DNA of 64,000 bases. Source: an uncultured Gammaproteobacteria bacterium. Lineage in GTDB: Bacteria > Patescibacteriota > Patescibacteriia > UBA9934. The stretch is from NCBI GenBank assembly GCA_964452565.1, contig CAYVLY010000001.1, positions 78,638 to 142,637 on the forward strand, given 5' to 3'. The translations under genes were made by a program, and so were the position numbers. A model generated the notes under the pieces. That model was not told where the DNA came from. It ran no database searches and saw nothing but the letters and a program-made list of their open reading frames with translations. Of the stretch, positions 1 to 64,000 are shown one piece after another (the first letter of the stretch is position 1; every line of letters starts with the position of its first letter).

Positions 1-458
1 GATTATTGTGCAACATGATGCTACGAGCAAATGATAACTTATGGGTCCAGCATCTTGATACAATGACTTATCTGCGACGATCGATTGGTCTTCAAGGCTA
101 TGGGCAGCGCGATCCGTTGGTTGAATATAAGCGTGAGGCATTTGGCATGTTCCAAGATTTTCAGGCAGAAGTTGCGCGTGAGGTTGTTTACAATATCTTC
201 AAAGTTCTTGAGCAATCATTGGCAGTAGAAAAGATGATCCAAGCAGCACCTAGCATTCTTGAAAAGGCTGGATTAGTATTCTCAGGAGCGCAAAAGACAA
301 TGGTTAAGAAGACAGTCGAATCGCTTTTAAAAGGCGCAGCCAAAAGTGCAAAACGCAAGTTCCCTAAAGTCGGCCGGAACGATGCGTGTCCATGCGGAGC
401 GGTCAAACCAGATGGAAAGCCGAAAAAATATAAGAACTGTCATGGAAAGAATAATTAA
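1..458 (+). CDS. secA: Preprotein translocase SecA, C-terminal fragment (5' end outside window)
   Basis: ORF runs from the window edge; C-terminal zinc-binding tail CPCGAVKPDGKPKKYKNCHG typical of SecA. Confidence 0.8.
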   Translation, partial: LLCNMMLRANDNLWVQHLDTMTYLRRSIGLQGYGQRDPLVEYKREAFGMFQDFQAEVAREVVYNIFKVLEQSLAVEKMIQAAPSILEKAGLVFSGAQKTMVKKTVESLLKGAAKSAKRKFPKVGRNDACPCGAVKPDGKPKKYKNCHGKNN

Positions 459-480
459 GAAAAATTTCTCACGAGCGAAG

Positions 481-510
481 TCCTTCCGAAGCCCGCAGGG
501 CGAAGGAGGA
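481..510. repeat. GC-rich imperfect hairpin element tccttccgaagcccgNagggcgaaggagg (copy 1 of 2)
   Basis: Near-identical 30-mer at 24181..24210; CCTTC/GAAGG and GCCC/GGGC stems; shares the gagcgaagtcc core with the element at 35750..35850. Confidence 0.6.
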
Positions 511-550
511 TGGATCGGGGAAGAAGTATAAGAAATGCCACGGAGCCTAA

Positions 551-1102
551 TTGAAATATATGCCCGTAACAATAGTTTTTGAGTCGCATTCGACGACATT
601 TGATAATGAAGCCCACAAAGCCTCGGGTTGGAATGATGTTGACCTGTCACCTCTTGGTGAAACTCAGGCTAAGGAGCGTGGTGAGTGCCGGCGTGATGAT
701 GGCATCGATACAGTATTCTGTTCAGATCTAGTTCGATCATATCGAACAGCGCGGATTGCTTTTGAAGGAACCGATATGCCGATTTTTATGGACTGGCGCC
801 TGCGAGAGTGTGATTATGGAGAGATGACACAGAGTGATTCGGACATTGTTGACCCAGAAAAACCAAATCGGATCAAAGAACCTTTTCCAGGTGGAGAGAG
901 TTATGAGCAGTCAAATGAACGAATGAAAAGCTTCTTGCAAGATCTTCTTAAGTTCTATGACAACAAGCGTGTGATGATCGTAGGTCACCGGGCAACACAG
1001 TATGCACTCGAGAGTTTGATTCTTGGAAAACCACTTGAGGAAGTTGTTCCAGCTCCATGGTCCTGGCAGCCGGGTTGGGAGTATGAGTTGAAAAAACTAT
1101 AA
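551..1102 (+). CDS. Histidine phosphatase family protein (phosphoglycerate-mutase-like), non-canonical SHS in place of RHG
   Basis: Aligns to PGM/GpmB N-terminus (ESHSTTFDNEAH..GWNDVDLSPLGETQA), conserved SDLxRSYRTA and VGHRATQYAL second His. Confidence 0.65.
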   Translation: MKYMPVTIVFESHSTTFDNEAHKASGWNDVDLSPLGETQAKERGECRRDDGIDTVFCSDLVRSYRTARIAFEGTDMPIFMDWRLRECDYGEMTQSDSDIVDPEKPNRIKEPFPGGESYEQSNERMKSFLQDLLKFYDNKRVMIVGHRATQYALESLILGKPLEEVVPAPWSWQPGWEYELKKL

Positions 1103-1229
1103 GTTTTCTAGTCAGTTCAGTAAATTAAACAAAAAGCCCCTGAAGAGGTCTTTTTTGCATGTCCTGTATAATCTGACCAAGGCGTCGGGAAATCTGGAAC
1201 ATATAAAAATCAGCTTCAAAGTCACGTCA

Positions 1230-1266
1230 AACCCCGCGCCGCTGGTGCGGGGTTCACTGCGTCTAA
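1230..1266 (+). promoter_or_regulatory. 37-bp hairpin element (AACCCCGC-loop-GCGGGGTT + ttcactgcgtctaa), copy a, 14 nt upstream of TTGACA (1281..1286)
   Basis: 35/37 identical to 2198..2234; same spacing to a TTGACA -35-like box; precedes GC-rich ORF 1373..2092. Confidence 0.6.
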
Positions 1267-1372
1267 GGCTAAGTTTATGCTTGACAAAATGGCATAAATA
1301 GAGTAGCTTTCAGGGTCGTATCCACGGCAAAATCCGTCAAATAGTCCAATAGGGCTGAAAGAGAGAGGAACG

Positions 1373-2092
1373 ATGAAAGACAGACACTGGCAGTCACAGA
1401 TGGTCCTGCTCGGAGCATCAATACAGGGTCAGCAGGTCGCAGATGAGTTGCTCGCTGTTGAGTGGAACTCGCTGACAGCGGACCAGATCCTTGACGACTA
1501 CAGGCCGCTTTGCTGGTCTGCGATCGGCTCGAGCCTCGCACTTGGCGCTGAGGATCTCGAGGGCCTGCAGCAGCAGGTCGTCAGCCTCGCGATCGAGCGG
1601 ATTCAGAACGGTGATATCCAGCCGGTCCAGGTGCTGATCGAGATGGCTGGTGATTCCTGGATCGACGAGGTGGCAGTCGCTGCCCTCGAACAGATCAAGG
1701 GTCAGATCACCGACTCCGCGGCGGTGGTGCAGTTCTGTGCCCTGGTCGATCATCTGGCCGGATTCTCCTTGTCGGGTCTCCGAGACGGCGAGACACAGCA
1801 GGTGCTCCAGCAGATCGTCAACGATCACATGCTGTGCGGTGAGCCCTTCGAAATCGAGCTGGACCACGCCAAGGCTATCGTGCTCGACGTTGGTGGTGAT
1901 CCGGGTCTGGCAATGCTCAGGCTCATGACCGCCGCAATGCCACTGCGTGCGATGCACGAGCTGTGGGGCTACATGTGCTATCATGCCGAGTCTCCGATCA
2001 CCATGGAGAGCCGAGAGACGGCACAGGCAGCCGTCGACATGCTCAACGCCGCCTACGATCGAGAGCTCTTCAGCAACCCCTGGAACGACTAG
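1373..2092 (+). CDS. Hypothetical protein, GC-rich island gene (GC3-rich codons)
   Basis: 239-aa ORF with AGAGGAA RBS-like stretch before ATG; acidic, helical-looking composition; the fully overlapping antisense ORF looks spurious. Confidence 0.5.
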   Translation: MKDRHWQSQMVLLGASIQGQQVADELLAVEWNSLTADQILDDYRPLCWSAIGSSLALGAEDLEGLQQQVVSLAIERIQNGDIQPVQVLIEMAGDSWIDEVAVAALEQIKGQITDSAAVVQFCALVDHLAGFSLSGLRDGETQQVLQQIVNDHMLCGEPFEIELDHAKAIVLDVGGDPGLAMLRLMTAAMPLRAMHELWGYMCYHAESPITMESRETAQAAVDMLNAAYDRELFSNPWND

Positions 2093-2197
2093 CTGTCCCT
2101 GCGTGGTGTGTGGCTACTGCTGGTTCACTCACATTGCTTACTTCTATAGCTCGAGCCCAATCGAGAAATACAAGATAAGTAATGCGACTACTCAATA

Positions 2198-2234
2198 AAC
2201 CCCGTGCCGCTGGTGCGGGGTTCAGTGCGTCTAA
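2198..2234 (+). promoter_or_regulatory. 37-bp hairpin element copy b, 14 nt upstream of TTGACA (2249..2254) - 17 bp - TATTTT (2272..2277)
   Basis: Direct repeat of 1230..1266; followed by a sigma70-like promoter for ORF 2323..2625. Confidence 0.6.
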
Positions 2235-2322
2235 TGTCGAGCGTATTCTTGACAAAGGGCTTTTGAAAGGCTATTTTCTATTTGCTAACCAAATTTGGTC
2301 CTAGTTGACCAGGGGAGAGACC

Positions 2323-2625
2323 GTGAAACCCATTCTTGCGATGACCATGCAGGAGCTGGAGGCAACTGCTGCAGCCAAAGAGGATAGCGACCGTGCGATG
2401 CAGGCATTCCAGCGTATCGTGGATAGTGCAAATTACACTCAGGTGGCGCAGATTTGGGCGCGTATCTGTACATCTGGTGCTTTCATCATCAAGAGTTCTG
2501 ATACTGCGCTGCAGGCATATCACTACATGCGTGGCGAATTTCCTGAGGGGCAATTCGTGATTCCGGCTATCATTCGCGACACCGTTCAATCTGATGTTGA
2601 ATGTGATGGGCTTGATAGCAACTGA
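2323..2625 (+). CDS. Hypothetical small protein (GC-rich island)
   Basis: ORF with AGGGGAGAG RBS 6-8 nt before GTG 2323 (alternative ATG at 2341); promoter upstream. Confidence 0.4.
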   Translation: MKPILAMTMQELEATAAAKEDSDRAMQAFQRIVDSANYTQVAQIWARICTSGAFIIKSSDTALQAYHYMRGEFPEGQFVIPAIIRDTVQSDVECDGLDSN

Positions 2626-3028
2626 CAGTCCGCACAATCCGTAATCGCGGCTTCGGCTGGTTCTACGTGAGCCAGCTGTTTTGTTTCAATATAAAAAAAA
2701 GATGACCACCCTGGGAGTTCCGCAGGGTGGGGCGCGTCGCGTTAAAGCGGGATCGTGTTGCACATGGGCGTCGTGCTGATCTGGCTTATGGCGATAAGCA
2801 AGGTGCGATTTGGGTCTGAGGCGTTTTTGAGCTCAATCACATTTCCACCGCCGTTGTGGATACCTATAACTTTACTCGAGTCGAGATGCCGAAGGCACGT
2901 AGCGCTGCGCACAGCTGCATTTCGATAAAAGTATTATTTCAATATCCATCAGCAGCGTCAACAATTTTATCCACACATGCTTGAAGACCTGCCATACGGC
3001 AGGTCTGCACGATGCAACGCAAGGGCTG

Positions 3029-3283
3029 CTAGTTGGGGTTGTGGACGGCCACGATTGGTTCTTCGAAGACGGTCCTGTCGTACGGGATCATGAGCTTTGT
3101 TCCGCCCTCCTCTGGAGCCAATACGCAGATAGTGGTTGCAGGCCCATCATGGGCGGTCCGCACCTCCACGTTCTGAGCCATACAGTCGACGCACTGCTTC
3201 GGATGACATCGTATTCGGGTGTTCTCGGCACAGCCTCGCAGGAAGGCCGATACAGCATCTTCACCAGTTATCCATCCAGGCAT
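3029..3283 (-). CDS. Hypothetical small Cys-containing protein (CHPKQCVDC)
   Basis: Strong RBS GGAGGTG 4 nt before the ATG on the minus strand (plus 3288..3294); GC-rich. Confidence 0.35.
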   Translation of the reverse strand: MPGWITGEDAVSAFLRGCAENTRIRCHPKQCVDCMAQNVEVRTAHDGPATTICVLAPEEGGTKLMIPYDRTVFEEPIVAVHNPN

Positions 3284-3332
3284 TATCACCTCCAAGTTAG
3301 TGGCTGGATTCCATACAACGTTATCTTGGTTT

Positions 3333-3360
3333 TTGCTCGTGGTCAATTCTGAGGTATAAT
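3333..3360 (+). promoter_or_regulatory. Sigma70-like promoter TTGCTC-16-TATAAT upstream of the ABC exporter operon
   Basis: TTGCTC 3333..3338, TATAAT 3355..3360, AAGGAG RBS 3391..3396. Confidence 0.5.
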
Positions 3361-3402
3361 AAACGCGCTTTTATTGACAATTAGTAATAAAAGGAGCAAG
3401 CT

Positions 3403-5268
3403 TTGCTTCTTATGGAAAATAACGAAAATCAGGAGGTTTCGGCTTTGCCTATTGAGCAAAAGCCAAAATCAAAGCTAATGAGCTTTTTAGGACGCCGACG
3501 ATGGTGGATTGTTGGTGTTGTTATTGTTTTACTCATTGCTGGCGGTGTATTGGCAGGAAGAGGGTCAGATGACATTTTTACTTACGCTGAAGTTCAAAAA
3601 GGTGATTTGATTCAGACAGTTGAAGTTTCAGGTGAACTGGAATCTTTCCAAGAGGCAGATTTAGCGTTTGAGATGAGTGGAACTGTTAGCTATGTGTTTG
3701 TAGAGGCTGGAGATGAAGTTGTTGAAGGGCAGATTATAGCTGTACTTGATAGCGGTGAACTTTTGGCAGATCTTTCTGCTGCCCAACAGGCAGCGTACCT
3801 AGCAGACGCAAACCTTGATCAGTTTTTGGCCGGCGCAACAGATCAAGAGATCGCAGCAGCACAAGCAACGCTTGATAGTGCATTGGCAGATCTTGAATCA
3901 AAAACAGAACTTGCAAGTTTAAATGTCGCCGAGGAGCTAGTGGATTTAAATACTTCTGAAGATGATTTGGAAAATACACTTGCAGATAATGAAGAAGATC
4001 TTGAGCAGGTGTATGAAGATCTTGAAAACTTGTTGTTTGGAGCTGTGATTGATGTGCGAAGTGCTTTAAGTGCAGCGGATGAGATCCTTGGAGTAGAAAA
4101 CACACTTCACAATCAAGATTTCAAAAACGTATTATCAGCAACAGATCCGCAACAGTACACTTGGGCAAAGAATTACTATGACTATGCTGCTGATGCACGA
4201 GACGCAGCTGAAGATCTTGTTTATGCATTAACAGTAGATTCAACAGCAGATGAGATCGGCGTAGCTGCAGATAAAGTCGAAGAAGCGCTTGATTACACAT
4301 CCGAGACCCTGCTTTACACTCGACGTGTACTTGATGCGACCAAGTCAGACAGTTCTGATCTTAGCCTGAGCGACATCTCAACCTACAAATCAACCATCGA
4401 TACAGAACGCGACACCATTCAGACCGAGGAAACAAATATTCTTACTCAACGTCAGTTGGTTGATTCAACAGTGATTAGTGCTGACGATGCAGAGGACGCA
4501 GCATATAGCGCAGTTGATTCAGCTGAGTATGACTATTCGCAGGCTGTTTCAAATGCTGATTCAAGTGTTGCAATGGCACAGGCTACTGTTGATCTAAGAC
4601 AGGCAGAATATGATGCACTTACTGTAGAAAAGCGATCTGTTGATACTGCTTCATACTATGCTCAACTTGGACAGGCGCAGGCGCAGCTTGCTGCTGCAGA
4701 AGCACGTTTTGAAAAATCAGAGATCTCAGCTCCGTTTGATGGGATTGTTACCCACATGGACTTAAGCCTTGGAGAACCTGTCACTCTTGGGACAACAGTA
4801 GCTGGAGTCCAGTCAAGCATTGAGCAGTATCGTGTGCTTGTTGATGTTCCTGAAGCAGACATTGTGAAGCTCACATTGGACGATGAGGCTGTAGTTACAT
4901 TTGATGCTTATGGTGATGACGTTGAGGTGCCAGCACGTGTTGGAAAGATCAATCCAGGTGAAAGCGATATCGAAGGTGTTGTGTACTACGGGGTTGAGGT
5001 ATATATAAGTGACGAAGTTGACCTGACTCTTAAATCAGGAATGTCAGCAGATGTAATTGTCACAACAGAAACCAAGTCAGATGTTCTTTATATTCAGCAG
5101 CGTGCTGTTTATGAGTATGATGATGGAACTCGATATGTACGCGTGCCAAAAGGGGATGAATATGAGGAGCAGGTGATAGTAACAGGGCTCCGTGCAGATG
5201 GTGGATATGTTGAGCTGATCTCTGGTCTTGAAGAAGGGGATGAGGTTATTACCGCAATAAATGATTAG
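3403..5268 (+). CDS. HlyD/MacA-family periplasmic adaptor with a very long coiled-coil hairpin
   Basis: N-terminal TM helix, biotinyl/lipoyl-like beta segments flanking ~350 aa of predicted coiled coil, C-terminal beta-barrel motifs; precedes the ABC ATPase and permease. Confidence 0.7.
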   Translation: MLLMENNENQEVSALPIEQKPKSKLMSFLGRRRWWIVGVVIVLLIAGGVLAGRGSDDIFTYAEVQKGDLIQTVEVSGELESFQEADLAFEMSGTVSYVFVEAGDEVVEGQIIAVLDSGELLADLSAAQQAAYLADANLDQFLAGATDQEIAAAQATLDSALADLESKTELASLNVAEELVDLNTSEDDLENTLADNEEDLEQVYEDLENLLFGAVIDVRSALSAADEILGVENTLHNQDFKNVLSATDPQQYTWAKNYYDYAADARDAAEDLVYALTVDSTADEIGVAADKVEEALDYTSETLLYTRRVLDATKSDSSDLSLSDISTYKSTIDTERDTIQTEETNILTQRQLVDSTVISADDAEDAAYSAVDSAEYDYSQAVSNADSSVAMAQATVDLRQAEYDALTVEKRSVDTASYYAQLGQAQAQLAAAEARFEKSEISAPFDGIVTHMDLSLGEPVTLGTTVAGVQSSIEQYRVLVDVPEADIVKLTLDDEAVVTFDAYGDDVEVPARVGKINPGESDIEGVVYYGVEVYISDEVDLTLKSGMSADVIVTTETKSDVLYIQQRAVYEYDDGTRYVRVPKGDEYEEQVIVTGLRADGGYVELISGLEEGDEVITAIND

Positions 5269-5269
5269 T

Positions 5270-5995
5270 ATGTCAGGCAAATCAAAGCCTTTGATCGAGC
5301 TCAAAGATATCTACAAAAATTATGTAAATGACGATGTCGTGACGCGTGTGCTTCGCGGCATCTCTTTGACTATTCAAGAAGGAGAGTTTGTAGCGATCAT
5401 GGGTCCATCTGGCTCTGGAAAGTCAACTTTGATGAACATTTTGGGATTTTTAGATTCTGTTACCTCTGGTGACTATGAGTTTAAGGGTCATAATGTGTCA
5501 GGCCTGAGTGATGATCAAAAGGCGATCATGCGCCGCAAAGAGGTGGGGTTTGTCTTTCAGACGTTTAATCTACTGCCTAGAACATCAGTTTTGGAAAATG
5601 TTACTCTTCCGATGATCTATGAGCGGATTCCTGAAGCAAAGCGTCGTGTAATGGCAAAGAAGGCGCTAAAGACTGTAGGGCTGGAACATCGGCTTGACCA
5701 CCTTTCAAACCAACTCTCTGGAGGTGAGAAGCAGCGCGTAGCTATCGTTCGCGCAGTTGCTAATGATCCAAGCATAGTCTTTGCAGATGAGCCAACAGGA
5801 AACCTTGATACAAAGACAGGCGAGGAGGTTTTAATCATGTTTCAAAAGCTACACAAAAAAGGACGAACGGTCATTATGATTACACACGAGCAAGAGGCTG
5901 CAGAGTTTGCAGAGAGAATCGTATCGATTCGTGATGGAAAGATTGTATCAGACACAACAGGTCATAGCCGACGAACAGGGAGGTTTCATAAATAA
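5270..5995 (+). CDS. ABC transporter ATP-binding protein (MacB/LolD-type)
   Basis: Walker [10 protein letters not shown], signature [14 protein letters not shown], Walker [14 protein letters not shown]-loop ITHE. Confidence 0.85.
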
Positions 5996-5997
5996 AA

Positions 5998-6057
5998 GTG
6001 ATTAGAGGTTATAGAAGTGATAAAAAATAATTATCACCTCTAATTACCTCTAATCAC
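5998..6057 (+). promoter_or_regulatory. Nested palindrome in the ATPase-permease intergenic region
   Basis: GTGATTAGAGGT (5998..6009) pairs with ACCTCTAATCAC (6046..6057); inner GTGATAA/TTATCAC (6017..6037); repeated cctctaat and taatcac units. Confidence 0.5.
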
Positions 6058-6073
6058 CTTTAATCACTTCAAA

Positions 6074-7312
6074 ATGCTTTGGAAAGACCTAATCACATCA
6101 TCAACTGTATCGATTCGACGAAATAAATCTCGAAGCGCTTTAACGATACTCGGAATAGTTATCGGAATCGCATCGGTTATTTTGATGTTGTCGATTGGTA
6201 AAAGTGCTGAGGGATTGATCTTGTCGCAGGTTTCAGATCTTGGATCTGATTTAGTTTTTGTAGAAGCAAGTGCCGGTGACCCAACTGAAGGACCGCCTAA
6301 TCCATTCATTGAACAAACAATCACAAGAGATGATGAGCACGCGATTGAGAAAAGCGGATTGTTCAGTGCTGTAAGTTCTATCTTAGCGTCAACTGAAACA
6401 GTCTCTCACGATCAGGAGACCATGTATGCAAGTATAAATGGAACTGATGAGGATTATATTGATATCTTTCCAGCTGATTTGCTCTACGGACGATCATTCA
6501 CATCGTCTGACATTGATAGTTACTCACGAGTTGCTGTATTGGGAGTTGACCTCGCTGAAGATTTATTTGGAGAGCAGGATCCAACTGGCATGAAATTAAA
6601 GATTGGGAACGTTTCCTTCCGCGTTATCGGTGTTTTTGAAGAACAGGGAACTCGATTTTTTCAAGATCTAGATATGCAGATGAGTGTGCCAATCACAACA
6701 ATGCAGCAGGATTTAATGGGCGTTGATCATGTCAGTTACCTAGCGGCAAGGGCACTGCCTGATATTGAGTTGGATTATGCCAAAGATGAAGTAAGGTTCA
6801 TTTTGCGAGATGAGCATGATATTGATAACCCGCAGCGTGACCTGGATTTGGATGACTTTTATGTATCATCACAAAGTGACGCCGAAGAGATTATAGGCAT
6901 TGTAGGAGATGTGCTAACGATATTATTATCATCAATTGCTGCAATCTCATTAGTTGTTGGTGGTATTGGTATCATGAACATTATGCTTGTGTCAGTTACT
7001 GAGCGGACGCGTGAGATTGGTTTGCGAAAGTCTATTGGAGCCACGCGTGGTGAGATTTTGCAACAATTCTTAGCTGAGGCTGTGTTGTTGACTCTGATTG
7101 GTGGAATAGTTGGAGTTTTAATGGGAGTTTTGGCATCTATTGTCATCGCACTTGGTGCAAAGTACTTCCTTGAAGATTGGTCGTTGTACATTCCGCTGAG
7201 CGCGATTGTTGCTGGTGTAGTTGTTGCAACATGCGTTGGAGTTGTATTTGGAGTATATCCAGCTAAACGTGCAGCAAATCTTGATCCAATTGAGGCGTTG
7301 AGGTACGAATAA
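6074..7312 (+). CDS. ABC transporter permease, FtsX/MacB-like (4 TM + large periplasmic domain)
   Basis: N-terminal TM, ~250-aa extracytoplasmic domain, C-terminal FtsX-like TM bundle. Confidence 0.8.
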   Translation: MLWKDLITSSTVSIRRNKSRSALTILGIVIGIASVILMLSIGKSAEGLILSQVSDLGSDLVFVEASAGDPTEGPPNPFIEQTITRDDEHAIEKSGLFSAVSSILASTETVSHDQETMYASINGTDEDYIDIFPADLLYGRSFTSSDIDSYSRVAVLGVDLAEDLFGEQDPTGMKLKIGNVSFRVIGVFEEQGTRFFQDLDMQMSVPITTMQQDLMGVDHVSYLAARALPDIELDYAKDEVRFILRDEHDIDNPQRDLDLDDFYVSSQSDAEEIIGIVGDVLTILLSSIAAISLVVGGIGIMNIMLVSVTERTREIGLRKSIGATRGEILQQFLAEAVLLTLIGGIVGVLMGVLASIVIALGAKYFLEDWSLYIPLSAIVAGVVVATCVGVVFGVYPAKRAANLDPIEALRYE

Positions 7313-7334
7313 AATTAAAATACAACTGTGGATA

Positions 7335-7366
7335 GAATTGCGCGCAAAGTTCGCGTAATTCTTTTA
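7335..7366 (+). terminator. Hairpin GAATTGCGCG-caaagtt-CGCGTAATTC followed by TTTT
   Basis: 10-bp stem with one G-U pair, T-run; ATG of the next gene follows immediately. Confidence 0.5.
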
Positions 7367-7368
7367 TA

Positions 7369-10263
7369 ATGAAAAAAAGTTTTAACAAAATAATTATGAA
7401 GCGCATAATATCTTTTATTTGGATTTTCGCTTTTTTTGCAAGTGCGATTTTACCAGCAATGCATGTTCAGGCAGCTGACATAGAAGCCACTGCTGGAAGC
7501 CTTGTCAAGAACGAAACCCAATCAGCCGTATATTACTATGGCAGCGACGGAAACAGATACGCCTTTCCTAACGAGAAGGTGTTTTTTACTTGGTACGATG
7601 ATTTTGATGATGTAGTCGAAATTTCAGATGACGATATGGCAGATCTGCCATTGTCCGGGATAGTTACCTATCGGCCGGGAATTCGAATGGTTAAGATTCA
7701 GTCAGTACCAAATGTTTATGCAGTTTCAGCTGGTGCAGTTTTGCACTGGGTAACAACAGAAGAGGTTGCTGAGGCATTGTATGGATCAAGTTGGAATGCA
7801 TACATCGACGATGTATCTGATGCATTCTGGTATCACTATTCATTTGGTGGAGATCTAACACTTTCTAGCGGTTATGATCCAGACGAGGAAGAGTCATCGT
7901 CCGATGATATTGATGATGACCTTGATTTACGAGACGATGATGCAGTAGAGGGCTCACCAGAGGCTCCGACCCTTACAGCCCCTACGTCAGCAGAATCTGG
8001 AGAAGAATTTGATATCACCTGGACAGTTGAAGATGACGCGCTCTATTACTTACTACAAACCTCAACAAATGTCTCTTTCGCAGATGCAGATGAGGAGCAA
8101 TTTTCAAATTATCCAGATTTATCAGATGGAGAAACAACTGACAGCATTACAGAAACCACCTATTACAGGATGAGAGGTGATAATAACATTGGACAGGGCT
8201 CCTGGAGTAATGTTGAGACTGTTGTGATCGACACGGGTGAGGAAGACGAGGACTCTGACGGCGATGAAGACGAAGACGAGGATCCGGATGATGACGAAGA
8301 TCCTGATGAGGATGAAGAGCCCGATGAGGATCCAGACGAAGACGAGGATCCGGATGATGACGAAGATCCCGATGAGGACCCAGTCGACGATGATGACGAC
8401 GATGATGTGGATCCATTTGTGATTATCGAAAATGTACCAGATGGCCAGCAGCCACCAATGAACTCATATGGATATGGAGATACAAATTTCTGTGCTCCTA
8501 TTTCAGCTGCAAACGTCACTGAATATTGGGATGTAGTTATGGGTGAGCCAAATGCTGATCAAGTTGATGCTGATTTATTTGTAGTTGAAACAGTCGCAGA
8601 TTTTATTGGATTCTTCATGAATACTAATGGCATGGGAAGTATTAACCGTGACTTTGGCCTTGGTATGGGAACTCCGATAAGTAATATAGAAGACGGAATT
8701 TTGGATTGGGTTGTTTGGGATGGACTAGATGGAACGCAGTACGGATTTGATGATCCATGGTTTGATCTAGCTGGAAAAGTAGATTACACATCTTGGGATG
8801 TTGAGACACTAGACTTTACTGAGTCCTCAGATACGGATGCCTGGGATGATTATATGGATGAGATTGATGCTGGTAGGCCAACAGTCTTGTCATTTGCATA
8901 TTGGAATCCAAAATTTATAGATGAAGATACTGATCATGATGTTAAATTCTACAGTTGGGGCGATCAGATTTATTCATCTGAGGAGTCAGAGTTTGCACCT
9001 GAATTTAATGAGCCAGAATACTGGTACACAGATTCCTCTCCAAAGTATTCAACAGGGCATTCTGTGACTGGTGTTGGTTATGTTGAAGAATATGATGCTG
9101 GAGACGGATACACACGTGATTGGGCAATTGTGCACGATAACTGGGATACAACTGGAGAAAATGTTGCTATTCCATGGGAAATGTGGACAGCAACCACAAC
9201 AATCGAACCATTGGCTAATGCAGTCCCAGATGTACCAGAGCCATCAGGCCTGCCAGAGATCATGGTTGAAGACGTTTCATATACCCTTGAGTGGGATCAT
9301 GTACAAGGTGCAAAGACATATTGTATTGAGTGGGCAACTAATGAAGATTTTGACGATGCCCTTGCATCATGTGCCTGGAATGGTTATGAGACAACTTATG
9401 ATGTGACTCCTAGCATTGACCTGTGGACAGAAGAGCGGTTCCATAGAGTAAAGGCATGTAATGATATGGGATGTAGTGATTGGAGCGATACAGTTGAGTC
9501 AATAGTATTTTGGGACGATCCAGTTGTAGTTCCAGATGAGTCTGCCACGATTGGAGATGCTTTAAATGCCGTTGATGATTATGGAATCGTATATATTGAA
9601 CCCGGAACATATTATGAGGGTGAATTGTCTCTTCCAACTGGTGTATATCTAGCTGGTGCAGGAATTGATGAGGTAACCATTGATTCAACCGGTAGTTATG
9701 TTGGAGCTTATTGTTCAGATTCATATAATGTTATTCATAGTCTAACGATGACCGGTGCTAGAAGTACGCTTGTGTCATGTGATAACGGTGGCATTACTAT
9801 TCAAAAGTCAGTATTAATTGCAGATAATCAAGAAGGCTGGAATGCTAGTGGTGTCTATGCAGCTAATGGAGCCTATGTTGGTCTTTATAATGTTACTGTG
9901 GCAGCTCCAACTTACGGCGATAACGGGGTTATCACAGATACAGATAGTGATAATTATGTGTACGTCTACAACTCAATAATAGAAGGATTCACGCAAGGAA
10001 TATTTATACAGGGAGGTTTATTTATCGGTGATTATAATGATGTAAATGGGCCATATGGTGAAAGAAACTGGTATGGATATGCAACCCCAGGTGCCAATTC
10101 AATAACTGCTGATCCGTTATTCGTGGATCCTGCTGGGCATGATTTCCATTTAGATCCTGCATCTCCGTGTGTTGATGCTGGAGATCCAGAGGCTTGGTAT
10201 GCCGATGAGGATGGAACTATGAATGACATGGGAGCTTATGGAGGAACATTGATGGGGGATTAG
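7369..10263 (+). CDS. Secreted multidomain protein: signal peptide, poly-Asp/Glu repeat linker, papain-like Cys peptidase-like domain, Fn3-like domain, C-terminal right-handed beta-helix
   Basis: Signal peptide MKKSFNKIIMKRIISFIWIFAFFASAILPAMHVQA; Cys motif NFCAPISAAN, His motif GHSVTGVGY, DNWD in papain order; parallel beta-helix repeats and ..DPLFVDPAGHDFHLDPASPCVDAG.. tail. Confidence 0.75.
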   Translation: MKKSFNKIIMKRIISFIWIFAFFASAILPAMHVQAADIEATAGSLVKNETQSAVYYYGSDGNRYAFPNEKVFFTWYDDFDDVVEISDDDMADLPLSGIVTYRPGIRMVKIQSVPNVYAVSAGAVLHWVTTEEVAEALYGSSWNAYIDDVSDAFWYHYSFGGDLTLSSGYDPDEEESSSDDIDDDLDLRDDDAVEGSPEAPTLTAPTSAESGEEFDITWTVEDDALYYLLQTSTNVSFADADEEQFSNYPDLSDGETTDSITETTYYRMRGDNNIGQGSWSNVETVVIDTGEEDEDSDGDEDEDEDPDDDEDPDEDEEPDEDPDEDEDPDDDEDPDEDPVDDDDDDDVDPFVIIENVPDGQQPPMNSYGYGDTNFCAPISAANVTEYWDVVMGEPNADQVDADLFVVETVADFIGFFMNTNGMGSINRDFGLGMGTPISNIEDGILDWVVWDGLDGTQYGFDDPWFDLAGKVDYTSWDVETLDFTESSDTDAWDDYMDEIDAGRPTVLSFAYWNPKFIDEDTDHDVKFYSWGDQIYSSEESEFAPEFNEPEYWYTDSSPKYSTGHSVTGVGYVEEYDAGDGYTRDWAIVHDNWDTTGENVAIPWEMWTATTTIEPLANAVPDVPEPSGLPEIMVEDVSYTLEWDHVQGAKTYCIEWATNEDFDDALASCAWNGYETTYDVTPSIDLWTEERFHRVKACNDMGCSDWSDTVESIVFWDDPVVVPDESATIGDALNAVDDYGIVYIEPGTYYEGELSLPTGVYLAGAGIDEVTIDSTGSYVGAYCSDSYNVIHSLTMTGARSTLVSCDNGGITIQKSVLIADNQEGWNASGVYAANGAYVGLYNVTVAAPTYGDNGVITDTDSDNYVYVYNSIIEGFTQGIFIQGGLFIGDYNDVNGPYGERNWYGYATPGANSITADPLFVDPAGHDFHLDPASPCVDAGDPEAWYADEDGTMNDMGAYGGTLMGD
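8237..8415 (+). repeat. Tandem ~66-bp repeat encoding an EDEDPDDDEDPDEDEEPD acidic low-complexity linker
   Basis: Unit gacgaagacgaggatccggatgatgacgaagatccNgatgagga repeated from 8269 and 8335. Confidence 0.8.
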
Positions 10264-10291
10264 ATGATTCAAATACAATTGAAATAGCATA

Positions 10292-10320
10292 CCGCCCGGT
10301 CCATCGAATGGACCGGGCGG
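10292..10320. terminator. Bidirectional terminator: 12-bp perfect stem CCGCCCGGTCCA-tcgaa-TGGACCGGGCGG
   Basis: Lies between convergent genes 7369..10263 (+) and 10344..11081 (-). Confidence 0.7.
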
Positions 10321-10343
10321 TTCGTTGTACGTCGGTATAGCGG

Positions 10344-11081
10344 CTAGGCCTCGAATTCACCGAGTGTCTTGAGGCATTGGGTCAGGTGGTTCTTGATCGC
10401 GGCTTGGTCGAGGATGAAGCCATGATCTCCATAGACACGATGCACAGTCACGTCCTGGTCACAGTACTTGGCATCGTAGTAGAACAGGTCGTTGTGAGGG
10501 ACGACTGCGACCACAGGGCACTTCAGTGGGCCGGTATTGCCGTGGAAGAAGGGCAAGGGAACCAGCCTCAGGCAGCAGCGCATGGGCTCGGGGCGTACGA
10601 TCTCGATGAGTTCCCGAGCCTTTCTGCTGGAATGGGCTTCGCCACGCTGCTCCCAGTTGAAGAAGGCCCTCCGGATCCTATCGAGGTTGTCGAGTGTCAC
10701 GTTGCCGGCGAAGAACCCGCGGAAGAATTCCCAGGGGATCGTCAGTACGCCGCGGACGTAGCCCCAGAAGGGCAGGCCGTACTGCGTAGTGGCTGCGAGC
10801 AGGATCACACTACTGAAGAGCTTGGGATTGTGGCGCGCGAGACGGCGGAGTGGAACGCCACCCATGGAGTAGGCGATTCCGATCACACCCTCGGTGATGC
10901 CTTCGTCGCCGAGCTGCTGCTTGCACGCGTCGACCATCTCGCGGACAGTGGTACCCTTGTAGCGCATGATGATCACGCGGTAGTCGCGGTCCGTGAAGAA
11001 TTCGATCACGAACTTGAGCCAGAGCTCAACGACTCCGCGGCTCCAGGCGCCAGGGAAAAGAACAACAGTCTTCTGCTTCAT
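10344..11081 (-). CDS. Alpha/beta-hydrolase fold protein (GxSxG nucleophile elbow GIAYSMGG)
   Basis: AAGGAG RBS 6 nt before ATG (MKQKTVVLFPG); GYSMGG motif, C-terminal His (GDHGF); GC-rich codons. Confidence 0.65.
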   Translation of the reverse strand: MKQKTVVLFPGAWSRGVVELWLKFVIEFFTDRDYRVIIMRYKGTTVREMVDACKQQLGDEGITEGVIGIAYSMGGVPLRRLARHNPKLFSSVILLAATTQYGLPFWGYVRGVLTIPWEFFRGFFAGNVTLDNLDRIRRAFFNWEQRGEAHSSRKARELIEIVRPEPMRCCLRLVPLPFFHGNTGPLKCPVVAVVPHNDLFYYDAKYCDQDVTVHRVYGDHGFILDQAAIKNHLTQCLKTLGEFEA

Positions 11082-11189
11082 CTTTGGCTCCTTCTGGTCC
11101 ATCCTTGGACCTGCCAGCTTGGGCGTCATGCCCTTTCTCGAAGCCGAGTACTACACCATGATTAGCGACTTTTGTCAATTAAAACATAA

Positions 11190-11220
11190 AAAACTACTAA
11201 CGTTTAACGTTGGTAGTTTT
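11190..11220. promoter_or_regulatory. 31-bp near-perfect palindrome AAAACTACTAACGTT-T-AACGTTGGTAGTTTT between divergent -35 boxes
   Basis: TTGACA on the minus strand (plus 11174..11179) and TTGACA on the plus strand (11222..11227) flank the palindrome symmetrically; candidate operator shared by divergent genes. Confidence 0.6.
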
Positions 11221-11284
11221 ATTGACATATTCGGCTAATCACAGTACATTTCGTTCTTGTCCCATCACTTGAAAGGAGACTCTC

Positions 11285-12160
11285 TTGAGTGCAACTACAC
11301 TTCTTGTCCTGTTGGCAATGGCGCTCTTCGGGGGCTTTGCTGATGCATTCCGAAAGGTCGTGCTCGGGAAGCTCGGTCTGTATTCAACTGTGGGGTTCAT
11401 CTATCTGGGTTTTGCATTGCCCTTTGGAATCGCCTTCATGATCGTCACCAGAACATATCCGATCATTACTAGCAGTCTGATTGTGGCACACATGACTGCA
11501 CTTCCATTTGTCGGCCTGACAGTGGTTCTGTTCTACAGTGCGTTGCAGAAGACGGACTTCTCGATTTCTGCATCCATCTTCGGATTGGCGCCAGCAACTG
11601 CCATGATTGGAGAGTGGATTATTGGACGTTCCGAGCCAAGCTGGGCTGGAGCGCTTGGGATCCTCGTTGTGTCACTCGGTGCTTATATCCTTCATCTAGA
11701 CGCCTTCAAACATGGGCCGCTGACGCCGTTCAAACGGTTGCTCAAGGATCGGGGCGCCAGGCACGCACTTTACGCAGTGATTGCTATCGCGATCGCTATT
11801 CCATTCCAGCGTGAGGCTGTCTGTGTCTCCAAGAGTCCCGGATTCTGGATGGTCGTGGAGTCGAGCCTATGCATTCCGTTCCTGCTCTTTGGGGTGATCA
11901 AGGAGCGCGCCAAATGGCAGGTCACCACACAAACCAGGCTTTTCACCTTAGGCGCCGGGTCCATGTGGAGTATACATGGGATTTTGCTCTACACGGGTCT
12001 TCAGCTCACGCTCGGTGGATATGTCATGGCCATGCGTTCGTTGGCACTACTAGTCGGCTTCACGCTCGCTTACTTGATCCTCAGGGAAAAGGTGCGTTCG
12101 CGTATTCCTGGAATGCTTGTGATCATCATCGGAACGTTCGTGATCTCGCTCCTGGCTTGA
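11285..12160 (+). CDS. EamA/DMT-superfamily transporter (10 predicted TM helices)
   Basis: TTG start with GGAGA RBS; two repeated 5-TM halves; GC-rich. Confidence 0.65.
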   Translation: MSATTLLVLLAMALFGGFADAFRKVVLGKLGLYSTVGFIYLGFALPFGIAFMIVTRTYPIITSSLIVAHMTALPFVGLTVVLFYSALQKTDFSISASIFGLAPATAMIGEWIIGRSEPSWAGALGILVVSLGAYILHLDAFKHGPLTPFKRLLKDRGARHALYAVIAIAIAIPFQREAVCVSKSPGFWMVVESSLCIPFLLFGVIKERAKWQVTTQTRLFTLGAGSMWSIHGILLYTGLQLTLGGYVMAMRSLALLVGFTLAYLILREKVRSRIPGMLVIIIGTFVISLLA

Positions 12161-12185
12161 TCGCATCAGGTAGCCTCACCTCGGT

Positions 12186-12207
12186 CCTCCCTTGCGGAGG
12201 GCTTTTT
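12186..12207 (+). terminator. Hairpin CCTCCC-ttgc-GGAGGG + CTTTTTG, immediately followed by TTGACG
   Basis: Stem-loop plus T-run after the transporter gene. Confidence 0.55.
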
Positions 12208-12288
12208 GCTTGACGCAATGCTGGAAAAACGCTAACTTTCAAATGTCGCACGGAGCGGCAATAAGTAAATAGGAAGGGAAGTGAGAGA

Positions 12289-12738
12289 ATGGATCCGACT
12301 ACATGGATATGCGCTGCCGTAGCTGGCTTGTTCATCCTGTGGCTGATCGCGAAGGTCGTCAGCAAGCAGCAGACACGGTGGCGTCTTTCTCGCCCGATCA
12401 GCGCGTTCGATAGCTCTGCAGATAAGCTCCTGATCGAGGGTACGATCACGTCTGCGCGTGGCCGAGTTGTTGATACTGGGGAATATCGAAGTATCGGCCC
12501 TGGTGATCTTGCACCAGACATCGCTACATTCTGGACCTATAAGGTGCAGCTCAGCGATGGCACTACAGAGATCGTTCCAGGTATCCGTGAGAGTGTTCGG
12601 AAAAGGAGGGGTCTGCCAAACGACAACTCGGTCGGGCATGTCGCAGTCCTGTTCCTGCGCCGACGTGTCTTCTTCAGACAGAGGTGGGTCCGCTGGAAGT
12701 TGCAGGCCTGGAGCCACGAGGCAATACGCCTAGACTAG
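12289..12738 (+). CDS. Hypothetical membrane-anchored protein
   Basis: GGAAGGGAAG RBS before ATG, N-terminal TM helix; an antisense ORF of similar length looks spurious. Confidence 0.4.
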   Translation: MDPTTWICAAVAGLFILWLIAKVVSKQQTRWRLSRPISAFDSSADKLLIEGTITSARGRVVDTGEYRSIGPGDLAPDIATFWTYKVQLSDGTTEIVPGIRESVRKRRGLPNDNSVGHVAVLFLRRRVFFRQRWVRWKLQAWSHEAIRLD

Positions 12739-12926
12739 CACAGGGATCCTGCCGCACATCGTCGTTCAAGTTCGGCTCACACAGCCGGGCTTTTTGCTTT
12801 GTTGTAGTTTTATTTATCCACATTGACAAAAAGTAGATTTACCCCATGTTTCGGGCATAGGGGCCAGCACCCGGTGCTGGACATGAAATGTGATATAATT
12901 GCGCGCGATAATGAGTTACATCTTTT

Positions 12927-13274
12927 ATGCAATCACTTGAGCAAGTTTATTTAAGATTACAAAAATCAAAAGCAAAGCGTCGGGAGTTTAATAAGATGAT
13001 TCGCGATGAGCTTTCGCAGGACCAGAGATATCGCGAGCTGACAGAGGAAATGAAAAAGCTGCGAGACGAGCGCAAGTCCATCGAAAACGAAATAAAGGCT
13101 CAGACAGCAAGCCCACAAGAGCTTGATGAGCTAAAGATCGAGATTCAAACAGATCAAGAACTTTTGGCTGATGTTGCACTGAATATGTTTATGGATAACG
13201 AATCAGTTGAAATCCTTGATGAACATGATCAGCGGTGGGTGCCACTGTTCTCAGTAAAATTCATTAAAGACTAA
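12927..13274 (+). CDS. Hypothetical coiled-coil protein
   Basis: TGATATAAT extended -10 at 12890..12898; charged heptad-rich sequence; rho-independent terminator at 13281..13303. Confidence 0.5.
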   Translation: MQSLEQVYLRLQKSKAKRREFNKMIRDELSQDQRYRELTEEMKKLRDERKSIENEIKAQTASPQELDELKIEIQTDQELLADVALNMFMDNESVEILDEHDQRWVPLFSVKFIKD

Positions 13275-13280
13275 CAAGAC

Positions 13281-13303
13281 CCCCGCAAACGCGGGATTTT
13301 GTT
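13281..13303 (+). terminator. Hairpin CCCGC-aaac-GCGGG + ATTTTGTT
   Basis: Stem-loop followed by a T-run. Confidence 0.55.
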
Positions 13304-13370
13304 ATCCATAGAGTACTTGCATTCGAGACGTTTATCCCGTAAAATAGCGTCGTTATTCACTTATTTGATT

Positions 13371-15401
13371 ATGGAGAAAAAACGAGGATTTCGTACACGG
13401 CGAGGGCTATATGGTGCTTTAATTGCGATTGTCGTGGTTTTTGTTTTAACAGCATCTGCTGCATTTCCTGGACCTTGGAATACGGCCGCGCGAGGCATCG
13501 AAAGCGCAGTTGGGCTAAACATGCCCGAGTTTAATGAAGATGACTTTAAACTCGGACTTGACCTTCAGGGAGGTGTGCATTTGGTATATGAGGCAGATAT
13601 GTCCGCGATCGATGCAGGAGATCGTGCCACTGCAGTTGAAGGTGTGCGCGATGTCATTGAGCGTCGTGTAAACGCATTTGGAGTTTCCGAACCAATTGTT
13701 CAAACAAATATAAACGGCGATCACTTTAGAATCATTGTTGAACTTGCAGGTATTTTCGATATTGAAGAGGCTGTAGGGCTGATTGGAGAGACACCAATCC
13801 TTGAGTTCAAGGTTCCAAAGGAGGATTTGGATGAGGCAGTAGAGTTAACAGAAGAACAGGAGATCCAAATGGCAGAAGCGCAAGCAGAAGAAGAAACTGC
13901 GGCCCTTGAGGTGTTAGATAGGGCACTAGCAGGTGAAGACTTTGGAGATTTGGCTCGCGAGATATCAATATCTTCAACTTCATTTAATAAAGGGTATTAC
14001 GGATATGTAACAGAAGATGACACTGTATTTGGCGAGCTTGTTGATCAAATCCAGAGCGAAAGACTTTCAGAAGGGGTTATTGATGGGCTTTATGAGTACA
14101 ACTCAACTCTTCATATAGTCGAGTACACAGGGACACAAGAGTCCGAGGAGGTCGAATTGTCACATATTCTTATATGCCACTCAGAGTCAACTTCGTGTGA
14201 TTCAGATCGTCCAATTGTTGAAGCGCAGCTTTATATTGAAGAGATACTGGCAGAAGTAACAACTTCAAATTTTGCAGATAAAGCAATTGAGTACTCAGAG
14301 GGTCCATCTGGTCCAGACGGAGGATATCTAGACTGGGTTGTAGAAGGAATGATGGTTGAACCGTTTGAAGATGCTGCATTTGCACTTTCAGATGGTGAGA
14401 TATCTGAGGTTGTAGAAACAGAGTTTGGTTACCACATTATTTATCGATCAGATTCACGAACAGAGACTCAGTACGAGATCTCTCACATTGAAATGGAATG
14501 GACAACAGAATCGGATCTGCTTGATCTAGATCCATGGGAGAACACTGAGCTTTCTGGAAAGCATGTAGATCAGGCAGCAGTTGCATTTGATCCAAACACT
14601 GGAATTCCATATGTATTGCTTAACTTTGATAGTGAGGGTGCAGATTTGTTCACAGCACTTACTGAGGAGCACGTAGGTAATATAATCGGAATCTTCCTAG
14701 ATGGAACAGCAATCTCAACTCCAGTTGTTCAGGATGTAATCTATGGAGGCGAGGCGACTATTACAGGAGATTTCACTATTGATGAGGCAAAGCTATTAGC
14801 TCAGCGACTAAATGCTGGTGCACTACCAGTACCAATCGAACTTTTAAGTCAACAGACGGTTGGACCTACCTTAGGCGCCATATCACTTGAGAGCAGCATT
14901 AACGCCGCACTTATCGGAATTATTTTACTAGCTCTGTTCATGATTACTTACTACCGATTATCTGGAATTTTGGCAGTATTGGCATTAATAGTGTATACGG
15001 GAGTTAACCTAGCACTATATAAGTGGCTTGGAGTTACAATGACATTGGCTGGAATCGCTGGATTTATCCTGTCACTTGGAATGGCAGTTGATGCAAATGT
15101 CCTTATCTTTGAGCGGCTTAAAGAGGAACTTAAGAGTGGACGTGATCTTTCAACAGCGATTGATGAAGGATTTAGACGGGCATGGACATCTATCCGTGAT
15201 GGAAATATTACAACATTGATCGCAGCGGGAGTGCTATTTACACTCAGCGGATTTATCAAAGGATTTGCTCTGACGCTTGCCATTGGTATCTTAGTTTCAA
15301 TGATGACAGCAATCTTTGTGACACGAATCTTATTGCAATGGGTAAGTGGATGGAAACCAGCACAGAAGCATTGGCTCTACGGTGTAAAGAAAACAAAATA
15401 G
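13371..15401 (+). CDS. secD: Protein translocase subunit SecD with inserted tandem parvulin-type PPIase domains
   Basis: SecD N-terminal motifs (LGLDLQGGVHLVYE, GVSEPIVQ, IGETPILEFK) and C-terminal TM bundle (GPTLG..LALYKWLGVTMTLAGIAGFILSLGMAVDANVLIFERL); the insert contains a PpiC-like LSHILICH..GPSGPDGGYLDWVVEGMMVEPFEDAAF..FGYHIIYR. Confidence 0.85.
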   Translation: MEKKRGFRTRRGLYGALIAIVVVFVLTASAAFPGPWNTAARGIESAVGLNMPEFNEDDFKLGLDLQGGVHLVYEADMSAIDAGDRATAVEGVRDVIERRVNAFGVSEPIVQTNINGDHFRIIVELAGIFDIEEAVGLIGETPILEFKVPKEDLDEAVELTEEQEIQMAEAQAEEETAALEVLDRALAGEDFGDLAREISISSTSFNKGYYGYVTEDDTVFGELVDQIQSERLSEGVIDGLYEYNSTLHIVEYTGTQESEEVELSHILICHSESTSCDSDRPIVEAQLYIEEILAEVTTSNFADKAIEYSEGPSGPDGGYLDWVVEGMMVEPFEDAAFALSDGEISEVVETEFGYHIIYRSDSRTETQYEISHIEMEWTTESDLLDLDPWENTELSGKHVDQAAVAFDPNTGIPYVLLNFDSEGADLFTALTEEHVGNIIGIFLDGTAISTPVVQDVIYGGEATITGDFTIDEAKLLAQRLNAGALPVPIELLSQQTVGPTLGAISLESSINAALIGIILLALFMITYYRLSGILAVLALIVYTGVNLALYKWLGVTMTLAGIAGFILSLGMAVDANVLIFERLKEELKSGRDLSTAIDEGFRRAWTSIRDGNITTLIAAGVLFTLSGFIKGFALTLAIGILVSMMTAIFVTRILLQWVSGWKPAQKHWLYGVKKTK

Positions 15402-15404
15402 CTT

Positions 15405-16319
15405 ATGAAGTACTTTGACGTAATAGGAAAATCAAAAATCTGGCTTACAGTCTCTGGAATATTGATTGCGGCATCTATCGTAAGCATTGCAGTCTTTGGA
15501 CTAAATATTGGAATTGACTTTACTGGTGGGTCTCTGATGGATGTCACATTTGACGAGCCAGTCACTATTGATCAAGTTCGTTCTGTATATGAGACCTCAG
15601 AGTATTCAGCAACAGTGCAGCAGAGTAGTGAAACTGAGTATCTCGTCAGGCTTGAATCACTAACACAGGAGCAGCACACACAGCTTTTAGTTGATTTAGA
15701 AGAGCAGATAGGATCATTCGAAGAAAATAGATATGAGACTATTGGATCAGTAATTGGGAGTGAGCTAAAAGCAACATCAGTCAAGGCGATTATTATTTTG
15801 CTTGTATTGATCGTTATCTATGTAGCTTGGGCGTTCCGAAAGGTTTCGGAGCCAGTTAAATCGTGGAAGTACGGTGTTTTGACTATTGTTGCAGCAGCCC
15901 ATGATGTGATTATTCCACTTGGAATTTTCGCAGCACTGGGACATTACCTGGGATATGAGGTGAACACCGCGTTTGTTGCAGCACTATTGACCATTTTGGG
16001 TTATTCGATTAACGATACAATTGTTATCTTTGATCGGACTCGTGAGAATTTAGTGAATAATAAGAATAGCGCAAAGTCATTCAAGGAAGTTGTGAACATG
16101 AGTGTTGCTCAAAGTTTTGCAAGGTCAATTAATACTTCTTTGACAACCTTATTAGTTTTGCTTGCAATTCTCATATTTGGTGGAGAAACAACAAAGCCGT
16201 TTGTACTTGCATTGATTATCGGAGTTATGTCAGGTGCGTATTCATCAATTTTCCTTGCAAGTCCATTGCTTGTGAAATGGGAAGAGTGGAAGCGCAAGCG
16301 TGAGTCAATCACAGAATAA
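15405..16319 (+). CDS. secF: Protein translocase subunit SecF
   Basis: SecF motifs GIDFTGGS, 6-TM C-terminal domain; adjacent to secD. Confidence 0.85.
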   Translation: MKYFDVIGKSKIWLTVSGILIAASIVSIAVFGLNIGIDFTGGSLMDVTFDEPVTIDQVRSVYETSEYSATVQQSSETEYLVRLESLTQEQHTQLLVDLEEQIGSFEENRYETIGSVIGSELKATSVKAIIILLVLIVIYVAWAFRKVSEPVKSWKYGVLTIVAAAHDVIIPLGIFAALGHYLGYEVNTAFVAALLTILGYSINDTIVIFDRTRENLVNNKNSAKSFKEVVNMSVAQSFARSINTSLTTLLVLLAILIFGGETTKPFVLALIIGVMSGAYSSIFLASPLLVKWEEWKRKRESITE

Positions 16320-16332
16320 AAAAGAAATAAAA

Positions 16333-16358
16333 AACTCTCGACTTCGGTCGGGAGTTTT
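16333..16358 (+). terminator. Hairpin AACTCTCGAC-ttcg-GTCGGGAGTT + TTTTATTTT
   Basis: 10-bp stem with one G-U pair, T-run. Confidence 0.6.
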
Positions 16359-16431
16359 ATTTTAAATTCATCCCCAATCCACTATTCCAGATTCCTGATT
16401 CTAGATCCCTACGTGCTATAATACACATGAT

Positions 16432-18033
16432 ATGGAGGCCATTTATCAATGGTTTACAAACTACTTAGCAACAACCCCACCTGATCAGCTTGGTGTTGAT
16501 ATTTTGCTTTACTTTGGATGGTTCCCGATTTTTTCGATTGTCGTATGGGGATTTTTGCAGATTTGGACAGATGTAAAACAAGGGCAGTATTGGGAAAAGC
16601 TTGAGTGGGATTTACTCGCAGTTACAATCCCACAAGATGCAGTTCAGACCCCAAAAGGAATGATGAACTTCTTTAACAACCTTTCAGGAAGTAAGTCTGC
16701 AATCACTTGGAAAGAAAAATGGTTCTGGGGAAAGTTTCAGGCCTACTTTACATTTGAGATTGTAAGTAACGGTGGACATATCCAGTATTACATTCGTACT
16801 ATCAAAAAATACCGTGATCTTGTCGAAGCAGCGCTTTATGCTCAGTATCCAGAAGCTCAGATCGTTGAGGTTGAAGACTATGTTGATCAGATTCCAAATG
16901 ATTTTCCAAACGATGAATGGGACTGTTTTGGAACAGAGCTCAGCATGTCCAAGGATCATATCTACCCAATCAAGCGCTTTGAAGACTTTGAGCATGTTGG
17001 TGAGAAGGATCTCAGATTCAAAGATCCGATCCTTCCAATGCTTGAGATGATGGGAAAGATGAGACAGGGTGAATATTACTGGATCCAGCTTTTGATTATG
17101 GGACCTGAGGGTCAGGATTGGCGTAAAGATGCAGCTAAATGGATGAAAAAGATGTATGGAATCGAGGATAAGAAAAAGAAGGGTCTCATTGAGAGTTCTA
17201 TTGGCTGGGTTCCAGCTGGTATTTTTGAACAAGTAACAGGGACGGCATTTGGTGCAGGGGATGAGCCTTCAGCAGATGATTTCAGAATGTGGAAAATGAC
17301 ACCAGACGAGCAAGATACTTTAAAGGCAGTTAATGAAAAATCAAAGGAGATAGGATGGCTTTCAAAGATCAGAATGGTTTATTGTGCAAGAAAAGAGGTA
17401 TTTCGAAAGGGAACAATTGCTTCAATGACAAAGGGGATCTTTTTACAGTTTGATTCTAGGATGAATAAACTCGGACTCACCGCTAATGTTACGACGAAAG
17501 ATGATTACTTCTGGCAGGAATGGCAAATGCCTGGAAAACAAAGGACTTTGGTTAAGAAATATAAGAACAGGTCCTTTGGTGCGGGGACAACCCCTTACAT
17601 TCTTTCATCTTCAGAGCTTGCAACTTTATGGCACTTTCCACCAGCTGACGCTAGGACACCAGTTCTTACTTCTCTTGGCGCGCGTATGGCAGAAGCTCCT
17701 GTTGAGCTAGGATTTGCACGTGATGAAGAATCGATTTTACCGAACATTGAGAGAAGCTCATCAGATGTTGAGGGTTCTGCGCCAGTTCGTGCAGAGGCTG
17801 CTCCAGAGTTTGTACCAGAGACTCCTACACCAACAGCGCCAACTACATCTGCACCAGCAGAGCAATTTGAACCTACAGTTCCTGAACCAGCCGCACCAAC
17901 TCAGGTGGAAGAGGTGTTAGCACCTGATAAGCCAGAATTTCAAGCTGGCATGCCAGCCCCAATGCCACCAGGGCTTGATATATCTGATATAGATGTCGAA
18001 CAAGCTGGGGCGCCTGACGATTTACCAGTTTAA
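16432..18033 (+). CDS. Membrane protein homologous to the N-terminal domain of the fused VirD4-like protein 38857..41355; Pro/Thr/Ala-rich C-terminal tail
   Basis: TGCTATAAT extended -10 ends 8 nt before ATG; IQYYIRTIKKYRDLVEAALYAQYPEAQIVEVEDY matches ITFYITVPRYMQNFVEQQLHAQYSAAAIEPVKDY, and ELATLWHFPPADARTP matches EELAGLWHLPIPSTETP. Confidence 0.6.
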   Translation: MEAIYQWFTNYLATTPPDQLGVDILLYFGWFPIFSIVVWGFLQIWTDVKQGQYWEKLEWDLLAVTIPQDAVQTPKGMMNFFNNLSGSKSAITWKEKWFWGKFQAYFTFEIVSNGGHIQYYIRTIKKYRDLVEAALYAQYPEAQIVEVEDYVDQIPNDFPNDEWDCFGTELSMSKDHIYPIKRFEDFEHVGEKDLRFKDPILPMLEMMGKMRQGEYYWIQLLIMGPEGQDWRKDAAKWMKKMYGIEDKKKKGLIESSIGWVPAGIFEQVTGTAFGAGDEPSADDFRMWKMTPDEQDTLKAVNEKSKEIGWLSKIRMVYCARKEVFRKGTIASMTKGIFLQFDSRMNKLGLTANVTTKDDYFWQEWQMPGKQRTLVKKYKNRSFGAGTTPYILSSSELATLWHFPPADARTPVLTSLGARMAEAPVELGFARDEESILPNIERSSSDVEGSAPVRAEAAPEFVPETPTPTAPTTSAPAEQFEPTVPEPAAPTQVEEVLAPDKPEFQAGMPAPMPPGLDISDIDVEQAGAPDDLPV

Positions 18034-18034
18034 T

Positions 18035-20125
18035 ATGCCAATGCGATACCCGCATGATCACGAAAATGACGTAATATATTTCGGACGAGTTAATTTCCGT
18101 AATAAATTGCAAACCTTTGGGGTAAAAACTGACGATAGACGTCGGCATATTTATGTTGTTGGAAAAACAGGTATGGGTAAAACAACCCTGCTTGAAAACA
18201 TGATACTTTCTGACATCTATGCTGGACATGGCTGCGCTTATATTGACCCTCACGGAGATACAGCTGAGAAGTTGCTTGATTATATTCCAAGTTGGCGTAT
18301 CAATGATGTTGTTTATTTTGATCCATCAGATCTTGAACACCCAATCGGATTTAATATTTTGGAAGCAGTAGATGAGAAAATGAAGCATTTAGTTGCAGCA
18401 GGGATGATGTCAGTGTTTAAAAAAATCTGGGAAGGAGTCTGGTCTGCACGAATGGAATACATCTTGAATAACACGATCTTGGCTTTGATGGATACACCAA
18501 AGACAACACTTCTTGGAATTAATAGAATGCTCTCAGACGATTCGTATAGAAAAGAGATTATATCAAATGTAAAAGATCCGATCGTTAAGCAGTTCTGGGT
18601 GATGGAGTTTGAAAGTTATCAGTCAAAGTTTGCTTCAGAGGCTGTAGCCCCGATTCAGAACAAGGTTGGTCAGTTTCTTTCAGCGAGCATTATTCGAAAT
18701 ATCGTTGCTCAGGCCAAATCATCCATGAATATTCGTGAGTTAATGGACAATCAGAAGATTTTTATTGTTAATCTATCAAAGGGACGCATTGGAGAAGATG
18801 CTTCAAGGCTGCTTGGAGGGCTTTTGATTACGAAAATTCAGATGTCTGCGATGGAACGAGTTGATGTGCTTGAGGAGGAGCGACAGGATTTTTACATGTA
18901 CGTTGATGAGTTCCAAAACTTTGCAGTTGAATCATTTGCTTCTATTTTGTCTGAGGCGCGAAAGTATCGACTAAACTTGGTCATGGCGCATCAGTATATT
19001 GCACAGCTTACAGAAGAGGTACGTGATGCTGTTTTTGGTAACGTTGGAACAATAATTACGTTTCGTGTTGGTGGGCCAGATGCTGCTTTTATGGAAGAGG
19101 AGTTCATGCCAAGGTTTTTACCAAATGACATGATCAACCTTCCTAAGTTCCATGTTTATCTAAAGTTGATGATCGATGGAGTTACATCTCAGCCATTTTC
19201 AGCACTGACATTGCCTCCAATCGCAACAAACACTAGTTCACGTGAAAGAGTTGTGGAGCAGTCTCGCGAGCGTTATGCTGGGAGTAAGGAAAAAATTGAG
19301 GAAAAGGTTGCTGAGTGGAGTGGGTTTGGAAAAGATGTTGATTTAGAAGGTGAATACGCTAAAGCAAAGCAGACCAAAAAGGATGCTAAAAAGGCAAGAT
19401 TTTCACATGAGTACACATGCACGCGCTGTGGAAAGGTATTCCCATTGCCAGTTGAGTTGGATCGATCAAGACCGATTTATTGTGAGGAATGTCATCCGAT
19501 TGTAATGGAAGAGAGAAAGAGTGGTAAAAAAAGAGGCGGTGAGAAAAGACAGTCTCGGGAAAGAGAAAAGAAAGTAGTTGAAAAGCCGCCAAAGGTTGAT
19601 GAGGGTGAGGTTATAGAAAAGGACACTGGAAAGACAGTGGGTCTTGATGCTTTGTCGTCCGATAAGATTAAAGACAAGAAGGAAAGAAAGCCTGAACCAG
19701 AGAAGAAAAAAGAAAAGCCAAAGCCAGAGATCGAGGCTAAGGAGATGATGGATCAGAACTCAGAACTCAGAACCCAGAACGCAGACAAAGATCAAAATCT
19801 GAAGAACCAATCAGAAGGGCAGGAGAAAAGGCCTGATCGGCCTAAGCAGGAACCAAAACCTGATAAAAGACCGCAGCAAAGAGAGTCACGGCAAAGGGGT
19901 GATCAACAAGATCGATCAAGTCAACAAGAGCAGCCAAAGCGCAAGCGACGTAGGAGAAAGAGGAAGAAGAAACCGGGTGGAGGATCTGGGAATCAAAATC
20001 AAGCAGATTCTTCGACTAGGCCTCAGAAAGACGTAGATACTGGTAAAAAGCCAAAGGCAGATAGGTCAAGAGATAATAAAACCCAATCAGTACTTCCTGG
20101 CGAACGAGTGACATTCGAGGAGTAA
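18035..20125 (+). CDS. VirD4/TraG/TraD-like type IV secretion coupling ATPase with C-terminal zinc ribbon and Lys/Arg/Glu-rich disordered tail
   Basis: Walker A VVGKTGMGKTT, Walker B YVDEFQNF, MAHQY; CTRCGK..CEECH CxxC-CxxC motif; (CAGAACN)x4 microsatellite at 19754..19786. Confidence 0.75.
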   Translation: MPMRYPHDHENDVIYFGRVNFRNKLQTFGVKTDDRRRHIYVVGKTGMGKTTLLENMILSDIYAGHGCAYIDPHGDTAEKLLDYIPSWRINDVVYFDPSDLEHPIGFNILEAVDEKMKHLVAAGMMSVFKKIWEGVWSARMEYILNNTILALMDTPKTTLLGINRMLSDDSYRKEIISNVKDPIVKQFWVMEFESYQSKFASEAVAPIQNKVGQFLSASIIRNIVAQAKSSMNIRELMDNQKIFIVNLSKGRIGEDASRLLGGLLITKIQMSAMERVDVLEEERQDFYMYVDEFQNFAVESFASILSEARKYRLNLVMAHQYIAQLTEEVRDAVFGNVGTIITFRVGGPDAAFMEEEFMPRFLPNDMINLPKFHVYLKLMIDGVTSQPFSALTLPPIATNTSSRERVVEQSRERYAGSKEKIEEKVAEWSGFGKDVDLEGEYAKAKQTKKDAKKARFSHEYTCTRCGKVFPLPVELDRSRPIYCEECHPIVMEERKSGKKRGGEKRQSREREKKVVEKPPKVDEGEVIEKDTGKTVGLDALSSDKIKDKKERKPEPEKKKEKPKPEIEAKEMMDQNSELRTQNADKDQNLKNQSEGQEKRPDRPKQEPKPDKRPQQRESRQRGDQQDRSSQQEQPKRKRRRRKRKKKPGGGSGNQNQADSSTRPQKDVDTGKKPKADRSRDNKTQSVLPGERVTFEE

Positions 20126-20126
20126 T

Positions 20127-20915
20127 ATGACAATACCTCAGGCAATAATTGCAGGTATCGTTCAAGGAATCACTGAGTTTATTCCAATATCAAGTTCTGG
20201 TCATCTGATTATAGTACGTGAACTTTTTGGAATTGAAATGGAAAGTCTAAGTTTTGATGTTGCCGTCCATATCGCAACGCTTGCGGCTGTAGTTTGGGTA
20301 ATGCGCAGGGAGATTTTCGATATTGTTAAAGAGTTCTTTTCTAAGAAGATCTGGAAATCAACTGGGCTTAAGATAATTGCAGCAACAATACCAGCTGTTA
20401 TCTTCGGACTCATTCTAAATGGTGATTTGATCGACCTGATTCGAACAACTCAAGTGGTTGCAGTGTCATTAATATTTTGGGGCATTGTTTTGTTCATTGC
20501 TGACATTTTTGCTAAAAAGCAGAAGAAGCTGATCGAAAAGCTCCAAAAAATTGGCTGGATTCGCGCAATTATAATCGGTATAGCACAAGCTATCGCGCTT
20601 ATTCCAGGCACGTCACGCGCTGGAATCACAATGACAGCTGGACTTTTTACAGGGATCGATCGGGTGCGTGCAGCACGATTCTCTTTTCTTCTTTCAATAC
20701 CAGTAATCCTTGGAGCTGGTTTATTAACAGCTGTCGAGGCTGTTGAAACAGGGCTAGATATTGGTATTGGGATTCTGATCGCGGGTTGTATTGCGGCGCT
20801 TATCTCAGGAATTATCGCAATTCGATTCTTATTAAAGTTTTTGGAAAAGGGGACATTTGCTGGTTTTGCAGCTTACAGAATCATAATTGGCCTTTTGTTG
20901 TTAATTCTTATTTAG
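20127..20915 (+). CDS. uppP: Undecaprenyl-diphosphatase
   Basis: Conserved EFIPISSSGHLII and PGTSRAGITM motifs; 8 TM. Confidence 0.85.
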   Translation: MTIPQAIIAGIVQGITEFIPISSSGHLIIVRELFGIEMESLSFDVAVHIATLAAVVWVMRREIFDIVKEFFSKKIWKSTGLKIIAATIPAVIFGLILNGDLIDLIRTTQVVAVSLIFWGIVLFIADIFAKKQKKLIEKLQKIGWIRAIIIGIAQAIALIPGTSRAGITMTAGLFTGIDRVRAARFSFLLSIPVILGAGLLTAVEAVETGLDIGIGILIAGCIAALISGIIAIRFLLKFLEKGTFAGFAAYRIIIGLLLLILI

Positions 20916-20916
20916 T

Positions 20917-21465
20917 ATGGGGGAGTTGGAGGTAATAATTTTGATTCTATCATCAGTTATAGTTTTGTTGATTATTGCTGGTACAGTTCTTTCAATTCGA
21001 TTTAAGCACGCACGAGATAGGTTTGAGCAGATTTTTTTAAAGTCAAACGATGCAATGTTTCTTGTAGATATGTATGGAAAGATTAAAAAGGCAAACAAGG
21101 TGTCATCAGAGTTATTTAGGTACGATCTAAAGGTATTGAAAAAAATGGCGGTTTTTGATCTTCACAAGCCAGAGGATATACCTAAAGCAAAGGAGATGTT
21201 TGAGAATATAAAGATGAGACCTGGATCAAAGTTTGAACTTGAGTTAGTTAGATCTGATCAAGAGTCAATAGATGTTGAGATATCAGCAAGCTTGATCGAT
21301 AAGTCAACCATGCTTGCGATTATGAGAGATATTTCTGGACACAAGTTAAGAGAAGTCCAGATGAAAAAGAAGGCTGAAGAACTACAAAGAATCAATAAAC
21401 TCATGATTGGACGAGAGTTGAAGATGAAAGAGATGAAGCAACATATAAGTAATAACAGAAAATAA
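20917..21465 (+). CDS. Membrane-anchored PAS-domain protein with coiled-coil tail ending in an INKLMIGRELKM motif
   Basis: N-terminal TM, PAS-like FLKSNDAMFLVDMYGKIKKAN; gene ends 2 nt before the histidine kinase. Confidence 0.55.
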   Translation: MGELEVIILILSSVIVLLIIAGTVLSIRFKHARDRFEQIFLKSNDAMFLVDMYGKIKKANKVSSELFRYDLKVLKKMAVFDLHKPEDIPKAKEMFENIKMRPGSKFELELVRSDQESIDVEISASLIDKSTMLAIMRDISGHKLREVQMKKKAEELQRINKLMIGRELKMKEMKQHISNNRK

Positions 21466-21467
21466 TC

Positions 21468-23912
21468 ATGCAGCCAGGTGGACTAAAAAATAAACTCTCT
21501 TTAGCAGTAGTTGCTATTATTGCTGTTTTGGGATTGGCTGCGACATTGATGGTTTACCGCTATGCAAGTCAAGAGTTTTTGGAGTATGAAAAGGGTGAGG
21601 TAGAGCTTACTGCAACTGAGAAATCAAACCAGATCAATTCAATAATGAATTATGGCTTCGCTGCTGTAACTACACTTGGTAGCCATCAGGCTGTTGCAGA
21701 TTTTGTAACAGGAGCAGATGGAAGGATTACGCAGGAGCAGATGTTGAATCAGTTAATTGATGCTAATATTGCTGATTTGTTTTCTGCTATTTATATAATG
21801 GATGAAACTGGCTTAACCCTGGTCTCAACTGATGAAAGATTTACTGGAAACAACTACGGGTTTAGAACGTACTTCGAAACTGCAAAAAATGGTGAGGTTT
21901 CGGTTGATGTAGCGCTTGGGGTAACGAGCCAGAAAATTGGATTCTATTTCTCAAGCCCTATTTATGATAGTGCTGGTGAATTTGCAGGTGTTGTTGTTGC
22001 AAAGCTAGAGCCTGATGCACTTGGTGGAGTACTTGCACTGCCATCTGTCATGCAACACGCACACATAATGTTTGTTGATCGCTTTGGTGTGATCGTATAT
22101 TCAGGTAATACAGAACATGAATTGATGGCTCTATCAGAACTTGACGATGATCAGCTTGCGGAGATTGATGAAAAAAGATATTACGAGGGCGCAATGTTGG
22201 CGTCTATGGGGCTAGATCAGATTGCAGATTCTCTATTTATACAAGATTACTATTTGATAAAGAGTGTTGAGAGTGCCACAGGCGAGGAATTCATTATAGG
22301 GATTGATAGAATCGGTGATACTTCTTTTCATCTTTTAATAATGGAGGAAACTGAGCATTATCTTGTTGCAGTAAGAAATCTTGCATATCTAATCTCGCTT
22401 TTCGTACTTTTAGCTGCAGTTCTTGCTGCATTAATTATTTCAGGAATTATCTCTCGATTTTTGTCACCACTTGATAAGTTGCGTATTGCTGCGCAAAGGA
22501 TTACGGCTGGGGATTTTTCTCAAAGTGTGGATATCGAGCAAAAGAATGAACTCGGACTTTTGGCACAGGCGTTTAATAGAATGATGAGCTCTTTGATAAG
22601 TGAAAAGGAGCGAGTCGATCAACAGATCTCAGTACAGACCGAACAGTTACGATCGCAGACCGGTGAGCTTGAACAGCGTCAAGCAGCTATGATGAATGTG
22701 CTTGAGGATGTGGCAGATGAAAAGAATAAGACCCAGCAGGTTGCCCAAGATCTACGCAAGTTCAAAATGGCTGTTGATGGAACATCTGATCATGTTGTAT
22801 TAACTGATCCCAATGGAGTAGTTCTTTATGCAAATCCTGCAGTAAAACGCATTACAGGTTTTTCTATTGAGGAGGTAGTTGGTAAGAAAGTTGGCATAAA
22901 GATGATGTGGGGAGGTTTGATGGATTTGGGCTTTTACAAAAAACTATGGGATACGATAAAGATCCAAAAAAGAGTGTTTGTTGGCGAAATCCTCAATAAA
23001 CGAAAAAATGGCGATTTATACGAAGCTGCTGTGACCATAACCCCAATCCTTGATGAAAAAAATAATGTGATTTTCTTTTTGGGTATTGAACGCGACATTA
23101 CGATTGAGAAGAACATCGAACGCGCAAAATCTGACTTTGTTTCTTTAGCATCTCATCAGCTTCGTACCCCGCTGACTGCTATTCGTTGGTATCTTGATTT
23201 GATGCTAGAGGGAGATGTCGGGAAGATGACAGAGGAGCAACTGGATTATCTGAATACAATCAAAGTCAGCAATATACGAATGGTTAATCTTGTTAACTCA
23301 CTATTGAATGTGTCTAGGCTTGAGCTTGGAACCTTCTCTGTTGATCCAGAACCAGTTGACCTCATCAAGATGATCAAGTCTGAATTAGAAGAGCTTGGTG
23401 TGCAGATTCGAACAAAGAGGTTAACACTTGCTGAGAATTATGATCAAACAATTGGCGAACTATCTCTTGATGTTAATTTATCAAGTATTGTTGTTCAAAA
23501 TATCATTTCTAATGCTGTTAAGTATACAAAGGATGAGGGTGAGATATACATTGATCTTTATCAAGGAACTCAAAAGGGTAATCCGAGCAAGAGCCCAACA
23601 CATGTTATCTTTAAAGTTCGAGATACTGGTGAGGGAATTCCTCAAAGTGATCAGCATAGGATTTTTGAAAAGATGTTCCGTGCTGATAATGCTCGAACAA
23701 TAGATCCAGAAGGAAATGGACTCGGACTCTATATGGTCAAGAAAGTTATTGAGGAGACTGGTGGAAGGATTTGGTTTGAAAGTAAAGAGAATGAAGGCAC
23801 TACGTTCTATGTTGCGATTCCAAAGAAGGGGATGAAGAGGCGTGAAGGGACTAAGAGATTGGCATCAGAAGTTGTAAAATCAAATGGCATTAAGCCAGCT
23901 TCAGATAAGTAA
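21468..23912 (+). CDS. Sensor histidine kinase (TM - Cache-like - TM - HAMP - coiled coil - PAS - HisKA - HATPase_c)
   Basis: HAMP LDKLRIAAQRITAGDFSQ.., H-box SHQLRTPLTAI, G-boxes DTGEGIP and GNGLGLYMVKK. Confidence 0.85.
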   Translation: MQPGGLKNKLSLAVVAIIAVLGLAATLMVYRYASQEFLEYEKGEVELTATEKSNQINSIMNYGFAAVTTLGSHQAVADFVTGADGRITQEQMLNQLIDANIADLFSAIYIMDETGLTLVSTDERFTGNNYGFRTYFETAKNGEVSVDVALGVTSQKIGFYFSSPIYDSAGEFAGVVVAKLEPDALGGVLALPSVMQHAHIMFVDRFGVIVYSGNTEHELMALSELDDDQLAEIDEKRYYEGAMLASMGLDQIADSLFIQDYYLIKSVESATGEEFIIGIDRIGDTSFHLLIMEETEHYLVAVRNLAYLISLFVLLAAVLAALIISGIISRFLSPLDKLRIAAQRITAGDFSQSVDIEQKNELGLLAQAFNRMMSSLISEKERVDQQISVQTEQLRSQTGELEQRQAAMMNVLEDVADEKNKTQQVAQDLRKFKMAVDGTSDHVVLTDPNGVVLYANPAVKRITGFSIEEVVGKKVGIKMMWGGLMDLGFYKKLWDTIKIQKRVFVGEILNKRKNGDLYEAAVTITPILDEKNNVIFFLGIERDITIEKNIERAKSDFVSLASHQLRTPLTAIRWYLDLMLEGDVGKMTEEQLDYLNTIKVSNIRMVNLVNSLLNVSRLELGTFSVDPEPVDLIKMIKSELEELGVQIRTKRLTLAENYDQTIGELSLDVNLSSIVVQNIISNAVKYTKDEGEIYIDLYQGTQKGNPSKSPTHVIFKVRDTGEGIPQSDQHRIFEKMFRADNARTIDPEGNGLGLYMVKKVIEETGGRIWFESKENEGTTFYVAIPKKGMKRREGTKRLASEVVKSNGIKPASDK

Positions 23913-23929
23913 GATCCAATCAAAAGCAC

Positions 23930-23966
23930 AAAACCCCGCGACGGCCGAGAGCCTTGCGGGGTTTTT
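23930..23966 (+). terminator. Hairpin AAAACCCCGC..GCGGGGTTTTT
   Basis: 10-bp stem + T-run; same stem type as the 1230/2198 elements. Confidence 0.65.
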
Positions 23967-24022
23967 GGTAAGTAGGGCTTGCTTTATTCGATATTTATGC
24001 TATACTCTTCGCGCTAGATAAT

Positions 24023-24097
24023 GGCCCTATCGTCTAGCGGCTAGGACGCCGCCCTCTCACGGCGGAAACCCGGGTTCGATTCCCGGTAGGGTCACCA
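24023..24097 (+). tRNA. tRNA-Glu (anticodon CTC), encoded CCA
   Basis: Cloverleaf: acceptor ggcccta/tagggtc, anticodon stem ccgcc/ggcgg with loop ctCTCac, T-arm cgggttcgattcccg; promoter TTGCTT-16-TATACT at 23979..24006. Confidence 0.85.
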
Positions 24098-24100
24098 ATA

Positions 24101-24126
24101 AGAAAGCCACCGTAAGGTGGCTTTCT
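24101..24126 (+). terminator. Hairpin AGAAAGCCACC-gtaa-GGTGGCTTTCT + tattgg
   Basis: 11-bp perfect stem directly after the tRNA. Confidence 0.6.
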
Positions 24127-24133
24127 TATTGGT

Positions 24134-24225
24134 CTGCTGAATCGAACCCGGGTTGTGCAGGGTTTGATATCCCGGCTGTGTCCTTCCGAAGCCCGAAGGG
24201 CGAAGGAGGGTAGGGTCACCATAAG
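24134..24225. repeat. tRNA-fragment scar: inverted T-arm copy, T-arm-like segment, embedded GC-rich hairpin element (24181..24210) and degenerate tRNA 3'-end copy tagggtcacca-taag (24211..24225)
   Basis: gaatcgaacccggg is the reverse complement of the tRNA-Glu T-arm; gggtagggtcaccataag matches the tRNA 3' end with one deletion. Confidence 0.55.
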
Positions 24226-24395
24226 GGACTCGTCACCGCAACGGGTCTTTTGTTGTTCTAAAATTAGCGATAATTTTGTAGTTACAAGGTCAATTCTTAT
24301 CCAAGTGAATCTAATAAATAAAATGTTTTCAAAAATGGCATGTATGGTAGAATCTATCTAGAAAAAAGATGTTGAATATTTAGTTACAAAAAAAT

Positions 24396-25373
24396 ATGCA
24401 AGAAGAACGATCGATGTGTGGTAGGTGTGGGTATCCAACTCACATGGGAAAACATGCCCCAGATTGTGCGGCGTTAAAAAAAGGGTCAGAAAAAAAGTCT
24501 GACCAGGGAAATGAGGTTGATCCATATGGACCAGAGGCAATACGCCGTGATATTCAAAGCAAAGTAGAGATTCTTAGATCCTGGGCAGAAAGGCTGGGAC
24601 TTAAAGAGGGTAAGGATTTATTGATCATCGAAAGCATTGAAGATTTTGTTGGTGATGATTATGATATTGCCCCTCACGAAGCTAAGTCATTCGCAGTTGG
24701 TATTTTGGAACCACACTATAAAGCCTTCCGTGAGTATGTTTTAGGTGAGTACAGGCAACAGAGAAAAAAAAGGAATCCAAAAGGTGATGTGCAGATCTAC
24801 TATAGCTGGGGAGGAAGATTCCTTGTTGGGTGGGACGGGGTGCCATTCGAAACTGTAGCAATGGAAAGTATTGATCCGCCACGTGCTCAAACTCACCATG
24901 AAGAGTTCAAAAATTTTTTCAAGGATCGATATGGCTTTGAGTTCCCCACATCGGATATGCTTAACCCTTTGCTGGCTGAAATGAGTCGGGCTGGTCTTTC
25001 AACGTATGAACAGGCTCTTGCTAATCTGAAAGATAAACGAGGAGCCGGTACCCTCCCAGACGAGGGCTATGCAGCCATTGACTCATTGGAGTATGCCATT
25101 GTCATTCTGAAAGATGCAGCCTTAGGTAAAGCGCTCGTGGATCTACCTGAAACAATTGAGGGTGCAATGGAAGATAAAATGGCTCATTATGTTGATCTAA
25201 CCTATAACGCTGAGTCTATTATTGACTGTGATCAGGTAGCTGAACTATCTGGTTTACCGTTCTCTGACGATATTCGTCTGGATAAACTTTTTGATCGTTG
25301 GAATTTTGATCGAAATAGTATGGAAGATGTGTGTCATGGGTTTGCAGATTATTTAGACGAAGTTGGGCGCTAG
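24396..25373 (+). CDS. Hypothetical protein with N-terminal Cys/His cluster (CGRCGYPTHMGKHAPDC)
   Basis: 325-aa ORF lying between the tRNA-Glu and its 17-bp direct repeat; no recombinase motifs recognised. Confidence 0.55.
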   Translation: MQEERSMCGRCGYPTHMGKHAPDCAALKKGSEKKSDQGNEVDPYGPEAIRRDIQSKVEILRSWAERLGLKEGKDLLIIESIEDFVGDDYDIAPHEAKSFAVGILEPHYKAFREYVLGEYRQQRKKRNPKGDVQIYYSWGGRFLVGWDGVPFETVAMESIDPPRAQTHHEEFKNFFKDRYGFEFPTSDMLNPLLAEMSRAGLSTYEQALANLKDKRGAGTLPDEGYAAIDSLEYAIVILKDAALGKALVDLPETIEGAMEDKMAHYVDLTYNAESIIDCDQVAELSGLPFSDDIRLDKLFDRWNFDRNSMEDVCHGFADYLDEVGR

Positions 25374-25448
25374 AGTTTCAACTTGAATAACCAGAAAACA
25401 ACTCCATTTTTTTAATTCAGCTGCAAGATGGTTGAAACCAAGTCGCTC

Positions 25449-25465
25449 TAGGGTCACCAATAAGA
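25449..25465 (+). repeat. 17-bp exact direct repeat of the tRNA-Glu 3' end plus 6 downstream nt (TAGGGTCACCAATAAGA), att-like
   Basis: Identical to 24087..24103; followed by terminator hairpin AGACCGCAGG-atatac-CCTGCGGTCT (25463..25488), analogous to the hairpin after the tRNA. Confidence 0.65.
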
Positions 25466-25488
25466 CCGCAGGATATACCTGCGGTCTT
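25463..25488. terminator. Bidirectional terminator, 10-bp perfect stem AGACCGCAGG/CCTGCGGTCT
   Basis: Lies between convergent genes 24396..25373 (+) and 25510..26607 (-). Confidence 0.6.
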
Positions 25489-25509
25489 ATTGTTTAGTCT
25501 CCGATCGGA

Positions 25510-26607
25510 TTATAGATCAAATCCGGTTTGTTCTATGTATGCCTCGTAGATTTCTTTGTGCGTTCCGAAGTTGAATAGTCCCATGTCTTCAAGTTTCCCA
25601 ATTTCTGAGAAGAAGTAGTTAAGCAATACCACATTGTCTTTGACATATAGGTTTGATGGAATATAGACTGTCATCTTTGCAACCCCACGTTCGGGATCGT
25701 AGTGCTCTGCGACATCAATGATTGACGCGACAATCACATCAACATCCTGTGCGGTGAATTCACAACTTGAGCTTTTTCTACATTTATCATCTTCATCTTC
25801 TGCAGCATAGTCAAGCCTATCAATGCTTCCAGGCATCATTATGATAACCGGATCATCATCAGCTATAAGATCATTTGAGTCTGCAAGAGGGATGGGGTAG
25901 ATAGCCTCATAAATGTCTTCAGGAAGACTAACATGCCAGCCATCGCCTTTAATGTATTCATCTGTCCATTTTTCATCAGGTCGGTTTTCATAAGGGATTG
26001 CAAGCAGATGTGCGCCAACAATTCCGTTCAGATACTTGAATCCCGCAAGCGATGCAGCTGTTGCCCAGTCATTGATACTTCCACCACCAGAGCATCCCAG
26101 ATTGTTCTCCTCACCGATAAGATCATCAATGATTGATTTATTACGTTCAAATGACTTTGAATAATCCTCAGCACTGATTTCGATATCTGCATAGCGCGAT
26201 CCAAGATCGCAATGAGTCTGTACTCCATGTCCGCTTTCGAAGATTTCTTGCAAAATATTTATTCCCCAAATGCTGTTGGCGATTGCAAATGGTTTTTCAC
26301 TTTCAATACTTAAGATGGCCCCAACTGTATCAGCAAGCTCCATTGCAAAGCGTAACTGTTCAACATGAAGCAAAAATCCCATTTCGTTTTCATCGTCCGT
26401 GAACTCATGCTCCATATGAGTCATAATTGTGAGGTAAAGCTGGTTTTCAGGTTCATCAACATCATCCATGGATATAACACCTGGCGTAGTTTGATCATCT
26501 GAATCCTGTGGAACAGTCTCCTCCATCCAGAAGAAGAAAAGCGCCAATACTGCTAGAAGAATGACGATTATTATTGAAGTAAGAATGGCATTTCTATGTG
26601 ATTTCAT
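25510..26607 (-). CDS. Hypothetical membrane-anchored extracytoplasmic protein
   Basis: N-terminal TM helix then an acidic soluble domain; no recognisable catalytic motif. Confidence 0.5.
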   Translation of the reverse strand: MKSHRNAILTSIIIVILLAVLALFFFWMEETVPQDSDDQTTPGVISMDDVDEPENQLYLTIMTHMEHEFTDDENEMGFLLHVEQLRFAMELADTVGAILSIESEKPFAIANSIWGINILQEIFESGHGVQTHCDLGSRYADIEISAEDYSKSFERNKSIIDDLIGEENNLGCSGGGSINDWATAASLAGFKYLNGIVGAHLLAIPYENRPDEKWTDEYIKGDGWHVSLPEDIYEAIYPIPLADSNDLIADDDPVIIMMPGSIDRLDYAAEDEDDKCRKSSSCEFTAQDVDVIVASIIDVAEHYDPERGVAKMTVYIPSNLYVKDNVVLLNYFFSEIGKLEDMGLFNFGTHKEIYEAYIEQTGFDL

Positions 26608-26630
26608 ATGCGCATAGTATAGCCATTTTA

Positions 26631-26639
26631 TGGTATAAT
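26631..26639 (+). promoter_or_regulatory. Extended -10 TGGTATAAT ending 10 nt before ATG 26650 (near-leaderless)
   Basis: TGnTATAAT consensus match. Confidence 0.5.
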
Positions 26640-26649
26640 AATCAAGGAT

Positions 26650-28323
26650 ATGGAGGATCTCCTCTTTTTTGAAATAGCCATTGTAATAGTGACTGCAGGC
26701 TTGCTCTCTTTTATAGCGAGAATTTTAAGGCAGCCACTAATAATCGCATATATCATCACTGGACTTCTTGTAGGGCCGGCCATTTTTGGTTTTGCAGAGT
26801 CCTCTGAAGTGTTTGACATGCTTGCAAAGATTGGAATCGCATTCTTGCTCTTCTTGGTAGGACTTCACCTGAACTGGCGAAACATCAAAGATGTTGGAAA
26901 GGTTGCGATCTTCTCGGGGCTTGGTCAGGTGATCATTACAAGCGCTGCTGGGTTTGGAATCACACAGTTACTTGGATTTGATGTTGTAGAGTCAATCTTC
27001 ATTGGAGTCGCTTTTGCATTCTCTAGCACAATCATCATTGTAAAGCTTTTATCAGACAAACAAGACATCGATCGGTTCTATGGAAGGATCAGTGTTGGAA
27101 TACTGATCGTGCAAGATTTGATGGCCATGTTAATCTTGCTTGGCCTGAGTGCATTTAGCCAGGACTCGGGAGGCATCGCTAGCATTGTTGGTATCTCATT
27201 ATTGAAGTTAGTAGCCGTTCTGTTTGTCCTGTGGTTTATGGCGCGCTATATACTACCTCATGTTTTCAAGGCTGCAGCGCGATCTGGCGAACAACTATTC
27301 TTAATCGCGATCGCATGGTGTTTTGCCCTAGCAAGCGGATTAACTTTCTTTGGATTTGGAATTGAGATAGGAGCACTCTTGGCCGGAATTGCATTAGCCG
27401 GAACTGGATTTAGGCGTGAGATTGAATCTCGAATACGACCACTTCGAGATTTCTTCTTGATATTATTCTTTATATACCTTGGAACGCAGCTGCCAATTGA
27501 TACGATAATGTCATCATTGCCGATTGCTCTAGCCTTAAGCGTTTTCATCTTGATTGGAAATCCGCTCATTGTAATTTTTGTACTGAGAATTTTCAAATAT
27601 CATCCACGAACAGGATTTCTATCAGGAGTCACAATGGCGCAAGTTAGTGAGTTTTCATTCATTCTTCTAACTGCTGCAATTGCTGCTGATCTGGTTGGCA
27701 TGGAAACGCTATCAATCGCTACGATTGTTGCAATGATCACCATTACAATCTCATCATACGTCATAAAATACAACGAAGAGATTTATGAGAAGATCGAACC
27801 CTTGTTTAAGTGGCTTGAACATGTTCCAGATACAAAGGAACATGAGAGACGAAAAACAACTCCTTCAATTATTCTATTTGGTTGTCATGGAATGGGGCAG
27901 TCGATTCTTGAGTCAATACAAAAAACAAAATATGAGTATTTGGTTGTAGATCTAGATCCTTCGGTAATCGATGACCTTCAGCAAGATCAGGTGCCGCACA
28001 TGTACGGCGACATGGCAAATCGTGATTTCCTGCATTACATAGTCTCAGAAAAAGCAAAGTTAATTATTTCAACCATTCCTGACGTGAGTGCAAATCGCGA
28101 CATGATGGAATATCTAAAGTCAAAGAAGTCAAAGGCATCTGTGATTGTGACAGCGAAGAATACGTATGATGCAAAGAAAATGTATAAAGCAGGCGCGACC
28201 TATGTTATTGTCCCTGGATTAATGAGCGGAGAGTTGTTCTCGCAGATGCTTTCATCAAAAAAGCTTAAGAAGACTTCATGGATGGCCTCAGCAAAGCGCC
28301 ATAAATGGGCGATTGATAAATAG
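26650..28323 (+). CDS. Monovalent cation:proton antiporter-2 (Kef-type) with C-terminal RCK/TrkA-N domain
   Basis: 12-13 TM CPA2 core; Rossmann-like ILFGCHGMGQSILESI..YLVVDLDP RCK domain. Confidence 0.8.
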   Translation: MEDLLFFEIAIVIVTAGLLSFIARILRQPLIIAYIITGLLVGPAIFGFAESSEVFDMLAKIGIAFLLFLVGLHLNWRNIKDVGKVAIFSGLGQVIITSAAGFGITQLLGFDVVESIFIGVAFAFSSTIIIVKLLSDKQDIDRFYGRISVGILIVQDLMAMLILLGLSAFSQDSGGIASIVGISLLKLVAVLFVLWFMARYILPHVFKAAARSGEQLFLIAIAWCFALASGLTFFGFGIEIGALLAGIALAGTGFRREIESRIRPLRDFFLILFFIYLGTQLPIDTIMSSLPIALALSVFILIGNPLIVIFVLRIFKYHPRTGFLSGVTMAQVSEFSFILLTAAIAADLVGMETLSIATIVAMITITISSYVIKYNEEIYEKIEPLFKWLEHVPDTKEHERRKTTPSIILFGCHGMGQSILESIQKTKYEYLVVDLDPSVIDDLQQDQVPHMYGDMANRDFLHYIVSEKAKLIISTIPDVSANRDMMEYLKSKKSKASVIVTAKNTYDAKKMYKAGATYVIVPGLMSGELFSQMLSSKKLKKTSWMASAKRHKWAIDK

Positions 28324-28370
28324 TATTCTCGATATAACGAATTCGTGTTAATCTTTAGTCTATAAAGTTA

Positions 28371-28844
28371 ATGAATATAAGTATGAAAAGAGCAAAAGAA
28401 TTAGCGGCTAGAATAATGGGGGGTAGTCCTGAACAGGGACAAGGAAAGCTTGAACGTGAGGTTAGTCGCGTTGAGGCTGAAATAAAAGAAGGACTCAAGG
28501 ACATGATTCGTTCTGTAGACGCTATTGGGCAGTGGATTGATCAATGGCAAGAGGCTGATCGAGATGAACTTGAAAACAGGTATCAGATGGGTACAGATGA
28601 AAAATTTGCAGGTGCAATACGTCTTGAGAAAGAGGAGGCGATAAATGGTGCTGCTGAATGGGCCGAGTATGCTCATCAGACATTTGCTGATTTAGAGGAT
28701 ATAAAAGGTCTAACTGATGAGGAAATTCAGTTAATGCATGATAAGCTTGATGAGGTGGACCGATTGGTTGAGACATCGACTGGAGGGCTCAAGAAAGACA
28801 TTCAATCAAGAATAGATCAGCTTAGAACAAGTGCGGCAGCATAA
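28371..28844 (+). CDS. Hypothetical acidic coiled-coil protein
   Basis: ORF only; alternative start at 28383. Confidence 0.4.
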   Translation: MNISMKRAKELAARIMGGSPEQGQGKLEREVSRVEAEIKEGLKDMIRSVDAIGQWIDQWQEADRDELENRYQMGTDEKFAGAIRLEKEEAINGAAEWAEYAHQTFADLEDIKGLTDEEIQLMHDKLDEVDRLVETSTGGLKKDIQSRIDQLRTSAAA

Positions 28845-28847
28845 AAG

Positions 28848-28888
28848 TTGACACAAAGAAATTAGCACTCTATAATGCAGAGTGCTAA
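28848..28888 (+). promoter_or_regulatory. Sigma70 promoter TTGACA-17-TATAAT with a perfect CIRCE operator TTAGCACTC-N9-GAGTGCTAA overlapping the -10
   Basis: TTGACA 28848..28853; CIRCE 28862..28888 with TATAAT (28871..28876) inside the 9-nt spacer. Confidence 0.85.
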
Positions 28889-28898
28889 TTTTATTTCT

Positions 28899-29594
28899 GT
28901 GTTAAACGAACGTCAGCTAAAAATTCTATCAGCAATCGTTGAAGAGTATGTGGCCACTGCACAACCTGTTGCTTCGCGTACATTGGTAAACAAGTACGCG
29001 TTTTCTGTTTCTCCGGCAACAATACGAAACGATATGGTTTTGCTTGAATCAGAAGGGCTTCTGCGTCAGCCACACACGTCTGCAGGACGCGTTCCAACCG
29101 AGGAAGGTTATCGAATCTATCTTGAGACCTTTGTAAAGCGTTCACGATCAAATCGAACTAGCACACAAATGCAGCAAGCTGTTGAGCAGGCACAAACACC
29201 GCGTCAGTTAGTTCGTGAGATGGCTCAATGTCTGACTCGACTATCTGGAGAGACTGCAGTCGCATCACTAGACACCGGGTGGAATCACTACACCGGAATA
29301 TCGAAGTTATTTGATAAGCCTGAGTTTAGTGATGTAGCAACACTGCGTGCACTTTCAAGTGTGGTTGATGGTTTTGATCAGACTCTTCGCGATATCTTTG
29401 GCGACATTGAAGATGACGTGAACATTTGGATTGGTGGAGAGAATCCGTTTGGAGAGCAGATCGCAACAATGATGGTTAAGTATCGATTACCAAACGGAAT
29501 GATCGGAACACTTGGACTTATCGGCCCAATGCGAATGAATTATGAAAAAAATATCTGCTTGCTTGAGCAGGCTAAAGACATATTAGATGCTTAG
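28899..29594 (+). CDS. hrcA: Heat-inducible transcription repressor HrcA
   Basis: N-terminal winged-helix RQLKILSAIVEEYVATAQPVASRTL; start moved to GTG 28899 because ATG 28875 lies inside the -10/CIRCE. Confidence 0.8.
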   Translation: MLNERQLKILSAIVEEYVATAQPVASRTLVNKYAFSVSPATIRNDMVLLESEGLLRQPHTSAGRVPTEEGYRIYLETFVKRSRSNRTSTQMQQAVEQAQTPRQLVREMAQCLTRLSGETAVASLDTGWNHYTGISKLFDKPEFSDVATLRALSSVVDGFDQTLRDIFGDIEDDVNIWIGGENPFGEQIATMMVKYRLPNGMIGTLGLIGPMRMNYEKNICLLEQAKDILDA

Positions 29595-29596
29595 AT

Positions 29597-30145
29597 ATGA
29601 AGAAGGATAAAAGTAAAAAGTTGAAAGATCAAAGTCGAGTAGATTCTTCGGCTGCGCCTCAGAATGACACTTCCACTTGTCATCCTGAACGGAGTGAAGG
29701 ATCTACTGAGTGCGAGAAGTGCGCCGAGTACTTAGCGGGCTGGAAACGCGCGCTGGCAGATTATGAGAATATGAAGGCAGATATTGATAAGGTCAGATCT
29801 CATAATCGCGATCAGATCAAGATCGACCTAGCGCTAAGCCTCTTGCCTGTGATGGACAACTTCGATCAGGCTGTAAGTCATGCGCCAGAAGCGTCAGATG
29901 CTATCGAAACTTGGCTTCAGGGTGTAAAGTTCATCAAAAAGCAGTTTGAGGATGTATTTGAGGAGATGGGACTGGAGATGATCGATACTTCGATCGAATT
30001 CGATCATAATCTACATGAAGCGGTAGAAGAGCGCGAAGAAAAGGGGTCAGACCCGGGAAGGATCATAGAAGTTCAACAAACCGGCTGGAAGATTGGGTAT
30101 CGAATACTAAGGCCGGCTAAGGTGATAATAAATAAATTAAAATAA
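29597..30145 (+). CDS. grpE: Nucleotide exchange factor GrpE
   Basis: GrpE motifs WKRALADYENMK..LLPVMDNFDQAV; position between hrcA and dnaK. Confidence 0.85.
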   Translation: MKKDKSKKLKDQSRVDSSAAPQNDTSTCHPERSEGSTECEKCAEYLAGWKRALADYENMKADIDKVRSHNRDQIKIDLALSLLPVMDNFDQAVSHAPEASDAIETWLQGVKFIKKQFEDVFEEMGLEMIDTSIEFDHNLHEAVEEREEKGSDPGRIIEVQQTGWKIGYRILRPAKVIINKLK

Positions 30146-30147
30146 TT

Positions 30148-30268
30148 GTCATCCTGAGCGAGTCGATTCGTCGCCGGCCGTCGCTAAAGCTATGGCCGGT
30201 CCGCCGAAGCTTTATGCGAAGGCGGAAAGGATCCCTGTAAGAGATTTCTCGGCTTCGCTCGGAATGAC
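30148..30268. repeat. GC-rich palindromic repeat element, family GTCATCC..GAGCGAG..GGGATCC..GGATGAC (copy A)
   Basis: Terminal inverted repeats gtcatcctgagcgagtcga / tcggcttcgctcggaatgac; internal GC hairpins; related copies at 32270, 38105, 50290, 53258, 56754, 58560, 60537. Confidence 0.65.
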
Positions 30269-30295
30269 GAAGAATAAATAAAACAATAAAAACAT

Positions 30296-32269
30296 ATGCC
30301 AAAGATTCTAGGAATTGATTTAGGAACTACAAACTCAGCTATGGCTGTGATGGAGGGTGGTTCACCAAAGATCCTTGAGAACAAAGAAGGATCACGCACA
30401 ACACCTTCAATGGTGGCGGTTACAAAGAATAATGAGCGCTTGGCTGGAACACCTGCAAAGCGTCAAGCTGTTACAAACCCAAAAGATACACTCTTTTCGA
30501 TCAAACGACTTATCGGACGAAGATTCAATGATGAAGAGGTTAAGTATGACATGGAGCACATGCCATATGAGATTGTTGCACGTGGAGAAGGTGTGGGTAT
30601 CAAAATGGGTGATAAGGAATACACACCGCAGCAGGTTGGTGCAATGGTTTTGCAAAAGATGAAAGCAGATGCTGAGGAAAAGACTGGTGAGACAATCACA
30701 GAAGCAGTGATCACGGTTCCTGCTTACTTTGATGATGCACAGCGACAAGCTACAAAGGATGCAGGTGAGATTGCAGGGCTTAAGGTCCTCCGAATCATCA
30801 ACGAGCCAACTGCGGCCGCACTCGCTTATGGATTTGATAAAAAGGTTGGTCAGCAAGTTCTGGTGTACGATCTAGGTGGTGGAACTTTTGACGTGTCAGT
30901 GCTCGACGTATCTGAAAATACCGTTGAGGTTCTATCAACCAATGGTGACACTCACCTTGGAGGAGATGACTTTGATAAGGCGATTATCGACTGGATTATC
31001 ATGGAGTTTAAGGCGCAAGAAGGTGTAGATCTTTCTGGAGACCCACTTGCTATGCAACGTGTAAAAGACGCAGCAGAGCGGGCTAAGATTGAGTTATCCA
31101 CAGCAGCACAAACTGAGATCAATCAACCATTCATTACTTCAGGAGCAGAAGGGCCAAAACACTTGGTTATGACTTTGACACGCGCAAAGCTTGAGGAGCT
31201 AATTATGCCGCTTGTTGAAAAGACTCTTGAGCCAGTTAAGAAAGCACTTAACGATGCAAAGCTTCAACCGTCAGACATCGAAGAGATCATCTTGGTTGGA
31301 GGGATGACACGAATGCCAGTGATCGGAAAGAAAGTAGAAGAGTTTTTCAGTAAGAAGCCAAATGCGACTGTAAACCCAGATGAAGTTGTTGCAATGGGTG
31401 CAGCAATCCAGGCTGGTGTTCTTCAAGGTGATGTTAAGGATGTGCTGTTGCTTGATGTGACTCCACTGTCTCTCGGAATCGAAACTATGGGTGGAGTGTT
31501 TACAAAGCTTATCGAGAGAAACACAACAATTCCTACAACCAAGAGTCAAATCTTTTCTACTGCAGCTGATAGTCAGCCTTCTGTTGAAATTAAAGTTTAC
31601 CAAGGTGAGCGTCAGATGGCTGCTGACAACAAGGTTCTTGGACGGTTCATGTTGGACGGAATCCCACCAGCACCACGAGGAGTTCCACAGATCGAAGTTA
31701 GTTTCGATATCGATGCGAACGGAATCCTTAATGTTTCTGCAAAAGATAAGGGAACTGGTAAGGAGCAGAAGATTACCATTCAGGCATCTTCAGGATTGTC
31801 GGACGAAGAGGTTGAAAAGATGAAGCAGGATGCAGAGGCTCATGCTGATGAGGATAAAAAGAAAAAAGAGAGCGTAGAAGTTAAAAATGTTGCAGATACC
31901 ATGGTGTATACTGCAGAGAAGATGCTGATCGATGGTAAGGACAAAATCGACGAGGCTGAAGCAAAGAATGTTCAAGAAAAGATTGACGCTCTTAAAGACG
32001 TTAAGGATAGTGAAGATATTGAAAAGATCAAAGCTGTGTCTGAAGAACTATCAAAGGTTGCTCAGGAAGTTGGAGCAAAGATGTATCAAGCTGAGCAGGC
32101 AGAACAGAACCCAGAAGCCAGTACCCAGAACCCAGCCGAAGGTCACGAGCAAAGTCGAGGGGAAGGCGACGACGTAAAAGACGCGGATTTTGAGGAGGTG
32201 AAAGAGGAAAAGAAGGACGAAGGCGCTGACGCCGCTGATCAAACTGATCAAGGATCGGAAAATAAATAA
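30296..32269 (+). CDS. dnaK: Chaperone DnaK (Hsp70)
   Basis: [18 protein letters not shown], full Hsp70 architecture. Confidence 0.95.
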
Positions 32270-32342
32270 CCCCTCTCGTCCATCCCGACGTGAGGAGGGA
32301 TCCCGGCCGGGCTGACGCATTTATCGCCCGGCCGTCGATCTG
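32270..32342. repeat. GC-rich palindromic repeat element (copy B) with catcccgacgtgaggagggatcc core and 9-bp CGGCCGGGC/GCCCGGCCG hairpin
   Basis: Shares a 23-nt motif with the copy at 38105..38255. Confidence 0.6.
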
Positions 32343-32353
32343 ATTAACCCACC

Positions 32354-32563
32354 ATGCATATGTTTAGTAAGAAAGAAAAACCAAAAAGGAATATATTGCT
32401 TCGGCTTGTAATCGGAGTAGGTTCGTTTGTGATGTGGCTACTTAGCTTTAAGGCCGTTCGATCCTGGATTTGGAAACGAGTTGAGTCAAAAGGTAGAGAA
32501 AAGATAATCGATGCGAAAGCAAAGGTTGTAGAAAAAAGTGAGAAAAAGAGATTTTTAAAGTAG
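32354..32563 (+). CDS. Hypothetical small membrane protein
   Basis: ORF with one TM; between dnaK and dnaJ. Confidence 0.3.
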   Translation: MHMFSKKEKPKRNILLRLVIGVGSFVMWLLSFKAVRSWIWKRVESKGREKIIDAKAKVVEKSEKKRFLK

Positions 32564-32565
32564 TT

Positions 32566-32988
32566 ATGGTCTTAAGTAATGTAAAAAAATTCCTAAAGCC
32601 ACACCGTCTATTGCTTTTATCAATGGCTGTTTTTGCTGTTGCTATATGGCTGGCAATGCATATTTTATTGGATAACCTATGCCTTGTTCCATACTGTAAC
32701 CAATACGATCATTTTTGGCTTGCATGGGTCCTTATCCCAATAATGGTTGTGATAGCCATTTTCTCGATACCAATTTTAATTGCATTTGGAATTTGTCACT
32801 TTCTGTACATGTCTTTTGGTTACCAGGATATGACGATTTGGGCTTGGGTGATGGTGAAAATGTATGATATTGGATTCATGAATGTCAGAGAGATATTATC
32901 CATTTTAATATCGGTATTTGGAGGGGTTATATATGGTGGTATTTTCTATTCGATTGTAAGCATTCCAATAAAAAAGATGCGTAAATAA
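32566..32988 (+). CDS. Hypothetical 4-TM membrane protein
   Basis: ORF, hydrophobic; between dnaK and dnaJ. Confidence 0.4.
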   Translation: MVLSNVKKFLKPHRLLLLSMAVFAVAIWLAMHILLDNLCLVPYCNQYDHFWLAWVLIPIMVVIAIFSIPILIAFGICHFLYMSFGYQDMTIWAWVMVKMYDIGFMNVREILSILISVFGGVIYGGIFYSIVSIPIKKMRK

Positions 32989-33009
32989 TGATTTTGGAAT
33001 GAAGTAGCT

Positions 33010-34065
33010 ATGAGCAAAGACTATTACAAGATTTTAGGGGTGGAAAAGGGTGCGGATAAGAATGAGATCAAGCGTGCTTTTAGGAAACTTGCGCATGAGC
33101 ATCATCCAGATAAGGGTGGTGATCAGGATAAGTTCAAGGAGATAAATGAGGCGTATCAAGTTTTATCAGATGATACTAAGCGATCGCAGTACGATCAGTT
33201 TGGTTCTACTTTTGATCAAGCTGGTGGTGCTGGCGGATTTGGTGGGTTTGGTGGTCAGGGATTCTCTGGTCAAGGCATGAACTTTGAAGATCTTGGAGAT
33301 ATGTTCTCAGGTATGTTTAGTAGAGGCGGAGGTCGATCAAGACGTGCACAAGGATCTCATATCCAAGTCGACATGCAGCTAAGCTTCAAAGAAGCTGTGT
33401 TTGGTGTTGAAAAGGAAATCCAAGTATCAAAAAATAATAGTTGTGATCGTTGTGGTGGTGTTGGATCAGAGCCAGGCAGTTCAATGAAGACCTGTTCGAC
33501 ATGTTCAGGATCAGGAGTTCAAGAGAAAGTTCAGCAGACTATTCTTGGGTCGATCAAAGCTAGAACTGCTTGTGAGTCATGCCAGGGACGCGGAGAGGAA
33601 CCAGAAGATCCATGTTCGACCTGCGGAGGAAGCGGAATGGAATATGGAAAAAAGTCATTACGCGTTGAAGTTCCTGCAGGAGTCGATAATGGTATGAAGA
33701 TCCGCGTGCGCGGTCAGGGCGAGTCTATTGGCGCTTCTGGCGTTGCAGGTGATCTTTACGTAGTTTTGTATGTTAAGCCTGACCCAAGGTTTGAACGCGT
33801 TGGAGAGCATATTTATACGCATCACAAGATTGGATTCACACAAGCGGCATTAGGTGATGAGGTTTCGATTGAAACGCTTAATGGAAAAGTAAAGCTAAAG
33901 GTTCCGTCAGGAACCCAGAGCAGTGATAAGCTTCGGTTGCGAGGTAAAGGTGTGCCAAAGGCGCGAGGTCGTGGAGATATGATTGTTGTAGTTCAAGTTG
34001 TAACGCCAAAGAAGGTTTCGAGGAAACAAAAGAAGCTGTTGGGAGAGTTAGACCTAAAAGAATAA
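33010..34065 (+). CDS. dnaJ: Chaperone DnaJ
   Basis: J-domain HPD motif, Gly/Phe-rich region, four CxxCxGxG zinc-finger repeats. Confidence 0.9.
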   Translation: MSKDYYKILGVEKGADKNEIKRAFRKLAHEHHPDKGGDQDKFKEINEAYQVLSDDTKRSQYDQFGSTFDQAGGAGGFGGFGGQGFSGQGMNFEDLGDMFSGMFSRGGGRSRRAQGSHIQVDMQLSFKEAVFGVEKEIQVSKNNSCDRCGGVGSEPGSSMKTCSTCSGSGVQEKVQQTILGSIKARTACESCQGRGEEPEDPCSTCGGSGMEYGKKSLRVEVPAGVDNGMKIRVRGQGESIGASGVAGDLYVVLYVKPDPRFERVGEHIYTHHKIGFTQAALGDEVSIETLNGKVKLKVPSGTQSSDKLRLRGKGVPKARGRGDMIVVVQVVTPKKVSRKQKKLLGELDLKE

Positions 34066-34070
34066 TCAGA

Positions 34071-34127
34071 TCGGGGCATCCTGCCCCGTACCCCTGGCCC
34101 CATTTCTTTGGAGCAGCAAAGAAATGG
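34071..34127 (+). terminator. Two consecutive hairpins after dnaJ: GGGGCA-tcc-TGCCCC and 13-bp CCCCATTTCTTTG-gagcag-CAAAGAAATGGGG
   Basis: Perfect stems. Confidence 0.55.
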
Positions 34128-34586
34128 GGAAAAGAAACTGCTGGCCCATACTGCGTTCGTCCAGGCGTACCCCTTGTCATACAGACGGGCATTTTGAGGA
34201 TCTGGTTTGTATCTATGGATAAACCAGACCGGCAAAATGCTATTCCGTCTTCCTGCCAGGGGACAAGCCTGAACGTACTCGTGGTGGGCCTAAAATGCTA
34301 AGAGCCGGGTCGCGTCAAAATTGGCTGGGGACTCAGTTGAGAATTACAAGAACCGGCATATGCCGGTTCTTGTACATCTTCATTAAAAAAAGGAGCCGCC
34401 GAGGTAAGTCGGCGGCTGTGTGAGTTGTCCAAGACTCACAGAGACGCATGACCCAAGCCTCCCTTCGCTTGAATCATCATGAAGAAGTGGATGGCCCTAG
34501 CTCATCGGTACATCCACAAAAATAATATCAAAAATTGTTGAAAAAGCAAGAGCCGCAGCCTGTGTAGGCTGCGGACTGACGACGGG

Positions 34587-35270
34587 CTAGTGAAGCGTAA
34601 CCTCAGTATCAAGCGCATCAAAGAGCTCAGCTATGAGGTCTACAAGGTCCTGTAGTAGCCTGACGCCACCTTCAAGATCATTGGTTTGTCTCAGAGTCAG
34701 GACGTTAGCTTCAGAAAGTAGGCTATTAGCCATGCTGCGTACCATATAAGCTGCAGTAAATGCAGCCATGAATGTGGAACTGGCCACACTGCCTTCCTCA
34801 AGTGCTATATGAATGATTGCAACATATTCACCCCACTGCTGATAGTCCACTCTCGTAGGCCTGTGATGCATGATTTTTGATTGACAAATCAACACATCCA
34901 GAGCCGGATCAGAGTCGCAAGCTCTATAGATCAGACGCAATTCCTTGAGAAGAAGCTCAACGGAAATGTGCAGTTGAATAAGGTGACAGCGTATAGGCCC
35001 GTAGGATAGCCAAGGTGTGCCATGCGTGATGCCGTAGATGAGTTGCCTGTTGGATGCTATAGCGCACTGGCGTATTATGCGAAGGTGCTGATCAATCCTT
35101 GGAAGGATTGTATCTCGAATCTCAGTTACCGTAGACACGATTCCTCCAGGGTTAATGTTCGCGGAGATCGTAGCTGTTTCCCAGACTTGAGTCAACTTTG
35201 ATATACTGAATATATGCCGGAGGATTTGATCGAAATAGACTCCATTGAGGGAGTAACCGAGTTTGTTCAA
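34587..35270 (-). CDS. Hypothetical protein (compositionally atypical region)
   Basis: Only long ORF in the region; its 5' end overlaps the 5' end of divergent ORF 35214..35744, so one of the two starts is probably internal. Confidence 0.3.
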   Translation of the reverse strand: MNKLGYSLNGVYFDQILRHIFSISKLTQVWETATISANINPGGIVSTVTEIRDTILPRIDQHLRIIRQCAIASNRQLIYGITHGTPWLSYGPIRCHLIQLHISVELLLKELRLIYRACDSDPALDVLICQSKIMHHRPTRVDYQQWGEYVAIIHIALEEGSVASSTFMAAFTAAYMVRSMANSLLSEANVLTLRQTNDLEGGVRLLQDLVDLIAELFDALDTEVTLH

Positions 35271-35744
35271 AACACGTCGTACTTCACGTGGGATGCTTTG
35301 GTTGTGATTGGGTTGATTGTTTTGATATGCGCGTATGGTTTCACATTTGGTAAAGACTTTGTTGTGCCTTTGTTGGTTTCTGTTTATGTCGCAGGTTTTG
35401 TAATGGCGTTTGTGCCGTATGTGGAGTGGTTGCGAGGACTGATCGAAGCAGACACTGGAATTGCATCATCGATCGTATTTATCGGAATTTTGTTGATCGT
35501 ATTCTTTATTCTCAAGTCAAACGGATTTTTTGAACCTTATATAGTGCCCACGGGCTTTGAACTTGCTACGTTTTGTATTGGGATAACTGGGCTGACCTTA
35601 GTGATAGTTGCAAGTTTTATGGGTGAAGAGATGATTGCAAGCTTTTCGCCGCTAGTTCGATCTGTGTTTGTTGGCGATATACAAATGACAGCATGGGCCC
35701 TGGTGCCAGTTGTTTTGTTGGTTTTGATAAGAGGCGAGACCTAA
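35214..35744 (+). CDS. Hypothetical 4-5 TM membrane protein
   Basis: ORF, hydrophobic helices. Confidence 0.4.
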   Translation: MPEDLIEIDSIEGVTEFVQNTSYFTWDALVVIGLIVLICAYGFTFGKDFVVPLLVSVYVAGFVMAFVPYVEWLRGLIEADTGIASSIVFIGILLIVFFILKSNGFFEPYIVPTGFELATFCIGITGLTLVIVASFMGEEMIASFSPLVRSVFVGDIQMTAWALVPVVLLVLIRGET

Positions 35745-35749
35745 AACAT

Positions 35750-35850
35750 ACCTCCCACTTCCCCTGCCTACCGGCAGGCAGGCAAGGGGGAGATAGCCTG
35801 CCGGTCGAAGCTCCGACAGGAGCGAAGTCCGGAGGGGGTTGCCGTTTTTG
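35750..35850. repeat. GC-rich structured element with the gagcgaagtccggagggggttgccg core; shares the 12-mer agggggttgccg with the intragenic dnaX element
   Basis: Hairpins CCCCTGCC..GGCAAGGGGG; ends in a T-run, so terminator-like. Confidence 0.55.
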
Positions 35851-35932
35851 ATCTAAGCGTCATTCATTGACGTTTTTCTTTTTTTATGACAATATGCGCA
35901 GTCATCAGGAATAACCCTGATAGATCATTCAC

Positions 35933-36610
35933 ATGGGGGACGAGATGGACCAGCATAGCTTCTGGAGCCCAAAACCTGACCATGATGCAATGGTCTACTG
36001 GCTCTTCTCAGGCTTTCTGAATTCAGATTTCAATGCGCAAGTACTTGTAAAGGGATGCCTTCAGCATGTACGAGTGTTTGGAATGTGGTGCCGTGAGGAT
36101 TTCCACAGCAAGGAAGACACTAGTGGAGCCTTTAACTGGACTGACCACGAATGGACATGGTATGCACATAGGCAGCCAGAGCGAGCTGCTGATGGGTATG
36201 TGGTTGGACAGTACTTCCAGAAATCGCCCATCAAGGCAGATACATCGTTGGTCCGAGGTTCCCAAACACATATTCGAACACTGGCCTATAGGGTGTTTCA
36301 CCAGAATCTGGTGCCTGAAAATGCTGCAAGTATCACCACGGCCACTGCTCATCCCATTGAGGTTAGAAGACTGATCCCATCGATCATCGACACCTCGAAA
36401 ACCTTCAGTTTCTCCCCAATGAGTTTTTCACTGGGCGATTCTGATGAAGTAATTGCATGCTCAGTGGGCATCTTCCATTGCTACAAATCCAAACCTCGTG
36501 CCCCAAGATTCATCTGGGCTGGAGAGGTCTTGATTGATGGCATGTGGTATCTAGCAATAGCTACCATTCGGATAAAGAGACCCACAATCCTTCGCATCTA
36601 CGGACTCTAG
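35933..36610 (+). CDS. Hypothetical protein
   Basis: ORF only, Trp/His-rich. Confidence 0.4.
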   Translation: MGDEMDQHSFWSPKPDHDAMVYWLFSGFLNSDFNAQVLVKGCLQHVRVFGMWCREDFHSKEDTSGAFNWTDHEWTWYAHRQPERAADGYVVGQYFQKSPIKADTSLVRGSQTHIRTLAYRVFHQNLVPENAASITTATAHPIEVRRLIPSIIDTSKTFSFSPMSFSLGDSDEVIACSVGIFHCYKSKPRAPRFIWAGEVLIDGMWYLAIATIRIKRPTILRIYGL

Positions 36611-36684
36611 CGCTGCTCTCATGCGGCGCTTTCATGCTTTTTTATAACAATAGGCGGTATAAAAGTTTGTTTATCAACCATCTA

Positions 36685-36718
36685 CTGCATACTGCCTACT
36701 TTTGATATAATCAACCCA
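36685..36718 (+). promoter_or_regulatory. Promoter module ctgcatactgcctacttttgaTATAATcaaccca (extended -10 TGATATAAT), ATG 9 nt downstream (leaderless-like); copy 1
   Basis: Near-identical module at 38276..38323. Confidence 0.55.
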
Positions 36719-36720
36719 CT

Positions 36721-38103
36721 ATGCCTATCAAACTCTATAATACACTTACGCGGCAGAAGGAGGGTCTTAAGCCGATAATCAAGGGAAAAGTCGGGCTTTA
36801 TTCTTGTGGACCAACAGTTTATCTTCGAGCTAGTATTGGAAATCTTCGAGCTTATGTGTTTGTTGATCTTCTAAAACGTGCACTTAGATTGAATGATCTT
36901 GAAGTAAAGCATGTGATGAACATAACAGATGTTGGTCATTTGGTTGGTGATGAATCAGAAGGTGAAGATAAACTTGAAAAGACATCTCGAGAGACTGGGA
37001 AAACAGCTTGGGATATTGCCAAAGAGTACACCGATCTTTTCATGAAGGACATGAAGAAGCTCAATATTATAGAACCTGATGTGATACCAAAAGCAACTGA
37101 TCATATTGAACAGCAGATCGAGCTCATCAAAGTCCTAGAAGAGAAAGGATTCACTTATCAAACATCAGACGGCATTTATTTTGATACTTCGAAGTTGGAT
37201 GATTACGGCAAGCTCTCAGGTCAGAAGCTTGAAGAAAAAGAAGAAGGCGCGCGGGTTGAAAAAAATCCAGAAAAGAAAAACGCTACTGACTTTGCGCTTT
37301 GGAAGTTCTCGCCTAAAGATCAAAAGCGTCAGATGGAGTGGGAGTCACCCTGGGGGATTGGTTTTCCAGGCTGGCATATTGAATGTTCTGCGATGAGTGA
37401 GGAGTATCTTGGCGTGCCGTTCGATATTCACACTGGAGGAATAGATCACATTCCAGTTCATCACCCTAATGAGATTGCTCAGACTGAAGCAGCTCGTGGC
37501 AAGCCATTGTCTAACATCTGGATGCATAATGAGTTTTTACAGATCGATGGCGGAAAAATGTCAAAGTCACTTAGAAATGTGTACTCGCTCGATAATTTAA
37601 AGGAAAAAGGCTTTGAGCCACTTACATATCGATATTTCTTGCTTGGAGCGCATTATCGTCAAAAGCAAAACTTTACATGGGAATCGATTGAAGCTGCGCA
37701 GAATGCTTTGAACAAGCTTCGAAAGCTAATTATTGAACTTCCTCACGGTAATGATATTAGCGAGAGCTATGAGTCTCAGCTGATTGATCGCATTAATGAT
37801 GATTTGGATATCCCTGGTGTATTATCAGTGCTGTGGACAATGCTAAAGGACAAAGATCTAAAGCCAGGAACAAAGTATGCAACTGCAATGAAATTTGATG
37901 AGGTTTTAGGGCTTGAGTTGTCAGATCTTGAAAAACAGCAAATCGAAATACCGCAAGAGGTCCATGATTTGCTTGAGCTTCGAAAGAAGGCGCGTGAAGA
38001 AAAGAATTGGGACTTGTCAGATGAGATTCGCGATAAAATTAAAGATCATGGTTTTGAAGTAAAGGACTCAGATGAGGGTCAAGATCTAGAGGCGATTGTT
38101 TAG
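36721..38103 (+). CDS. cysS: Cysteinyl-tRNA synthetase (HIGH motif replaced by SIGN; KMSKS intact)
   Basis: CGPTVY..SIGN, zinc ligands ([26 protein letters not shown]), KMSKSLRN. Confidence 0.9.
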
Positions 38104-38104
38104 T

Positions 38105-38255
38105 GTACCTAATGGCATTCCGTCTCCCTGGCACCATCCCAACGTTAGGAGGTATCCCAGGTCTTATCGTTTCTAAATTAGATCGAACGGCCGGCCAAAG
38201 AATAATATCAAGCCGGCCGGGATCCCTCGGCATTCGCCTCGGGATGGACGTGCTC
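38105..38255. repeat. GC-rich palindromic repeat element (copy C), composite
   Basis: catcccaacgttaggaggtatcc motif, CGGCCGGC..GCCGGCCG hairpin, ends ..cgggatccctcggcattcgcctcgggatggacg. Confidence 0.6.
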
Positions 38256-38275
38256 GCAGTGTGGCTGAGATTTTA

Positions 38276-38323
38276 ACTGCATACTGCCTACTGCATACTG
38301 TATACTTTTGATATAATAAACCC
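38276..38323 (+). promoter_or_regulatory. Promoter module copy 2 with internal tandem duplication (ctgcatactgccta ctgcatactgtata) + cttttgaTATAATaaaccc, ATG 6 nt downstream
   Basis: TATAAT 38312..38317, ATG 38324. Confidence 0.55.
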
Positions 38324-38860
38324 ATGCCTGATGAGGAGGTAAAAGTCGAAAAGCAAACTAGTACGGCCCAAGAGCAAGGGCCTGATTTAGGTTTAGAAAG
38401 AGAGGTGCCAGCAGAAGTTAAAGAAGAGGTTCGTGAAGCTGAAAAAAAACCAGAGGCTAAACCTGAAAAGATTGAGCCAGAAAAGCCTCAGGAAGCTCCA
38501 GAAGTATCAGTTCCAAAAGCTGTTCCTGAAGAGCCAACTCAGGCACCAATAAAGAAAGATGAAATCTTAGTTGATCTAGAGGGTATTCTCGCAGATGATT
38601 TAACTGAAGTTTTTTTGGAGTTACCTGATGACAAGAAACTTGCTTTTAAGAAAAAGGGTGAGGAAGTTGCAATAAGAGTCTATGAGATGATCCACTCCGG
38701 AAAAGTTAAGGTTGGAAAGATTTTAGGTTGGATCCGCGAATGGCTTCGAATGATCCCAAGAGTTAATAAGTTTTTTATTGATCAAGAGGCTAAGATTAAG
38801 GCAGACAAGATTCTCACGTACGCAAGAGATCAACAAAAGCGTCGTCAAGATAAAATATGA
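38324..38860 (+). CDS. Hypothetical protein with acidic Pro/Glu/Lys-rich N-terminus
   Basis: ORF; 4-nt overlap (ATGA) with the next gene. Confidence 0.5.
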   Translation: MPDEEVKVEKQTSTAQEQGPDLGLEREVPAEVKEEVREAEKKPEAKPEKIEPEKPQEAPEVSVPKAVPEEPTQAPIKKDEILVDLEGILADDLTEVFLELPDDKKLAFKKKGEEVAIRVYEMIHSGKVKVGKILGWIREWLRMIPRVNKFFIDQEAKIKADKILTYARDQQKRRQDKI

Positions 38861-41355
38861 TCGAAGAGTTTTTAAACAATCCACTTATGCTGGTGTACCT
38901 GTTGCTAGGGGTTGTTTTGATTTTTGCAATCATTATAGCGGTGCTATTTTTTGTCAGAAAGTATTTAAGAAAGGGACAGATGATGCGTGGAGGCGAGTTC
39001 TCAGGCGTCACAATGATGATTACTGTGCCAAAGTTCAAAAGTGAAGCAGAATCAAAGAGTGATGAAAAGACAGCTGACATTAAGGAAGATATTGCAATAG
39101 CTGAGACATTTTTCGCTGCAATTGGTGGTCTAAAGCCTCAAAAAGGATTTAAGCCATGGCTTTACGGAAGAACAGATGAAATTGCACTTGAAATGGTTGC
39201 ACATGAAAAGGTTATAACGTTTTACATCACAGTTCCTCGCTACATGCAGAACTTTGTTGAGCAGCAACTTCATGCTCAATACAGTGCCGCAGCAATTGAA
39301 CCAGTGAAAGATTACAATATATTTTCACCAAGTGGAACCATTGTTGGTGGTTATTTGGTTTTGAAGCGTGAGAATGCATTACCTATCAAAACGTATACCG
39401 AAATGGAGGGCGATCCGCTTAATGCAATTACAAATGCTCTCTCAAAGGTTCCAGAAGGTGATGGTGTGGCTGTGCAGTACGTTGTTCGATCAGCAAGAGG
39501 AGAATGGCGGTCATTAGGAAAGAAGATCGTCAAGAACATGAAAAAGGGAATGGGCTATGAGGAAGCAAAGAAAGGAGGGGACTCTGGATGGGGAAAGATG
39601 CTAAAGTCTCAGGTATCAAAGACTGATGAGGGTCCAAAAGAGCCAAGGCAACTTTCTGCTACAGAGCAAAAGATGATGGAGGGAATTGAAAAGAAGGCCA
39701 GCAAGGCTGGGCTTGATATAAATGTAAGAATTGTTGCGAGCGCACAAAGCTCTGATGCTGCAACAATGTACTTGAATCAGGTTTTGCAGGCTTACAACCA
39801 GTACAACATTTACGAATACGGAAATTCATTTGAAAAGTCAGTTCCAAGACGTAGTACCTTAGTTCAAGATTTTATTTATCGAAAGTTAAGGAGTAAGTAT
39901 AAGCTCGTTCTTAATACTGAAGAGCTTGCTGGACTTTGGCATCTTCCAATTCCTTCAACTGAAACCCCGAATATCCGTTGGATGCTAGCAAGAACAGCGC
40001 CAGTACCGCCTGAGGTTCCAGATGAAGGTGATTTTAAGATTGGACACAATATATATCGTGGACATAAAACAGATGTTTTCATGAAAAATGAGGATCGTAC
40101 GCGACACATGTACGTCCTTGGTAAAACCGGTACTGGTAAATCTGTATTTTTGCGGTCAATGGCAATTCAGGATATTAAGAATGGAAAAGGTGTTGCTGTG
40201 ATTGATCCACATGGTGATTTAGTTGATGCAATCATGGGCCAGATCCCAAAGGAGCGCATTGATGATGTGATTTACTTTAATCCGTCTGACACGGAGAGGC
40301 CAATGGGTCTTAACATGCTTGAGGCTAAGAGTGAAGCTGATCGCGATTTTGCGGTGCAGGAGATGATCTCAATCTTCTACATGTTGTTCCCACCAGAGAT
40401 GATCGGTCCGATGTTTGAGCACAACATGCGTAACTTTATGCTGACTCTGATGGCTGATCAGGAGAATCCTGGAACAATTGCAGAGATACCGCGAATGATT
40501 TCAGACGAAAAGTTCCAAAAGAAGTGGGTGTCAAAAGTTAAAGATCCAGTCGTTAGATCCTTCTGGGAAGACGAAATGGCAAAGACTTCTGATTATCATA
40601 AGTCTGAGATGATGGGATATCTTGTATCAAAAGTTGGTCGTTTTGTAGAAAACGAGATGATGCGTAACATCATCGGTCAGTCAAAATCAGCATTTAACTT
40701 TCGCGAGATAATGGACGAGGGCAAGATTTTGCTTGTGAACCTTTCGAAAGGTAAAACTGGTGATGTAAACGGAAACCTACTTGGACTAATCATGGTATCG
40801 AAGCTCCAAATGGCAGCGTTTGGCCGAGCAGACATGGCAGAGGAGGATCGAAAAGATTTCTTCTTGTATGTTGATGAGTTCCAAAACTTTATTACGCCTT
40901 CAATCGCGACAATCCTGTCTGAGGCTAGAAAGTATCGATTAAATCTTATAATGGCCCATCAGTACATGGGGCAATTAATAAAAGACGGTAAGACTGAGAC
41001 GCGGGATGCCATTTTAGGTAACGTTGGAACAACGCTTGTATCAAGAATTGGTCCAGAGGATGTTGAGATTTTATCGAAAATATATGAACCGACTCTATCT
41101 GGTTATGATTTGATGAATAATGAGGAGTTTGCATGGAATGCGCGTATCATTGTAGATATGTCACAAACAAAGCCATTTACACTGAAGGCAGAGTGGCCAG
41201 GAAAGCATAATCAAAAGTTAACCGATGCTCTTAAGGAGGTATCTCGACTTACATATGGACGGCCAAAGGATTTGGTTGAGCGTGGAATCGCACTGCGAGC
41301 GGGAATTGGAGCAAAGCGTGAAGTAACAAAGCCTCCGATGCCAACAGGGCGATAG
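38857..41355 (+). CDS. Fused membrane N-domain + VirD4/TraG/TraD-like coupling ATPase (paralog of 16432..18033 + 18035..20125)
   Basis: N-terminal TM; Walker A VLGKTGTGKSV, Walker B YVDEFQNF, MAHQY; N-terminal 350 aa homologous to ORF 16432..18033. Confidence 0.8.
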   Translation: MIEEFLNNPLMLVYLLLGVVLIFAIIIAVLFFVRKYLRKGQMMRGGEFSGVTMMITVPKFKSEAESKSDEKTADIKEDIAIAETFFAAIGGLKPQKGFKPWLYGRTDEIALEMVAHEKVITFYITVPRYMQNFVEQQLHAQYSAAAIEPVKDYNIFSPSGTIVGGYLVLKRENALPIKTYTEMEGDPLNAITNALSKVPEGDGVAVQYVVRSARGEWRSLGKKIVKNMKKGMGYEEAKKGGDSGWGKMLKSQVSKTDEGPKEPRQLSATEQKMMEGIEKKASKAGLDINVRIVASAQSSDAATMYLNQVLQAYNQYNIYEYGNSFEKSVPRRSTLVQDFIYRKLRSKYKLVLNTEELAGLWHLPIPSTETPNIRWMLARTAPVPPEVPDEGDFKIGHNIYRGHKTDVFMKNEDRTRHMYVLGKTGTGKSVFLRSMAIQDIKNGKGVAVIDPHGDLVDAIMGQIPKERIDDVIYFNPSDTERPMGLNMLEAKSEADRDFAVQEMISIFYMLFPPEMIGPMFEHNMRNFMLTLMADQENPGTIAEIPRMISDEKFQKKWVSKVKDPVVRSFWEDEMAKTSDYHKSEMMGYLVSKVGRFVENEMMRNIIGQSKSAFNFREIMDEGKILLVNLSKGKTGDVNGNLLGLIMVSKLQMAAFGRADMAEEDRKDFFLYVDEFQNFITPSIATILSEARKYRLNLIMAHQYMGQLIKDGKTETRDAILGNVGTTLVSRIGPEDVEILSKIYEPTLSGYDLMNNEEFAWNARIIVDMSQTKPFTLKAEWPGKHNQKLTDALKEVSRLTYGRPKDLVERGIALRAGIGAKREVTKPPMPTGR

Positions 41356-41370
41356 AAATTAGAAAGCATG

Positions 41371-41398
41371 AACCGCACCTCAAGGGGTGCGGTTTTCG
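41371..41398. terminator. Bidirectional terminator AACCGCACC-tcaagg-GGTGCGGTT + TTTCG
   Basis: 9-bp stem between convergent genes. Confidence 0.65.
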
Positions 41399-41414
41399 AA
41401 TCGTACGAGTTGGT

Positions 41415-41942
41415 CTACTGGGCGTAGTATAGAGTGCTTGTGTACGATATGCAGTTGTAGAAGAAGTGAAGTGCCCAGCAGCAGGCTAGTCCGACCAGGA
41501 TGCCCCAACCACCTCTCCAGCCGCCGCACTTCAGATAAACGATATGTAGCGCGATTCCGAGCGGCAGGTAGGTGAAAAGCGCCATCAGGACTCCCATCGA
41601 GCCGAGTGTATGGAGAATTGAGAAGATCACGGATGAAGTGATGATCAACGGCAGTATCACGAACCTATGTGTTCCAGCGATCCACTTCGCGACAGCAGTA
41701 GTCAGTACCCGTCCCACCAGTTCTTCGAAAAGAGACTGGAGGGGTGTGACGAAGATCATGACCAGGATCATGTCGTGAACCAGCTCAGGGTAGCGCTCGG
41801 GCCGCGGCTCGTGCATGACGTAGATTGCGACCAGTGGTTTGATCTGTGCGTAGATCGTCAGGGCGAGAAGCGTTATGCCAAGCATTACGATCAGCTCGCT
41901 GGCCTTGGGCTTTTCTTCGATCCAGTTCAGGAACGTGTTCAC
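41415..41942 (-). CDS. CPBP-family intramembrane glutamic endopeptidase (CAAX protease-like)
   Basis: Motifs EELVGR, FSILH, HFFYN in the canonical order; GC-rich. Confidence 0.65.
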   Translation of the reverse strand: MNTFLNWIEEKPKASELIVMLGITLLALTIYAQIKPLVAIYVMHEPRPERYPELVHDMILVMIFVTPLQSLFEELVGRVLTTAVAKWIAGTHRFVILPLIITSSVIFSILHTLGSMGVLMALFTYLPLGIALHIVYLKCGGWRGGWGILVGLACCWALHFFYNCISYTSTLYYAQ

Positions 41943-41997
41943 GGTGTACCTCCGGGGTTGTTTAGCGAACAGATGATATTAGACCACAAATGTAGTT

Positions 41998-42028
41998 TTG
42001 TCAATCATAATTGCAAGTGTGGTAAAAT
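41998..42028 (+). promoter_or_regulatory. Promoter TTGTCA ... TGGTAAAAT (extended -10) ending 9 nt before the dnaX ATG
   Basis: Sequence match. Confidence 0.45.
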
Positions 42029-42037
42029 GATCCGCGT

Positions 42038-43531
42038 ATGAGTCAAGCGCTTTATCGAAAATATAGACCATCGCAGTTTAGCGATGTTTTTGGTCAAAAA
42101 CATGTTGTTCAGACCATTCAGAATCAGATCGCTGATGAGAATGTTGCGCACGCTTATCTTTTTGCAGGCCCTCGTGGGATTGGTAAGACAACGATTGCAC
42201 GGTTGTTGGCTAAGACTGTTAATTGCGAAGATCGTAAAGGTAAGCCAGAGGCCTGTGGGAAGTGTAAGCATTGTGAGGCGTTTAATAAGAACAATGCGCT
42301 GGATATTGTTGAAATAGATGCTGCAAGTAATACGGGTGTGGACAATGTTCGTGAGAATATTATCGAAGCCATAAGGTTTGCGCCAACAACCGGATCCTTC
42401 AAGGTTTTTATTATTGATGAGGTTCACATGCTTTCAGCAAGTGCTTTTAATGCGCTTTTGAAAACTCTGGAAGAGCCGCCTGAATATGGAATATTTGTTT
42501 TGGCTACAACTGAGATTCACAAGATTCCACAAACAATTATTTCAAGGTGTCAGCGTTTTGATCTTCATAGATTGACTGAGGATGAGATTGTTAAGCGTTT
42601 GAATTCAATTCTAAAGGCTGAGAAAATTAAGGCCGATGATTCAGTGCTAAAGACTGTCGCGAAGCTCTCAGAGGGCTGCCTGCGTGATGCTGAGAGTCTT
42701 TTGAGCCAGATCATGGCACTTGGTGAGAAGGAGATAACTGAGGACCTAGCTTCGATCGTCTTACCGCGTACAAACACTCAAACTGTTGAGAATATACTGC
42801 AGTTCTGCGAGGTGTCAGATGCTTCTGCTGCAATTAGTGAATTGTTGGAATTTATCGAGCAAGGCGGGTCTGTAAAAAGATTGAATGACGATCTCATCGA
42901 AGAGTGTAGATTAAAAATGATGGAAAACTTAGGTCAAGACATGTCAAAGGTCGCATGGTTTAGATCAGCCCTTGAGGAATTCTTAAAGGCACGGACAACA
43001 TCGGCACCTGAGACGATCCCACATTTATCGCTTGAGCTGGCAATTGTAGAAATTTGTGGGGCGGGCAAGTCAAATCTCCCCCTTCCCAAGGGGGAGGAAG
43101 AGGGGGTTGCCGATGATAAAATCAAACAAGATTCGACCCCCCTCCTTGCGAAGGAGGGGTTGGGGGAGGTCACTAATCAAACCACGGAGGAAAAGAATAC
43201 GGCCTCCAGTGCCGTATTTAACATTGAGGACCTTCGATCAAAGTGGAAGCGTTGCTGCGATGAAGTTTCAAAAACAAACATTGCATTGCCTTTAGCTTTG
43301 AAAGACGCCCAGCTTATCGAAATAAATGATCAAGGATTAGTGATGGGTTTTGAGCGGCAATTTCATTTTGATTCAGTAAGTCAGCGTAAGAATCTCGACG
43401 TGGTCTCTGACGCGATCGAGCGAGTGATTGGGGCTAAGCTCGTCATTTTTACAAAGTTTATAGACGCCAAGGAGGACGAGGTGCCAATCCAGAATCTAGC
43501 TGCCGCCTTTGGTGGATCTGTAGTCGATTAG
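42038..43531 (+). CDS. dnaX: DNA polymerase III subunit gamma/tau
   Basis: AAA+ Walker A GPRGIGKTT, zinc-module CEDRKGKPEACGKCKHC, sensor motifs; GC-rich palindromic insertion inside the linker at 43073..43172. Confidence 0.9.
   Translation: MSQALYRKYRPSQFSDVFGQKHVVQTIQNQIADENVAHAYLFAGPRGIGKTTIARLLAKTVNCEDRKGKPEACGKCKHCEAFNKNNALDIVEIDAASNTGVDNVRENIIEAIRFAPTTGSFKVFIIDEVHMLSASAFNALLKTLEEPPEYGIFVLATTEIHKIPQTIISRCQRFDLHRLTEDEIVKRLNSILKAEKIKADDSVLKTVAKLSEGCLRDAESLLSQIMALGEKEITEDLASIVLPRTNTQTVENILQFCEVSDASAAISELLEFIEQGGSVKRLNDDLIEECRLKMMENLGQDMSKVAWFRSALEEFLKARTTSAPETIPHLSLELAIVEICGAGKSNLPLPKGEEEGVADDKIKQDSTPLLAKEGLGEVTNQTTEEKNTASSAVFNIEDLRSKWKRCCDEVSKTNIALPLALKDAQLIEINDQGLVMGFERQFHFDSVSQRKNLDVVSDAIERVIGAKLVIFTKFIDAKEDEVPIQNLAAAFGGSVVD
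43073..43172 (+). repeat. Intragenic in-frame GC-rich hairpin pair (CTCCCCCTT-ccc-AAGGGGGAG; CCCCTCCTT-gcg-AAGGAGGGG) within dnaX, related to the intergenic repeat family
   Basis: Two 9-bp perfect stems; shares agggggttgccg with 35843..35856. Confidence 0.6.
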
Positions 43532-43544
43532 AAAAAACAGGACG

Positions 43545-44006
43545 CTAGTCCTGTTTTCTTATTATCTGTTCGAATTCTCTCAAAGCCTTTTTTTGACCTT
43601 TTAGGATGTGCGCACCGCGACGCTTGCTTTGTACTAGTTCGATCGCCTCATCTACTGTGTAGCCATTATGTATCAGATAGGCAGCTACCATTGTCGGCCC
43701 ACGACCGTGACCATTCATACAATGGATGTATATCTTCTTTCCAGCATCCATCAGTGATTTCATGGCTCGTACTCCTTGTAGTAATTGATCTTGGCTCGGA
43801 GCAGTTGCATCTGGCACTGGTAGCCAGAGATAGTATTCGATGCCAAATGGAGCATCAACACGCTCACCTTCAAGTGAGATGTCGGCGTAGACACCTTTTT
43901 CGATCAACTCCTGATCAAAGTGAACCTGGCAGCAGAAGTTGGTTCCTACAAATATCTGATCAGTAATCTGATCATAATCTAGTTTGTTGTGTGGCACATC
44001 TCCCAT
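43545..44006 (-). CDS. Dual-specificity/tyrosine protein phosphatase (CX5R)
   Basis: Active-site HCMNGHGRG P-loop. Confidence 0.7.
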   Translation of the reverse strand: MGDVPHNKLDYDQITDQIFVGTNFCCQVHFDQELIEKGVYADISLEGERVDAPFGIEYYLWLPVPDATAPSQDQLLQGVRAMKSLMDAGKKIYIHCMNGHGRGPTMVAAYLIHNGYTVDEAIELVQSKRRGAHILKGQKKALREFEQIIRKQD

Positions 44007-44072
44007 ATATTATAAGTCTATCACGCATTGACTAAAGTGTCCTTTTTAGGTATTATCGCTTCGCGCAATTAT

Positions 44073-44146
44073 TCCCGGATCGTCTAACGGCAGGACGTCT
44101 GGTTCTGGTCCAGAAAATCGGGGTTCGAATCCCTGTCCGGGAACCA
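44073..44146 (+). tRNA. tRNA-Gln (anticodon CTG), encoded CCA
   Basis: Acceptor tcccgga/tccggga, anticodon stem tctgg/ccaga with loop ttCTGgt, T-arm cggggttcgaatccctg. Confidence 0.85.
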
Positions 44147-44149
44147 AAA

Positions 44150-44177
44150 AACACCACTCAATGAGTGGTGTTTTTTG
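44150..44177 (+). terminator. Hairpin CACCACT-caatg-AGTGGTG + TTTTTTG
   Basis: Stem-loop followed by a T-run. Confidence 0.6.
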
Positions 44178-44182
44178 TATGC

Positions 44183-44211
44183 TTGACTTTTTCGATAAAA
44201 TAAGCTATAGT
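44183..44211 (+). promoter_or_regulatory. Promoter TTGACT-17-TATAGT
   Basis: Followed by GGAGGA RBS and ATG 44249. Confidence 0.5.
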
Positions 44212-44248
44212 CCTTTGTCTACCCAAAACCCGCAACCCTGGAGGAATC

Positions 44249-44533
44249 ATGAAGGGTATGGCCAATTGGTGGTGCTTCAAGCTGCTCGTGAGCCTCTGGA
44301 TCCGAGTATGCGCCACCTCCCGCTCTGACGAGCTGGCAACAGATGATGCTGCATTGGTCGAAGATACCAATGAGGCATCTGAGCTACTCCCACCCCTGCT
44401 GGAGCTTGTGTACGACAGCGGAGCCCCTCAGACACGAGGACTGCGTCTTCCAGAGACGCGCGATGATCTCATTCGTCGCCGATCCCATCTCGAGCTTAAG
44501 TGGAGTCGATCCGGGCGTCGCCAGGCCAGCTAG
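44249..44533 (+). CDS. Hypothetical small protein (GC-rich, next to tRNA-Gln)
   Basis: Good promoter and RBS; terminator-like hairpin CAGCGACCCA-tctc-TGGGTCGCTG at 44547..44570. Confidence 0.35.
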   Translation: MKGMANWWCFKLLVSLWIRVCATSRSDELATDDAALVEDTNEASELLPPLLELVYDSGAPQTRGLRLPETRDDLIRRRSHLELKWSRSGRRQAS

Positions 44534-44689
44534 AGTCCACCATCCGTTCGTATCAGCGACCCATCTCTGGGTCGCTGAAGTGCTTTTCAAAAACCACTAA
44601 TTTTTGCAAAATATTTATCAACAACTATTGACAAAAGGCCATTTTTATGCTAAAGTTATTGTGTTAACTTAATCTTAAAATATATTTAT

Positions 44690-44911
44690 ATGGTATATGG
44701 TAGAGTTGAAAGTGAAGATCCAAATGTTGCACGAATGCGTAAGCGTGCTGCAGAATCTCGAGATAAGAGACGTGCAGAAGCTGAGGGAGCAGAAGAGGAA
44801 GATACTCGAACCCCTGAGCAGGTTAACGCTGATGCACAGCGTGATGCAGATGCACGTGCGGCGGCAGCAGCAGGTGAAGCACCTGCAGAAGATGTGAAGG
44901 AAGCTGCATAA
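44690..44911 (+). CDS. Hypothetical small highly charged Ala/Glu/Arg/Asp-rich protein
   Basis: TTGACA-17-TAAAGT upstream; terminator hairpin + T-run at ~44925..44955. Confidence 0.4.
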   Translation: MVYGRVESEDPNVARMRKRAAESRDKRRAEAEGAEEEDTRTPEQVNADAQRDADARAAAAAGEAPAEDVKEAA

Positions 44912-44978
44912 AGATCTCAAATAAACAAAACAGGCCCTACGTGGGCTTGTTTTGTTTTTCATGATATTCTTTTTAGGT

Positions 44979-46055
44979 ATGAAAAAGCCAAAAGTACTAG
45001 TTGGAATGAGTGGTGGAGTTGATTCTTCTGTTGCTGCTTTGCTGCTGAAAAAGCAGGGTTTTGAGGTTATTGGTGGGTTCATGAAAAACTGGAGTGATGA
45101 AGTTTGCTATAAGGAAAAGGTATCGGAATGTGAGTGGCGCACTGAACGGCGTGATGCAATGCGCATAGCTGCAAGTCTGGGGATCGAACTTCATACTTTT
45201 GATTTCGAAGACGAATATCGAAAGCAAGTTTATGAGTACATGCTTTCTGAGTATAAGGCTGGCCGAACTCCAAATCCTGACGTTTTGTGTAATAAGTACA
45301 TGAAGTTTGGATTATTTCTTGAAAAGGCAAAGGAGCTTGGTTGTAAATATGTTGCAACAGGTCACTATGCTCGGATTAAGCATGGTCGATCAGGCTCAAA
45401 GTTACTCACAGGCAAAGATCGAGATAAAGATCAGTCTTACTTCCTGGCGCGATTGACCCAGGATCAGCTTAGTCATGTTTTATTTCCGATTGGCAAATTA
45501 AAGAAGTCTAAGGTTCGAAAAATAGCAGAAAAGAACGATCTACATGTTGCGGGTAAGAAAGATAGTCAAGGGATTTGCTTCGTGGGCAAGGTTGCACTTG
45601 ATGATTTTCTTAGCGATCGCATCAAAGAGCAAGAAGGGGATATTATTAATACTAAAGGAAACATTCTTGGAAAGCACAAAGGTCACATGTTTTTCACGAT
45701 TGGTCAGCGACATGGTTTAAATCTAGGCGGGACTGATCCATACTTTGTTGTTGAACGTCGACCTGAGTCAAACGAGGTTGTTGTAGCGCATGAAGGCGAT
45801 CAAAGCTTATTTCGATCTGAGCTAGTTGCAACTGATATAACAGAAACAATCGAGGGCCGACTTGAGAAGCTGATCGGAAAAAAGCTAAAAGCTCGTATTC
45901 GTTATCGGCAACCACTCCAAAAGTGCCGAATAACTAAAATAAAAAGGGGTCAGACCCACGTAGAATTCAACAAACCTCAACGCGCTGTAGCTCCAGGGCA
46001 GTTCATTGCTTGGCATAAGGGAAAAGAGCTTATCGGATCAGGGATTATTACATAG
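44979..46055 (+). CDS. mnmA: tRNA-specific 2-thiouridylase MnmA
   Basis: PP-loop VGMSGGVDSS, catalytic cysteines, C-terminal beta-barrel. Confidence 0.9.
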   Translation: MKKPKVLVGMSGGVDSSVAALLLKKQGFEVIGGFMKNWSDEVCYKEKVSECEWRTERRDAMRIAASLGIELHTFDFEDEYRKQVYEYMLSEYKAGRTPNPDVLCNKYMKFGLFLEKAKELGCKYVATGHYARIKHGRSGSKLLTGKDRDKDQSYFLARLTQDQLSHVLFPIGKLKKSKVRKIAEKNDLHVAGKKDSQGICFVGKVALDDFLSDRIKEQEGDIINTKGNILGKHKGHMFFTIGQRHGLNLGGTDPYFVVERRPESNEVVVAHEGDQSLFRSELVATDITETIEGRLEKLIGKKLKARIRYRQPLQKCRITKIKRGQTHVEFNKPQRAVAPGQFIAWHKGKELIGSGIIT

Positions 46056-46178
46056 GTACAAGAGTTGATACGATAGTATCAAACATGCGACATTCTCGAC
46101 AATTGGTCTTATTTTAGGTACTCTATTCAACGCTAATACCAGCCGGAAGTCGAATTTTGAAATTAGCATTATTGTTTT

Positions 46179-47981
46179 ATGACCTCACAAGATAGAATCA
46201 GAAATTTTTGCATTATTGCGCATATTGACCACGGCAAGTCTACACTTGCCGATCGTTTGCTTGAAAAAACTGGAACTGTGGATAAACGTCAAATGAAAGA
46301 GCAGGTTTTGGATCAGATGGAACTTGAACGCGAACGTGGAATCACTATCAAGCTTGCTCCTGTGCGGATGAAGTATGTGAAGGATGGTAAGGAATTTACA
46401 CTTAACTTGATAGACACTCCTGGGCACGTTGACTTCAGCTATGAGGTTTCACGATCTTTGGCTGCGGTTGAAGGTGCTATATTGCTTGTTGATGCAACTC
46501 AGGGAGTTCAGGCGCAGACACTGGCAAACCTTTATCTTGCATTGGATCAGAACCTTGAGATTATCCCAGTCCTTAATAAGATCGATCTTCAAAACGCAGA
46601 TGTGCCAACTCGCACAAAAGAGATAATGGCTTTGATCGGGTGCAAAGAAAAAGATGTCATTGCGGTTTCAGCAAAGACTGGAGAAAATGTTGAATTGCTT
46701 TTAGATAAAGTTGTTGATTCAGTGCCAGCGCCTGAGGGCAGGGATGTTGAATCTACGCGCGCGCTTGTTTTTGACTCCCATTACGATGATTACAAAGGCG
46801 TAGTTGCATATGTTCGAGTTATAGATGGCGCCCTTCGAAAGCGTGATCAGATGAAGATGATGGCAACTAAAACTACAGCTGAGATTATTGATGTGGGCGC
46901 TCTGAAACCTGAATTTGCAAGTACTGATGTTCTTGGAACTGGACAGATTGGATATGTAGTTACAGGTCTTAAAGATATCCAGGGATGTCAGGTGGGAGAT
47001 ACAATGACACTCTCTGCCTCAACAGATGTTGATCCGCTTGGGGGTTACAAAAAGGTCCAACCCATGGTGTTTGCCGGAATATTTCCGCAAGAGGGAGATG
47101 ACTATAGCGCTCTTCGCGATGCAATGGATCGTCTTAAGCTCAATGACGCAGCTCTTGTTTATGAGCCGGAACAGTCTCCAGCACTTGGTTTTGGATTTCG
47201 TGCAGGGTTTCTTGGAATGCTTCACCTTGAGATATTGAAAGAACGACTTGAACGTGAGTTTGGACTTCATCTCGTTGTCACAGTTCCGTCGGTAGCTTAT
47301 AACGTGTATTCTCGAGGATCCCTTAAGCCAGATCTAGTAAAGAGTGCACTTGATTTACCTGATGCTGGGCATGTTGATAAAATTGAGGAGCCTTGGGCTA
47401 ATCTAGATATCATTACACCAGTTGAGTATATCGGGGGTGTGATGACATTCACGCAGGAAAGATTTGGAATATACAAAAATACAGAATATTTGTCTGAGGG
47501 CAGAGCGATTTTAAAGTATCAAATCCCGCTTTCATCTTTAATTGTTGATTTTTACGACAAGCTAAAGAGTATAAGTAGCGGATTTGCTTCCATGAACTAC
47601 GATGTTTTTGAGTATCGTGAGGCTGACGTTGTTCGACTTGATATATTAGTTGCAGATGATGTAATTGATGCATTATCTACCTTTGTATACAGAGATGATG
47701 CACATTCTGCAGGCAAACGTATTATCAAGACTCTAAAAGATTCAATTCCTCGACAACAGTTTGTCATTAAGATTCAGGCCGCAGTTGGTGGTAAAATAGT
47801 TGCAGGGGATCGACTCTCTGCTCTTCGAAAGGATGTTACTGCAAAGTTATATGGCGGAGACGTTACACGAAAACGAAAGCTTCTTGAGAAGCAGAAAAAG
47901 GGAAAGAAGCGGATGCTTGCAATGGGTAAGGGAAAGGTTCAGATTCCAAGTGAAGCATATTTAAATGTACTTAAGCGTTAA
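46179..47981 (+). CDS. lepA: Elongation factor 4 (LepA)
   Basis: GTPase G1-G4 (AHIDHGKST, DTPGH, NKID), LepA-specific C-terminal domain. Confidence 0.95.
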   Translation: MTSQDRIRNFCIIAHIDHGKSTLADRLLEKTGTVDKRQMKEQVLDQMELERERGITIKLAPVRMKYVKDGKEFTLNLIDTPGHVDFSYEVSRSLAAVEGAILLVDATQGVQAQTLANLYLALDQNLEIIPVLNKIDLQNADVPTRTKEIMALIGCKEKDVIAVSAKTGENVELLLDKVVDSVPAPEGRDVESTRALVFDSHYDDYKGVVAYVRVIDGALRKRDQMKMMATKTTAEIIDVGALKPEFASTDVLGTGQIGYVVTGLKDIQGCQVGDTMTLSASTDVDPLGGYKKVQPMVFAGIFPQEGDDYSALRDAMDRLKLNDAALVYEPEQSPALGFGFRAGFLGMLHLEILKERLEREFGLHLVVTVPSVAYNVYSRGSLKPDLVKSALDLPDAGHVDKIEEPWANLDIITPVEYIGGVMTFTQERFGIYKNTEYLSEGRAILKYQIPLSSLIVDFYDKLKSISSGFASMNYDVFEYREADVVRLDILVADDVIDALSTFVYRDDAHSAGKRIIKTLKDSIPRQQFVIKIQAAVGGKIVAGDRLSALRKDVTAKLYGGDVTRKRKLLEKQKKGKKRMLAMGKGKVQIPSEAYLNVLKR

Positions 47982-47982
47982 T

Positions 47983-48084
47983 ATGGCTCGAAAATCAAAA
48001 AAACTGCAAAGAGTTTTAGGTATCATTGCACTGATCGCAATGGTTTCTATGACTTTTGCATCACTCGCATACACAATGTTTTAG
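47983..48084 (+). CDS. Possible 33-aa single-TM peptide (MARKSKKLQRVLGIIALIAMVSMTFASLAYTMF)
   Basis: Short ORF directly after lepA; no independent support. Confidence 0.2.
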   Translation: MARKSKKLQRVLGIIALIAMVSMTFASLAYTMF

Positions 48085-48145
48085 AGGTGGTTTGATATCA
48101 GCTTTCGATTAAATCGAACGCTGGATTTAAACTAAACTCTTTTAA

Positions 48146-49831
48146 ATGAAGTTTAATTGGAAACTTCAGCCTAAGGCTGGAGAAACTCTTGTTGATCAAT
48201 TACTTGTAAATCGAGGCATTGACAATGAGGATAAGGAGGCATTTTTGCATCCAGACTGGGATCGCGATATTCACGATCCATTTTTATTTACTCAAATGCA
48301 AGAAGCTGTAGATAGAACTTTTGCTGCGATTGAAAAAGAGCAAAAAATTGTCATTCATGGCGACTATGATGCTGATGGCATTTGCGGGTCAACAATCATC
48401 GCTGATACGTTAGGTGAAATTACAAGGGTTTTAGGTTCAAGGTTGAACCTTGAAGCGTTTTTACCACATCGTGAACGTGATGGTTATGGCGTTGCAATGC
48501 ATACAATTGAACGTCTTAAAGATCAGAAGATCGAACTTCTCATAACTGTGGACTGCGGTATTGCAAATGCTACAGAGCTTAATGCGGCAGGTGAGGCTGG
48601 AATAGATGTGATTATTTGTGATCATCACCAACTTGGTGATGACCTTCCGGAAGATGCGATGATTATTCACCCCTTGGCGCCGGGCGAGGTTTATCCAAAT
48701 AAGAAACTTGCTGGGTCAGGTGTTGCATTTAAGTTTGCATGTGCACTTTTGAGTGAGGCGCGAAAGCGGGGTTTGGAAGTTCCTGCAGGCCATGAAAAAT
48801 GGCTGCTTGATCTAGTCGCGATCGCTACAGTAACTGACGTTGTTCCTCTTGTGGGTGAAAATCGAGTTCTTGAGAAGTTTGGGTTGATTGTTTTGAATAA
48901 GACTCGCCGACCAGGGTTGCATCGGATAATCGAAAATGCCAAGCTTGAGTTTGGAAATATAAACACAACAGATATCGGTTATCGAATTGGTCCGCGAATA
49001 AATGCATCAGGCCGTATCCGTGAAGCTCAGATTGCTTATGATGCACTAAACGCAAAAGATAAAAATGATGCAGCTGCGTATGCCTTGGAGCTTGAGATGA
49101 TCAACCGCGAACGTCAGCGTTTATCAGATGCAGCTTACAAAGAAGCTCGTTTACAAATCGAAGTAGATCAACACGTACACGTAATTTGGAATCAAACATG
49201 GGCGCCTGGCATTGTTGGTTTGGTAGCAGGAAAGATTGCACACGAGACAAATACATCAACTTTTGCTTTGACTATATCTGGTGATCAATATCTTGGGTCA
49301 GGTCGGTCAGCTCGTGGACTGCATTTGGTTGAGGCAATGCGATCTTGTGGGGATATCTTTGTTAAGGCTGGTGGTCATCCAGAGGCCTGTGGATTAACCA
49401 TCAAGGGCATTGAGATGGTTGAGATCTTCAAGATCCGAGTGAATGAGTTTGCGAAAGATAAACTAGCTTTAGCTGACGAAAAGCAGGAGCTTTTAATCGA
49501 TGCCGAGGTGAAGTTCGATGATATTGACTGGTTCCTATATGAGCAAGCATCGCAATTTGCACCATTTGGCAAAGGTAATACAGAGCCGATATTAATGATC
49601 AAGGATGTGCAGGTGGCATCGGTCAAAGTCATTGGATCAACTGGCAAGCATCTCAAACTTCGAATAGGAACAGAACAGCGATCAATTGATTGCATCGGAT
49701 TTGGATTTGGCCATCTTGGAACGTCGATCAAAATCGGATCTAAAATCGACTTAGCCTTTAGGATCAGCCTTAACGAATGGAACGGCCAGCGAAAACTTCA
49801 AATGGTTATTGAAGATATTGTGATAAAATAG
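48146..49831 (+). CDS. recJ: Single-stranded-DNA-specific exonuclease RecJ
   Basis: DHH motifs (HGDYDADGI, DHH) and DHHA1 domain. Confidence 0.85.
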   Translation: MKFNWKLQPKAGETLVDQLLVNRGIDNEDKEAFLHPDWDRDIHDPFLFTQMQEAVDRTFAAIEKEQKIVIHGDYDADGICGSTIIADTLGEITRVLGSRLNLEAFLPHRERDGYGVAMHTIERLKDQKIELLITVDCGIANATELNAAGEAGIDVIICDHHQLGDDLPEDAMIIHPLAPGEVYPNKKLAGSGVAFKFACALLSEARKRGLEVPAGHEKWLLDLVAIATVTDVVPLVGENRVLEKFGLIVLNKTRRPGLHRIIENAKLEFGNINTTDIGYRIGPRINASGRIREAQIAYDALNAKDKNDAAAYALELEMINRERQRLSDAAYKEARLQIEVDQHVHVIWNQTWAPGIVGLVAGKIAHETNTSTFALTISGDQYLGSGRSARGLHLVEAMRSCGDIFVKAGGHPEACGLTIKGIEMVEIFKIRVNEFAKDKLALADEKQELLIDAEVKFDDIDWFLYEQASQFAPFGKGNTEPILMIKDVQVASVKVIGSTGKHLKLRIGTEQRSIDCIGFGFGHLGTSIKIGSKIDLAFRISLNEWNGQRKLQMVIEDIVIK

Positions 49832-49837
49832 TGTTAT

Positions 49838-50263
49838 ATGAACGTACGACTTTATACAGATGGAGGGGCGCGAGGGAATCCAGGACCAGCAGGCGCTGGG
49901 TTTGTTATATATGCGATTAATGATCAGGGCGAGCAGACTGATAGGCTTGTCGAGGGCAATGAGTACATGGGTGAGGCAACTAATAATCAAGCCGAGTACC
50001 ATGCGATTATTATTGGGCTTGAAAAGGCGCTTCAGCTCAACGCATCAACAGTTGATACTGTTATGGATTCTGAACTTGCAGTCAAGCAATTGAATCGTGA
50101 GTACAAAGTGAAAAATGAAGAGCTTGCAAAAAAGTTTGTGCAGATTCACAACATGCTCCACAGATTTGATAGAGTGACTTTTCGGCACGTTCGTCGTGAG
50201 CAAAATAAGGAGGCTGACGCGCAAGTGAATAAAGCAATCGACCAGGCTTTAGGTGTGGTATAA
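49838..50263 (+). CDS. rnhA: Ribonuclease HI
   Basis: RNase H fold with catalytic DEDD-type residues (YTDGGARGNPG, NNQAEY, D..). Confidence 0.75.
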   Translation: MNVRLYTDGGARGNPGPAGAGFVIYAINDQGEQTDRLVEGNEYMGEATNNQAEYHAIIIGLEKALQLNASTVDTVMDSELAVKQLNREYKVKNEELAKKFVQIHNMLHRFDRVTFRHVRREQNKEADAQVNKAIDQALGVV

Positions 50264-50289
50264 TCATTTTAGATTAGCATAATATTCAT

Positions 50290-50368
50290 GTCATTCCTGC
50301 GTAGGCAGGAATCCATCAATTATCGAATTCGATAGTCGATGGATCCCCGATCGTAGTCGGGGATGACA
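50290..50368. repeat. Structured repeat element (copy D): GTCATTCC-hairpin-GGAATCCATC..TCGATAGTCGATGGATCC-hairpin-GGATGAC
   Basis: ~80% identical to 53258..53338, with a compensatory stem change (a-c to g-c) supporting a conserved secondary structure. Confidence 0.7.
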
Positions 50369-50383
50369 AATTTTGAAGTACAT

Positions 50384-51541
50384 ATGGGACTTTTTTCAAA
50401 AAAAGAAGAATCAGCTGCCGGGATGATTGGAGTTGATATTGGAGCTGGTGGAATCAAGATGGTAGAACTCTTGCCACAAAGGGGAAGGGTGAAGCTTTCC
50501 ACCTATGGTCATGCTGAGCGTAAGTCACATACTGACGGTGCGTTGATTGATCAACCGCAAAAAGCAGCAAAGCTTATCCAAGAGATCATTAAAAAATCTG
50601 GGATGAAATCAGCTCAAGTGAATGCGGCGCTTCCATCACAGGCCGTGTTTCATGCGATTGTGACTATTGCCCAACCGAAAAGTAAAAAAGAAGATCTAAA
50701 GCCGCTTATCGAAGCTCAGGTAAAAAAGCTTTTACCTCGACCGCTTGATGAGATGATTTTGGACTCAACAGTTATTGATAAGCATCTTTTGCCAAAAGAT
50801 GAGCCACAGCCGAAAAAGAAACCAGAAAAAAAGGGTGAGAAAAAACAGGAAGGCAAAAAAACTGAGGAAATTCTGAAACGAAAAGAGCGAAAGCATATTC
50901 GGGTATTGATTTCAGGTGCGCCAAAAGATTTAGTTCAAAAGTACGTTGATATCTTCAAGCTTGCAAAGTTGCAACTCTCATCGCTTGAGACTGAGTCGTT
51001 TGCATTAATCCGATCGCTGATTGGAAAAGACATGTCACGAATCATGATTGTTGATATTGGGTATGAGCGTACAAATATTAATATTGTGAATCATGGTATT
51101 CCGTTCTTGCACCGTTCAATCAAAGCTGGTGGTATCAATGTTACAAATGCGATTTCAAAGCAGATGGGCGTATCCCCAGCGCAGGCTGAGCAAGTAAAGT
51201 TTGATCTTGCAATTGCGGCTCAAAAAGAACAAAAGATGCCAAATGTTGTGCGTGAGGCAGTAATGCCAATCTTGCATGAGGTCAAGTATGCACTTGAGCT
51301 TTACGATCAACAGGACTTTCACGAGCACTCAACAGTTGAAAAGATCATCTTAACAGGAGGATCTGCACACCTGCCATTCCTAGACCCATTTTTAACTGAA
51401 GCACTAAATATAAACGTATATTTGGGTAATCCATGGGCTCGTATTGCCTCACCAGAAGGGTCTCAAGTGGTTTTGAGTGAGATAGGACCACGAATGGCAG
51501 TTGCAGCAGGACTAGCAATGAAAATGCTTAAAGACGCATAG
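50384..51541 (+). CDS. pilM: Type IV pilus assembly protein PilM (actin-like ATPase)
   Basis: GVDIGAGGIKMVEL N-terminus, actin-fold motifs; Lys/Glu-rich insertion; start set at ATG 50384 because ATG 50363 lies inside the repeat. Confidence 0.75.
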   Translation: MGLFSKKEESAAGMIGVDIGAGGIKMVELLPQRGRVKLSTYGHAERKSHTDGALIDQPQKAAKLIQEIIKKSGMKSAQVNAALPSQAVFHAIVTIAQPKSKKEDLKPLIEAQVKKLLPRPLDEMILDSTVIDKHLLPKDEPQPKKKPEKKGEKKQEGKKTEEILKRKERKHIRVLISGAPKDLVQKYVDIFKLAKLQLSSLETESFALIRSLIGKDMSRIMIVDIGYERTNINIVNHGIPFLHRSIKAGGINVTNAISKQMGVSPAQAEQVKFDLAIAAQKEQKMPNVVREAVMPILHEVKYALELYDQQDFHEHSTVEKIILTGGSAHLPFLDPFLTEALNINVYLGNPWARIASPEGSQVVLSEIGPRMAVAAGLAMKMLKDA

Positions 51542-51542
51542 T

Positions 51543-51911
51543 ATGCGGTCTATATTGATCATCGCGTGTGATCCATTTTTAGCAGGAATCTACGGTCGAA
51601 AGTTTGAGCGTGATGGTTGGGATGTGGAGATAGCTGAAAACCTCGGTAATGGTAAGACCCAGATATCAAAAATGAAACCAGACATTGTTTTATTTGAAAA
51701 GGGATGTTCCACAGACCTAATCAAAATTGTGCGAGACTTGAAAGCACTTCCAACAATGCAGCAGTCAAAGCTAGTGATACTTGCGAGTGAGTCAGACCGT
51801 GAAGAGATTCAAAAGGCAAGAAACGCTGGCGCTGATCAATATCTTCTACTGGGACACTTTGTACCGCATGAGGCAGTTGAGAAGATGCGTGATCTTGTCA
51901 AAGTCTTATAA
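51543..51911 (+). CDS. Receiver (REC)-like domain protein with Glu in place of the phospho-acceptor Asp
   Basis: CheY-like fold alignment: KPDIVLFE where the D of the consensus kPDlvllD acceptor position is E. Confidence 0.5.
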   Translation: MRSILIIACDPFLAGIYGRKFERDGWDVEIAENLGNGKTQISKMKPDIVLFEKGCSTDLIKIVRDLKALPTMQQSKLVILASESDREEIQKARNAGADQYLLLGHFVPHEAVEKMRDLVKVL

Positions 51912-51951
51912 CTCTACCTACTTACTACTATCTACGTTATAATCGACCCAT

Positions 51952-52461
51952 ATGTATAAGAACGGATTTACAAAAGTTGAAGTCCTAATCATTGCTGCGA
52001 TAATCGGAGTCCTTGGAATTACAGCAGTATTTGCAGTGATGACAGCTCGGTCGCGGACTCGTGATGCTGTTAGGATGTCAGATGTGCGACAACTGCAAGC
52101 TGGACTTGAAATGTTCTTCATAGATTACAATACATATCCAGAGTCTCTTGACTACATGGCATTGGGAGCTGCAACAACGCAATGTTTAACATCGCAGGGC
52201 TTTACATCAAGTTGCTCTGAAGGAGGATACCTAGAAGCTGTACCAACTATGCCATCTGCTGGGCTGAAAGGACTTTCATCATGTAGCGATTTATCAAATA
52301 TGTATTGCTATGCAGCTGAAAACGGAGATTATAGGATTCATTTTGAACTGGAATATGATAATCCGCTCATCGGGCTTGAAAAGGGAATTAACTGTGTGAC
52401 ACCTGGTGGCTTAGAGCCTGGGGAATGCGACCCATTGCCAATTAGCGGCATAGAGGAATAA
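51952..52461 (+). CDS. Type IV pilin / pseudopilin (prepilin-type N-terminal cleavage/methylation motif)
   Basis: MYKNG|FTKVEVLIIAAIIGVL with G-1, F+1 and E+5. Confidence 0.7.
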   Translation: MYKNGFTKVEVLIIAAIIGVLGITAVFAVMTARSRTRDAVRMSDVRQLQAGLEMFFIDYNTYPESLDYMALGAATTQCLTSQGFTSSCSEGGYLEAVPTMPSAGLKGLSSCSDLSNMYCYAAENGDYRIHFELEYDNPLIGLEKGINCVTPGGLEPGECDPLPISGIEE

Positions 52462-52462
52462 T

Positions 52463-53254
52463 ATGATGGAAATCATCTGGACAATATTAGTGAGTCTTGG
52501 GGGAATCTGTGTTGGGTCATTCCTCAACACAGTTGTTTTTAGAACACAAAAAAATATCCCGATAAAAGAACGGTCAAAGTGTATGAAGTGCATGAAGCCT
52601 ATTCATTGGGTTGATAAGGTGCCGATTGTTAGTTTCTTTAACCTCAAAGGACGATGCCGAAGCTGTTCTGATATTATCCCATGGCAATATCCAATAATAG
52701 AAATGGCAACTGGGATCTTGTTTGGACTATTATTTGTGCGTGCCTTGTTCGGATTTGGCTTTTTCGGATTTGAAAGTCACTCAGAGTGGTTGATTGTGTT
52801 TGCTCGCGATGCGATTATTGCTTGCTTGCTTTTGATCATATTTGTCTACGATTACAAATATTCGATAATATTGGATCGATTCTCAGTCCCTGCCATTGGT
52901 GCGGCAATCGTATTTAATCTGATTTTGGGTGGTGACTCTGCGGACATGCTTCTGTCTGGACTGTTCATTGGATCATTCTTCGCATTCCAGTTTCTGATTT
53001 CTCGTGGTAAGTGGGTCGGATCAGGCGACATTCGTATGGGACTTTTAATTGGATTTTTATTTGGAGCCAAACTTGGAGTCGTAGCATTGTTGCTTTCCTA
53101 CGTCCTTGGAGCACTGGGCGGGCTATTCCTGATCGTATTTAGGCATCGAAAGCTTGAAAGCCACGTGCCATTCGGTACCTTCATGTCGCTTGCGATTATA
53201 TTGACGCTGTTCTTTGGTGAAGCAATGGCAAATTGGTATCTGGGGATGTTCTAG
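52463..53254 (+). CDS. pilD: Prepilin peptidase (A24 family, PilD)
   Basis: N-terminal CxxC..CxxC zinc motif (CMKCMK..CRSC), polytopic membrane domain with conserved Asp residues. Confidence 0.85.
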   Translation: MMEIIWTILVSLGGICVGSFLNTVVFRTQKNIPIKERSKCMKCMKPIHWVDKVPIVSFFNLKGRCRSCSDIIPWQYPIIEMATGILFGLLFVRALFGFGFFGFESHSEWLIVFARDAIIACLLLIIFVYDYKYSIILDRFSVPAIGAAIVFNLILGGDSADMLLSGLFIGSFFAFQFLISRGKWVGSGDIRMGLLIGFLFGAKLGVVALLLSYVLGALGGLFLIVFRHRKLESHVPFGTFMSLAIILTLFFGEAMANWYLGMF

Positions 53255-53257
53255 TAT

Positions 53258-53338
53258 GTCATTCCTGGCCCAGACCAGGAATCCATCGTTTATCGAACTC
53301 GATAGTCGATGGATCCCGGCTCTACGGCCGGGATGACA
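53258..53338. repeat. Structured repeat element (copy E), direct repeat of copy D, flanking the pil operon
   Basis: Same architecture and orientation as 50290..50368. Confidence 0.7.
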
Positions 53339-53352
53339 GTAAAATGATAATT

Positions 53353-53382
53353 AAAAGACCCGCTCGATCGAGCGGGTCTTTT
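53353..53382. terminator. Perfect 30-bp palindrome AAAAGACCCGCTCGA|TCGAGCGGGTCTTTT, bidirectional terminator
   Basis: 15-bp arms flanked by A/T runs between pilD (+) and 53391..54017 (-). Confidence 0.7.
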
Positions 53383-53390
53383 AATTATGC

Positions 53391-54017
53391 CTACCAACCA
53401 ATCTCTTCAGCGGCAGTGCTTGCGGCTTCGTGCGCCTGCGCTTGTGCTGTAGACTTTAGCGCATCTGATTCGATTTCATCGATTTCATCAAGTATCTCCC
53501 TTGCTCCTTGTTCCCATGCAACTGCATCAGATTTCCATAATGGGTCTACATTGGTTTCGCGTTTTGATTCATCTTTGATCTGATCGACTGCACCTTCAGC
53601 CTTTTCTAGATTATGCGCAATAGCCGCTGTATCACGCAAAACTATTTCCATCTTTTGCTTTGTATTTCCAAGAATATTGTTCATAGCATCTACAAGACCT
53701 TCTGATGGTATATTTGCGTTAGCGATTATCTGCTTTGCATCCTCAAGTGCCTGTTTCATACCTTCAAAGCCTTTGTATGTTTTACCGTCTCGAGATGAGC
53801 TTAGATCAATTGTTGTGAGTAGCCCATCGATCTTTGATGAAAGATCATCAAATCCTTGCTGGGCTCTACGGACTTCGAGCTCAGCATCTTTGTTGTGTTT
53901 AGAAATATCCTCTGCAGATTGCTCCGATGTCTCTCTTATCGATTCGGTTCTAATCTCACCAGCTTCTTGTGAGTCAACTGGTCGTACTTCAGCATCTGCT
54001 TTTGATCCATCACGCAT
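53391..54017 (-). CDS. Hypothetical charged coiled-coil protein
   Basis: ORF; the antisense Ser/Cys-rich ORF 53677..54366 looks spurious. Confidence 0.45.
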   Translation of the reverse strand: MRDGSKADAEVRPVDSQEAGEIRTESIRETSEQSAEDISKHNKDAELEVRRAQQGFDDLSSKIDGLLTTIDLSSSRDGKTYKGFEGMKQALEDAKQIIANANIPSEGLVDAMNNILGNTKQKMEIVLRDTAAIAHNLEKAEGAVDQIKDESKRETNVDPLWKSDAVAWEQGAREILDEIDEIESDALKSTAQAQAHEAASTAAEEIGW

Positions 54018-54086
54018 ATATTGTATATTACAAGCTTATTGTAGCAGGTCGGATGTTATTGGCTACTTTTATCCACAGCAAGGTCC

Positions 54087-54146
54087 AACCTCCGGGAGGT
54101 TGGACCTTGGATTAGAACGAACAACCCCGCGTCACGATGACGCGGG
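54087..54146. terminator. Two strong hairpins: AAGGTCCAACCT-ccggg-AGGTTGGACCTT (12 bp) and CCCCGCGTCA-cgat-TGACGCGGGG (10 bp)
   Basis: Downstream (minus strand) of gene 54172..54447. Confidence 0.55.
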
Positions 54147-54171
54147 GGTGAGTCCAGGAGACGAGGGTGGC

Positions 54172-54447
54172 CTACATCCTGGAGATGTTGCCCTTGCGGG
54201 TGTCGGTGCGGTAGTAGCCCCCGATATTGTCGCCGTCTTTGTTGTGGCCTTCGTAGTTCCAGCTTTCGCCGGATCCGTCCTCGCGCTGGACCGAGTCGAT
54301 GCCGACCTTGATCTGACTACTGCCATCCGGTGTCGTGACCTCGAAGGTCACGAAGCGGCGGCTTGATGCGGTGTTGTCGAAGAGGCCGAGCATCAGGTCC
54401 CATTTGCTGGGGCCGTTGACGATCTTGTGCGTGGGGTTGGAGGACAT
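54172..54447 (-). CDS. Hypothetical small protein (GC-rich mini-island)
   Basis: RBS AAAGGGGTGA 3 nt before ATG on the minus strand; GC3-rich codons. Confidence 0.45.
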   Translation of the reverse strand: MSSNPTHKIVNGPSKWDLMLGLFDNTASSRRFVTFEVTTPDGSSQIKVGIDSVQREDGSGESWNYEGHNKDGDNIGGYYRTDTRKGNISRM

Positions 54448-54663
54448 ACGTCACCCCTTTCATCGTATACATGTGCAGATGAGCGGATGCATCTACAAAA
54501 CATCGTCACCCTTTCGGGTCACCTAGGTATACACCCAGGAATTTGGTTAACAAATATAGCATTAAAAAGCAGTTTTGTCAAGGCTAGCAGCTTATCCACA
54601 GAGCGGGATCATTCAGTAAAACCAGCTAAATCCGCACTACAGTAAAAGCGTCAAATTTGATAA

Positions 54664-56724
<2,061 letters not shown>

Positions 56725-56753
56725 CGGTAGCGAATATAGGTATTCCAGAAGCC

Positions 56754-56800
56754 GTCATCCCGAGCGACCGAGCGTTTACGCGAGGAGTCGAGGGATCTTT
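56754..56800. repeat. Partial GC-rich repeat element (copy H): cgtcatcccgagcgaccgagcg..gagtcgagggatcttttt
   Basis: Shares catcccgagcga and gtcgagggatct with 60537..60642. Confidence 0.5.
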
Positions 56801-56821
56801 TTGAAGAAGTAATAACAATAT

Positions 56822-57115
56822 ATGCCGAATATTGAATTTGATATTGATCATGTGGCCCAGCTAGCAATGCTCGACCTTAATAACGAGGAGCGAGCTATGT
56901 TTGAAGAGCAGCTACCATCGATTTTAGCTTATGTAAGTAAGCTTGGAGAAGTTGACACAGAAGGTGTAGACTCTTCAGCTTATATTTCAGATCTGCATAA
57001 TGTGATGCGTGATGATAAAGCGAAGAAATCCTCAAATAAGCTACGGTCAGATCTTGTTAAGTCATTTCCAAAGGAGTCTGGTGATGCGCTGGAGGTTCCT
57101 GCGATTTTTGAATAA
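56822..57115 (+). CDS. gatC: Asp-tRNA(Asn)/Glu-tRNA(Gln) amidotransferase subunit C
   Basis: GatC family pattern; precedes gatA. Confidence 0.8.
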   Translation: MPNIEFDIDHVAQLAMLDLNNEERAMFEEQLPSILAYVSKLGEVDTEGVDSSAYISDLHNVMRDDKAKKSSNKLRSDLVKSFPKESGDALEVPAIFE

Positions 57116-57120
57116 GGCTT

Positions 57121-58545
57121 ATGGAATATAGAACAGCAACTGACATTCGAAAGGCTATTGAAGACAAGAAGATTACAGCAGTTGAAGTGCTTGAGTATTA
57201 TCTTTCGATCATATCAAAAGAAGATGAAGAGATTGGAGCATTTCTTGAGGTGTTTGAAAAGTATGCAAAAAAGCAAGCCAAGAAGATAGACAAGATGGTC
57301 GCGGAGGGCAAATCACTTCCACGTCTAGCTGGAGTTCCTATCGCGATCAAAGACAATATGCTCTATAAGGGGCACGTAGCCTCGGCAGGATCAAAGATGC
57401 TTGAGAAGCATGTGTCGACTTACAGCGCGACTGCTGTGGATCGGTTGATAAAAGCAGGTGCAGTTATTGTTGGTCGAACAAACATGGATGAGTTTGCAAT
57501 GGGAACTTCAACTGAAACAAGTTTTTGGAAATTAACAAAGAACCCATCAGACACCTCAAAGGTTCCAGGGGGCTCATCCGGAGGTTCGGCAGCAGCAGTT
57601 GCAGCTGGAATGGTTCCAGTTGCACTAGGGTCAGACACTGGTGGGTCAATACGCCAACCATCGGCAATGTGTGGTGTTGTTGGTATGAAGCCAACATATG
57701 GACGTGTTTCTCGATACGGACTTATAGCGTTTGCTTCAAGCTTTGACCAAATTGGACCGATTGCAACTACTGCAGATGATGCCGCGCTTATTCTTGAAGT
57801 GATCGAGGGGCCAGATAAACATGATGCGACTACCTTTGAGTTGCAAGAGACCACGGCGTCCGAGCTCATCGAAAAGAGCTTCAAGGGTATGACATTTGGT
57901 GTTCCAAAAGAATACTTTCTTGATGAGATGGATCCGCGCATGACTAAAGTCATCAGAGATTCGATCAACAAGATCGAAGAAGCTGGCGGTGAGATTAAAG
58001 AAGTAAGTCTGCCATTGACTGAATTCGCACTTCCAACTTATTACATAATCCAACCTGCGGAAGCTAGCTCTAACCTTGGGCGATTTGATGGTATGCGTTA
58101 TGGAACACGCGCACAGTCAGATAGTTTGAATGAAAGCTACTTAATGGCGCGTGGAACCGGCTTTGGAAAAGAGGTTAAGCGTAGAATCATGATTGGAACC
58201 TACGTATTATCAGCAGGTTATTACGACGCATACTACAAAAAAGCGCTTCAGGTACGTCAGATGATTACAAAGGACTTTGAGAGAGTGTTTGAGGATGTTG
58301 ATGTAATTGTCTGTCCGACATCACCAGGAGTCGCTTGGGGACTTGGGGATAAGTTTGATGATCCAATAGCAATGTATCTTGCTGATATATTTACTGTTTC
58401 AGCTAACATTGCAGGAATCCCAGGGATTTCAATTCCTTGTGGAGAGGTTGACGGACTCCCAGTTGGATTACAGTTTTTGGCAGGTCCACAACATGATGGT
58501 AAAATTTTGCGTGCAGCAGCAGCCTATCAGGCGCTGATAAAATAA
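57121..58545 (+). CDS. gatA: Glutamyl-tRNA(Gln) amidotransferase subunit A
   Basis: Amidase signature GGSSGGSAAAVAAG, Ser-cisSer-Lys triad. Confidence 0.9.
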   Translation: MEYRTATDIRKAIEDKKITAVEVLEYYLSIISKEDEEIGAFLEVFEKYAKKQAKKIDKMVAEGKSLPRLAGVPIAIKDNMLYKGHVASAGSKMLEKHVSTYSATAVDRLIKAGAVIVGRTNMDEFAMGTSTETSFWKLTKNPSDTSKVPGGSSGGSAAAVAAGMVPVALGSDTGGSIRQPSAMCGVVGMKPTYGRVSRYGLIAFASSFDQIGPIATTADDAALILEVIEGPDKHDATTFELQETTASELIEKSFKGMTFGVPKEYFLDEMDPRMTKVIRDSINKIEEAGGEIKEVSLPLTEFALPTYYIIQPAEASSNLGRFDGMRYGTRAQSDSLNESYLMARGTGFGKEVKRRIMIGTYVLSAGYYDAYYKKALQVRQMITKDFERVFEDVDVIVCPTSPGVAWGLGDKFDDPIAMYLADIFTVSANIAGIPGISIPCGEVDGLPVGLQFLAGPQHDGKILRAAAAYQALIK

Positions 58546-58559
58546 GCACATAGCAGCTT

Positions 58560-58638
58560 GTCATTCTGAGCAGAGCGAAGAATCTACTTGAGTCGGTCGA
58601 GCTCGATTAATAGACCCTTCACTGCGTTCAGGATGACA
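58560..58638. repeat. GC-rich palindromic repeat element (copy G): gtcattctgagcagagcgaag..cttcactgcgttcaggatgac
   Basis: Terminal inverted repeats; located after gatA. Confidence 0.6.
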
Positions 58639-58671
58639 AGTTAGGAGGGAAATTAACAAATAAATAAAACT

Positions 58672-59382
58672 ATGAGTGAGAAATCAAAAGGATTTTTTGA
58701 TGCAAACCCCAAGATGCTATTTATCTTTGGATTAGTTTGTGGAATTGCAGTTACATTAGTAATTGGAGGTGCATGGCCAAACCTTGATTCAGCTGGGTTA
58801 GATGGCGAAGAAGTAGTTGTGGTAGATGATGTTGGCGGCGATGCTGGAGAAGAGGAGCCTGCAGTACTTGCAGCAGTGACAGAGGATGATCACATTCGTG
58901 GAGATATTGAAACAGCAAAGGTTGTAATTGTAGAGTACTCAGATTATGAATGTTCATACTGTGCACGGCATCATCCAACGCTAGTTGAGTTAATGGATAC
59001 TTATGGGGATGATGTTGCATGGGTTTATCGACATTATCCACTATCATTCCACGCAGAAGCAGTACCAGCAGCACTTGCTGCCGAGTGTGCTTCAGAGCAG
59101 GATATGTTCTGGGAATTCACAGACGAGATGTATGATAACCAGACATCGCTTGGTGAAGACCTTTACTTCGAGGTGGCCGAGACATTGGGGCTTGATATCG
59201 ATGAGTTCACCACTTGTTATGAGGAAGAGCGTTACGTCGATGACATACAAGCAGATATGGAGAGTGGAACTGCAGCAGGTGTTGCAGGAACCCCAGGTAA
59301 CTTCGTTAACGGAGTTGCAGTATCAGGTGCGCAACCAGCATCAGTATTTGAAGGTTTGATTGATCAGATCTTGGCTGAGTAA
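58672..59382 (+). CDS. Membrane-anchored DsbA-like thiol:disulfide oxidoreductase
   Basis: N-terminal TM, thioredoxin fold with CSYC active site. Confidence 0.75.
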   Translation: MSEKSKGFFDANPKMLFIFGLVCGIAVTLVIGGAWPNLDSAGLDGEEVVVVDDVGGDAGEEEPAVLAAVTEDDHIRGDIETAKVVIVEYSDYECSYCARHHPTLVELMDTYGDDVAWVYRHYPLSFHAEAVPAALAAECASEQDMFWEFTDEMYDNQTSLGEDLYFEVAETLGLDIDEFTTCYEEERYVDDIQADMESGTAAGVAGTPGNFVNGVAVSGAQPASVFEGLIDQILAE

Positions 59383-59405
59383 TTAGATCGAAATTTGAAA
59401 AACCG

Positions 59406-59437
59406 TCCGCAAGGGCGGTTTTTTGTTATAATATTCT
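59406..59437 (+). terminator. Hairpin AAAAACCGTC-cgcaag-GGCGGTTTTT + TG
   Basis: Stem with A-U extension and T-run. Confidence 0.5.
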
Positions 59438-59440
59438 TGT

Positions 59441-60511
59441 ATGATTAAAGTAACAAAGTTCGTCATTCTAGTAATTGCAGCGCTGGTCATTATCTTTGGC
59501 GCTTATTTTGTATACTCACCAGAGCAGGAGGTGCCGCGGGGGACTGTGGATGAATATCTTGAAGTTACGATCTACGATGAAGAGAAGGCCTATGAGGGTA
59601 CGACTTTTCTGACTGATAGTAACTCAAAGCGTGTTGTTGAGATAAACATGTTAGGTGAAGTGCTCTGGGAGTTCAGCCCACTTGATGAATGGGATGGATT
59701 TGATCAAATGAGAATGGTTGAGGCAGAACTTCTGCCTAACGATAATATTCTTTTGCTGCTAGGGAATTACGGTCTTTATGAGATCGACCGCGAGTACAAT
59801 ATTATTTGGTCTTACGAGGATTCAAAGGCGAGTCATGATGCTGACCGTCTAGAAAATGGAAATACGCTCTATGTTTTTGGTATGGATGACACTCACAACG
59901 ATGCCCAAGTAAAGGAAGTTGATCAAGACGGAAACTTAGTCTGGGAATGGTATGCAGAGGATACATTTGGTGAGAATGAGAATCTAAGTTCTATTGAGGA
60001 AGAGGGCTGGACGCATATCAATGCAGTTCAACGGTTCGAAAATGGAAATACAATGGTCAGTTTAAGAAACTTTCAGATGACCGCGATTATCAATCCAAAT
60101 GGTGAGATCGTGAAGCAATTTAATTGGAAGTCACTAGGGTATGGAAATCTTCCAGAGCCTCATGAGCCAGTTGTATACGAGAATGAAGGCACGATTATGG
60201 TCTGTTTACAAAATGATTCAACGTATGAGGTGTTGGAAGTGGATCTTGAAACAGGTGAGGAGGTTTGGAGCTATGATCATCCAACGCTTAGAACCGCGAG
60301 AGACTGTGACTTGCTACCGAATGGGAATGTTCTAATAACAGCTGTAAATATGATCGAAGATACCCAGGCGGATAATGATTACAGCAACGACATTTCAACA
60401 ATAATCGAAGTTACCCCAGATGGTGAGGTTGTTTGGCAGCTTGTGCACAGGCTGATAAAGGATGGAGTTTCACCTGGCTGGTTCTTCAAGGCCGAGAGAG
60501 TTGATTACTAG
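59441..60511 (+). CDS. Membrane-anchored beta-propeller repeat protein (arylsulfotransferase/PQQ-like repeats)
   Basis: N-terminal TM; repeated ..NGN(T/V)L..D..(L/V)VWE(W/F).. blades. Confidence 0.55.
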   Translation: MIKVTKFVILVIAALVIIFGAYFVYSPEQEVPRGTVDEYLEVTIYDEEKAYEGTTFLTDSNSKRVVEINMLGEVLWEFSPLDEWDGFDQMRMVEAELLPNDNILLLLGNYGLYEIDREYNIIWSYEDSKASHDADRLENGNTLYVFGMDDTHNDAQVKEVDQDGNLVWEWYAEDTFGENENLSSIEEEGWTHINAVQRFENGNTMVSLRNFQMTAIINPNGEIVKQFNWKSLGYGNLPEPHEPVVYENEGTIMVCLQNDSTYEVLEVDLETGEEVWSYDHPTLRTARDCDLLPNGNVLITAVNMIEDTQADNDYSNDISTIIEVTPDGEVVWQLVHRLIKDGVSPGWFFKAERVDY

Positions 60512-60536
60512 AAATAAAAAAACACCCAGCTTTTTT

Positions 60537-60642
60537 CCATCCCGAGCGAGTCCATTGGGCGAGTCGAGGGATCTCTTAGGTATCAGTTTCGTGAGATCCT
60601 TCGACTCCGTTCGCTATTACTCACTACGCTCAGGATGGACGG
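60537..60642. repeat. GC-rich palindromic repeat element (copy F): ccatcccgagcgagtcc..gctcaggatggacgg, nested in flanking aaacacccag/cgggtgttt inverted repeat
   Basis: Terminal inverted repeats plus outer complementarity suggesting insertion into a pre-existing terminator stem. Confidence 0.6.
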
Positions 60643-60657
60643 ATTCGGGTGTTTTGT

Positions 60658-60975
60658 TTAGTTTGGATTTTTAATGCAGTGGTTCACCCATCCAGTAATC
60701 CGATTTAGTTCGCGTTCGACAATCGGTGAGTCATACTCAGCATTGTGCATGTGCCCGCCCTTGTACCCGGGCTTTTTTTGATCAACATGAAGGTCAAAAG
60801 TAATTTTTTCAGGCCTACGCTTCAAATATAAATGGAAACGCGGGTAGTATCCAGAAGTTAATTTTAAAACAAAACTCTCCTTTTTGGTTCGTGGATCAAT
60901 AAAAGGTGAGTATCCCGCCTTACGAAGTACTGCAAGCGGATTAGGAACGTGTTTCGCTTCGAATGTAGCCTTCAT
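60658..60975 (-). CDS. Hypothetical protein overlapping the 3' end of udk out of frame
   Basis: ORF only; start set at the internal Met (MKATFEAK). Confidence 0.3.
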   Translation of the reverse strand: MKATFEAKHVPNPLAVLRKAGYSPFIDPRTKKESFVLKLTSGYYPRFHLYLKRRPEKITFDLHVDQKKPGYKGGHMHNAEYDSPIVERELNRITGWVNHCIKNPN

Positions 60976-61615
60976 AAGATTTTGGGTGATAAAGGTGTTC
61001 GACCTTTGATTTTTCAAACTTCGATTCTTTGGCCTGCTTAAAGTGACCATGAATAATGTTAATACATTGCTCAGCAACACCAGTTGGATTCATTTCAGCA
61101 TTTATAACATAGTCTGCATATAGCTTTGTTGGCGCTATAAACTGACGTGCTGCTGGTAGCATTATCGAATGCAGGTATTCCTCTTGTACCCATGGTTGTC
61201 TCATCTTACGGCGCTTGATTTGGCTGTCTTCAGATAAATCGAAATAAAGCTTGAGGTCGATAAGTTCCCGAAGATCTGGGTTAACTAGCGTCATGAATCC
61301 ATCAAATAGCATGACATCCGCAGGGAAGACGCACTTTTCGCCAACTTGTTTATCGTGCTTTCGAGAGTAATGTGGAACCATTGCGTGCTGACCATTCTTT
61401 AGATCTTGAGCGGCGCTAAGCATCAGATCCCACTTTAGACTATCAGGATGATCCCAGTTGATGCACCCATCGATTACAGGCACGTCTTCGATATTTTTGA
61501 AGAAATCATCTAGTTTTAATCGAGAAACATTTGAGTATCTTGATTGCAATATACGACAAAATAGCGACTTCCCAGCCCCTGATGGTCCTGCAACTGCAAT
61601 AAAATACGTTTTCAT
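60941..61615 (-). CDS. udk: Uridine kinase-like P-loop nucleoside kinase
   Basis: IAVAGPSGAGKS Walker A, NWDHPDS, VPHYSRKHDK, VMLFDGFMTL, DLKLYFDLSEDSQIKRRKMR match the Udk family. Confidence 0.8.
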   Translation of the reverse strand: MKTYFIAVAGPSGAGKSLFCRILQSRYSNVSRLKLDDFFKNIEDVPVIDGCINWDHPDSLKWDLMLSAAQDLKNGQHAMVPHYSRKHDKQVGEKCVFPADVMLFDGFMTLVNPDLRELIDLKLYFDLSEDSQIKRRKMRQPWVQEEYLHSIMLPAARQFIAPTKLYADYVINAEMNPTGVAEQCINIIHGHFKQAKESKFEKSKVEHLYHPKSYEGYIRSETRS

Positions 61616-61698
61616 ACCTTCTCCATTATACCAAAATCCAGCACCGAGTGCTGGCCCTTGGTTGAAAAAAAGTCAATAAATGCTATGATTCTGCGCGT

Positions 61699-61786
61699 GG
61701 AGAGGTGGCCGAGTGGTTTAAGGCGCACGCTTGGAAAGCGTGTAAAGTGAAAGCTTTCGCAGGTTCGAATCCTGTTCTCTCCGCCA
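61699..61786 (+). tRNA. tRNA-Ser (anticodon GGA), long variable arm, encoded CCA
   Basis: Acceptor ggagagg/tctctcc, anticodon stem cacgc/gcgtg with loop ttGGAaa, variable arm gtaaagtgaaagctttcgc, T-arm caggttcgaatcctg. Confidence 0.85.
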
Positions 61787-61878
61787 TGAAAAGCAGATGA
61801 TCTCTTGATTGTCTGTTTTTATGCTAGGCCAACTGCTATAATAATTTTAGAACGTGCGAAATCACAAAATTTTATAAT

Positions 61879-63186
61879 ATGAAATTAACCAACTTGGTAA
61901 TCGTTTCATTTATAGCAGTAGGTTTATTTAGCAGCCTGGTAGGTGGAGTTATTTATTATTATACAGCTGAGGATTTAATGGAAGAGAAAATCAATAATAG
62001 TTTGCTTGCTATTGCAGAATCAAGAGCAGAGCACATAGAAACACTCATGGAACAATTAAGAGCATCTGTAGAAATAGCTGCAACTCACAGTGAACTTACA
62101 ACTGAGGAATTACAGTATATAAGGGAGATTGAGCCTGACTTTTTCGAAATTTTTGTTATGGATGCAAATGGTGTAATAGTTACGTCTACTGACTCAGCCA
62201 AGGTAGGCCTAGACCGTTCTGATGATGAATATTTTGTAGAAGCAAGAGAGGGTACTCATTTAAAAAATTTCTACTTTTCAGAAGACACTCAAAGAAACGC
62301 GATGGCTATTTCAACACCCCATGCCGGTGGAGTATTAGTAGCAAGATTTGACCTGGCAGCATTAGAGGGAATTGCGAGAGACAGAACTGGGCTGGGTGAA
62401 ACTGGTGAGGTTCTAGTTGCAGTTAAGGAAGATGATGAATTAGTTTTTGTATTTGATAGGCTTTTTGAAGAAGATGTTGCCATTGGAGAGGAATTTTCAG
62501 AAAAAAGTGCAGAACCAATGACGCAAGCTTTGCTTGGAAACGAACTTATATTTCGGAGTGCCCTTGACTATAGAAACGTTCCAGTTATAGCTGCTTCACA
62601 ATATATCCCGATAATTGATATGGGCCTAGTAGCTAAAATAGACCACGAGGAAATAGTAGGCTCCTACAGACAATTATTAATCAAAAATTCCATTTTTATC
62701 GGGATTCTTATAGTCTTAATCTCCATTTTGATTGGAATAATTGTATTCCGTAAAAAATTGAAAGCCATAAATATTCTAGAAGAGGGAGCAAGAATTATTG
62801 GAGATGGTAATTTAGATCATCGTATTGATATTCAAAGTAAGGATGAGATAGGAAAGTTAACCAATTCATTTAATAAGATGGCAGGAAAGTTAAAGAAATC
62901 CTATGCAGGCCTAGAGCAAAGGGTAAATGAAAGAACTATGGAATTGGAGTATGCAAAAACTGGATTAGAAAAAAAGGTGCAAGAGCAGACAATCGAATTA
63001 CAAAAAAGAAACAAGGATTTACTAGCTGCAAAAACTGGATTAGAAAAAAAGGTGCAAGAGCAGACAGCTGAGATACAAAGGAAATTAGATGAAGTTGAGA
63101 GTATTAATAAAACTATGGTAGGCCGTGAACTTAAAATGGTGGAACTTAAAAAGAAAATTGATACCTTAAATAAGCAGAAAACCTAA
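61879..63186 (+). CDS. Sensor-type membrane protein: TM - Cache-like - TM - HAMP - coiled coil, with no output domain and an INKTMVGRELKM tail
   Basis: HAMP ILEEGARIIGDGNLDHRIDIQSKDEIGKLTNSFNKMAGKL; 39-bp perfect direct repeat 62953..62991 / 63028..63066. Confidence 0.6.
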   Translation: MKLTNLVIVSFIAVGLFSSLVGGVIYYYTAEDLMEEKINNSLLAIAESRAEHIETLMEQLRASVEIAATHSELTTEELQYIREIEPDFFEIFVMDANGVIVTSTDSAKVGLDRSDDEYFVEAREGTHLKNFYFSEDTQRNAMAISTPHAGGVLVARFDLAALEGIARDRTGLGETGEVLVAVKEDDELVFVFDRLFEEDVAIGEEFSEKSAEPMTQALLGNELIFRSALDYRNVPVIAASQYIPIIDMGLVAKIDHEEIVGSYRQLLIKNSIFIGILIVLISILIGIIVFRKKLKAINILEEGARIIGDGNLDHRIDIQSKDEIGKLTNSFNKMAGKLKKSYAGLEQRVNERTMELEYAKTGLEKKVQEQTIELQKRNKDLLAAKTGLEKKVQEQTAEIQRKLDEVESINKTMVGRELKMVELKKKIDTLNKQKT

Positions 63187-63212
63187 ATGATAAAGCTGCT
63201 ATAATCTCACAT

Positions 63213-64000
63213 ATGGAGGAAAAACAAACACAAGGTCAAATAAGTAACTTAAAGCTCCTTTGGCTATTTATTTTGATAATGCTATTTGGTCTAGGTCTGC
63301 CACTTCTCATAAGCCTGTGGATCATTCCATTGTATGATCCAACAGGCTTTATCTGGGATCATGTTCCTGTACATTCATTTATTGAAGCAGCTGGAAGTAG
63401 TATTGCGATATTTTTTGCTCTAATACTATTAGTTAGTCCCCGAATAGAATATAAAGGCATATTTAGGGTCATTGCCACTGCGTTCATATCAATGGGAATG
63501 CTGGATCTCTTCCACTCAATCTATGAAGCTGGTAATGAATTTGTTTGGCTACACAGTTCAGCAACGTTTGCAGGCGGCTTTCTACTGCTTTTACTATATC
63601 TACCAAATAAGCTACTAGATAGAATAGGTAGAAAGTTGTTCATAATAATGACTGCACTCACATTTCTCATTGGTTTATACGTTATCTTTGAACCATTTCC
63701 ACTGATAAGAATGCTTGATGATGCTGGCGAGTTTAATAATGTGGCTAGATTTACAAACTATTCTGCAGGTGTATTTTTCTTGCTTGTTATACCCAAGTTT
63801 TTACAACTTTATAAAAAGTACAGAGATAAGACATTTATTTATCTGGCCCTTCTAACAGCAATGTTTAGTTCGTCAGGATTTATATTCGAGAATTCTACAA
63901 TCTGGAATGTTGAGTGGTGGTGGTGGCATGTCCTACGATTTGCTGCATATATATTAGTTCTAATATATGCAATGACTCTATTACGCTATCTTGTTGGTCG
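63213..64000 (+). CDS. Polytopic membrane protein, 3'-truncated by the window end
   Basis: Open reading frame from ATG 63213 to the window edge with at least 7 hydrophobic helices. Confidence 0.4.
   Translation, partial: MEEKQTQGQISNLKLLWLFILIMLFGLGLPLLISLWIIPLYDPTGFIWDHVPVHSFIEAAGSSIAIFFALILLVSPRIEYKGIFRVIATAFISMGMLDLFHSIYEAGNEFVWLHSSATFAGGFLLLLLYLPNKLLDRIGRKLFIIMTALTFLIGLYVIFEPFPLIRMLDDAGEFNNVARFTNYSAGVFFLLVIPKFLQLYKKYRDKTFIYLALLTAMFSSSGFIFENSTIWNVEWWWWHVLRFAAYILVLIYAMTLLRYLVG

Follow-up and report, generated by a model that had tools for sequence, protein, structure and literature searches.

The 60-nt direct repeat that precedes two consecutive genes in an accessory block of this genome is, on balance, best explained as a duplicated transcription-unit boundary, and the block itself as clade-specific and fast-evolving. 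The block lies at 1100-3360 of the window, the whole stretch of 64,000 nt that was analysed out of a contig of about 709 kb, and the host is Candidatus Uhrbacteria (CPR). It would be composed of short monocistronic units, namely ORF1, ORF2, a minus-strand small-RNA candidate and ORF3 (Table 1). At each junction, an 11-bp G+C-rich stem-loop followed by a 12-nt tail would form in the plus-strand RNA and serve the upstream transcript as its 3'-end element, either as a non-canonical terminator or as a 3' stabiliser or insulator, and a host-type sigma-70 promoter 26 nt past the hairpin stem would start the next gene. The second copy may have arisen when a gene unit was duplicated in tandem along with the junction ahead of it, or only the junction may have been copied, which would amount to promoter reuse; both copies would since have been kept by selection. 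This reading builds on the repeat itself, a hairpin compatible with RNA pairing, promoter consensus sequences, a compositional contrast, the relationships of the protein families and the architecture seen in relatives. From these features we infer that transcripts end at the hairpin and start at the predicted promoters, and that the tail is functional.

Table 1. Features of the block, with positions counted from the first letter of the window.
Feature	Position	Strand	Details
37-nt core AACCCCGCGCCGCTGGTGCGGGGTTCACTGCGTCTAA	1230-1266 (copy 1); 2198-2234 (copy 2)	+	2 mismatches between copies (35/37)
37-nt element as degenerate pattern			AACCCCGYGCC-N3-GGTGCGGGGTTCASTGCGTCTAA
Hairpin, copy 1	1230..1254	+	AACCCCGCGCC GCT GGTGCGGGGTT; 11 pairs, 3-nt loop
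Conserved 12-nt tail, copy 1	1255..1266	+	CACTGCGTCTAA; 2 T in first 8 nt
Predicted sigma-70 promoter of ORF1	1281..1309	+	TTGACA-17-TAGCTT, read from sequence
ORF1	1373..2092	+	239 aa, all-alpha, GC3 0.76, essentially orphan
Hairpin, copy 2	2198..2222	+	AACCCCGTGCC GCT GGTGCGGGGTT; 105 nt past ORF1 stop
Conserved 12-nt tail, copy 2	2223..2234	+	CAGTGCGTCTAA
Predicted sigma-70 promoter of ORF2	2249..2277	+	TTGACA-17-TATTTT, 10/12 consensus (promoter scan)
ORF2	2323..2625	+	~100 aa from GTG 2323; database form of 92 aa from alternative ATG 2347
Canonical intrinsic terminator of ORF2	2654..2686	+	10-bp stem, then TTTTGTTT; conserved in L002 and L043
Candidate small RNA	2695..2926	-	~230 nt, conserved non-coding unit
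Small-RNA candidate terminator hairpin	2730..2706	-	followed by T8
Small-RNA candidate promoter	2961..2933	-	TTGACG-17-AATAAT
TGTGGATAA box	2967..2975	-	5 nt upstream of the -35 hexamer of the small-RNA promoter
Second hairpin type	2985..3006	-	AGACCTGCC GTAT GGCAGGTCT + TCAAGCATG tail; downstream of ORF3
ORF3	3029..3286	-	85 aa, GC3 0.63, CHP-x2-C-x2-C motif

The repeat comprises positions 1229-1288 and 2197-2256, which are 85% identical and span -144 to -85 (copy 1) and -126 to -67 (copy 2) from the start codons. As the initial annotation had described, a nearly identical 37-bp element precedes each of the two plus-strand genes, TTGACAAA starts exactly 14 nt past either copy, and the second copy leads into a clean promoter. 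Identity between the copies is unevenly distributed, with 35/37 matching positions in the core (11/12 within the tails), 8/8 in the -35 block and 7/14 in the 14-nt linker that follows the tails; 7 of the 9 differences thus sit in a single 14-nt stretch (Fisher p 8e-4, uncorrected). Since the differences concentrate in the linker and spare the core and the -35 block, the repeat would appear to be under constraint, unlike a fresh neutral copy. With up to 3 mismatches tolerated, the 37-nt element matches only twice in the 64 kb (chance expectation: 0 in 100 shuffles), and Logan contig L001 carries these two copies as well, at a spacing of 968 nt. With the loop and one tail position left free, the element was absent from viral contigs, GTDB species representatives and JGI metagenome contigs. 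In addition, no copy was found among 50 related loci, the tail motif TGCGTCTAA gave no meaningful extra occurrences, and no Rfam family corresponds to the hairpin-promoter module. An internal-repeat comparison of the segment 1100-3400 yielded the 60-nt repeat as the sole repeat besides a palindrome at 2982-3009, which matches its own reverse complement. A peptide-coding role was considered and rejected: the copies lie in different frames of the short ORFs 1155-1301 and 2182-2304, and the repeat therefore encodes no peptide.

Each hairpin is located downstream of a gene on the same strand and 26 nt ahead of the next -35 hexamer, the first beginning 127 nt past the stop of the histidine-phosphatase gene (stop 1102, hairpin start 1230). 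A hairpin had been recognised here before, but with 8 pairs and a 9-nt loop instead of the 11 pairs and 3-nt loop found. The fold of copy 1 includes a G.U wobble that can pair in plus-strand RNA only, as an A-C mismatch would result on the minus strand, and the plus strand accordingly pairs better. The sole stem difference between the copies is a C-to-T change in copy 2 that converts a G-C pair into G.U. Because G.U pairs only in the plus-strand RNA, and because the only change in the stem is of this kind, the sequence argues for a boundary element operating in the transcript. The 56-nt hairpin contexts fold at -25.3 (copy 1) and -20.6 kcal/mol, with z-scores of -3.7 and -2.4, respectively (minimum-free-energy fold). 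In both copies the first 8 nt after the stem hold 2 T, where the U-tract criterion asks for at least 5, and the hairpins are not among the terminators listed by the intrinsic-terminator scan; as the U-tract is lacking, the hairpin does not qualify as a canonical intrinsic terminator. The earlier view of a terminator-like boundary thus holds in that the element lies between separately promoted genes, but not in the sense of a stem followed by a U-tract. It also speaks against the boundary reading that canonical terminators, built in this genome from an A-tract, a stem and a T-tract, are used within the block at a distance of 400 nt (2654-2686 on the plus strand and 2730-2693 on the minus strand). 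In its favour, other probable terminators with similar stems are found in the window at 23932-23963 and 41370-41395. Sequence-specific recognition of the element by a protein is conceivable, since a purely structural hairpin needs no identical loop and tail.

Both predicted promoters have a -35/-10 spacing of 17 nt, inside the 16-18 nt criterion. The ORF1 promoter is the weaker one, matching the consensus at 9/12 positions with a -10 hexamer of 3/6, and is missing from the consensus-scan list. The genome uses TTGACAAA repeatedly as an extended -35 motif, and the window has 8 such sites.

The protein encoded by ORF1 has almost no relatives: among 1.84 billion representatives, the search returned ORF1 itself and two weak matches to repeat-rich proteins, which were judged spurious (LapA-domain repeats, low-complexity sequence). 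Its structure model, with a pLDDT of 57, is too poor for a structure search. The C-terminal ~50 residues align with the core of the ORF2 family with an hhalign score of 26.6 (E 0.0019), a score reached by 0/300 shuffles (maximum 19.5), and this match is consistent with a distant paralogy of ORF1 and ORF2. The N-terminal 172 residues gave no signal against the ORF2 family and are not detectably another copy of the domain; at the nucleotide level, no BLASTN similarity between the two genes was found. Duplication of the whole ORF1/ORF2 unit is therefore not proven, because BLASTP yields no alignment between the two proteins and the N-terminal part of ORF1 is unrelated to the family.

ORF2 belongs to a family of clade-restricted small helical proteins, most of which carry acidic C-terminal tails. 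The family contains 6 clusters only, all traced to Uhrbacteria relatives, and the gene of lineage L003 matches ORF2 with a pairwise E of 2e-11. The AF2 model of ORF2 (pLDDT 72) consists of five helices, and its structure search gave no significant PDB match, only weak TPR-like ones (E at least 0.28). ORF3 is a member of a second clade-restricted family, with a pairwise E of 3e-8 to the gene of lineage L002 and a counterpart in L003. None of the island proteins, ORF3 included, has a match at thresholds in Pfam, PADLOC or PHROGs, and no DNA-binding protein is recognisable in the block by family-library searches.

Between ORF2 and ORF3 lies the small-RNA candidate, in which 8 pairs are changed on both sides among 3 sequences. 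It has no conserved reading frame and no Rfam family, and a metagenome scan with the conserved small-RNA pattern retrieved no sequence beyond the known contig set. The TGTGGATAA box near its promoter occurs in 6 copies in the window, compared to 0.62 expected, and is conserved at the same position in L002 and L042/L043; in GC-rich islets, several -35 hexamers have it directly ahead of them. The second hairpin type is likewise shared with L042/L043; a C-G pair has become T-A by a compensatory change, and the loops vary.

Three related lineages (L002, L003 and L042/L043) contain GC-rich blocks at the matching site downstream of secA. These blocks encode clade-restricted small-protein families, including those of ORF2 and ORF3, and each gene is provided with its own hairpin and TTGACAAA-type promoter; the promoter type TTGACAAA...GGCTATTTT stands ahead of ORF2-family genes in L002, L003 and L043. 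The number of ORF2-family genes per block is three in L002, one in L043 and one in L003, and the blocks differ by whole gene-plus-hairpin-plus-promoter units, which fits the modular, cassette-like assembly proposed in the initial annotation. Furthermore, junction elements are duplicated in the relatives too, although their sequences differ from the present one. In L002, a hairpin GGCTCCAC(T)GGAGTC.GCC with a T-tract precedes each of two consecutive ORF2-family genes, standing 28-32 nt before TTGACAAAAAGCC...GGGCTATTTT. On the minus strand of the same lineage, the second hairpin type and its tail form a 35-nt element present in two copies with 1 mismatch, which precede two different promoters at different distances. 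In L042, a hairpin with a shared stem core and tail start (ACCCCGCC...GGCGGGGTTCAGT) is positioned between two same-strand GC-rich genes, 10 nt instead of 26 nt before the -35 hexamer of a TTGACA-17-TATCTT promoter, and its outermost pair is changed from A-U to G-C. The recurrence of the hairpin-then-promoter layout in these relatives is a further reason to read the repeat as a boundary. The block proteins share 25-32% identity between lineages compared to 65-81% for their neighbours, and thus diverge much faster.

The block occupies a variable locus between conserved secA and the HlyD/ABC exporter. From 4 kb upstream to 12 kb downstream, the neighbourhood encodes a ribosome hibernation factor, SecA, the histidine phosphatase, HlyD, an ABC ATPase, a permease, a 964-aa protein, a hydrolase, an EamA transporter and SecDF. 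A displaced copy of the secA 3' end is present at 512-550, just downstream of secA. In 300-nt windows, the GC content amounts to 0.50-0.63 over ~1350-3300 compared to 0.39-0.46 in the flanks, and ORF1 has GC1/2/3 values of 0.675/0.371/0.758, whereas GC3 is 0.31-0.41 in secA, the histidine phosphatase, HlyD, the ABC ATPase and the permease. The GC-rich segment and the GC3-rich codon usage noted in the initial annotation are thereby borne out, but not the high-GC donor it suggested, as searches with ORF1, the ORF2 family and the hydrolase reach only clade relatives or weak matches. At least five GC-rich orphan islets are seen in the window (1373-3286, 10344-12738, 41415-41942, 44249-44533 and 54172-54447).

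That the block is a recently imported island of mobile cassettes from a high-GC donor, integron-like or a small mobile element, with the hairpin as recombination site, is very improbable. Its strong deviation from the host in GC and GC3, the differences between relatives by whole units and the displaced secA end would be in keeping with import. However, the search for a donor lineage led to the query itself, to two weak matches caused by repeats or to syntenic relatives of the same clade; blastn of the whole block against phages and plasmids gave no match, scans of viral contigs with ORF1 and the hydrolase gave none either, and no recombinase was detected from 4 kb upstream to 12 kb downstream. 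Moreover, the element lacks attC core sites, every gene has a host-type promoter, and the same loci hold related GC-rich genes whose synonymous sites are saturated. The neighbouring GC-rich hydrolase is informative here: it has 2 homologues, both syntenic in relatives, its 4-fold sites are saturated between lineages (35% same base), and its orthologues have GC4 values of 0.72, 0.75 and 0.61 compared to 0.18-0.36 at the 4-fold sites of core genes. Since its synonymous sites are saturated and yet GC-rich in all three lineages, the composition of the hydrolase argues against recent import. A more speculative and rather unlikely idea is that the GC-rich islets are a separate compositional compartment, whose high GC is actively maintained although the reduced genome around it is AT-rich. 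Biased gene conversion could do so, if hairpin junctions are prone to recombination, or selection could, if the islets depend on an expression system dedicated to them; hairpins with tails of the types AACCCCGC... and AGACCCGCC... would then be the cis sites of that system, for unit shuffling or factor-dependent 3'-end formation.

Other readings concern the element itself. The shared regulator site considered in the initial annotation is a weaker reading, which we regard as unlikely: a factor co-regulating ORF1 and ORF2 would bind, as duplex DNA, the 25-bp palindrome and tail, which lie roughly between -86 and -50 relative to the predicted starts. The base-for-base conservation of loop and tail, the fixed 14-nt distance from the tail to the -35 hexamer despite a diverged linker, and a position fitting an upstream activator agree with this, as does the placement of TGTGGATAA upstream of several -35 hexamers, which indicates that promoter-proximal factor sites exist here. 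On the other hand, both the length and the G+C content of the arms would be unusual in an operator, the single stem change keeps RNA pairing through G.U while breaking the DNA symmetry, the spacing to the -35 hexamer differs in L042, the duplicated minus-strand element of L002 stands at two promoter distances, and the block encodes no recognisable DNA-binding protein. It is improbable that the repeat is a functionless leftover, a short duplication or gene-conversion patch between ordinary promoters. Such a patch would account for there being two copies only and none in relatives, and TTGACAAA could simply be the genome's common -35 motif, but the clustering of the copy differences, the recurrence of the architecture in relatives with other sequences and the compensatory changes that such hairpins show across lineages speak against neutrality. 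The least probable reading, to which we give hardly any weight, is a miniature repeat (REP/REPIN-like, MITE-like or an IS200/IS605 or IS91-type end) that carries or abuts a promoter. An imperfect palindrome with a conserved flank, G.T pairs tolerated on one strand and a location upstream of unrelated-looking genes would suit it; however, the two copies in 64 kb both lie in one block, searches of relatives, GTDB representatives, JGI metagenome contigs and viral contigs yielded none, and no transposase or RAYT-like gene is nearby.

The preferred reading, a duplicated transcription-unit boundary, has counterparts among known systems. Putative mobile promoters are defined operationally by an identity of 80% or more across 50 nt or more at -150 to -50 of start codons within one genome, and their families are mostly pairs within one genome (Matus-Garcia, Nijveen and van Passel 2012, as summarised in PMC3575422). 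The present repeat, with 85% identity over 60 nt, falls within this definition, which agrees with the preferred reading; it includes the -35 region and its downstream genes have no obvious similarity. In contrast to such promoters, the genes are adjacent here and perhaps very distant paralogues, and therefore the copy could be a relic of tandem unit duplication rather than of independent promoter movement; in addition, the conserved part is mainly the hairpin upstream of the promoter. The arrangement also resembles the Rho-independent terminators followed by a close promoter of compact genomes, as a G+C-rich stem-loop stands 26 nt before a -35 hexamer, and several terminator-then-promoter junctions occur in the window, for example 23932-23963 before a tRNA promoter. 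It differs from these in the absence of a U-tract and in a 12-nt tail that is conserved in sequence.

Genomic islands are common in Patescibacteria (PMC12455944). With tandem arrays of fast-evolving paralogues in variable islands the block shares the variable locus, the lineage-dependent number of units and fast protein divergence; unlike these, its islets are GC-richer than the genome, have no mobility genes or detectable donor, and keep their composition across saturating divergence. Integron gene cassettes are similar in their serial small ORFs without annotated function, boundary hairpins and a content varying between relatives, but here the region between 4 kb upstream and 12 kb downstream shows no integrase or attI, the element as read from sequence has no GTTRRRY or RYYYAAC core sites in either orientation, every unit is separately promoted, and both strands carry units.

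Taken together, the repeat is ordinary genome architecture of a known kind, promoter reuse or tandem unit duplication, and shows how a reduced CPR genome insulates and copies tightly spaced genes that have individual promoters. The Uhrbacteria clade keeps lineage-restricted, fast-evolving GC-rich genes at fixed loci, with complete turnover of synonymous sites and no drift to the AT-rich composition of the host, which counters the common view that a GC anomaly reflects recent transfer. The block is thus a concrete case for the question of what maintains compositional heterogeneity, whether biased gene conversion, selection or exchange that recurs among members of the clade, and the conserved small-RNA candidate offers a rare handle on regulation in uncultured CPR bacteria.

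The 37-nt element, a hairpin followed by a short tail, occupies positions 1230-1266 ahead of ORF1 (1373..2092, + strand) and recurs, with two differences on direct reading, at 2198-2234 ahead of ORF2 (2323..2625, + strand). According to a repeat finder and self-BLAST, the similarity extends over 60 nt (1229-1288 against 2197-2256, 85%), and the only other internal repeat in 1100-3400 is a palindrome at 2982-3009, detected as a match to itself on the opposite strand. TTGACAAA stands exactly 14 nt past each copy, and beyond it the similarity falls to chance level on direct reading. Of the nine differences between the copies, the 14-nt linker accounts for seven and the 37-nt core for two, TTGACAAA being identical (35/37 core versus 7/14 linker positions matching; Fisher p 8e-4, with no correction for the choice of segment). 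The second copy is followed by a predicted promoter, TTGACA-17-TATTTT, with 10 of the 12 consensus positions in a promoter scan; the promoter predicted after the first, TTGACA-17-TAGCTT, is absent from the scan listing. All particulars of the sequence observation in the initial annotation are borne out, including the 35/37 element, the 14-nt spacing and the TTGACA-17-TATTTT promoter. A conserved peptide encoded by the repeat was rejected, as the copies sit in different frames of overlapping short ORFs.

With slightly better than even confidence, we read the repeat as a duplicated transcription-unit boundary, composed of a 3'-end RNA hairpin, a conserved tail and a host-type promoter, that is kept by selection. 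The hairpin and tail would form the 3' end of the upstream unit, and the promoter would start the next; the boundary would have been copied either along with a gene unit or alone, and would since have been retained by selection. RNA folding of the palindrome yields a stem of 11 pairs closed by a 3-nt loop, and the 56-nt contexts have folding energies of -25.3 kcal/mol (z -3.7) for copy 1 and -20.6 kcal/mol (z -2.4) for copy 2. In the stem the copies differ only by a C-to-T change that makes a G-C pair into G.U; copy 1 contains one G.U wobble pair and copy 2 two, which on the minus strand become A-C mismatches that interrupt the stem. No U run was found 3' of the stem (two T in the next 8 nt), so the element fails the U-tract criterion and is not a canonical intrinsic terminator. 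Canonical terminators are predicted within the same GC-rich block (1100-3360) at 2654-2686 (+) and 2730-2693 (-).

The full SecA of L001, a Logan contig of the same organism, was used as a query and retrieved Candidatus Uhrbacteria genomes, among them the contigs L002, L003 and L005 (SecA identity 91%, 80% and 69%). A GC-rich block directly follows secA in L002 and L003; in L003 the orthologous HlyD/ABC exporter comes immediately after it, and the L002 contig stops before that point. Both blocks hold genes related to ORF2 (pairwise E 2e-11) and to ORF3 (3029..3286, - strand; E 3e-8), and the contigs L042 and L043 carry a further block variant with a single ORF2-family gene. In a profile search of 5.8 billion proteins the ORF2 family comprises only six clusters, of which one is ORF2 itself and five are on contigs of these relatives. 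For ORF1, homologue searches gave the protein itself and, beyond that, just two weak hits among repeat-rich proteins, and its structure model is all-alpha at low confidence. The last ~50 residues of ORF1 can be aligned to the core of the ORF2 family, invariant tryptophan included (hhalign score 26.6; 300 shuffles, mean 12.0, maximum 19.5), and its N-terminal 172 residues give no signal against that family; judged by sequence, ORF1 and ORF2 are therefore probably very distant relatives, yet not collinear paralogues. The relatives differ by whole units, with three ORF2-family genes in L002 and one each in L003 and L043, for which unit gain or loss through the repeated junctions would be the simplest explanation.

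The standard boundary between units of these blocks is a hairpin with a short conserved tail, after which comes the next promoter. In L002, another hairpin with a T-tract, GGCTCCAC(T)GGAGTC(A)GCC, lies between consecutive ORF2-family genes, 28-32 nt before the promoter TTGACAAAAAGCC(C/T)...GGGGCTATTTT, and this module is present twice; between L002 and L043 the hairpin is 97% identical and the adjoining gene 69%. A second hairpin type, AGACC(C/T)GCC-loop-GGC(G/A)GGTCT with a TC..GCAT. tail, is found on the minus strand downstream of GC-rich genes, at 2985-3006 in the window, twice in L002 (35 nt, one mismatch) and also in L042/L043. Across these occurrences the tail is conserved and the loop varies, and a compensatory change has replaced C-G by T-A; the two L002 copies precede different promoters, at unequal spacings. 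L042 has a hairpin, GACCCCGCC ACAAGAT GGCGGGGTT CAGT, lying between two GC-rich genes on the minus strand; it has the stem core and tail start of the window element, with the outermost pair changed from A-U to G-C, and a predicted TTGACA-17-TATCTT promoter starts 10 nt past the stem. Since this boundary is standard, duplicated boundaries are common in the blocks and the hairpin-promoter distance varies from case to case, a role at the end of the upstream transcript is favoured over a positioned activator site.

A shared regulator site is possible but unlikely, and the variable distance speaks against such a site acting as a positioned activator. That the repeat is a neutral leftover, its core and linker having diverged to different extents, is improbable. 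A miniature mobile repeat is very unlikely: at up to three mismatches no third copy occurs in the 64-kb window of the ~709-kb contig, where shuffles predict none. The repeat falls within the published operational definition of a putative mobile promoter (PMC3575422), and the element departs from integrons in every criterion tested.

The block's only DNA-level conservation with relatives covers 2650-2807 and 2959-3007, which together with the intervening sequence form a minus-strand unit with a predicted promoter, TTGACG-17-AATAAT, and a terminator, CCACCCTGCGGAACTCCCAGGGTGG followed by T8. This non-coding unit is 76-82% identical to relatives, with neighbouring genes at 25-32% amino-acid identity; no reading frame is conserved in it, and Rfam gives no match. 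In its consensus fold, three sequences give eight pairs with changes on both sides; with so few sequences, a firm claim of covariation would be premature. The unit is a candidate small RNA of ~230 nt.

Several other motifs were observed. In promoters of the ORF2 family, the spacer after the -35 hexamer holds an almost perfect palindrome that extends into the -10 hexamer (e.g., AAAATAGCCC AAAA GGGCTATTTT) and could be an operator; the copy 2 promoter retains just GGCTATTTT of it. The window has six copies of TGTGGATAA, which is complementary to the DnaA-box consensus TTATCCACA, where 0.62 would be expected. Four of them are within or next to GC-rich islets, three of these four being 0-10 nt from a -35 hexamer, and the motif could serve as a regulator site of the islet genes. 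The isolated GC-rich ORF at 54172-54447 has a TGTGGATAA box, a TTGACAAAA promoter and two hairpins downstream. The window secA ends in an L003-type C-terminus (...KPKKYKNCHGKNN, then stop; 430-550 region), and ~50 nt past it lies a displaced, intact-looking L002-type end, GGATCG...GCCTAA (512-550), encoding GSGKKYKKCHGA and a stop. The 30-nt repeat GTCCTTCCGAAGCCCGCAGGGCGAAGGAGG between them (480-509) recurs at 24180-24209 (97% identical) as the final part of a 111-nt insert that follows a tRNA gene. The tRNA 3' end, GGTAGGGTCACCA, is directly repeated on both sides of the insert (24085-24097 and 24209-24221), and this stretch (24085-24221) may be a scar or short form of an element targeting gene 3' ends. 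An acidic repeat of 18-nt period (D, E, P runs) lies at 8238-8400 inside the gene of a 964-aa secreted protein (7369-10263).

Coordinates of features in the window and in contigs of relatives
Feature	Position	Strand	Remarks
ORF2-family promoter palindromes	L003 12825-12853; L002 14015-14043, 14704-14733; L043 887-913		
Conserved non-coding unit	window 2695-2961; L002 15290-15560; L043 1574-1835	- (window)	own promoter, canonical terminator
Second GC-rich block	window 10344-12738		hydrolase (-) GC3 0.78; EamA-type transporter GC3 0.62; 149-aa membrane protein
Isolated GC-rich ORF	window 41415-41942	-	GC3 0.71, genome otherwise AT-rich
Isolated GC-rich ORF	window 44249-44533	+	GC3 0.61, genome otherwise AT-rich
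Isolated GC-rich ORF	window 54172-54447	-	GC3 0.87, genome otherwise AT-rich
TGTGGATAA sites	window 2967, 12814, 31094, 46277, 54069, 54592		
TGTGGATAA sites in relatives	L002 about 15560; L042 about 1036; L047 upstream of hydrolase		

GC content is 0.50-0.63 across ~1350-3300 versus 0.39-0.46 in both flanks. In the flanking genes for SecA, a histidine phosphatase, HlyD, an ABC ATPase and a permease, GC3 is 0.31-0.41; in ORF1 it reaches 0.76, and GC2 there is an unremarkable 0.37. GC windows and codon-position GC thus uphold the GC-rich island and GC3-rich ORF1 of the initial annotation, but not its high-GC donor, for which no candidate was found. The island proteins have no assignment in Pfam, PADLOC or PHROG, and searches of viral contigs and of phage and plasmid records found no relatives. 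The alpha/beta hydrolase of the second block (10344-11129) has two homologues in the protein collection, both syntenic orthologues in the relatives L003 and L047. At 4-fold degenerate sites of identical amino acids, core genes of the window and L003 share the same base at 28-38% of sites, indicating saturation, and their GC4 is 0.18-0.36. Saturation is just as complete in the hydrolase (35% same base), yet its GC4 is 0.72 in the window and 0.75 in L003; in L047 it is 0.61 versus 0.14-0.22 in its neighbours. Because these sites are saturated and GC4 is still high, the high GC is old and maintained, or renewed inside the clade, and bears no mark of fresh import. Recent import of the block with cassette recombination is accordingly very unlikely, which also agrees with the missing donor and with block promoters of the host's common TTGACAAA type.

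In L015, a contig of a more distant relative (SecA 66%), three GC-rich orphan ORFs (14660-16500) lie just upstream of a 118-aa gene and secDF, a position corresponding to the window's second block; L005 has no GC-rich block after secA. Genomic islands are frequent in Patescibacteria (PMC12455944), and no description of this GC-rich pattern was found in that work or by literature search. The persistent GC-rich compartment of orphan genes is a more unusual aspect than the element.

Follow-up and report, generated by a model that had tools for sequence, protein, structure and literature searches.

The region described here belongs to a small Uhrbacteria genome of 709,517 bp, of which a 64-kb stretch (the window) was analysed. 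Between macB/ftsX and the 115-aa/secDF operon lies a strain-variable slot, in which foreign GC-rich ORFs are housed in a conserved frame. In the window, the slot carries the divergent pair described in the original prediction, an alpha/beta-hydrolase gene on the minus strand and an EamA/DMT transporter gene on the plus strand; both look foreign, and the GC-richness of their third codon positions is as claimed (GC3 of 0.78 for the hydrolase and 0.62 for the DMT gene, against 0.36 +/- 0.04 for 22 core ORFs). Also correct were the claims that hairpins bound the island and that it contains no regulator gene, its contents being the hydrolase, the EamA transporter and a membrane ORFan. That description omitted a terminator behind the DMT gene and a third ORF, GC-rich and 149 aa long. 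Neither the island nor the slot showed a gene for a recombinase, integrase or transposase, and an Rfam search of the window returned three tRNAs and nothing else. Since this CPR genome has canonical TTGACA-N17-TAnnnT promoters and A-tract/T-tract terminators, the regulatory regions of the window are readable. The features are summarized in Table 1.

Table 1. Positions (in the window) and properties of the features discussed in the text.
Feature	Position	Strand	Details
term1, minus-strand cargo-slot terminator hairpin	10291..10321		ACCGCCCGGTCCA-loop-TGGACCGGGCGGT; perfect 14-bp stem, -29.4 kcal/mol
Alpha/beta-hydrolase-like gene	10344..11081	-	245 aa
Cargo-slot 5' leader	11082..11143	-	GGGCATGACGCCCAAGCTG, then hairpin GGTCCAAGGATGGACC, then AGGAG (11092..11088)
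Hydrolase (slot) promoter	11150..11178	-	-35 TTGACA 11178..11173, 17-nt spacer, -10 TGTAGT 11155..11150
Mirror-image promoter pair	11159..11241		GCTAATCA at 11166..11159 (-) and 11234..11241 (+), each 6 nt downstream of its -35
Palindrome	11190..11220		15+1+15, one mismatch
11-bp direct repeat GTAGTTTTATT, left copy	11213..11223	+	end of palindrome right arm, T-tract, first TT of DMT -35
DMT promoter	11222..11250	+	-35 TTGACA 11222..11227, 17 nt, -10 TACATT 11245..11250 (promoter scan)
EamA/DMT transporter gene	11285..12160	+	291 aa, TTG start, AGGAG 11274..11278
DMT terminator	12183..12203	+	similar terminator after L010 DMT gene
13-bp direct repeat GGGCTTTTTGCTT	12199..12211 and 12787..12799	+	100% identical copies bracketing the 149-aa unit
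Putative promoter of 149-aa ORF	12210..12238	+	TTGACG 12210..12215, 17-nt spacer, TAACTT 12233..12238; from sequence
149-aa ORF, GC-rich	12289..12738	+	N-terminal hydrophobic segment, no family match
Terminator of 149-aa ORF	12768..12792	+	
11-bp direct repeat GTAGTTTTATT, right copy	12804..12814	+	
TTATCCACA (DnaA-box consensus), then immediately TTGACA	12814..12828	+	putative old right-hand partner of hydrolase -35
CIRCE/HrcA operator	28862..28888		TTAGCACTC-N9-GAGTGCTAA; over the -10 of the hrcA promoter, regulator gene adjacent

The minus-strand ORF is, judged by its catalytic residues and profile match, a distant alpha/beta hydrolase. It contains the motif AYSMGG, a nucleophile elbow of the G-x-S-x-G type; across 31 family sequences Asp198 and His220 do not vary, and Ser72 hardly does. 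A profile of the family matches PDB entry 5a62 (5e-8), and Pfam Abhydrolase_6 matches 13 of the 31 members; its match to the window protein (8e-5) is under the Pfam cut-off. The AlphaFold model is of low confidence (pLDDT 57). The best start is the ATG at 11081, with the ribosome-binding site AGGAG ahead of it, an ATG at 11129 being less likely. The family is rare, with 38 representatives among 1.84 billion proteins, and exact-protein look-ups found neither the hydrolase nor the DMT protein; in the same slot of related genomes, there are hydrolase orthologues at 69% and 53% identity, plus a more distant type at 38%. In the Logan copy, the gene caller chose an antisense ORF instead of the hydrolase. 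The plus-strand ORF is, by its Pfam gathering score, classed as an EamA/DMT transporter: EamA (PF00892) matches the protein in two stretches with 44.7 bits (cut-off 28.2; 2e-11), and an orthologue in the related locus L010 (P0004) is 69% identical and likewise 291 aa long.

The two TTGACA boxes between these genes had been taken for promoters, and each indeed has a credible -35/-10 arrangement. The window holds seven TTGACA-N17-TANNNT sites, against 0.74 expected, and the DMT promoter is one of them; it recurs in L010 with the same layout (TTGACT-17-TACTTT). The slot promoter, comprising TTGACAAAA, the 17-nt spacer and the -10 box, is kept in all eight distinct related loci read (among them L002, L008, L020, L010, L011, L027 and L028). 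The minus-strand box was correctly recognized, one nucleotide away from the 11179..11174 first given. The boxes do not flank the palindrome symmetrically, as had also been proposed, since 11 nt separate it from the left box and 1 nt from the right one. What is mirrored is the arrangement around the boxes: GCTAATCA occurs twice in the window, in both cases within the mirror-image pair, and the two-sided alignment outside the palindrome was matched by just one of 300 shuffles.

The palindrome itself is as nearly perfect as predicted. It reads AAAACTACTAACGTT-T-AACGTTGGTAGTTTT, with arms at 11190-11204 and 11206-11220 that are complementary at 14 of 15 positions, the single mismatch (T11198/G11212) being a G.U on the plus strand; together with its flanks it reads AAAAAA-CTACTAACG-TTTAA-CGTTGGTAG-TTTTATT. 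The stem is AT-rich (four G-C pairs among the 15 paired positions), and block shuffles almost never yield a dyad as good. As RNA it folds at -15.9 kcal/mol on the plus strand (z -5.2 against shuffles) and at -11.1 kcal/mol on the minus strand (z -3.4); as single-stranded DNA it folds on both strands (-10.8 and -8.9 kcal/mol). It lies upstream of both -35 boxes and covers no core promoter element, its centre falling at about -52 and about -62 relative to the starts expected for the two promoters, the latter value being that for the hydrolase. Neither another copy of the dyad or half-site nor an excess of half-sites was found in the window, which is some 10% of the genome. A comparison of the dyad core with viral contigs gave two matches, consistent with chance, one apparently inside a coding sequence and the other upstream of a phage terminase gene; the term1 sequence gave no match to viral contigs.

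Relatives of the locus were sought by scanning genome and metagenome collections with the 115-aa protein, which yielded 13 loci in all, none of them a closer relative with the palindrome; an exact look-up of this protein gave no strain variants. Seven to eight related loci hold different cargo within the same slot frame. The stem of term1 is identical in the window, L002, L010 and L011, although the cargo ORF differs among them, and in L027 a 1-bp insertion in one arm is compensated in the other. A leader motif, GGGCA..GCCCA(A)GCTG, aligns in the window, L002, L010 and L011 (it is weaker in L008 and L020), and L011 retains it despite an unrelated ORF. The extent of the leader depends on an inferred transcription start; a search for conserved RNA structure in it recovered no more than a 4-bp helix from five sequences, and the sequence of its second hairpin is different in every locus. 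The intergenic region of relatives also shows insertions and decay, with a sigma-like gene in L020, a MITE-like element in L028 and a hydrolase pseudogene in L023.

At the place of the palindrome, position and structure recur between loci and sequence does not. The only other locus with both a hydrolase and a DMT gene, L010, has an unrelated hairpin there, as does L011, whose cargo is an unrelated 90-aa ORF; both hairpins have A/T-tract flanks and lie in the same intergenic spacer as the palindrome. L002, L008 and L028 have no hairpin, which is thus dispensable, and the palindrome sequence is absent from these three as well as from L010 and L011. A dyad scan across all fetched related loci found L027 only. 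This locus lacks a DMT gene and has a different hydrolase type. Its homologous hairpin, CAAACTACCAACCCC-T-GGGGTTGCTCGTTTT, lies 10 nt from the slot -35 (11 nt in the window) and is flagged as terminator-like; at 22 of 36 positions, it matches the palindrome better than anything else in the 10.8-kb locus. The outer left half-site AAACTACYAAC is common to the two. The three innermost pairs are changed on both sides (GC to CG, TA to CG and TA to CG), and there is one compatible single change, a comparison of two homologous sequences with low statistical power. Because the innermost pairs have changed and are still complementary, it is self-complementarity that is kept.

The reading that we favour, to which we would give slightly less than an even chance, is that the palindrome is a terminator-like insulator hairpin belonging to the non-coding frame of the variable cargo slot. 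That frame would have four parts, namely term1, an exchangeable GC-rich minus-strand ORF, the leader with its promoter, and a second hairpin which, in several genomes, has A-tract and T-tract flanks and lies about 10 nt upstream of the -35 box; in the window this hairpin would be the 31-bp palindrome. Its present role may be that of a bidirectional terminator or insulator, which would prevent read-through antisense to the minus-strand cargo from entering the plus-strand units, and vice versa. Several observations are consistent with this. The palindrome is a stable stem-loop with a 5' A-tract and a 3' T-tract, and the secF terminator of the same genome (16331-16358) has the very same flanks (AAAAAACT...AGTTTTATT) and a plus-strand hairpin of similar energy (-16.8 kcal/mol). 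In relatives, the secF terminators retain the flanks and vary in the stem; likewise, the structure at the palindrome is kept between the window and L027 while the sequence changes, again with the low power of two homologous sequences. Against this reading, the palindrome does not close a transcription unit at its 3' side; it lies between two divergent -35 boxes, so that it is transcribed from neither promoter and the read-through transcripts are hypothetical. Its AT-rich stem is weaker than the other terminators of the genome, and a terminator scan of the window did not call it; the arms pair up to a 1-nt centre, which is more than a hairpin requires; the hairpin is missing in three related loci; and the conserved AAACTACYAAC would also be explained by a protein-binding site.

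The direct repeats suggest how the plus-strand units may have come to adjoin this hairpin. The window has just two copies of GTAGTTTTAT, one at 11213 and one at 12804, bracketing the DMT gene and the 149-aa ORF, the exact sequence of which is recorded only for the window's genome. The T-tract of the hairpin would have taken up first the DMT unit and later the 149-aa unit, with the 11-bp and 13-bp direct repeats left behind, and the -35 of each unit would have been made at the insertion junction (TT/GACA and TT/GACG, with the slash at the junction). Insertion at the T-tract would explain why the DMT -35 abuts the palindrome. A transposon or MITE with terminal inverted repeats was also considered, as 12804-12831 is complementary to 11170-11197 at 75%, and was rejected: of these 28-bp arms, the one with the hydrolase -35 occurs in L002, which has no DMT gene, and TTATCCACATTGACAAA lies 46 nt from it. 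Their presence in L002 identifies the arms as resident promoter modules and not as the ends of an element.

The original prediction was of another kind, a single dimeric repressor controlling both genes from the palindrome as a shared operator. This did not hold in the comparisons made, and the palindrome is probably not a sequence-specific operator common to the two genes. The inverted repeat overlaps neither a core element nor the transcription start of either promoter. Conservation of the operator upstream of orthologous genes fails, in that L027 alone keeps the outer half-sites and has a centre changed by compensatory substitutions. The palindrome sequence is absent from L010 and has its only recognisable homologue in L027, so non-conservation, the first half of the refuting outcome named beforehand, is largely what was found. 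As L027 has the dyad without the DMT gene, the dyad is not a device that couples the hydrolase and the transporter.

Alternatively, the palindrome might be an operator for a dimeric transcription factor encoded in trans. At the DMT -35, which the palindrome abuts, the bound protein would get in the way of sigma region 4, and from about -62 of the hydrolase promoter it could exert weak repression or class I-type activation. We regard this as unlikely, albeit with some points in its favour. The dyad is near-perfect, lies between divergent genes and stops 1 nt short of the DMT -35; the outer half-sites are largely common to the window and L027 (left ACTACYAAC, right GTTG..GTTT), as is the offset of 10-11 nt from the slot -35, which places the centre near -62. 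The mirror-image pair keeps the arms, the -35 boxes and GCTAATCA and not the stretches between them, suggesting constraint on discrete motifs, and palindromic operators are used in this genome, one example being CIRCE with HrcA. However, HrcA is the only DNA-binding regulator among the approximately 35 window ORFs scanned and none is encoded in the island, the dyad has no second copy in the 64 kb and is absent from L010, and it reaches neither -10 box. The 7-nt centre, moreover, differs between the window and L027 and is self-complementary in both (the chance of which is about 1/64 per locus); a spacer that is not contacted needs no self-complementarity, and its retention therefore counts against a protein site.

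A further possibility, which we consider somewhat less likely again, is that the palindrome arose neutrally while the region was being assembled: through inverted duplication or template switching, the DMT gene, newly inserted, would have been supplied with a copy of the hydrolase promoter region, and quasi-palindrome correction would then have held the centre near-perfect, with no function of its own. The mirror symmetry extends for about 45 nt on each side and includes the -35 boxes and the otherwise unique GCTAATCA at the same 6-nt offset. The DMT promoter of L010 is no mirror copy of its neighbour, from which it follows that the mirror layout is specific to the lineage of the window; complementarity up to the very centre is typical of a template-switch origin; and relatives (L020, L028 and L023) show much recombination in this intergenic region. 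Nevertheless, L027 shows the hairpin to be older than, and independent of, the DMT promoter, and L010 and L011 have hairpins of their own at this position. Neutral duplication should also have decayed evenly, whereas 14 of 15 inner positions match, compared with one of six beside each -35.

That the palindrome acts at the DNA level, be it as a cruciform taking up the negative supercoiling that arises between divergently firing promoters or as a hairpin target for insertion and exchange of cargo, is very improbable: an AT-rich 31-bp dyad with a 1-nt centre, folding as single-stranded DNA on both strands and placed exactly between two divergent promoters, would suit it, as would an 11-bp direct repeat that starts within the right arm, but neither a recombinase, integrase or transposase gene nor an integron-type core site accompanies it, the hairpin sequences vary between genomes and cruciform extrusion is hypothetical. 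Other identities were rejected. An integron cassette with attC lacks an integrase in or near the island and a core-site pair (GTTRRRY and its inverse) in the palindrome; a dif/Xer site lacks Xer-like arms, and the GC skew is positive throughout the window, so the replication terminus is not here; and the sequence does not match CIRCE. To our knowledge, it also does not match the consensus sequences for LexA, Fur, NrdR or CtsR.

Returning to the terminator-like hairpin, a broader model can be built on it, which we put forward as speculative and rather doubtful. Uhrbacteria may keep a hairpin-bracketed slot with a fixed TTGACAAAA promoter, a GGGCA..GCCCAAGCTG leader and a CCGCCCGGTCCA/TGGACCGGGCGG terminator (the stem of the latter is identical in four genomes), in which unrelated GC-rich foreign ORFs would be swapped and self-promoted units added at the outer T-tract; the palindrome would then be both boundary hairpin and insertion target. 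If such a frame were general for streamlined Patescibacteria expressing acquired genes, it would bear on how small genomes take up functions. As originally proposed, the palindrome would be one more uncharacterised operator; it may serve instead as a case in which what looks like a textbook 'shared operator' is more probably the product of terminator-style hairpins and cassette insertion.

The closest comparison is with bidirectional intrinsic (rho-independent) terminators such as that of secF, with which the palindrome shares the order of A-tract, stem-loop and T-tract, the same flanks, a comparable energy and stems that vary between genomes while the flanks stay. It differs in its place between divergent -35 boxes, its AT-rich stem and its 1-nt centre, and termination is predicted only. 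Operators of the tetR-tetA type lie in divergent regulator/transporter intergenic regions. They resemble the palindrome in combining a long inverted repeat, a short divergent intergenic region and an adjoining transporter gene; the palindrome, in contrast, has no adjacent regulator gene, overlaps no -10, -35 or start, and is not kept in sequence in the orthologous pair. CIRCE, too, lies in a promoter region and is a long inverted repeat with near-perfect arms, but the palindrome shares with it neither sequence, placement over a -10 nor an adjacent regulator gene. At the level of the slot, islands and horizontal gene transfer in Patescibacteria have been described (PMC12455944). Like genomic-island hotspots, the slot has GC-aberrant, strain-variable cargo between core genes (macB/ftsX and secDF); unlike them, its promoter, leader and terminator are constant while the ORF changes, and there is no integrase or tRNA. 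Finally, the units of the island recall integron cassettes with attC in their single-ORF size and in being bounded by imperfect palindromes, but they have neither an integrase gene nor GTTRRRY sites, each unit has its own promoter and the boundary hairpins are terminator-like.

The 31-bp palindrome between the minus-strand hydrolase gene and the plus-strand EamA/DMT transporter (DMT) gene is present as originally described: two 15-nt arms about a single T, with T11198 against G11212 as the sole non-complementary position. Block shuffling of the window almost never yields a dyad of this quality. The RNA hairpin has an energy of -15.9 kcal/mol for the plus strand (z -5.2) and -11.1 kcal/mol for the minus strand; the values for single-stranded DNA are -10.8 and -8.9 kcal/mol. 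The original prediction was of one dimeric repressor bound to a shared operator, flanked symmetrically by a TTGACA for each strand. Both hexamers exist, the plus-strand one where predicted and the minus-strand one a single base away from its assigned coordinates, but the symmetry does not, the gaps being 11 nt on the left and 1 nt on the right. The palindrome lies upstream of both -35 boxes and would be centred at approximately -52 for DMT and -62 for the hydrolase; this position argues against the shared-repressor scheme. A search of the 64-kb window turned up neither a second dyad nor a surplus of half-sites, and no trace of the palindrome is found in L010, the only other related locus with both a hydrolase and a DMT gene.

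Just upstream of its DMT -35, L010 instead carries a hairpin of unrelated sequence, AAAAAGTAGGGGTC-T-GACCCCTTGTTTTT, and L011 has a different one, TTTAGGCTTAGCC-CAAAT-GGCTAAGCCTAAA, 3 nt from the -35 of the slot (the variable cargo site between macB/ftsX and the 115-aa/secDF operon). A homologue does occur in L027, a related locus that has no DMT gene. There, CAAACTACCAACCCC-T-GGGGTTGCTCGTTTT, called as terminator-like, stands 10 nt from the slot -35 in the syntenic position, aligns with the window palindrome without gaps (22/36) and is the top palindrome match across the entire locus. Between the two, eight of the 15 pairs are unchanged, one is altered on one side and still paired, and three, the innermost, are altered on both sides and still paired (GC to CG, TA to CG and TA to CG); the three pairs broken in L027 are all outer. 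What is conserved beside the slot promoter, with or without a DMT gene, is therefore an element that is self-complementary and constant in position, and its centre co-varies.

The related loci share the order macB/ftsX, island, 115-aa gene and secD/secF, and differ in the stretch from ftsX to the 115-aa gene; relatives of the latter place the window in Candidatus Uhrbacteria (Patescibacteria/CPR). The slot holds the hydrolase alone in L002 and L008 (69% and 53% identity), a second hydrolase type alone in L027 and L028, that second type (38% identity) with DMT (69% identity) in L010, an unrelated 90-aa Cys-rich ORF in L011 and L018, a hydrolase with an inserted sigma-70-like gene in L020 and a hydrolase pseudogene in L023. 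Identity across loci is 72-86% for the 115-aa protein and only 38-69% for the hydrolases. Cargo ORFs in these loci are 55-62% GC in genomes of ~42% GC, the exception being the L020 sigma-70-like gene (48%). The intergenic spot of the slot is unstable in relatives, with a sigma-70/ECF-like gene inserted in L020, a hydrolase broken up in L023 and, in L028, a ~270-bp MITE-like element whose 18-bp terminal inverted repeats (ACAGGGTCAGGTCTTTAC) also occur internally. In L011, the stretch from the slot promoter to that of the 115-aa gene contains GGCTAAGC(C) or its complement at least five times, with both orientations represented; these copies could form a binding-site array or a short repetitive element. 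The window also encodes a very acidic 964-aa protein with a signal peptide and host-like GC, located between ftsX and the slot terminator. It is absent from the equivalent position in L002, L008 (=L012), L010, L011 and L027, and is another insertion at the hotspot that is specific to this lineage.

In the window, the island contains three ORFs. The minus-strand ORF is a distant alpha/beta hydrolase, most likely starting at ATG 11081 with a ribosome-binding site (AGGAG) 6 nt upstream. Pfam scores for the window protein are below threshold; 31 members of its family share an AYSMGG motif, a nearly invariant Ser72 and invariant Asp198 and His220, 13 of the 31 match Abhydrolase_6, and a family profile matches PDB entry 5a62 (5e-8). 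With 38 representatives in 1.84 billion proteins, this is a very small family. In the Logan counterpart of the window (L001), the gene caller took the antisense shadow ORF of the hydrolase, so that the real protein is missing from the protein collection and exact look-ups failed. The plus-strand ORF is an EamA/DMT transporter, and the third, of 149 aa, gave no family match. GC3 is 0.78 for the hydrolase, 0.62 for DMT and 0.63 for the 149-aa ORF, against 0.36 +/- 0.04 for 22 core ORFs; the GC3-rich codons noticed earlier in the first two are therefore borne out, and the foreign composition of all three ORFs is real. The island was also correctly said to have no regulator gene, as none of its ORFs resembles a DNA-binding protein.

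Evidence from about eight loci indicates that the minus-strand unit retains three of its non-coding parts even with an unrelated ORF. This frame consists of a promoter (TTGACAAAA, 17 nt, -10 box), a leader (GGGCA..GCCCA(A)GCTG and then, ahead of the ribosome-binding site, a hairpin whose sequence varies) and a terminator hairpin, CCGCCCGGTCCA-loop-TGGACCGGGCGG. The leader, which may be cis-regulatory, has a different hairpin sequence in every genome compared (window, L002, L010 and L011) and is retained in L011 despite the unrelated ORF. The terminator stem is identical in the window, L002, L010 and L011 and has a compensated 1-bp insertion in L027; stems of secF terminators vary freely among these same genomes. 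The constancy of the slot terminator stem suggests either constraint acting on the sequence itself or a frame that has spread recently. As this terminator is kept while the cargo changes, the hairpin proposed as the left boundary of the island is there, but as the slot's own terminator.

Features of the window and of related loci (window positions unless a locus is named)
Feature	Position	Strand	Detail
Palindrome	11190-11204; 11206-11220		AAAACTACTAACGTT; AACGTTGGTAGTTTT
Hydrolase promoter	11178..11173; 11155..11150	minus	TTGACA, 17 nt, TGTAGT
DMT promoter	11222-11227	plus	TTGACA, 17 nt, TACATT
149-aa ORF	12289-12738	plus	own terminator
Slot leader	11082-11143	minus	
Slot terminator	10291-10321		
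GTAGTTTTATT	11213-11223; 12804-12814		only copies
GGGCTTTTTGCTT	12199-12211; 12787-12799		
TTATCCACA-TTGACAAAA module	12814-12831		
secF terminator	16331-16358		
964-aa protein	7369-10263		
Hydrolase antisense shadow ORF	L001 2101-2826; window 10440-11165	plus	
Sigma-70/ECF-like gene	L020 371-997		
Hydrolase pseudogene	L023 3609-4290		
MITE-like element	L028 1560-1815		
GGCTAAGC(C) copies	L011 5787-5925	both	
CIRCE; its promoter	28862-28888; 28848-28891		
hrcA to dnaJ	28875-34065		
TTATCCACA copies	2967, 12814, 54069, 54592; 31094, 46277		last two intragenic
TTGACA-N17-TANNNT	1281, 2249, 11222, 28848, 41976(-), 44628, 54553(-)		
Tandem module, first island	1230-1290; 2198-2256		
ORFans, first island	1373-2092; 2323-2625; 3029-3346		third on minus
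TAGGGTCACCAATAAGA	24087-24103; 25449-25465		17-nt direct repeat

The present layout may have arisen by insertion. GTAGTTTTATT brackets the DMT plus 149-aa segment and GGGCTTTTTGCTT the 149-aa unit. Both units start with GAC(A/G) directly 3' of the repeat's TT, so that the -35 of each (TTGACA, TTGACG) would have been created at the junction on insertion. With both units taken out, the palindrome has a TTGACA on either side at a distance of exactly 11 nt, namely the hydrolase -35 and that of the TTATCCACA-TTGACAAAA module; this module also occurs in L002, with a box spacing of 56 nt against 53 nt in the reconstruction. In addition, the DMT promoter mirrors that of the hydrolase: they share TTGACA, 6 nt and GCTAATCA, which has only two copies in the window, one per promoter, and their outer alignment was matched by 1/300 shuffles.

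Our preferred reading, held tentatively and at slightly less than an even chance, is that the palindrome is a terminator-like insulator hairpin belonging to the slot frame. It would halt putative transcription leaking past the slot terminator, antisense across the cargo, before the next unit, and would equally halt leakage in the reverse direction. Its flanks, ATAAAAAACT ... AGTTTTATT, are those of the window's secF terminator, and the next-best palindrome matches within the relatives' loci are their secF terminators. The A-tract, stem, T-tract form is common to most long palindromes in the window, from which this one differs in its AT-rich stem. The terminator scan of the window did not call it, and three relatives have no such hairpin. 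Alternatively, the palindrome might bind a trans-acting factor, as the window and L027 have in common the outer half-sites, and the offset near -62 is likewise kept; we consider this doubtful, since the centre of the element co-varies, and an operator spacer uncontacted by protein has no cause to remain self-complementary. An origin by inverted duplication or template switching, with no function for the palindrome, would fit the mirror-image promoters and the complementarity reaching the palindrome centre, but it is at odds with the L027 homologue and with the uneven decay, and is unlikely. That the palindrome is a cruciform or insertion-target element is speculation, and very improbable.

The DnaA-box consensus TTATCCACA occurs six times in the window (0.56 expected), four of these at borders of GC-rich cargo units. 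One such unit, at 54.08-54.59 kb (a promoter, a 91-aa ORF of GC3 0.87 and two terminators), has on either side a 10-bp direct repeat, TTATCCACAG, which resembles a duplicated target site or attachment site. In the first GC-rich island, a tandem module (hairpin AACCCCGYGCCGCTGGTGCGGGGTT, ~24 nt, CTTGACAAA) twice precedes a different GC-rich ORFan; none of this island's three ORFans has a Pfam match. TTGACA-N17-TANNNT occurs seven times (0.74 expected), always in intergenic DNA: five are predicted promoters of GC-rich cargo ORFs, one is the hrcA promoter (28848) and one (44628) lies just 3' of a GC-rich ORF at 44.2-44.6 kb. Canonical sigma-70 promoters appear to be used by this CPR genome. Finally, TAGGGTCACCAATAAGA, made up of the tRNA-Glu 3' end and the adjoining bases, is followed by a long hairpin at each copy and brackets 1.36 kb with one 325-aa ORF (no Pfam match); this segment resembles a small element that has integrated at the tRNA.

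Patescibacteria are documented to have genomic islands and to undergo horizontal transfer (PMC12455944), and a palindrome of the A-tract, stem, T-tract form is an ordinary terminator; as originally put, the finding is therefore unremarkable. Of more interest is that GC-rich ORFs are exchanged within a frame of promoter, leader and terminator that is itself conserved. Only one operator can be recognised in the window, a perfect CIRCE, TTAGCACTC-N9-GAGTGCTAA, within a TTGACA-N17-TATAAT promoter, followed by hrcA and, further on, dnaJ (both Pfam-confirmed); ORFs of 182 and 657 aa after hrcA stand where grpE and dnaK would be expected. The listed hrcA start (28875) overlaps the -10 box, so that hrcA probably begins downstream of it. 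The arrangement is a textbook heat-shock operator, here in a CPR genome; CIRCE sits over the -10 of the hrcA promoter, whereas the palindrome lies upstream of -35 boxes.

Follow-up and report, generated by a model that had tools for sequence, protein, structure and literature searches.

A two-lobed parvulin module in the base-head connector of SecD from a clade of Patescibacteria

The 64-kb stretch of DNA analysed here (the window) encodes adjacent secD and secF genes on its forward strand, with terminators on both sides of the pair. The secD coding sequence lies within an open reading frame (13299..15401) that has no stop and no frameshift across its full length. A start at ATG 13371 is backed by homologues of 675-676 aa that align at 100% coverage. 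We considered TTG 13299 as the start and set it aside, since homologue lengths and the terminator at 13282-13295 favour the ATG. This terminator belongs to an upstream ORF of 115 aa and bounds the secD-secF unit on its 5' side. The same ORF was also considered as a SecM/VemP-type monitoring peptide and rejected, as its translation has no visible signal or transmembrane (TM) segment; its sole Pfam match is a weak one, to the N-terminal (coiled-coil) domain of seryl-tRNA synthetase. The features are as follows, with residues numbered on the 676-aa SecD:

13282..13295, forward strand: terminator hairpin for the 115-aa ORF that lies upstream, CCCGCAAACGCGGG then ATTTTGTT
13371..15401, forward strand: secD, 676 aa plus stop, single unbroken frame (TIGR01129 367 bits, cutoff 244)
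13398..13463, forward strand: SecD TM1, residues 10-31 (AlphaFold2 helix 10-31)
13488..13817, forward strand: N-terminal portion of the P1 base, residues 40-149, with IGETPILEFKVP at its end (Pfam SecD_1st, Sec_GG)
13818..14132, forward strand: entry linker, helix 161-186 and body of the outer, degenerate, putatively permuted parvulin, residues 150-254
14133..14162, forward strand: ascending strand of the predicted ribbon, residues 255-264, running from outer beta4 straight into inner beta1
14163..14450, forward strand: inner, canonical parvulin, residues 265-360 (Pfam Rotamase 1-96/97)
14175..14198, forward strand: conserved pair C269...C276 (C-x6-C) within the loop that links beta1 and alpha1 in the inner parvulin
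14451..14471, forward strand: descending strand of the predicted ribbon, residues 361-367, within the unbroken strand 353-376
14472..14501, forward strand: trailing strand YEISHIEMEW, residues 368-377, with H372, the putative permuted beta1 of the outer parvulin
14541..14831, forward strand: P1 head subdomain, residues 391-487, intact (Pfam PF22599, 97.6 bits over positions 18-114 of 114)
14835..15344, forward strand: SecD TM2-TM6, including D574 (AVDANV), aligned to Thermus thermophilus D340
15405..16319, forward strand: secF, 304 aa, directly 3' of secD (TIGR00966 285 bits, cutoff 160)
16331..16358, forward strand: terminator hairpin 3' of secF

The cutoffs of all SecD family models are exceeded (TIGR01129, 367.5 bits vs 244.4; PF22599, 97.6 vs 27; PF21760, 54.2 vs 27; PF02355, 57.8 vs 20.5). 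Pfam coordinates refer to the 700-aa ORF, and subtracting 24 gives the numbering of the 676-aa protein; on this scale SecD_1st matches at 114-172, SecDF_P1_head at 415-511 (E 5e-28), and SecD_SecF_C at 513-682. The chain from TM1 to about residue 497 is extracytoplasmic. Within it, the N-terminal part of the P1 base aligns to chain residues 30-122 of T. thermophilus SecDF and the P1 head aligns from chain residue 146 on. The charged residues conserved in TM helices along the proton path are all kept, namely SecD D574 in TM4 together with SecF D204 (SINDTIV) and R240 (FARSINT), which align to T. thermophilus D637 and R671. By homology, the two genes are predicted to encode a working SecD-SecF pair.

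An insert of about 246 residues separates the P1 base from the P1 head subdomain. It spans residues 150-395 (nt 13818-14555) and falls within the interval 13800-14600 where the original prediction had placed a parvulin module within SecD. A single ORF indeed carries the SecD, Rotamase and P1-head matches, and all of the sequence motifs quoted in that prediction are present in the translation. The proposed insert length of ~260 aa holds for the span from LEFK to AVAFD; the insert proper has 246 residues, and with connectors of 29-54 aa in insert-less relatives the net gain is ~190-215 aa. The insertion site falls in the base-to-head connector, between T. thermophilus chain residues ~122 and ~146. 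A Rotamase match was expected within residues ~170-410, and a significant one is found there: Rotamase_3 at 274-383 in two stretches (E 1.9e-26, 93 bits vs a cutoff of 22.5), joined by Rotamase at 289-384 (E 6e-25, profile 1-96 of 97), both in 700-aa numbering. The AlphaFold2 model assigns the insert pLDDT values of 90-97, and Foldseek aligns it with SurA (1m5y) over 250 columns (E 2e-8). The model has a pTM of 0.53 and does not fix where the module sits with respect to the head and membrane. We also considered whether the parvulin pair stands in place of the P1 head, a question raised with the original prediction, and rejected this; the head covers positions 18-114 of its 114-position Pfam profile and is intact, so the module is an insertion and not a replacement. 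As judged from sequence homology, the extracytoplasmic domain of this SecD carries two parvulin domains in frame, one degenerate and one canonical and likely active.

The near-complete Rotamase match bears out the claim of one clear PpiC/parvulin domain. Over residues 261-360 this inner domain scores 88.4 bits with PF00639 (cutoff 21.7), and structure comparison with the Pin1 PPIase domain gives a TM score of 0.78 and an rmsd of 2.6 Å. Parvulins have a catalytic tetrad of His, Asp/Cys, Thr/Ser and His (H59, C113, T152 and H157 in Pin1; H42, D74, T118 and H123 in Par14). The inner domain has H265, T350 and H355, along with pocket residues L320, M328 and F332, and in the family alignment H265, H355 and T/S350 are each kept in 129/129 sequences. 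At the Asp/Cys position the window's protein has Gly311, with Glu310 just before it. This position is D in 78, E in 16 and G in 34 of the 129 family members; each G is preceded by D or E, and an acidic residue occurs at 310/311 in nearly all. The same S-[DE]-G-P-S variant appears in the free tandem parvulins P0121 and P0127. The inner copy had been called active. Three of its tetrad positions agree with this, while Gly311, as in the 34 similar sequences, makes catalysis less certain in the window's protein. Conservation of both His residues, T/S350, the acidic residue at 310/311, and the pocket residues indicates that the inner domain is under purifying selection. C269 and C276 probably form a disulfide; they are invariant in 66/66 sequences and present in 127/129 of a larger set, with both gone together in the remaining two.

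The degenerate parvulin copy proposed upstream is recovered as well. It corresponds to the second Rotamase stretch, pairs with SurA P1 in the alignment to SurA P1+P2, and is included in the 250 columns of the Foldseek match. Its elements in the AlphaFold2 model (pLDDT 90+) are helices, beta2 (209-213), beta3 (235-243), and beta4 with H248; F191, Y241 and E242 are invariant, and the Asp and Thr tetrad positions are not conserved. A canonical parvulin runs beta1-helices-beta2-helix-beta3-beta4 and has a four-stranded sheet in which beta1 and beta4 are neighbours, each with a His. Counting residues 150-254 and 368-377 together, all parvulin elements are present in a non-canonical order, with beta1 last and the tetrad degenerate. 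On homology, then, we assign the outer domain a parvulin fold of non-canonical topology.

The topology was derived from the AlphaFold2 secondary-structure string and from covariation among 129 homologues (Neff ~108). The secondary structure contains two long unbroken strands, 246-268 and 353-376, which covariation pairs in antiparallel fashion (i+j = 620-623). These pairs include H248-H372 and, along the ribbon, T255-T366, Q256-Q367 and E260-R363. The trailing strand covaries with the outer core (H248-H372, Y209-E369, I200-E374, V224-I370 and S245-W377), and among the top 100 pairs it makes 14 to the core of copy 1 (3.4 expected) and 1 to that of copy 2. Strand 258-268 shows the opposite preference, with 0 pairs to the copy-1 core and 7 to the copy-2 core, and covariation assigns strand 261-268 to copy 2. 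Insert residues covary with one another and with flanking SecD, and the entry and exit segments of the insert are themselves coupled (K150-E390, L159-E380). Together, the strands and their covariation point to an outer parvulin that is circularly permuted, its central strand coming last, and to an inner parvulin that sits within its final hairpin, carried at the end of a two-stranded ribbon. We also considered sequential SurA-like domains, each hairpinning with the next strand; this was rejected because no covariation falls on i+j ~514 or ~728 and the copy-1 core makes none of the top 100 pairs with 258-268. In the full-text literature, which covered few subscription-journal papers, we found no paper on circular permutation in parvulins.

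A survey of related SecDs, proposed along with the original prediction, shows that the insert is clade-wide. It is present in every one of the 120 best homologues in each of two homologue searches, in >200 independently assembled homologues from NCBI, JGI, ENA and Logan, and in 19 GTDB species representatives; source databases label these proteins simply "SecD". Among GTDB species representatives, the insert-bearing SecDs belong to one Patescibacteria clade (Uhr-, Magasanik-, Buchanan-, Kerfeld- and Komeilibacteria), and they form one clade in the SecD-core tree. The insert is thus not peculiar to the window's genome and occurs in single, double and lost states. Some sister lineages have the permuted parvulin alone, with a full catalytic tetrad that spans the permutation break (D183 in 98/100, T/S225 in 100/100, H230 in 100/100 and H250 in 99/100). 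Their Pfam matches start at profile positions 9-12 and end at 95-97, and a Cys pair joining helix alpha4 and the trailing strand is complete in 61/100 and never represented by one Cys alone. The close relative L013 has lost the insert, which is therefore not indispensable. Single- and double-parvulin states are interspersed in a neighbour-joining tree, which gives no order of duplication versus deletion. In other phyla the base-head connector measures 7 to 145 aa and contains no recognisable domains. No second free parvulin gene was found in the 64-kb window or in 80 related loci with ~8-kb flanks. The supposition that the fusion was undescribed agrees with our reading of the full-text literature (few subscription-journal papers covered), in which no description of a SecD-parvulin fusion was found.

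From homology and position, we favour, with moderate confidence, the reading that the two-lobed parvulin module in the base-head connector of a working SecD serves as a folding helper at the Sec exit. It is most likely a built-in foldase or holdase of the PrsA/SurA type. After the base, the chain would pass along a short linker and a helix of 26 residues and form the outer parvulin without its own N-terminal strand. The last strand of that domain would extend straight, as a ribbon strand, into the full canonical parvulin at the tip, and the return down the ribbon would supply the missing central strand YEISHIEMEW, with the P1 head coming next. A helper of the PrsA/SurA/PpiD type could in this way be kept beside the Sec exit. 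In characterised SecDF, the P1 head captures the unfolded chain as it comes out and is made to swing by the flow of protons. Here the head may take over the substrate-holding role of the PrsA/SurA N/C chaperone domain, while the inner parvulin would isomerise Xaa-Pro bonds or, at minimum, bind the chain. The degenerate outer parvulin would act as a rigid pedestal, possibly with a second binding surface like SurA P1. Given that PrsA can do much of its work without PPIase activity and that the parvulin of PpiD is inactive, catalysis is possibly not the point. Export and the first folding steps would then be coupled within one polypeptide in a small-genome monoderm lineage. A bolder version, which we consider rather doubtful, links the module mechanically to the swing that protons drive in the P1 head, with substrate hand-over, and perhaps also prolyl isomerisation or release, timed or powered by the proton motive force. 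It would also make the module the first example in nature of a circularly permuted parvulin, one that has a second parvulin nested in it. Such coupling, if true, would amount to an energy-coupled folding catalyst in an ATP-free compartment.

Other readings have to be weighed against a folding helper. The module could be a non-catalytic docking or scaffold device, its parvulin folds serving only as interaction surfaces and having no role in substrate folding. It might bring SecDF together with YidC, signal peptidase, the cell wall, or a component that assembles S-layers or pili; alternatively, it might stabilise SecDF oligomers or the holotranslocon. Inactive parvulin domains with binding roles exist in SurA P1 and PpiD, the window's protein carries Gly where a catalytic Asp is expected, and the outer domain, though the Asp and Thr of its tetrad are lost, keeps F191, Y241 and E242, a hint of selection for something besides catalysis. 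We nevertheless regard a pure scaffold as unlikely, because the invariant His and T/S350 of the inner domain, which also keeps a hydrophobic proline pocket, and the full tetrad kept at 98-100% in single-domain lineages are hard to account for unless an active site is being used.

There would likewise be no need to conserve a PPIase active site if the module regulated the mechanical cycle of SecDF by altering the hinge, with chaperone activity secondary. Such a regulator could bias the F-form/I-form balance, limit the swing, or gate how the head reaches the SecY exit. Its appeal lies in position, since the insertion site is one of two base-to-head connectors (T. thermophilus ~122 to ~146) and covariation between entry and exit segments puts a stalk at the hinge. 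Studies by Tsukazaki in 2011 and Furukawa in 2017 are said to have found that the P1 head swings about a hinge. The hinge between base and head has been described as the one about which the P1 head swings (PMC9987972). The connector lengths in other phyla, however, give it the appearance of a permissive loop and not of a tuned hinge, and we find this reading quite improbable. Least credible, to the point of being extremely improbable, is an artefact in which a frameshift, chimeric assembly or mis-called gene joined a separate parvulin gene to secD. No sign supports it, and the sole irregularity is the upstream TTG start in the ORF list. The insert is flanked by SecD sequence at either end, in an unbroken frame, and >200 independently assembled homologues and 19 GTDB species representatives share the architecture. 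We rejected frameshift and misassembly on this recurrence in hundreds of independent assemblies; the frameshift or separate gene named at the outset as a possible objection is contradicted by the continuous ORF.

How chains leaving SecYEG are handed over to extracytoplasmic chaperones is still debated. Associations of SurA with SecDF, of PpiD/YfgM with SecY, and of Mycoplasma PrsA-like "dome" proteins with the translocon are recent, that of SurA-SecDF coming partly from model predictions. A clade-wide natural covalent fusion is independent, Rosetta-stone-type evidence that the SecD periplasmic domain and parvulin chaperones cooperate, and it sets the parvulins beside the P1 head, in the same region as AlphaFold-docked SurA parvulin domains. 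It also offers a compact experimental system for export-folding coupling, in one chain and with natural single-domain, double-domain and insert-less variants. For protein evolution, the permuted and nested topology suggests that a repeat-derived fragment cut out of register with domain boundaries can fold. The fusion may further offer a clue to how CPR bacteria with reduced genomes save on envelope proteostasis.

We know of no solved SecD or SecDF with a chaperone or PPIase domain. The window's SecD has the full SecDF core (TM1, P1 base/head and TM2-6) in common with T. thermophilus SecDF (3AQP/5YHF), D. radiodurans SecDF (5XAN) and E. coli SecD-SecF, and SecDF structures are its top structural matches (E 1e-20 to 1e-24). 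It differs from them in ~200 extra residues, comprising the two parvulins, in the base-to-head connector.

The insert resembles E. coli SurA (1M5Y) in placing an inactive-looking and an active-looking parvulin in one chain outside the cytoplasm, and both HMMER and Foldseek align this pair to SurA P1+P2. The original prediction spoke of exactly the SurA P1/P2 arrangement. This stands for domain content and not for layout, because SurA has sequential canonical domains on flexible linkers, whereas those of the insert are nested via a shared ribbon, the outer one permuted. The SurA N/C chaperone module is absent as well, since the rest of the chain is all SecD; the NCBIfam SurA model NF008038 reaches 47.6 bits (cutoff 394) and aligns over SurA residues 192-386 (P1-P2) only. 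Unlike SurA, the insert has a monoderm host and no OMP/BAM pathway to serve. In AlphaFold models, both parvulin domains of SurA, P1 and P2, contact the P1 head of SecDF (PMC9987972).

Gram-positive PrsA (4WO7, 6VJ6) is similarly a membrane-tethered parvulin foldase for Sec substrates at the membrane-wall interface of monoderms. PrsA and Mdp are separate lipoproteins with the parvulin inside a SurA-like NC domain, and PrsA is dimeric; in the window's protein SecD itself is the tether, its N-terminus is TM1 and not a PrsA-type lipobox, and the NC domain is missing. The PrsA models NF002846 and NF002824 score ~47 bits against cutoffs of ~360, with the parvulin region alone aligned. PPIase activity is dispensable for much of PrsA function (PMC12445088). 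In Mycoplasma pneumoniae, Mdp lipoproteins that resemble PrsA form a "dome" physically bound to SecDF-SecYEG, which they cap (bioRxiv 10.1101/2025.04.25.650208; 10.1101/2024.09.05.611430).

The PpiD architecture, a separate SecY-associated protein with its own TM anchor, one inactive parvulin and chaperone domains, is not matched by a protein that is SecD throughout. The likeness lies in a parvulin-containing, membrane-anchored chaperone at the translocon exit, where PpiD-YfgM is positioned on SecYEG (PMC9643414).

The nearest non-SecD relatives of the insert are free tandem parvulins with 2-4 canonical repeats (P0121, P0124, P0127 and P0128; 41-47% identity), which have in common with it a "SHILIxYxG...RTKEEA" loop and an "S[DE]GPSGPxGG" motif. 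They differ in being stand-alone secreted proteins or lipoproteins with canonical repeat order and no SecD. A protein of this type is a plausible donor, as an out-of-register cut from a tandem-parvulin repeat array would give the observed order of body, strand, body, strand. By analogy, the associations of SurA with SecDF, of PpiD with SecYEG and of the PrsA-like "dome" in Mycoplasma most likely have their covalent equivalent in this module.

The parvulin-bearing SecD is encoded in one uninterrupted reading frame and is followed directly by secF:

13282-13295, hairpin terminator at the end of the upstream gene
13299-15401, forward strand, long uninterrupted ORF
13371-15401, forward strand, secD, 676 aa from an ATG start
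15405-16319, forward strand, 304-aa ORF directly after secD, secF (NCBIfam SecF 285 against a cutoff of 160)
16331-16358, second terminator, 3' of secF

The start of secD was placed at 13371 because homologues of 675-676 aa give 100% coverage of the protein begun there in a database search, and because of the terminator upstream. The terminator beyond secF makes secD and secF one unit. In every respect tested the protein is a SecD family member. It scores 367 bits against NCBIfam TIGR01129 (secD; cutoff 244), and its Pfam matches begin with Sec_GG and SecD_1st, together the N-terminal portion of the P1 base, and end with SecD_SecF_C at the C-terminus. Rotamase_3 and Rotamase also match (E 1.9e-26 and 6e-25) in two stretches, the better covering profile positions 1-96 of 97 (Pfam coordinates were obtained on the longer ORF; subtracting 24 gives the 676-aa SecD numbering).

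Just upstream of secD, a charged-residue-rich ORF of 115 aa (12927-13295) ends at the terminator; its sole Pfam match is a weak one to the seryl-tRNA synthetase coiled-coil N-terminal domain. No signal or transmembrane segment was found in it, and a role as a SecM/VemP-type monitoring peptide is therefore unlikely. Close to the secDF unit on its 5' side, the stretch 10001-12800 has a GC content of 0.53 versus ~0.42 elsewhere in the window and is possibly a foreign island. It includes:

10344-11129, reverse strand, alpha/beta-hydrolase-like ORF
11285-12160, forward strand, EamA-family transporter

The ~600 bp beyond the transporter hold only overlapping, spurious-looking ORFs. Directly 3' of secF (16432-20125), a 533-aa ORF with a Pro/Glu/Ala-rich tail and no Pfam match shares 41 nt with the gene of a TrwB/TraD-like type IV coupling protein of 710 aa. 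The coupling protein has a treble-clef zinc finger, and its long C-terminal tail is rich in Lys, Glu, Arg and Gln. The region 20127-23912 then encodes:

20127-20915, undecaprenyl-diphosphatase BacA
after BacA, PAS-domain protein
21468-23912, Cache-HAMP-PAS histidine kinase

A sensory kinase of such size would not be expected in a small CPR genome.

The original prediction of a parvulin insert within SecD at 13800-14600 was borne out: the insert spans residues 150-395 (nt 13818-14555), and every motif quoted for it was found in the translated protein. Residues 56-153 align with chain positions 30-122 of Thermus thermophilus SecDF (3AQP) and residues 380-658 with positions 146-425, which places the module in the base-to-head connector of P1. 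The suggestion that the parvulin pair might take the place of the P1 head does not hold, since nothing is replaced (SecDF_P1_head, E 5e-28, profile 18-114 of 114). The segments through which the chain enters and leaves the insert covary (K150-E390, L159-E380), as would be expected for a stalk rising out of the host loop. SecD D574 aligns with T. thermophilus D340, and SecF D204 and R240 fit the D637 and R671 motifs; thus the proton-driven apparatus seems intact. The connector spans 7 to 145 residues in other phyla, free of any recognisable domain, and it appears to be a permissive site. Insertions of 95-145 residues occur at the same position in SecD of a Gemmatimonadota locus (L052, 3815-5716) and of L056, L065 and L067 (Cyanobium), with no extra Pfam-recognisable domain in L052, the one scanned; the connector seems to be a general insertion hot spot.

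Both parvulin copies of the original prediction, one degenerate and one clear, are real: the degenerate upstream copy is the second Rotamase stretch, and against PDB sequences it aligns to SurA P1 while the downstream copy aligns to SurA P2. The pair had been described as exactly the SurA P1/P2 arrangement, but the copies are not two beads on a string; they are nested, and the outer one is permuted. An AlphaFold2 model built from 66 sequences (mean pLDDT 86.8; 90-97 in the insert) recovers SecDF structures as the top Foldseek matches (E 1e-20 to 1e-24), together with SurA (1m5y; ~250 columns, E 2e-8) and the Pin1 PPIase domain (TM 0.78, rmsd 2.6 A); with its pTM of 0.53, how the domains are oriented towards the P1 head and membrane is uncertain. 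Copy 1, the outer domain, comprises helices 161-186 and 191-198, strand 209-213, helix 221-230 and strand 235-243. A single unbroken strand (246-268) then runs from its last strand (LHIVEY) straight into the first strand of copy 2 (LSHILIC), and a second (353-376), beyond the copy 2 body, runs from GYHIIY into YEISHIEMEW.

Covariation was calculated as APC-corrected mutual information from 129 non-identical double-insert sequences (Neff 108). Ten of the 50 strongest pairs join 241-260 to 363-380 with i+j of 618-623 (H248-H372, S245-W377, E260-R363, G254-E369, T253-E369, T255-T366, Q256-Q367, Y243-E380, Y241-W377, Y241-T378). Others link the trailing strand to the copy 1 body (Y209-E369, I200-E374, V224-I370) and strand 261-268 to the copy 2 body (L263-A336, V261/E262-W322). 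The counts separate the two strands:

Observed and expected numbers among the top 100 covarying pairs
Copy 1 core with trailing strand: 14 observed, 3.4 expected
Copy 1 core with strand 258-268: 0 observed, 2.5 expected
Copy 2 core with strand 258-268: 7 observed, 2.9 expected
Copy 2 core with trailing strand: 1 observed, 3.6 expected

From the unbroken strands and these counts it follows that the outer parvulin is circularly permuted. Its predicted order, based on the secondary-structure string and covariation of modest depth, is helices, beta2, helix, beta3, beta4 and then, ~115 residues on, beta1; the canonical inner parvulin is modelled as nested in the last hairpin of the outer one, where it caps a long ribbon of two strands. 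The outer domain is thus a parvulin by descent that, being permuted, lacks the canonical topology.

SecD proteins with one parvulin independently support the permutation. In these the Pfam Rotamase profile is covered only from 9-12 to 95-97, the N-terminal first strand being missing, and FGYHII is followed by an xSHILIxTK strand. The AlphaFold2 model has a beta4/beta1' hairpin (228-238/245-254, pLDDT ~90) with matching covariation (235-249, 236-247, 237-244, 238-245). The strongest pair, C209-C248 (numbered on the single-parvulin SecD P0271), connects helix alpha4 to the residue two ahead of the trailing His, at positions homologous to L263-A336 of the canonical inner domain. Both cysteines occur jointly in 61 of 100 single-form sequences and never one alone; they probably form a disulfide stapling the permuted strand. 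All four catalytic tetrad residues are kept, on either side of the permutation break (D183 in 98, T/S225 in 100, H230 in 100 and H250 in 99 of 100).

By fold and profile, the inner domain of the double form is a parvulin. H265 and H355 are present in 129/129 sequences, position 350 is T in 120 and S in nine, and conservation is 90% or higher at the pocket residues L320, M328/V329 and F332. At position 311, the Asp/Cys position, 78 sequences have D, 16 have E and 34 have G, each G being preceded by D or E. The window SecD is of the G311 type (YSEGPSGPDGG, a motif shared with free tandem parvulins); its tetrad is incomplete at the Asp position, and PPIase activity of this protein is therefore unproven. 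The conserved cysteine pair differs from that of the single form: C269 and C276 (C-x6-C, beta1-alpha1 loop) occur in 127/129 sequences, the remaining two having neither, and probably form a disulfide. In the outer domain both histidines are found in 93/129 and the Asp and Thr positions show no conservation, while F191, Y241 and E242 are invariant, a pattern that points to selection for a non-catalytic role.

The best 120 database matches to the window SecD (55-85% identity) all have Rotamase and SecD domains, those with names being "protein translocase subunit SecD" of Candidatus Uhrbacteria, Parcubacteria or the Patescibacteria group. The best 120 matches to a Buchananbacteria protein all carry Rotamase too, and ~95 have the single-domain length of 519-608 aa, which makes the single-parvulin SecDs a large family in their own right. 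We surveyed the 80 GTDB species representatives most similar to the window SecD, with lineage names from record titles, several seemingly mislabelled. The double module occurs in 13 (connector ~245 aa; titles including Uhrbacteria, Magasanikbacteria, Parcubacteria or Patescibacteria group), a single parvulin in six (133-146 aa; two Buchananbacteria, Kerfeldbacteria, Komeilibacteria and others) and none in 61, including Nomurabacteria, Saccharibacteria, Gracilibacteria, Chloroflexota, Cyanobacteria and Firmicutes. In a neighbour-joining tree of the SecD core minus the insert, all insert-bearing proteins fall in a single clade, where single and double forms intermingle. A MAG labelled Uhrbacteria (L013, 3884-5398) encodes an insert-less SecD with a 52-residue acidic connector (68% identity in its best aligned segment); its placement as sister to the window and L001 pair indicates secondary loss, the insert having apparently been deleted in nature.

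A single chain of ~1000 aa that combines SecD with SecF and keeps the double insert occurs in Magasanikbacteria and one other lineage (L008, 3842-6931; P0007, 978 aa). Seven loci titled "uncultured Gammaproteobacteria bacterium", "Candidatus Binatia" or "Lysobacteraceae" (L001, L006, L009, L010, L023, L002, L018) encode Patescibacteria-type SecDs that group with named Patescibacteria MAGs in the core tree, with the insert in all except L023; their labels are probably wrong, or the bins contaminated.

Of the 150 best insert matches in a library with 50% identity clustering, 12 share this SecD fusion layout and 138 are free proteins whose parvulin repeats number one to four (two or more in 120). 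Free tandem parvulins are the nearest non-SecD relatives (41-47% identity). The double form could have arisen by duplication of a single unit or the single by deletion between homologous halves; the tree does not decide between them. We speculate that a tandem-parvulin gene fragment was captured, cut out of register to give body, strand, body, strand, which is consistent with these nearest relatives.

An artefactual fusion is excluded. An intact SecDF carries an extracytoplasmic, confidently folded and strongly conserved two-parvulin module at its base-head connector, and active-site residues are conserved in the inner domain and the single-domain form. We infer that the module serves chains leaving SecYEG as a built-in folding helper: the rigid ribbon would hold the inner parvulin next to the P1 head, and this substrate-binding head would stand in for an N/C-type domain. 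Less likely readings are a non-catalytic docking scaffold, which would accord with the outer domain's loss of conserved Asp and Thr, and a modulator of the hinge cycle, which would accord with the module's position between base and head; the conserved inner active site speaks for the folding helper, and the incomplete tetrad of the window SecD for the docking scaffold.

A full-text literature search, with most subscription-journal papers outside its scope, returned no description of a SecD-parvulin fusion and no paper pairing "parvulin" with "circular permutation". Because domain matches are precomputed, the architecture is visible in public databases, apparently uncommented. What appears to be new is the joining of two well-known families in an undescribed, clade-wide architecture of unusual topology. 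The window SecD is not itself a SurA, PrsA or PpiD, whose defining chaperone domains and anchors were tested for and are absent. PrsA is a membrane-tethered parvulin foldase of monoderms with its essential chaperone activity in an N/C domain (PMC12445088), which has no equivalent in the fusion. SurA binds the holotranslocon, its P1 and P2 parvulins touching the SecDF P1 head in all AlphaFold models (PMC9987972); PpiD-YfgM is associated with SecYEG (PMC9643414); and SecDF-SecYEG of Mycoplasma pneumoniae is covered by a dome of PrsA-like lipoproteins that contain PPIase domains (bioRxiv 10.1101/2025.04.25.650208, 10.1101/2024.09.05.611430). SurA, PpiD-YfgM, PrsA and the PrsA-like dome proteins are non-covalent counterparts of the SecD-parvulin fusion.
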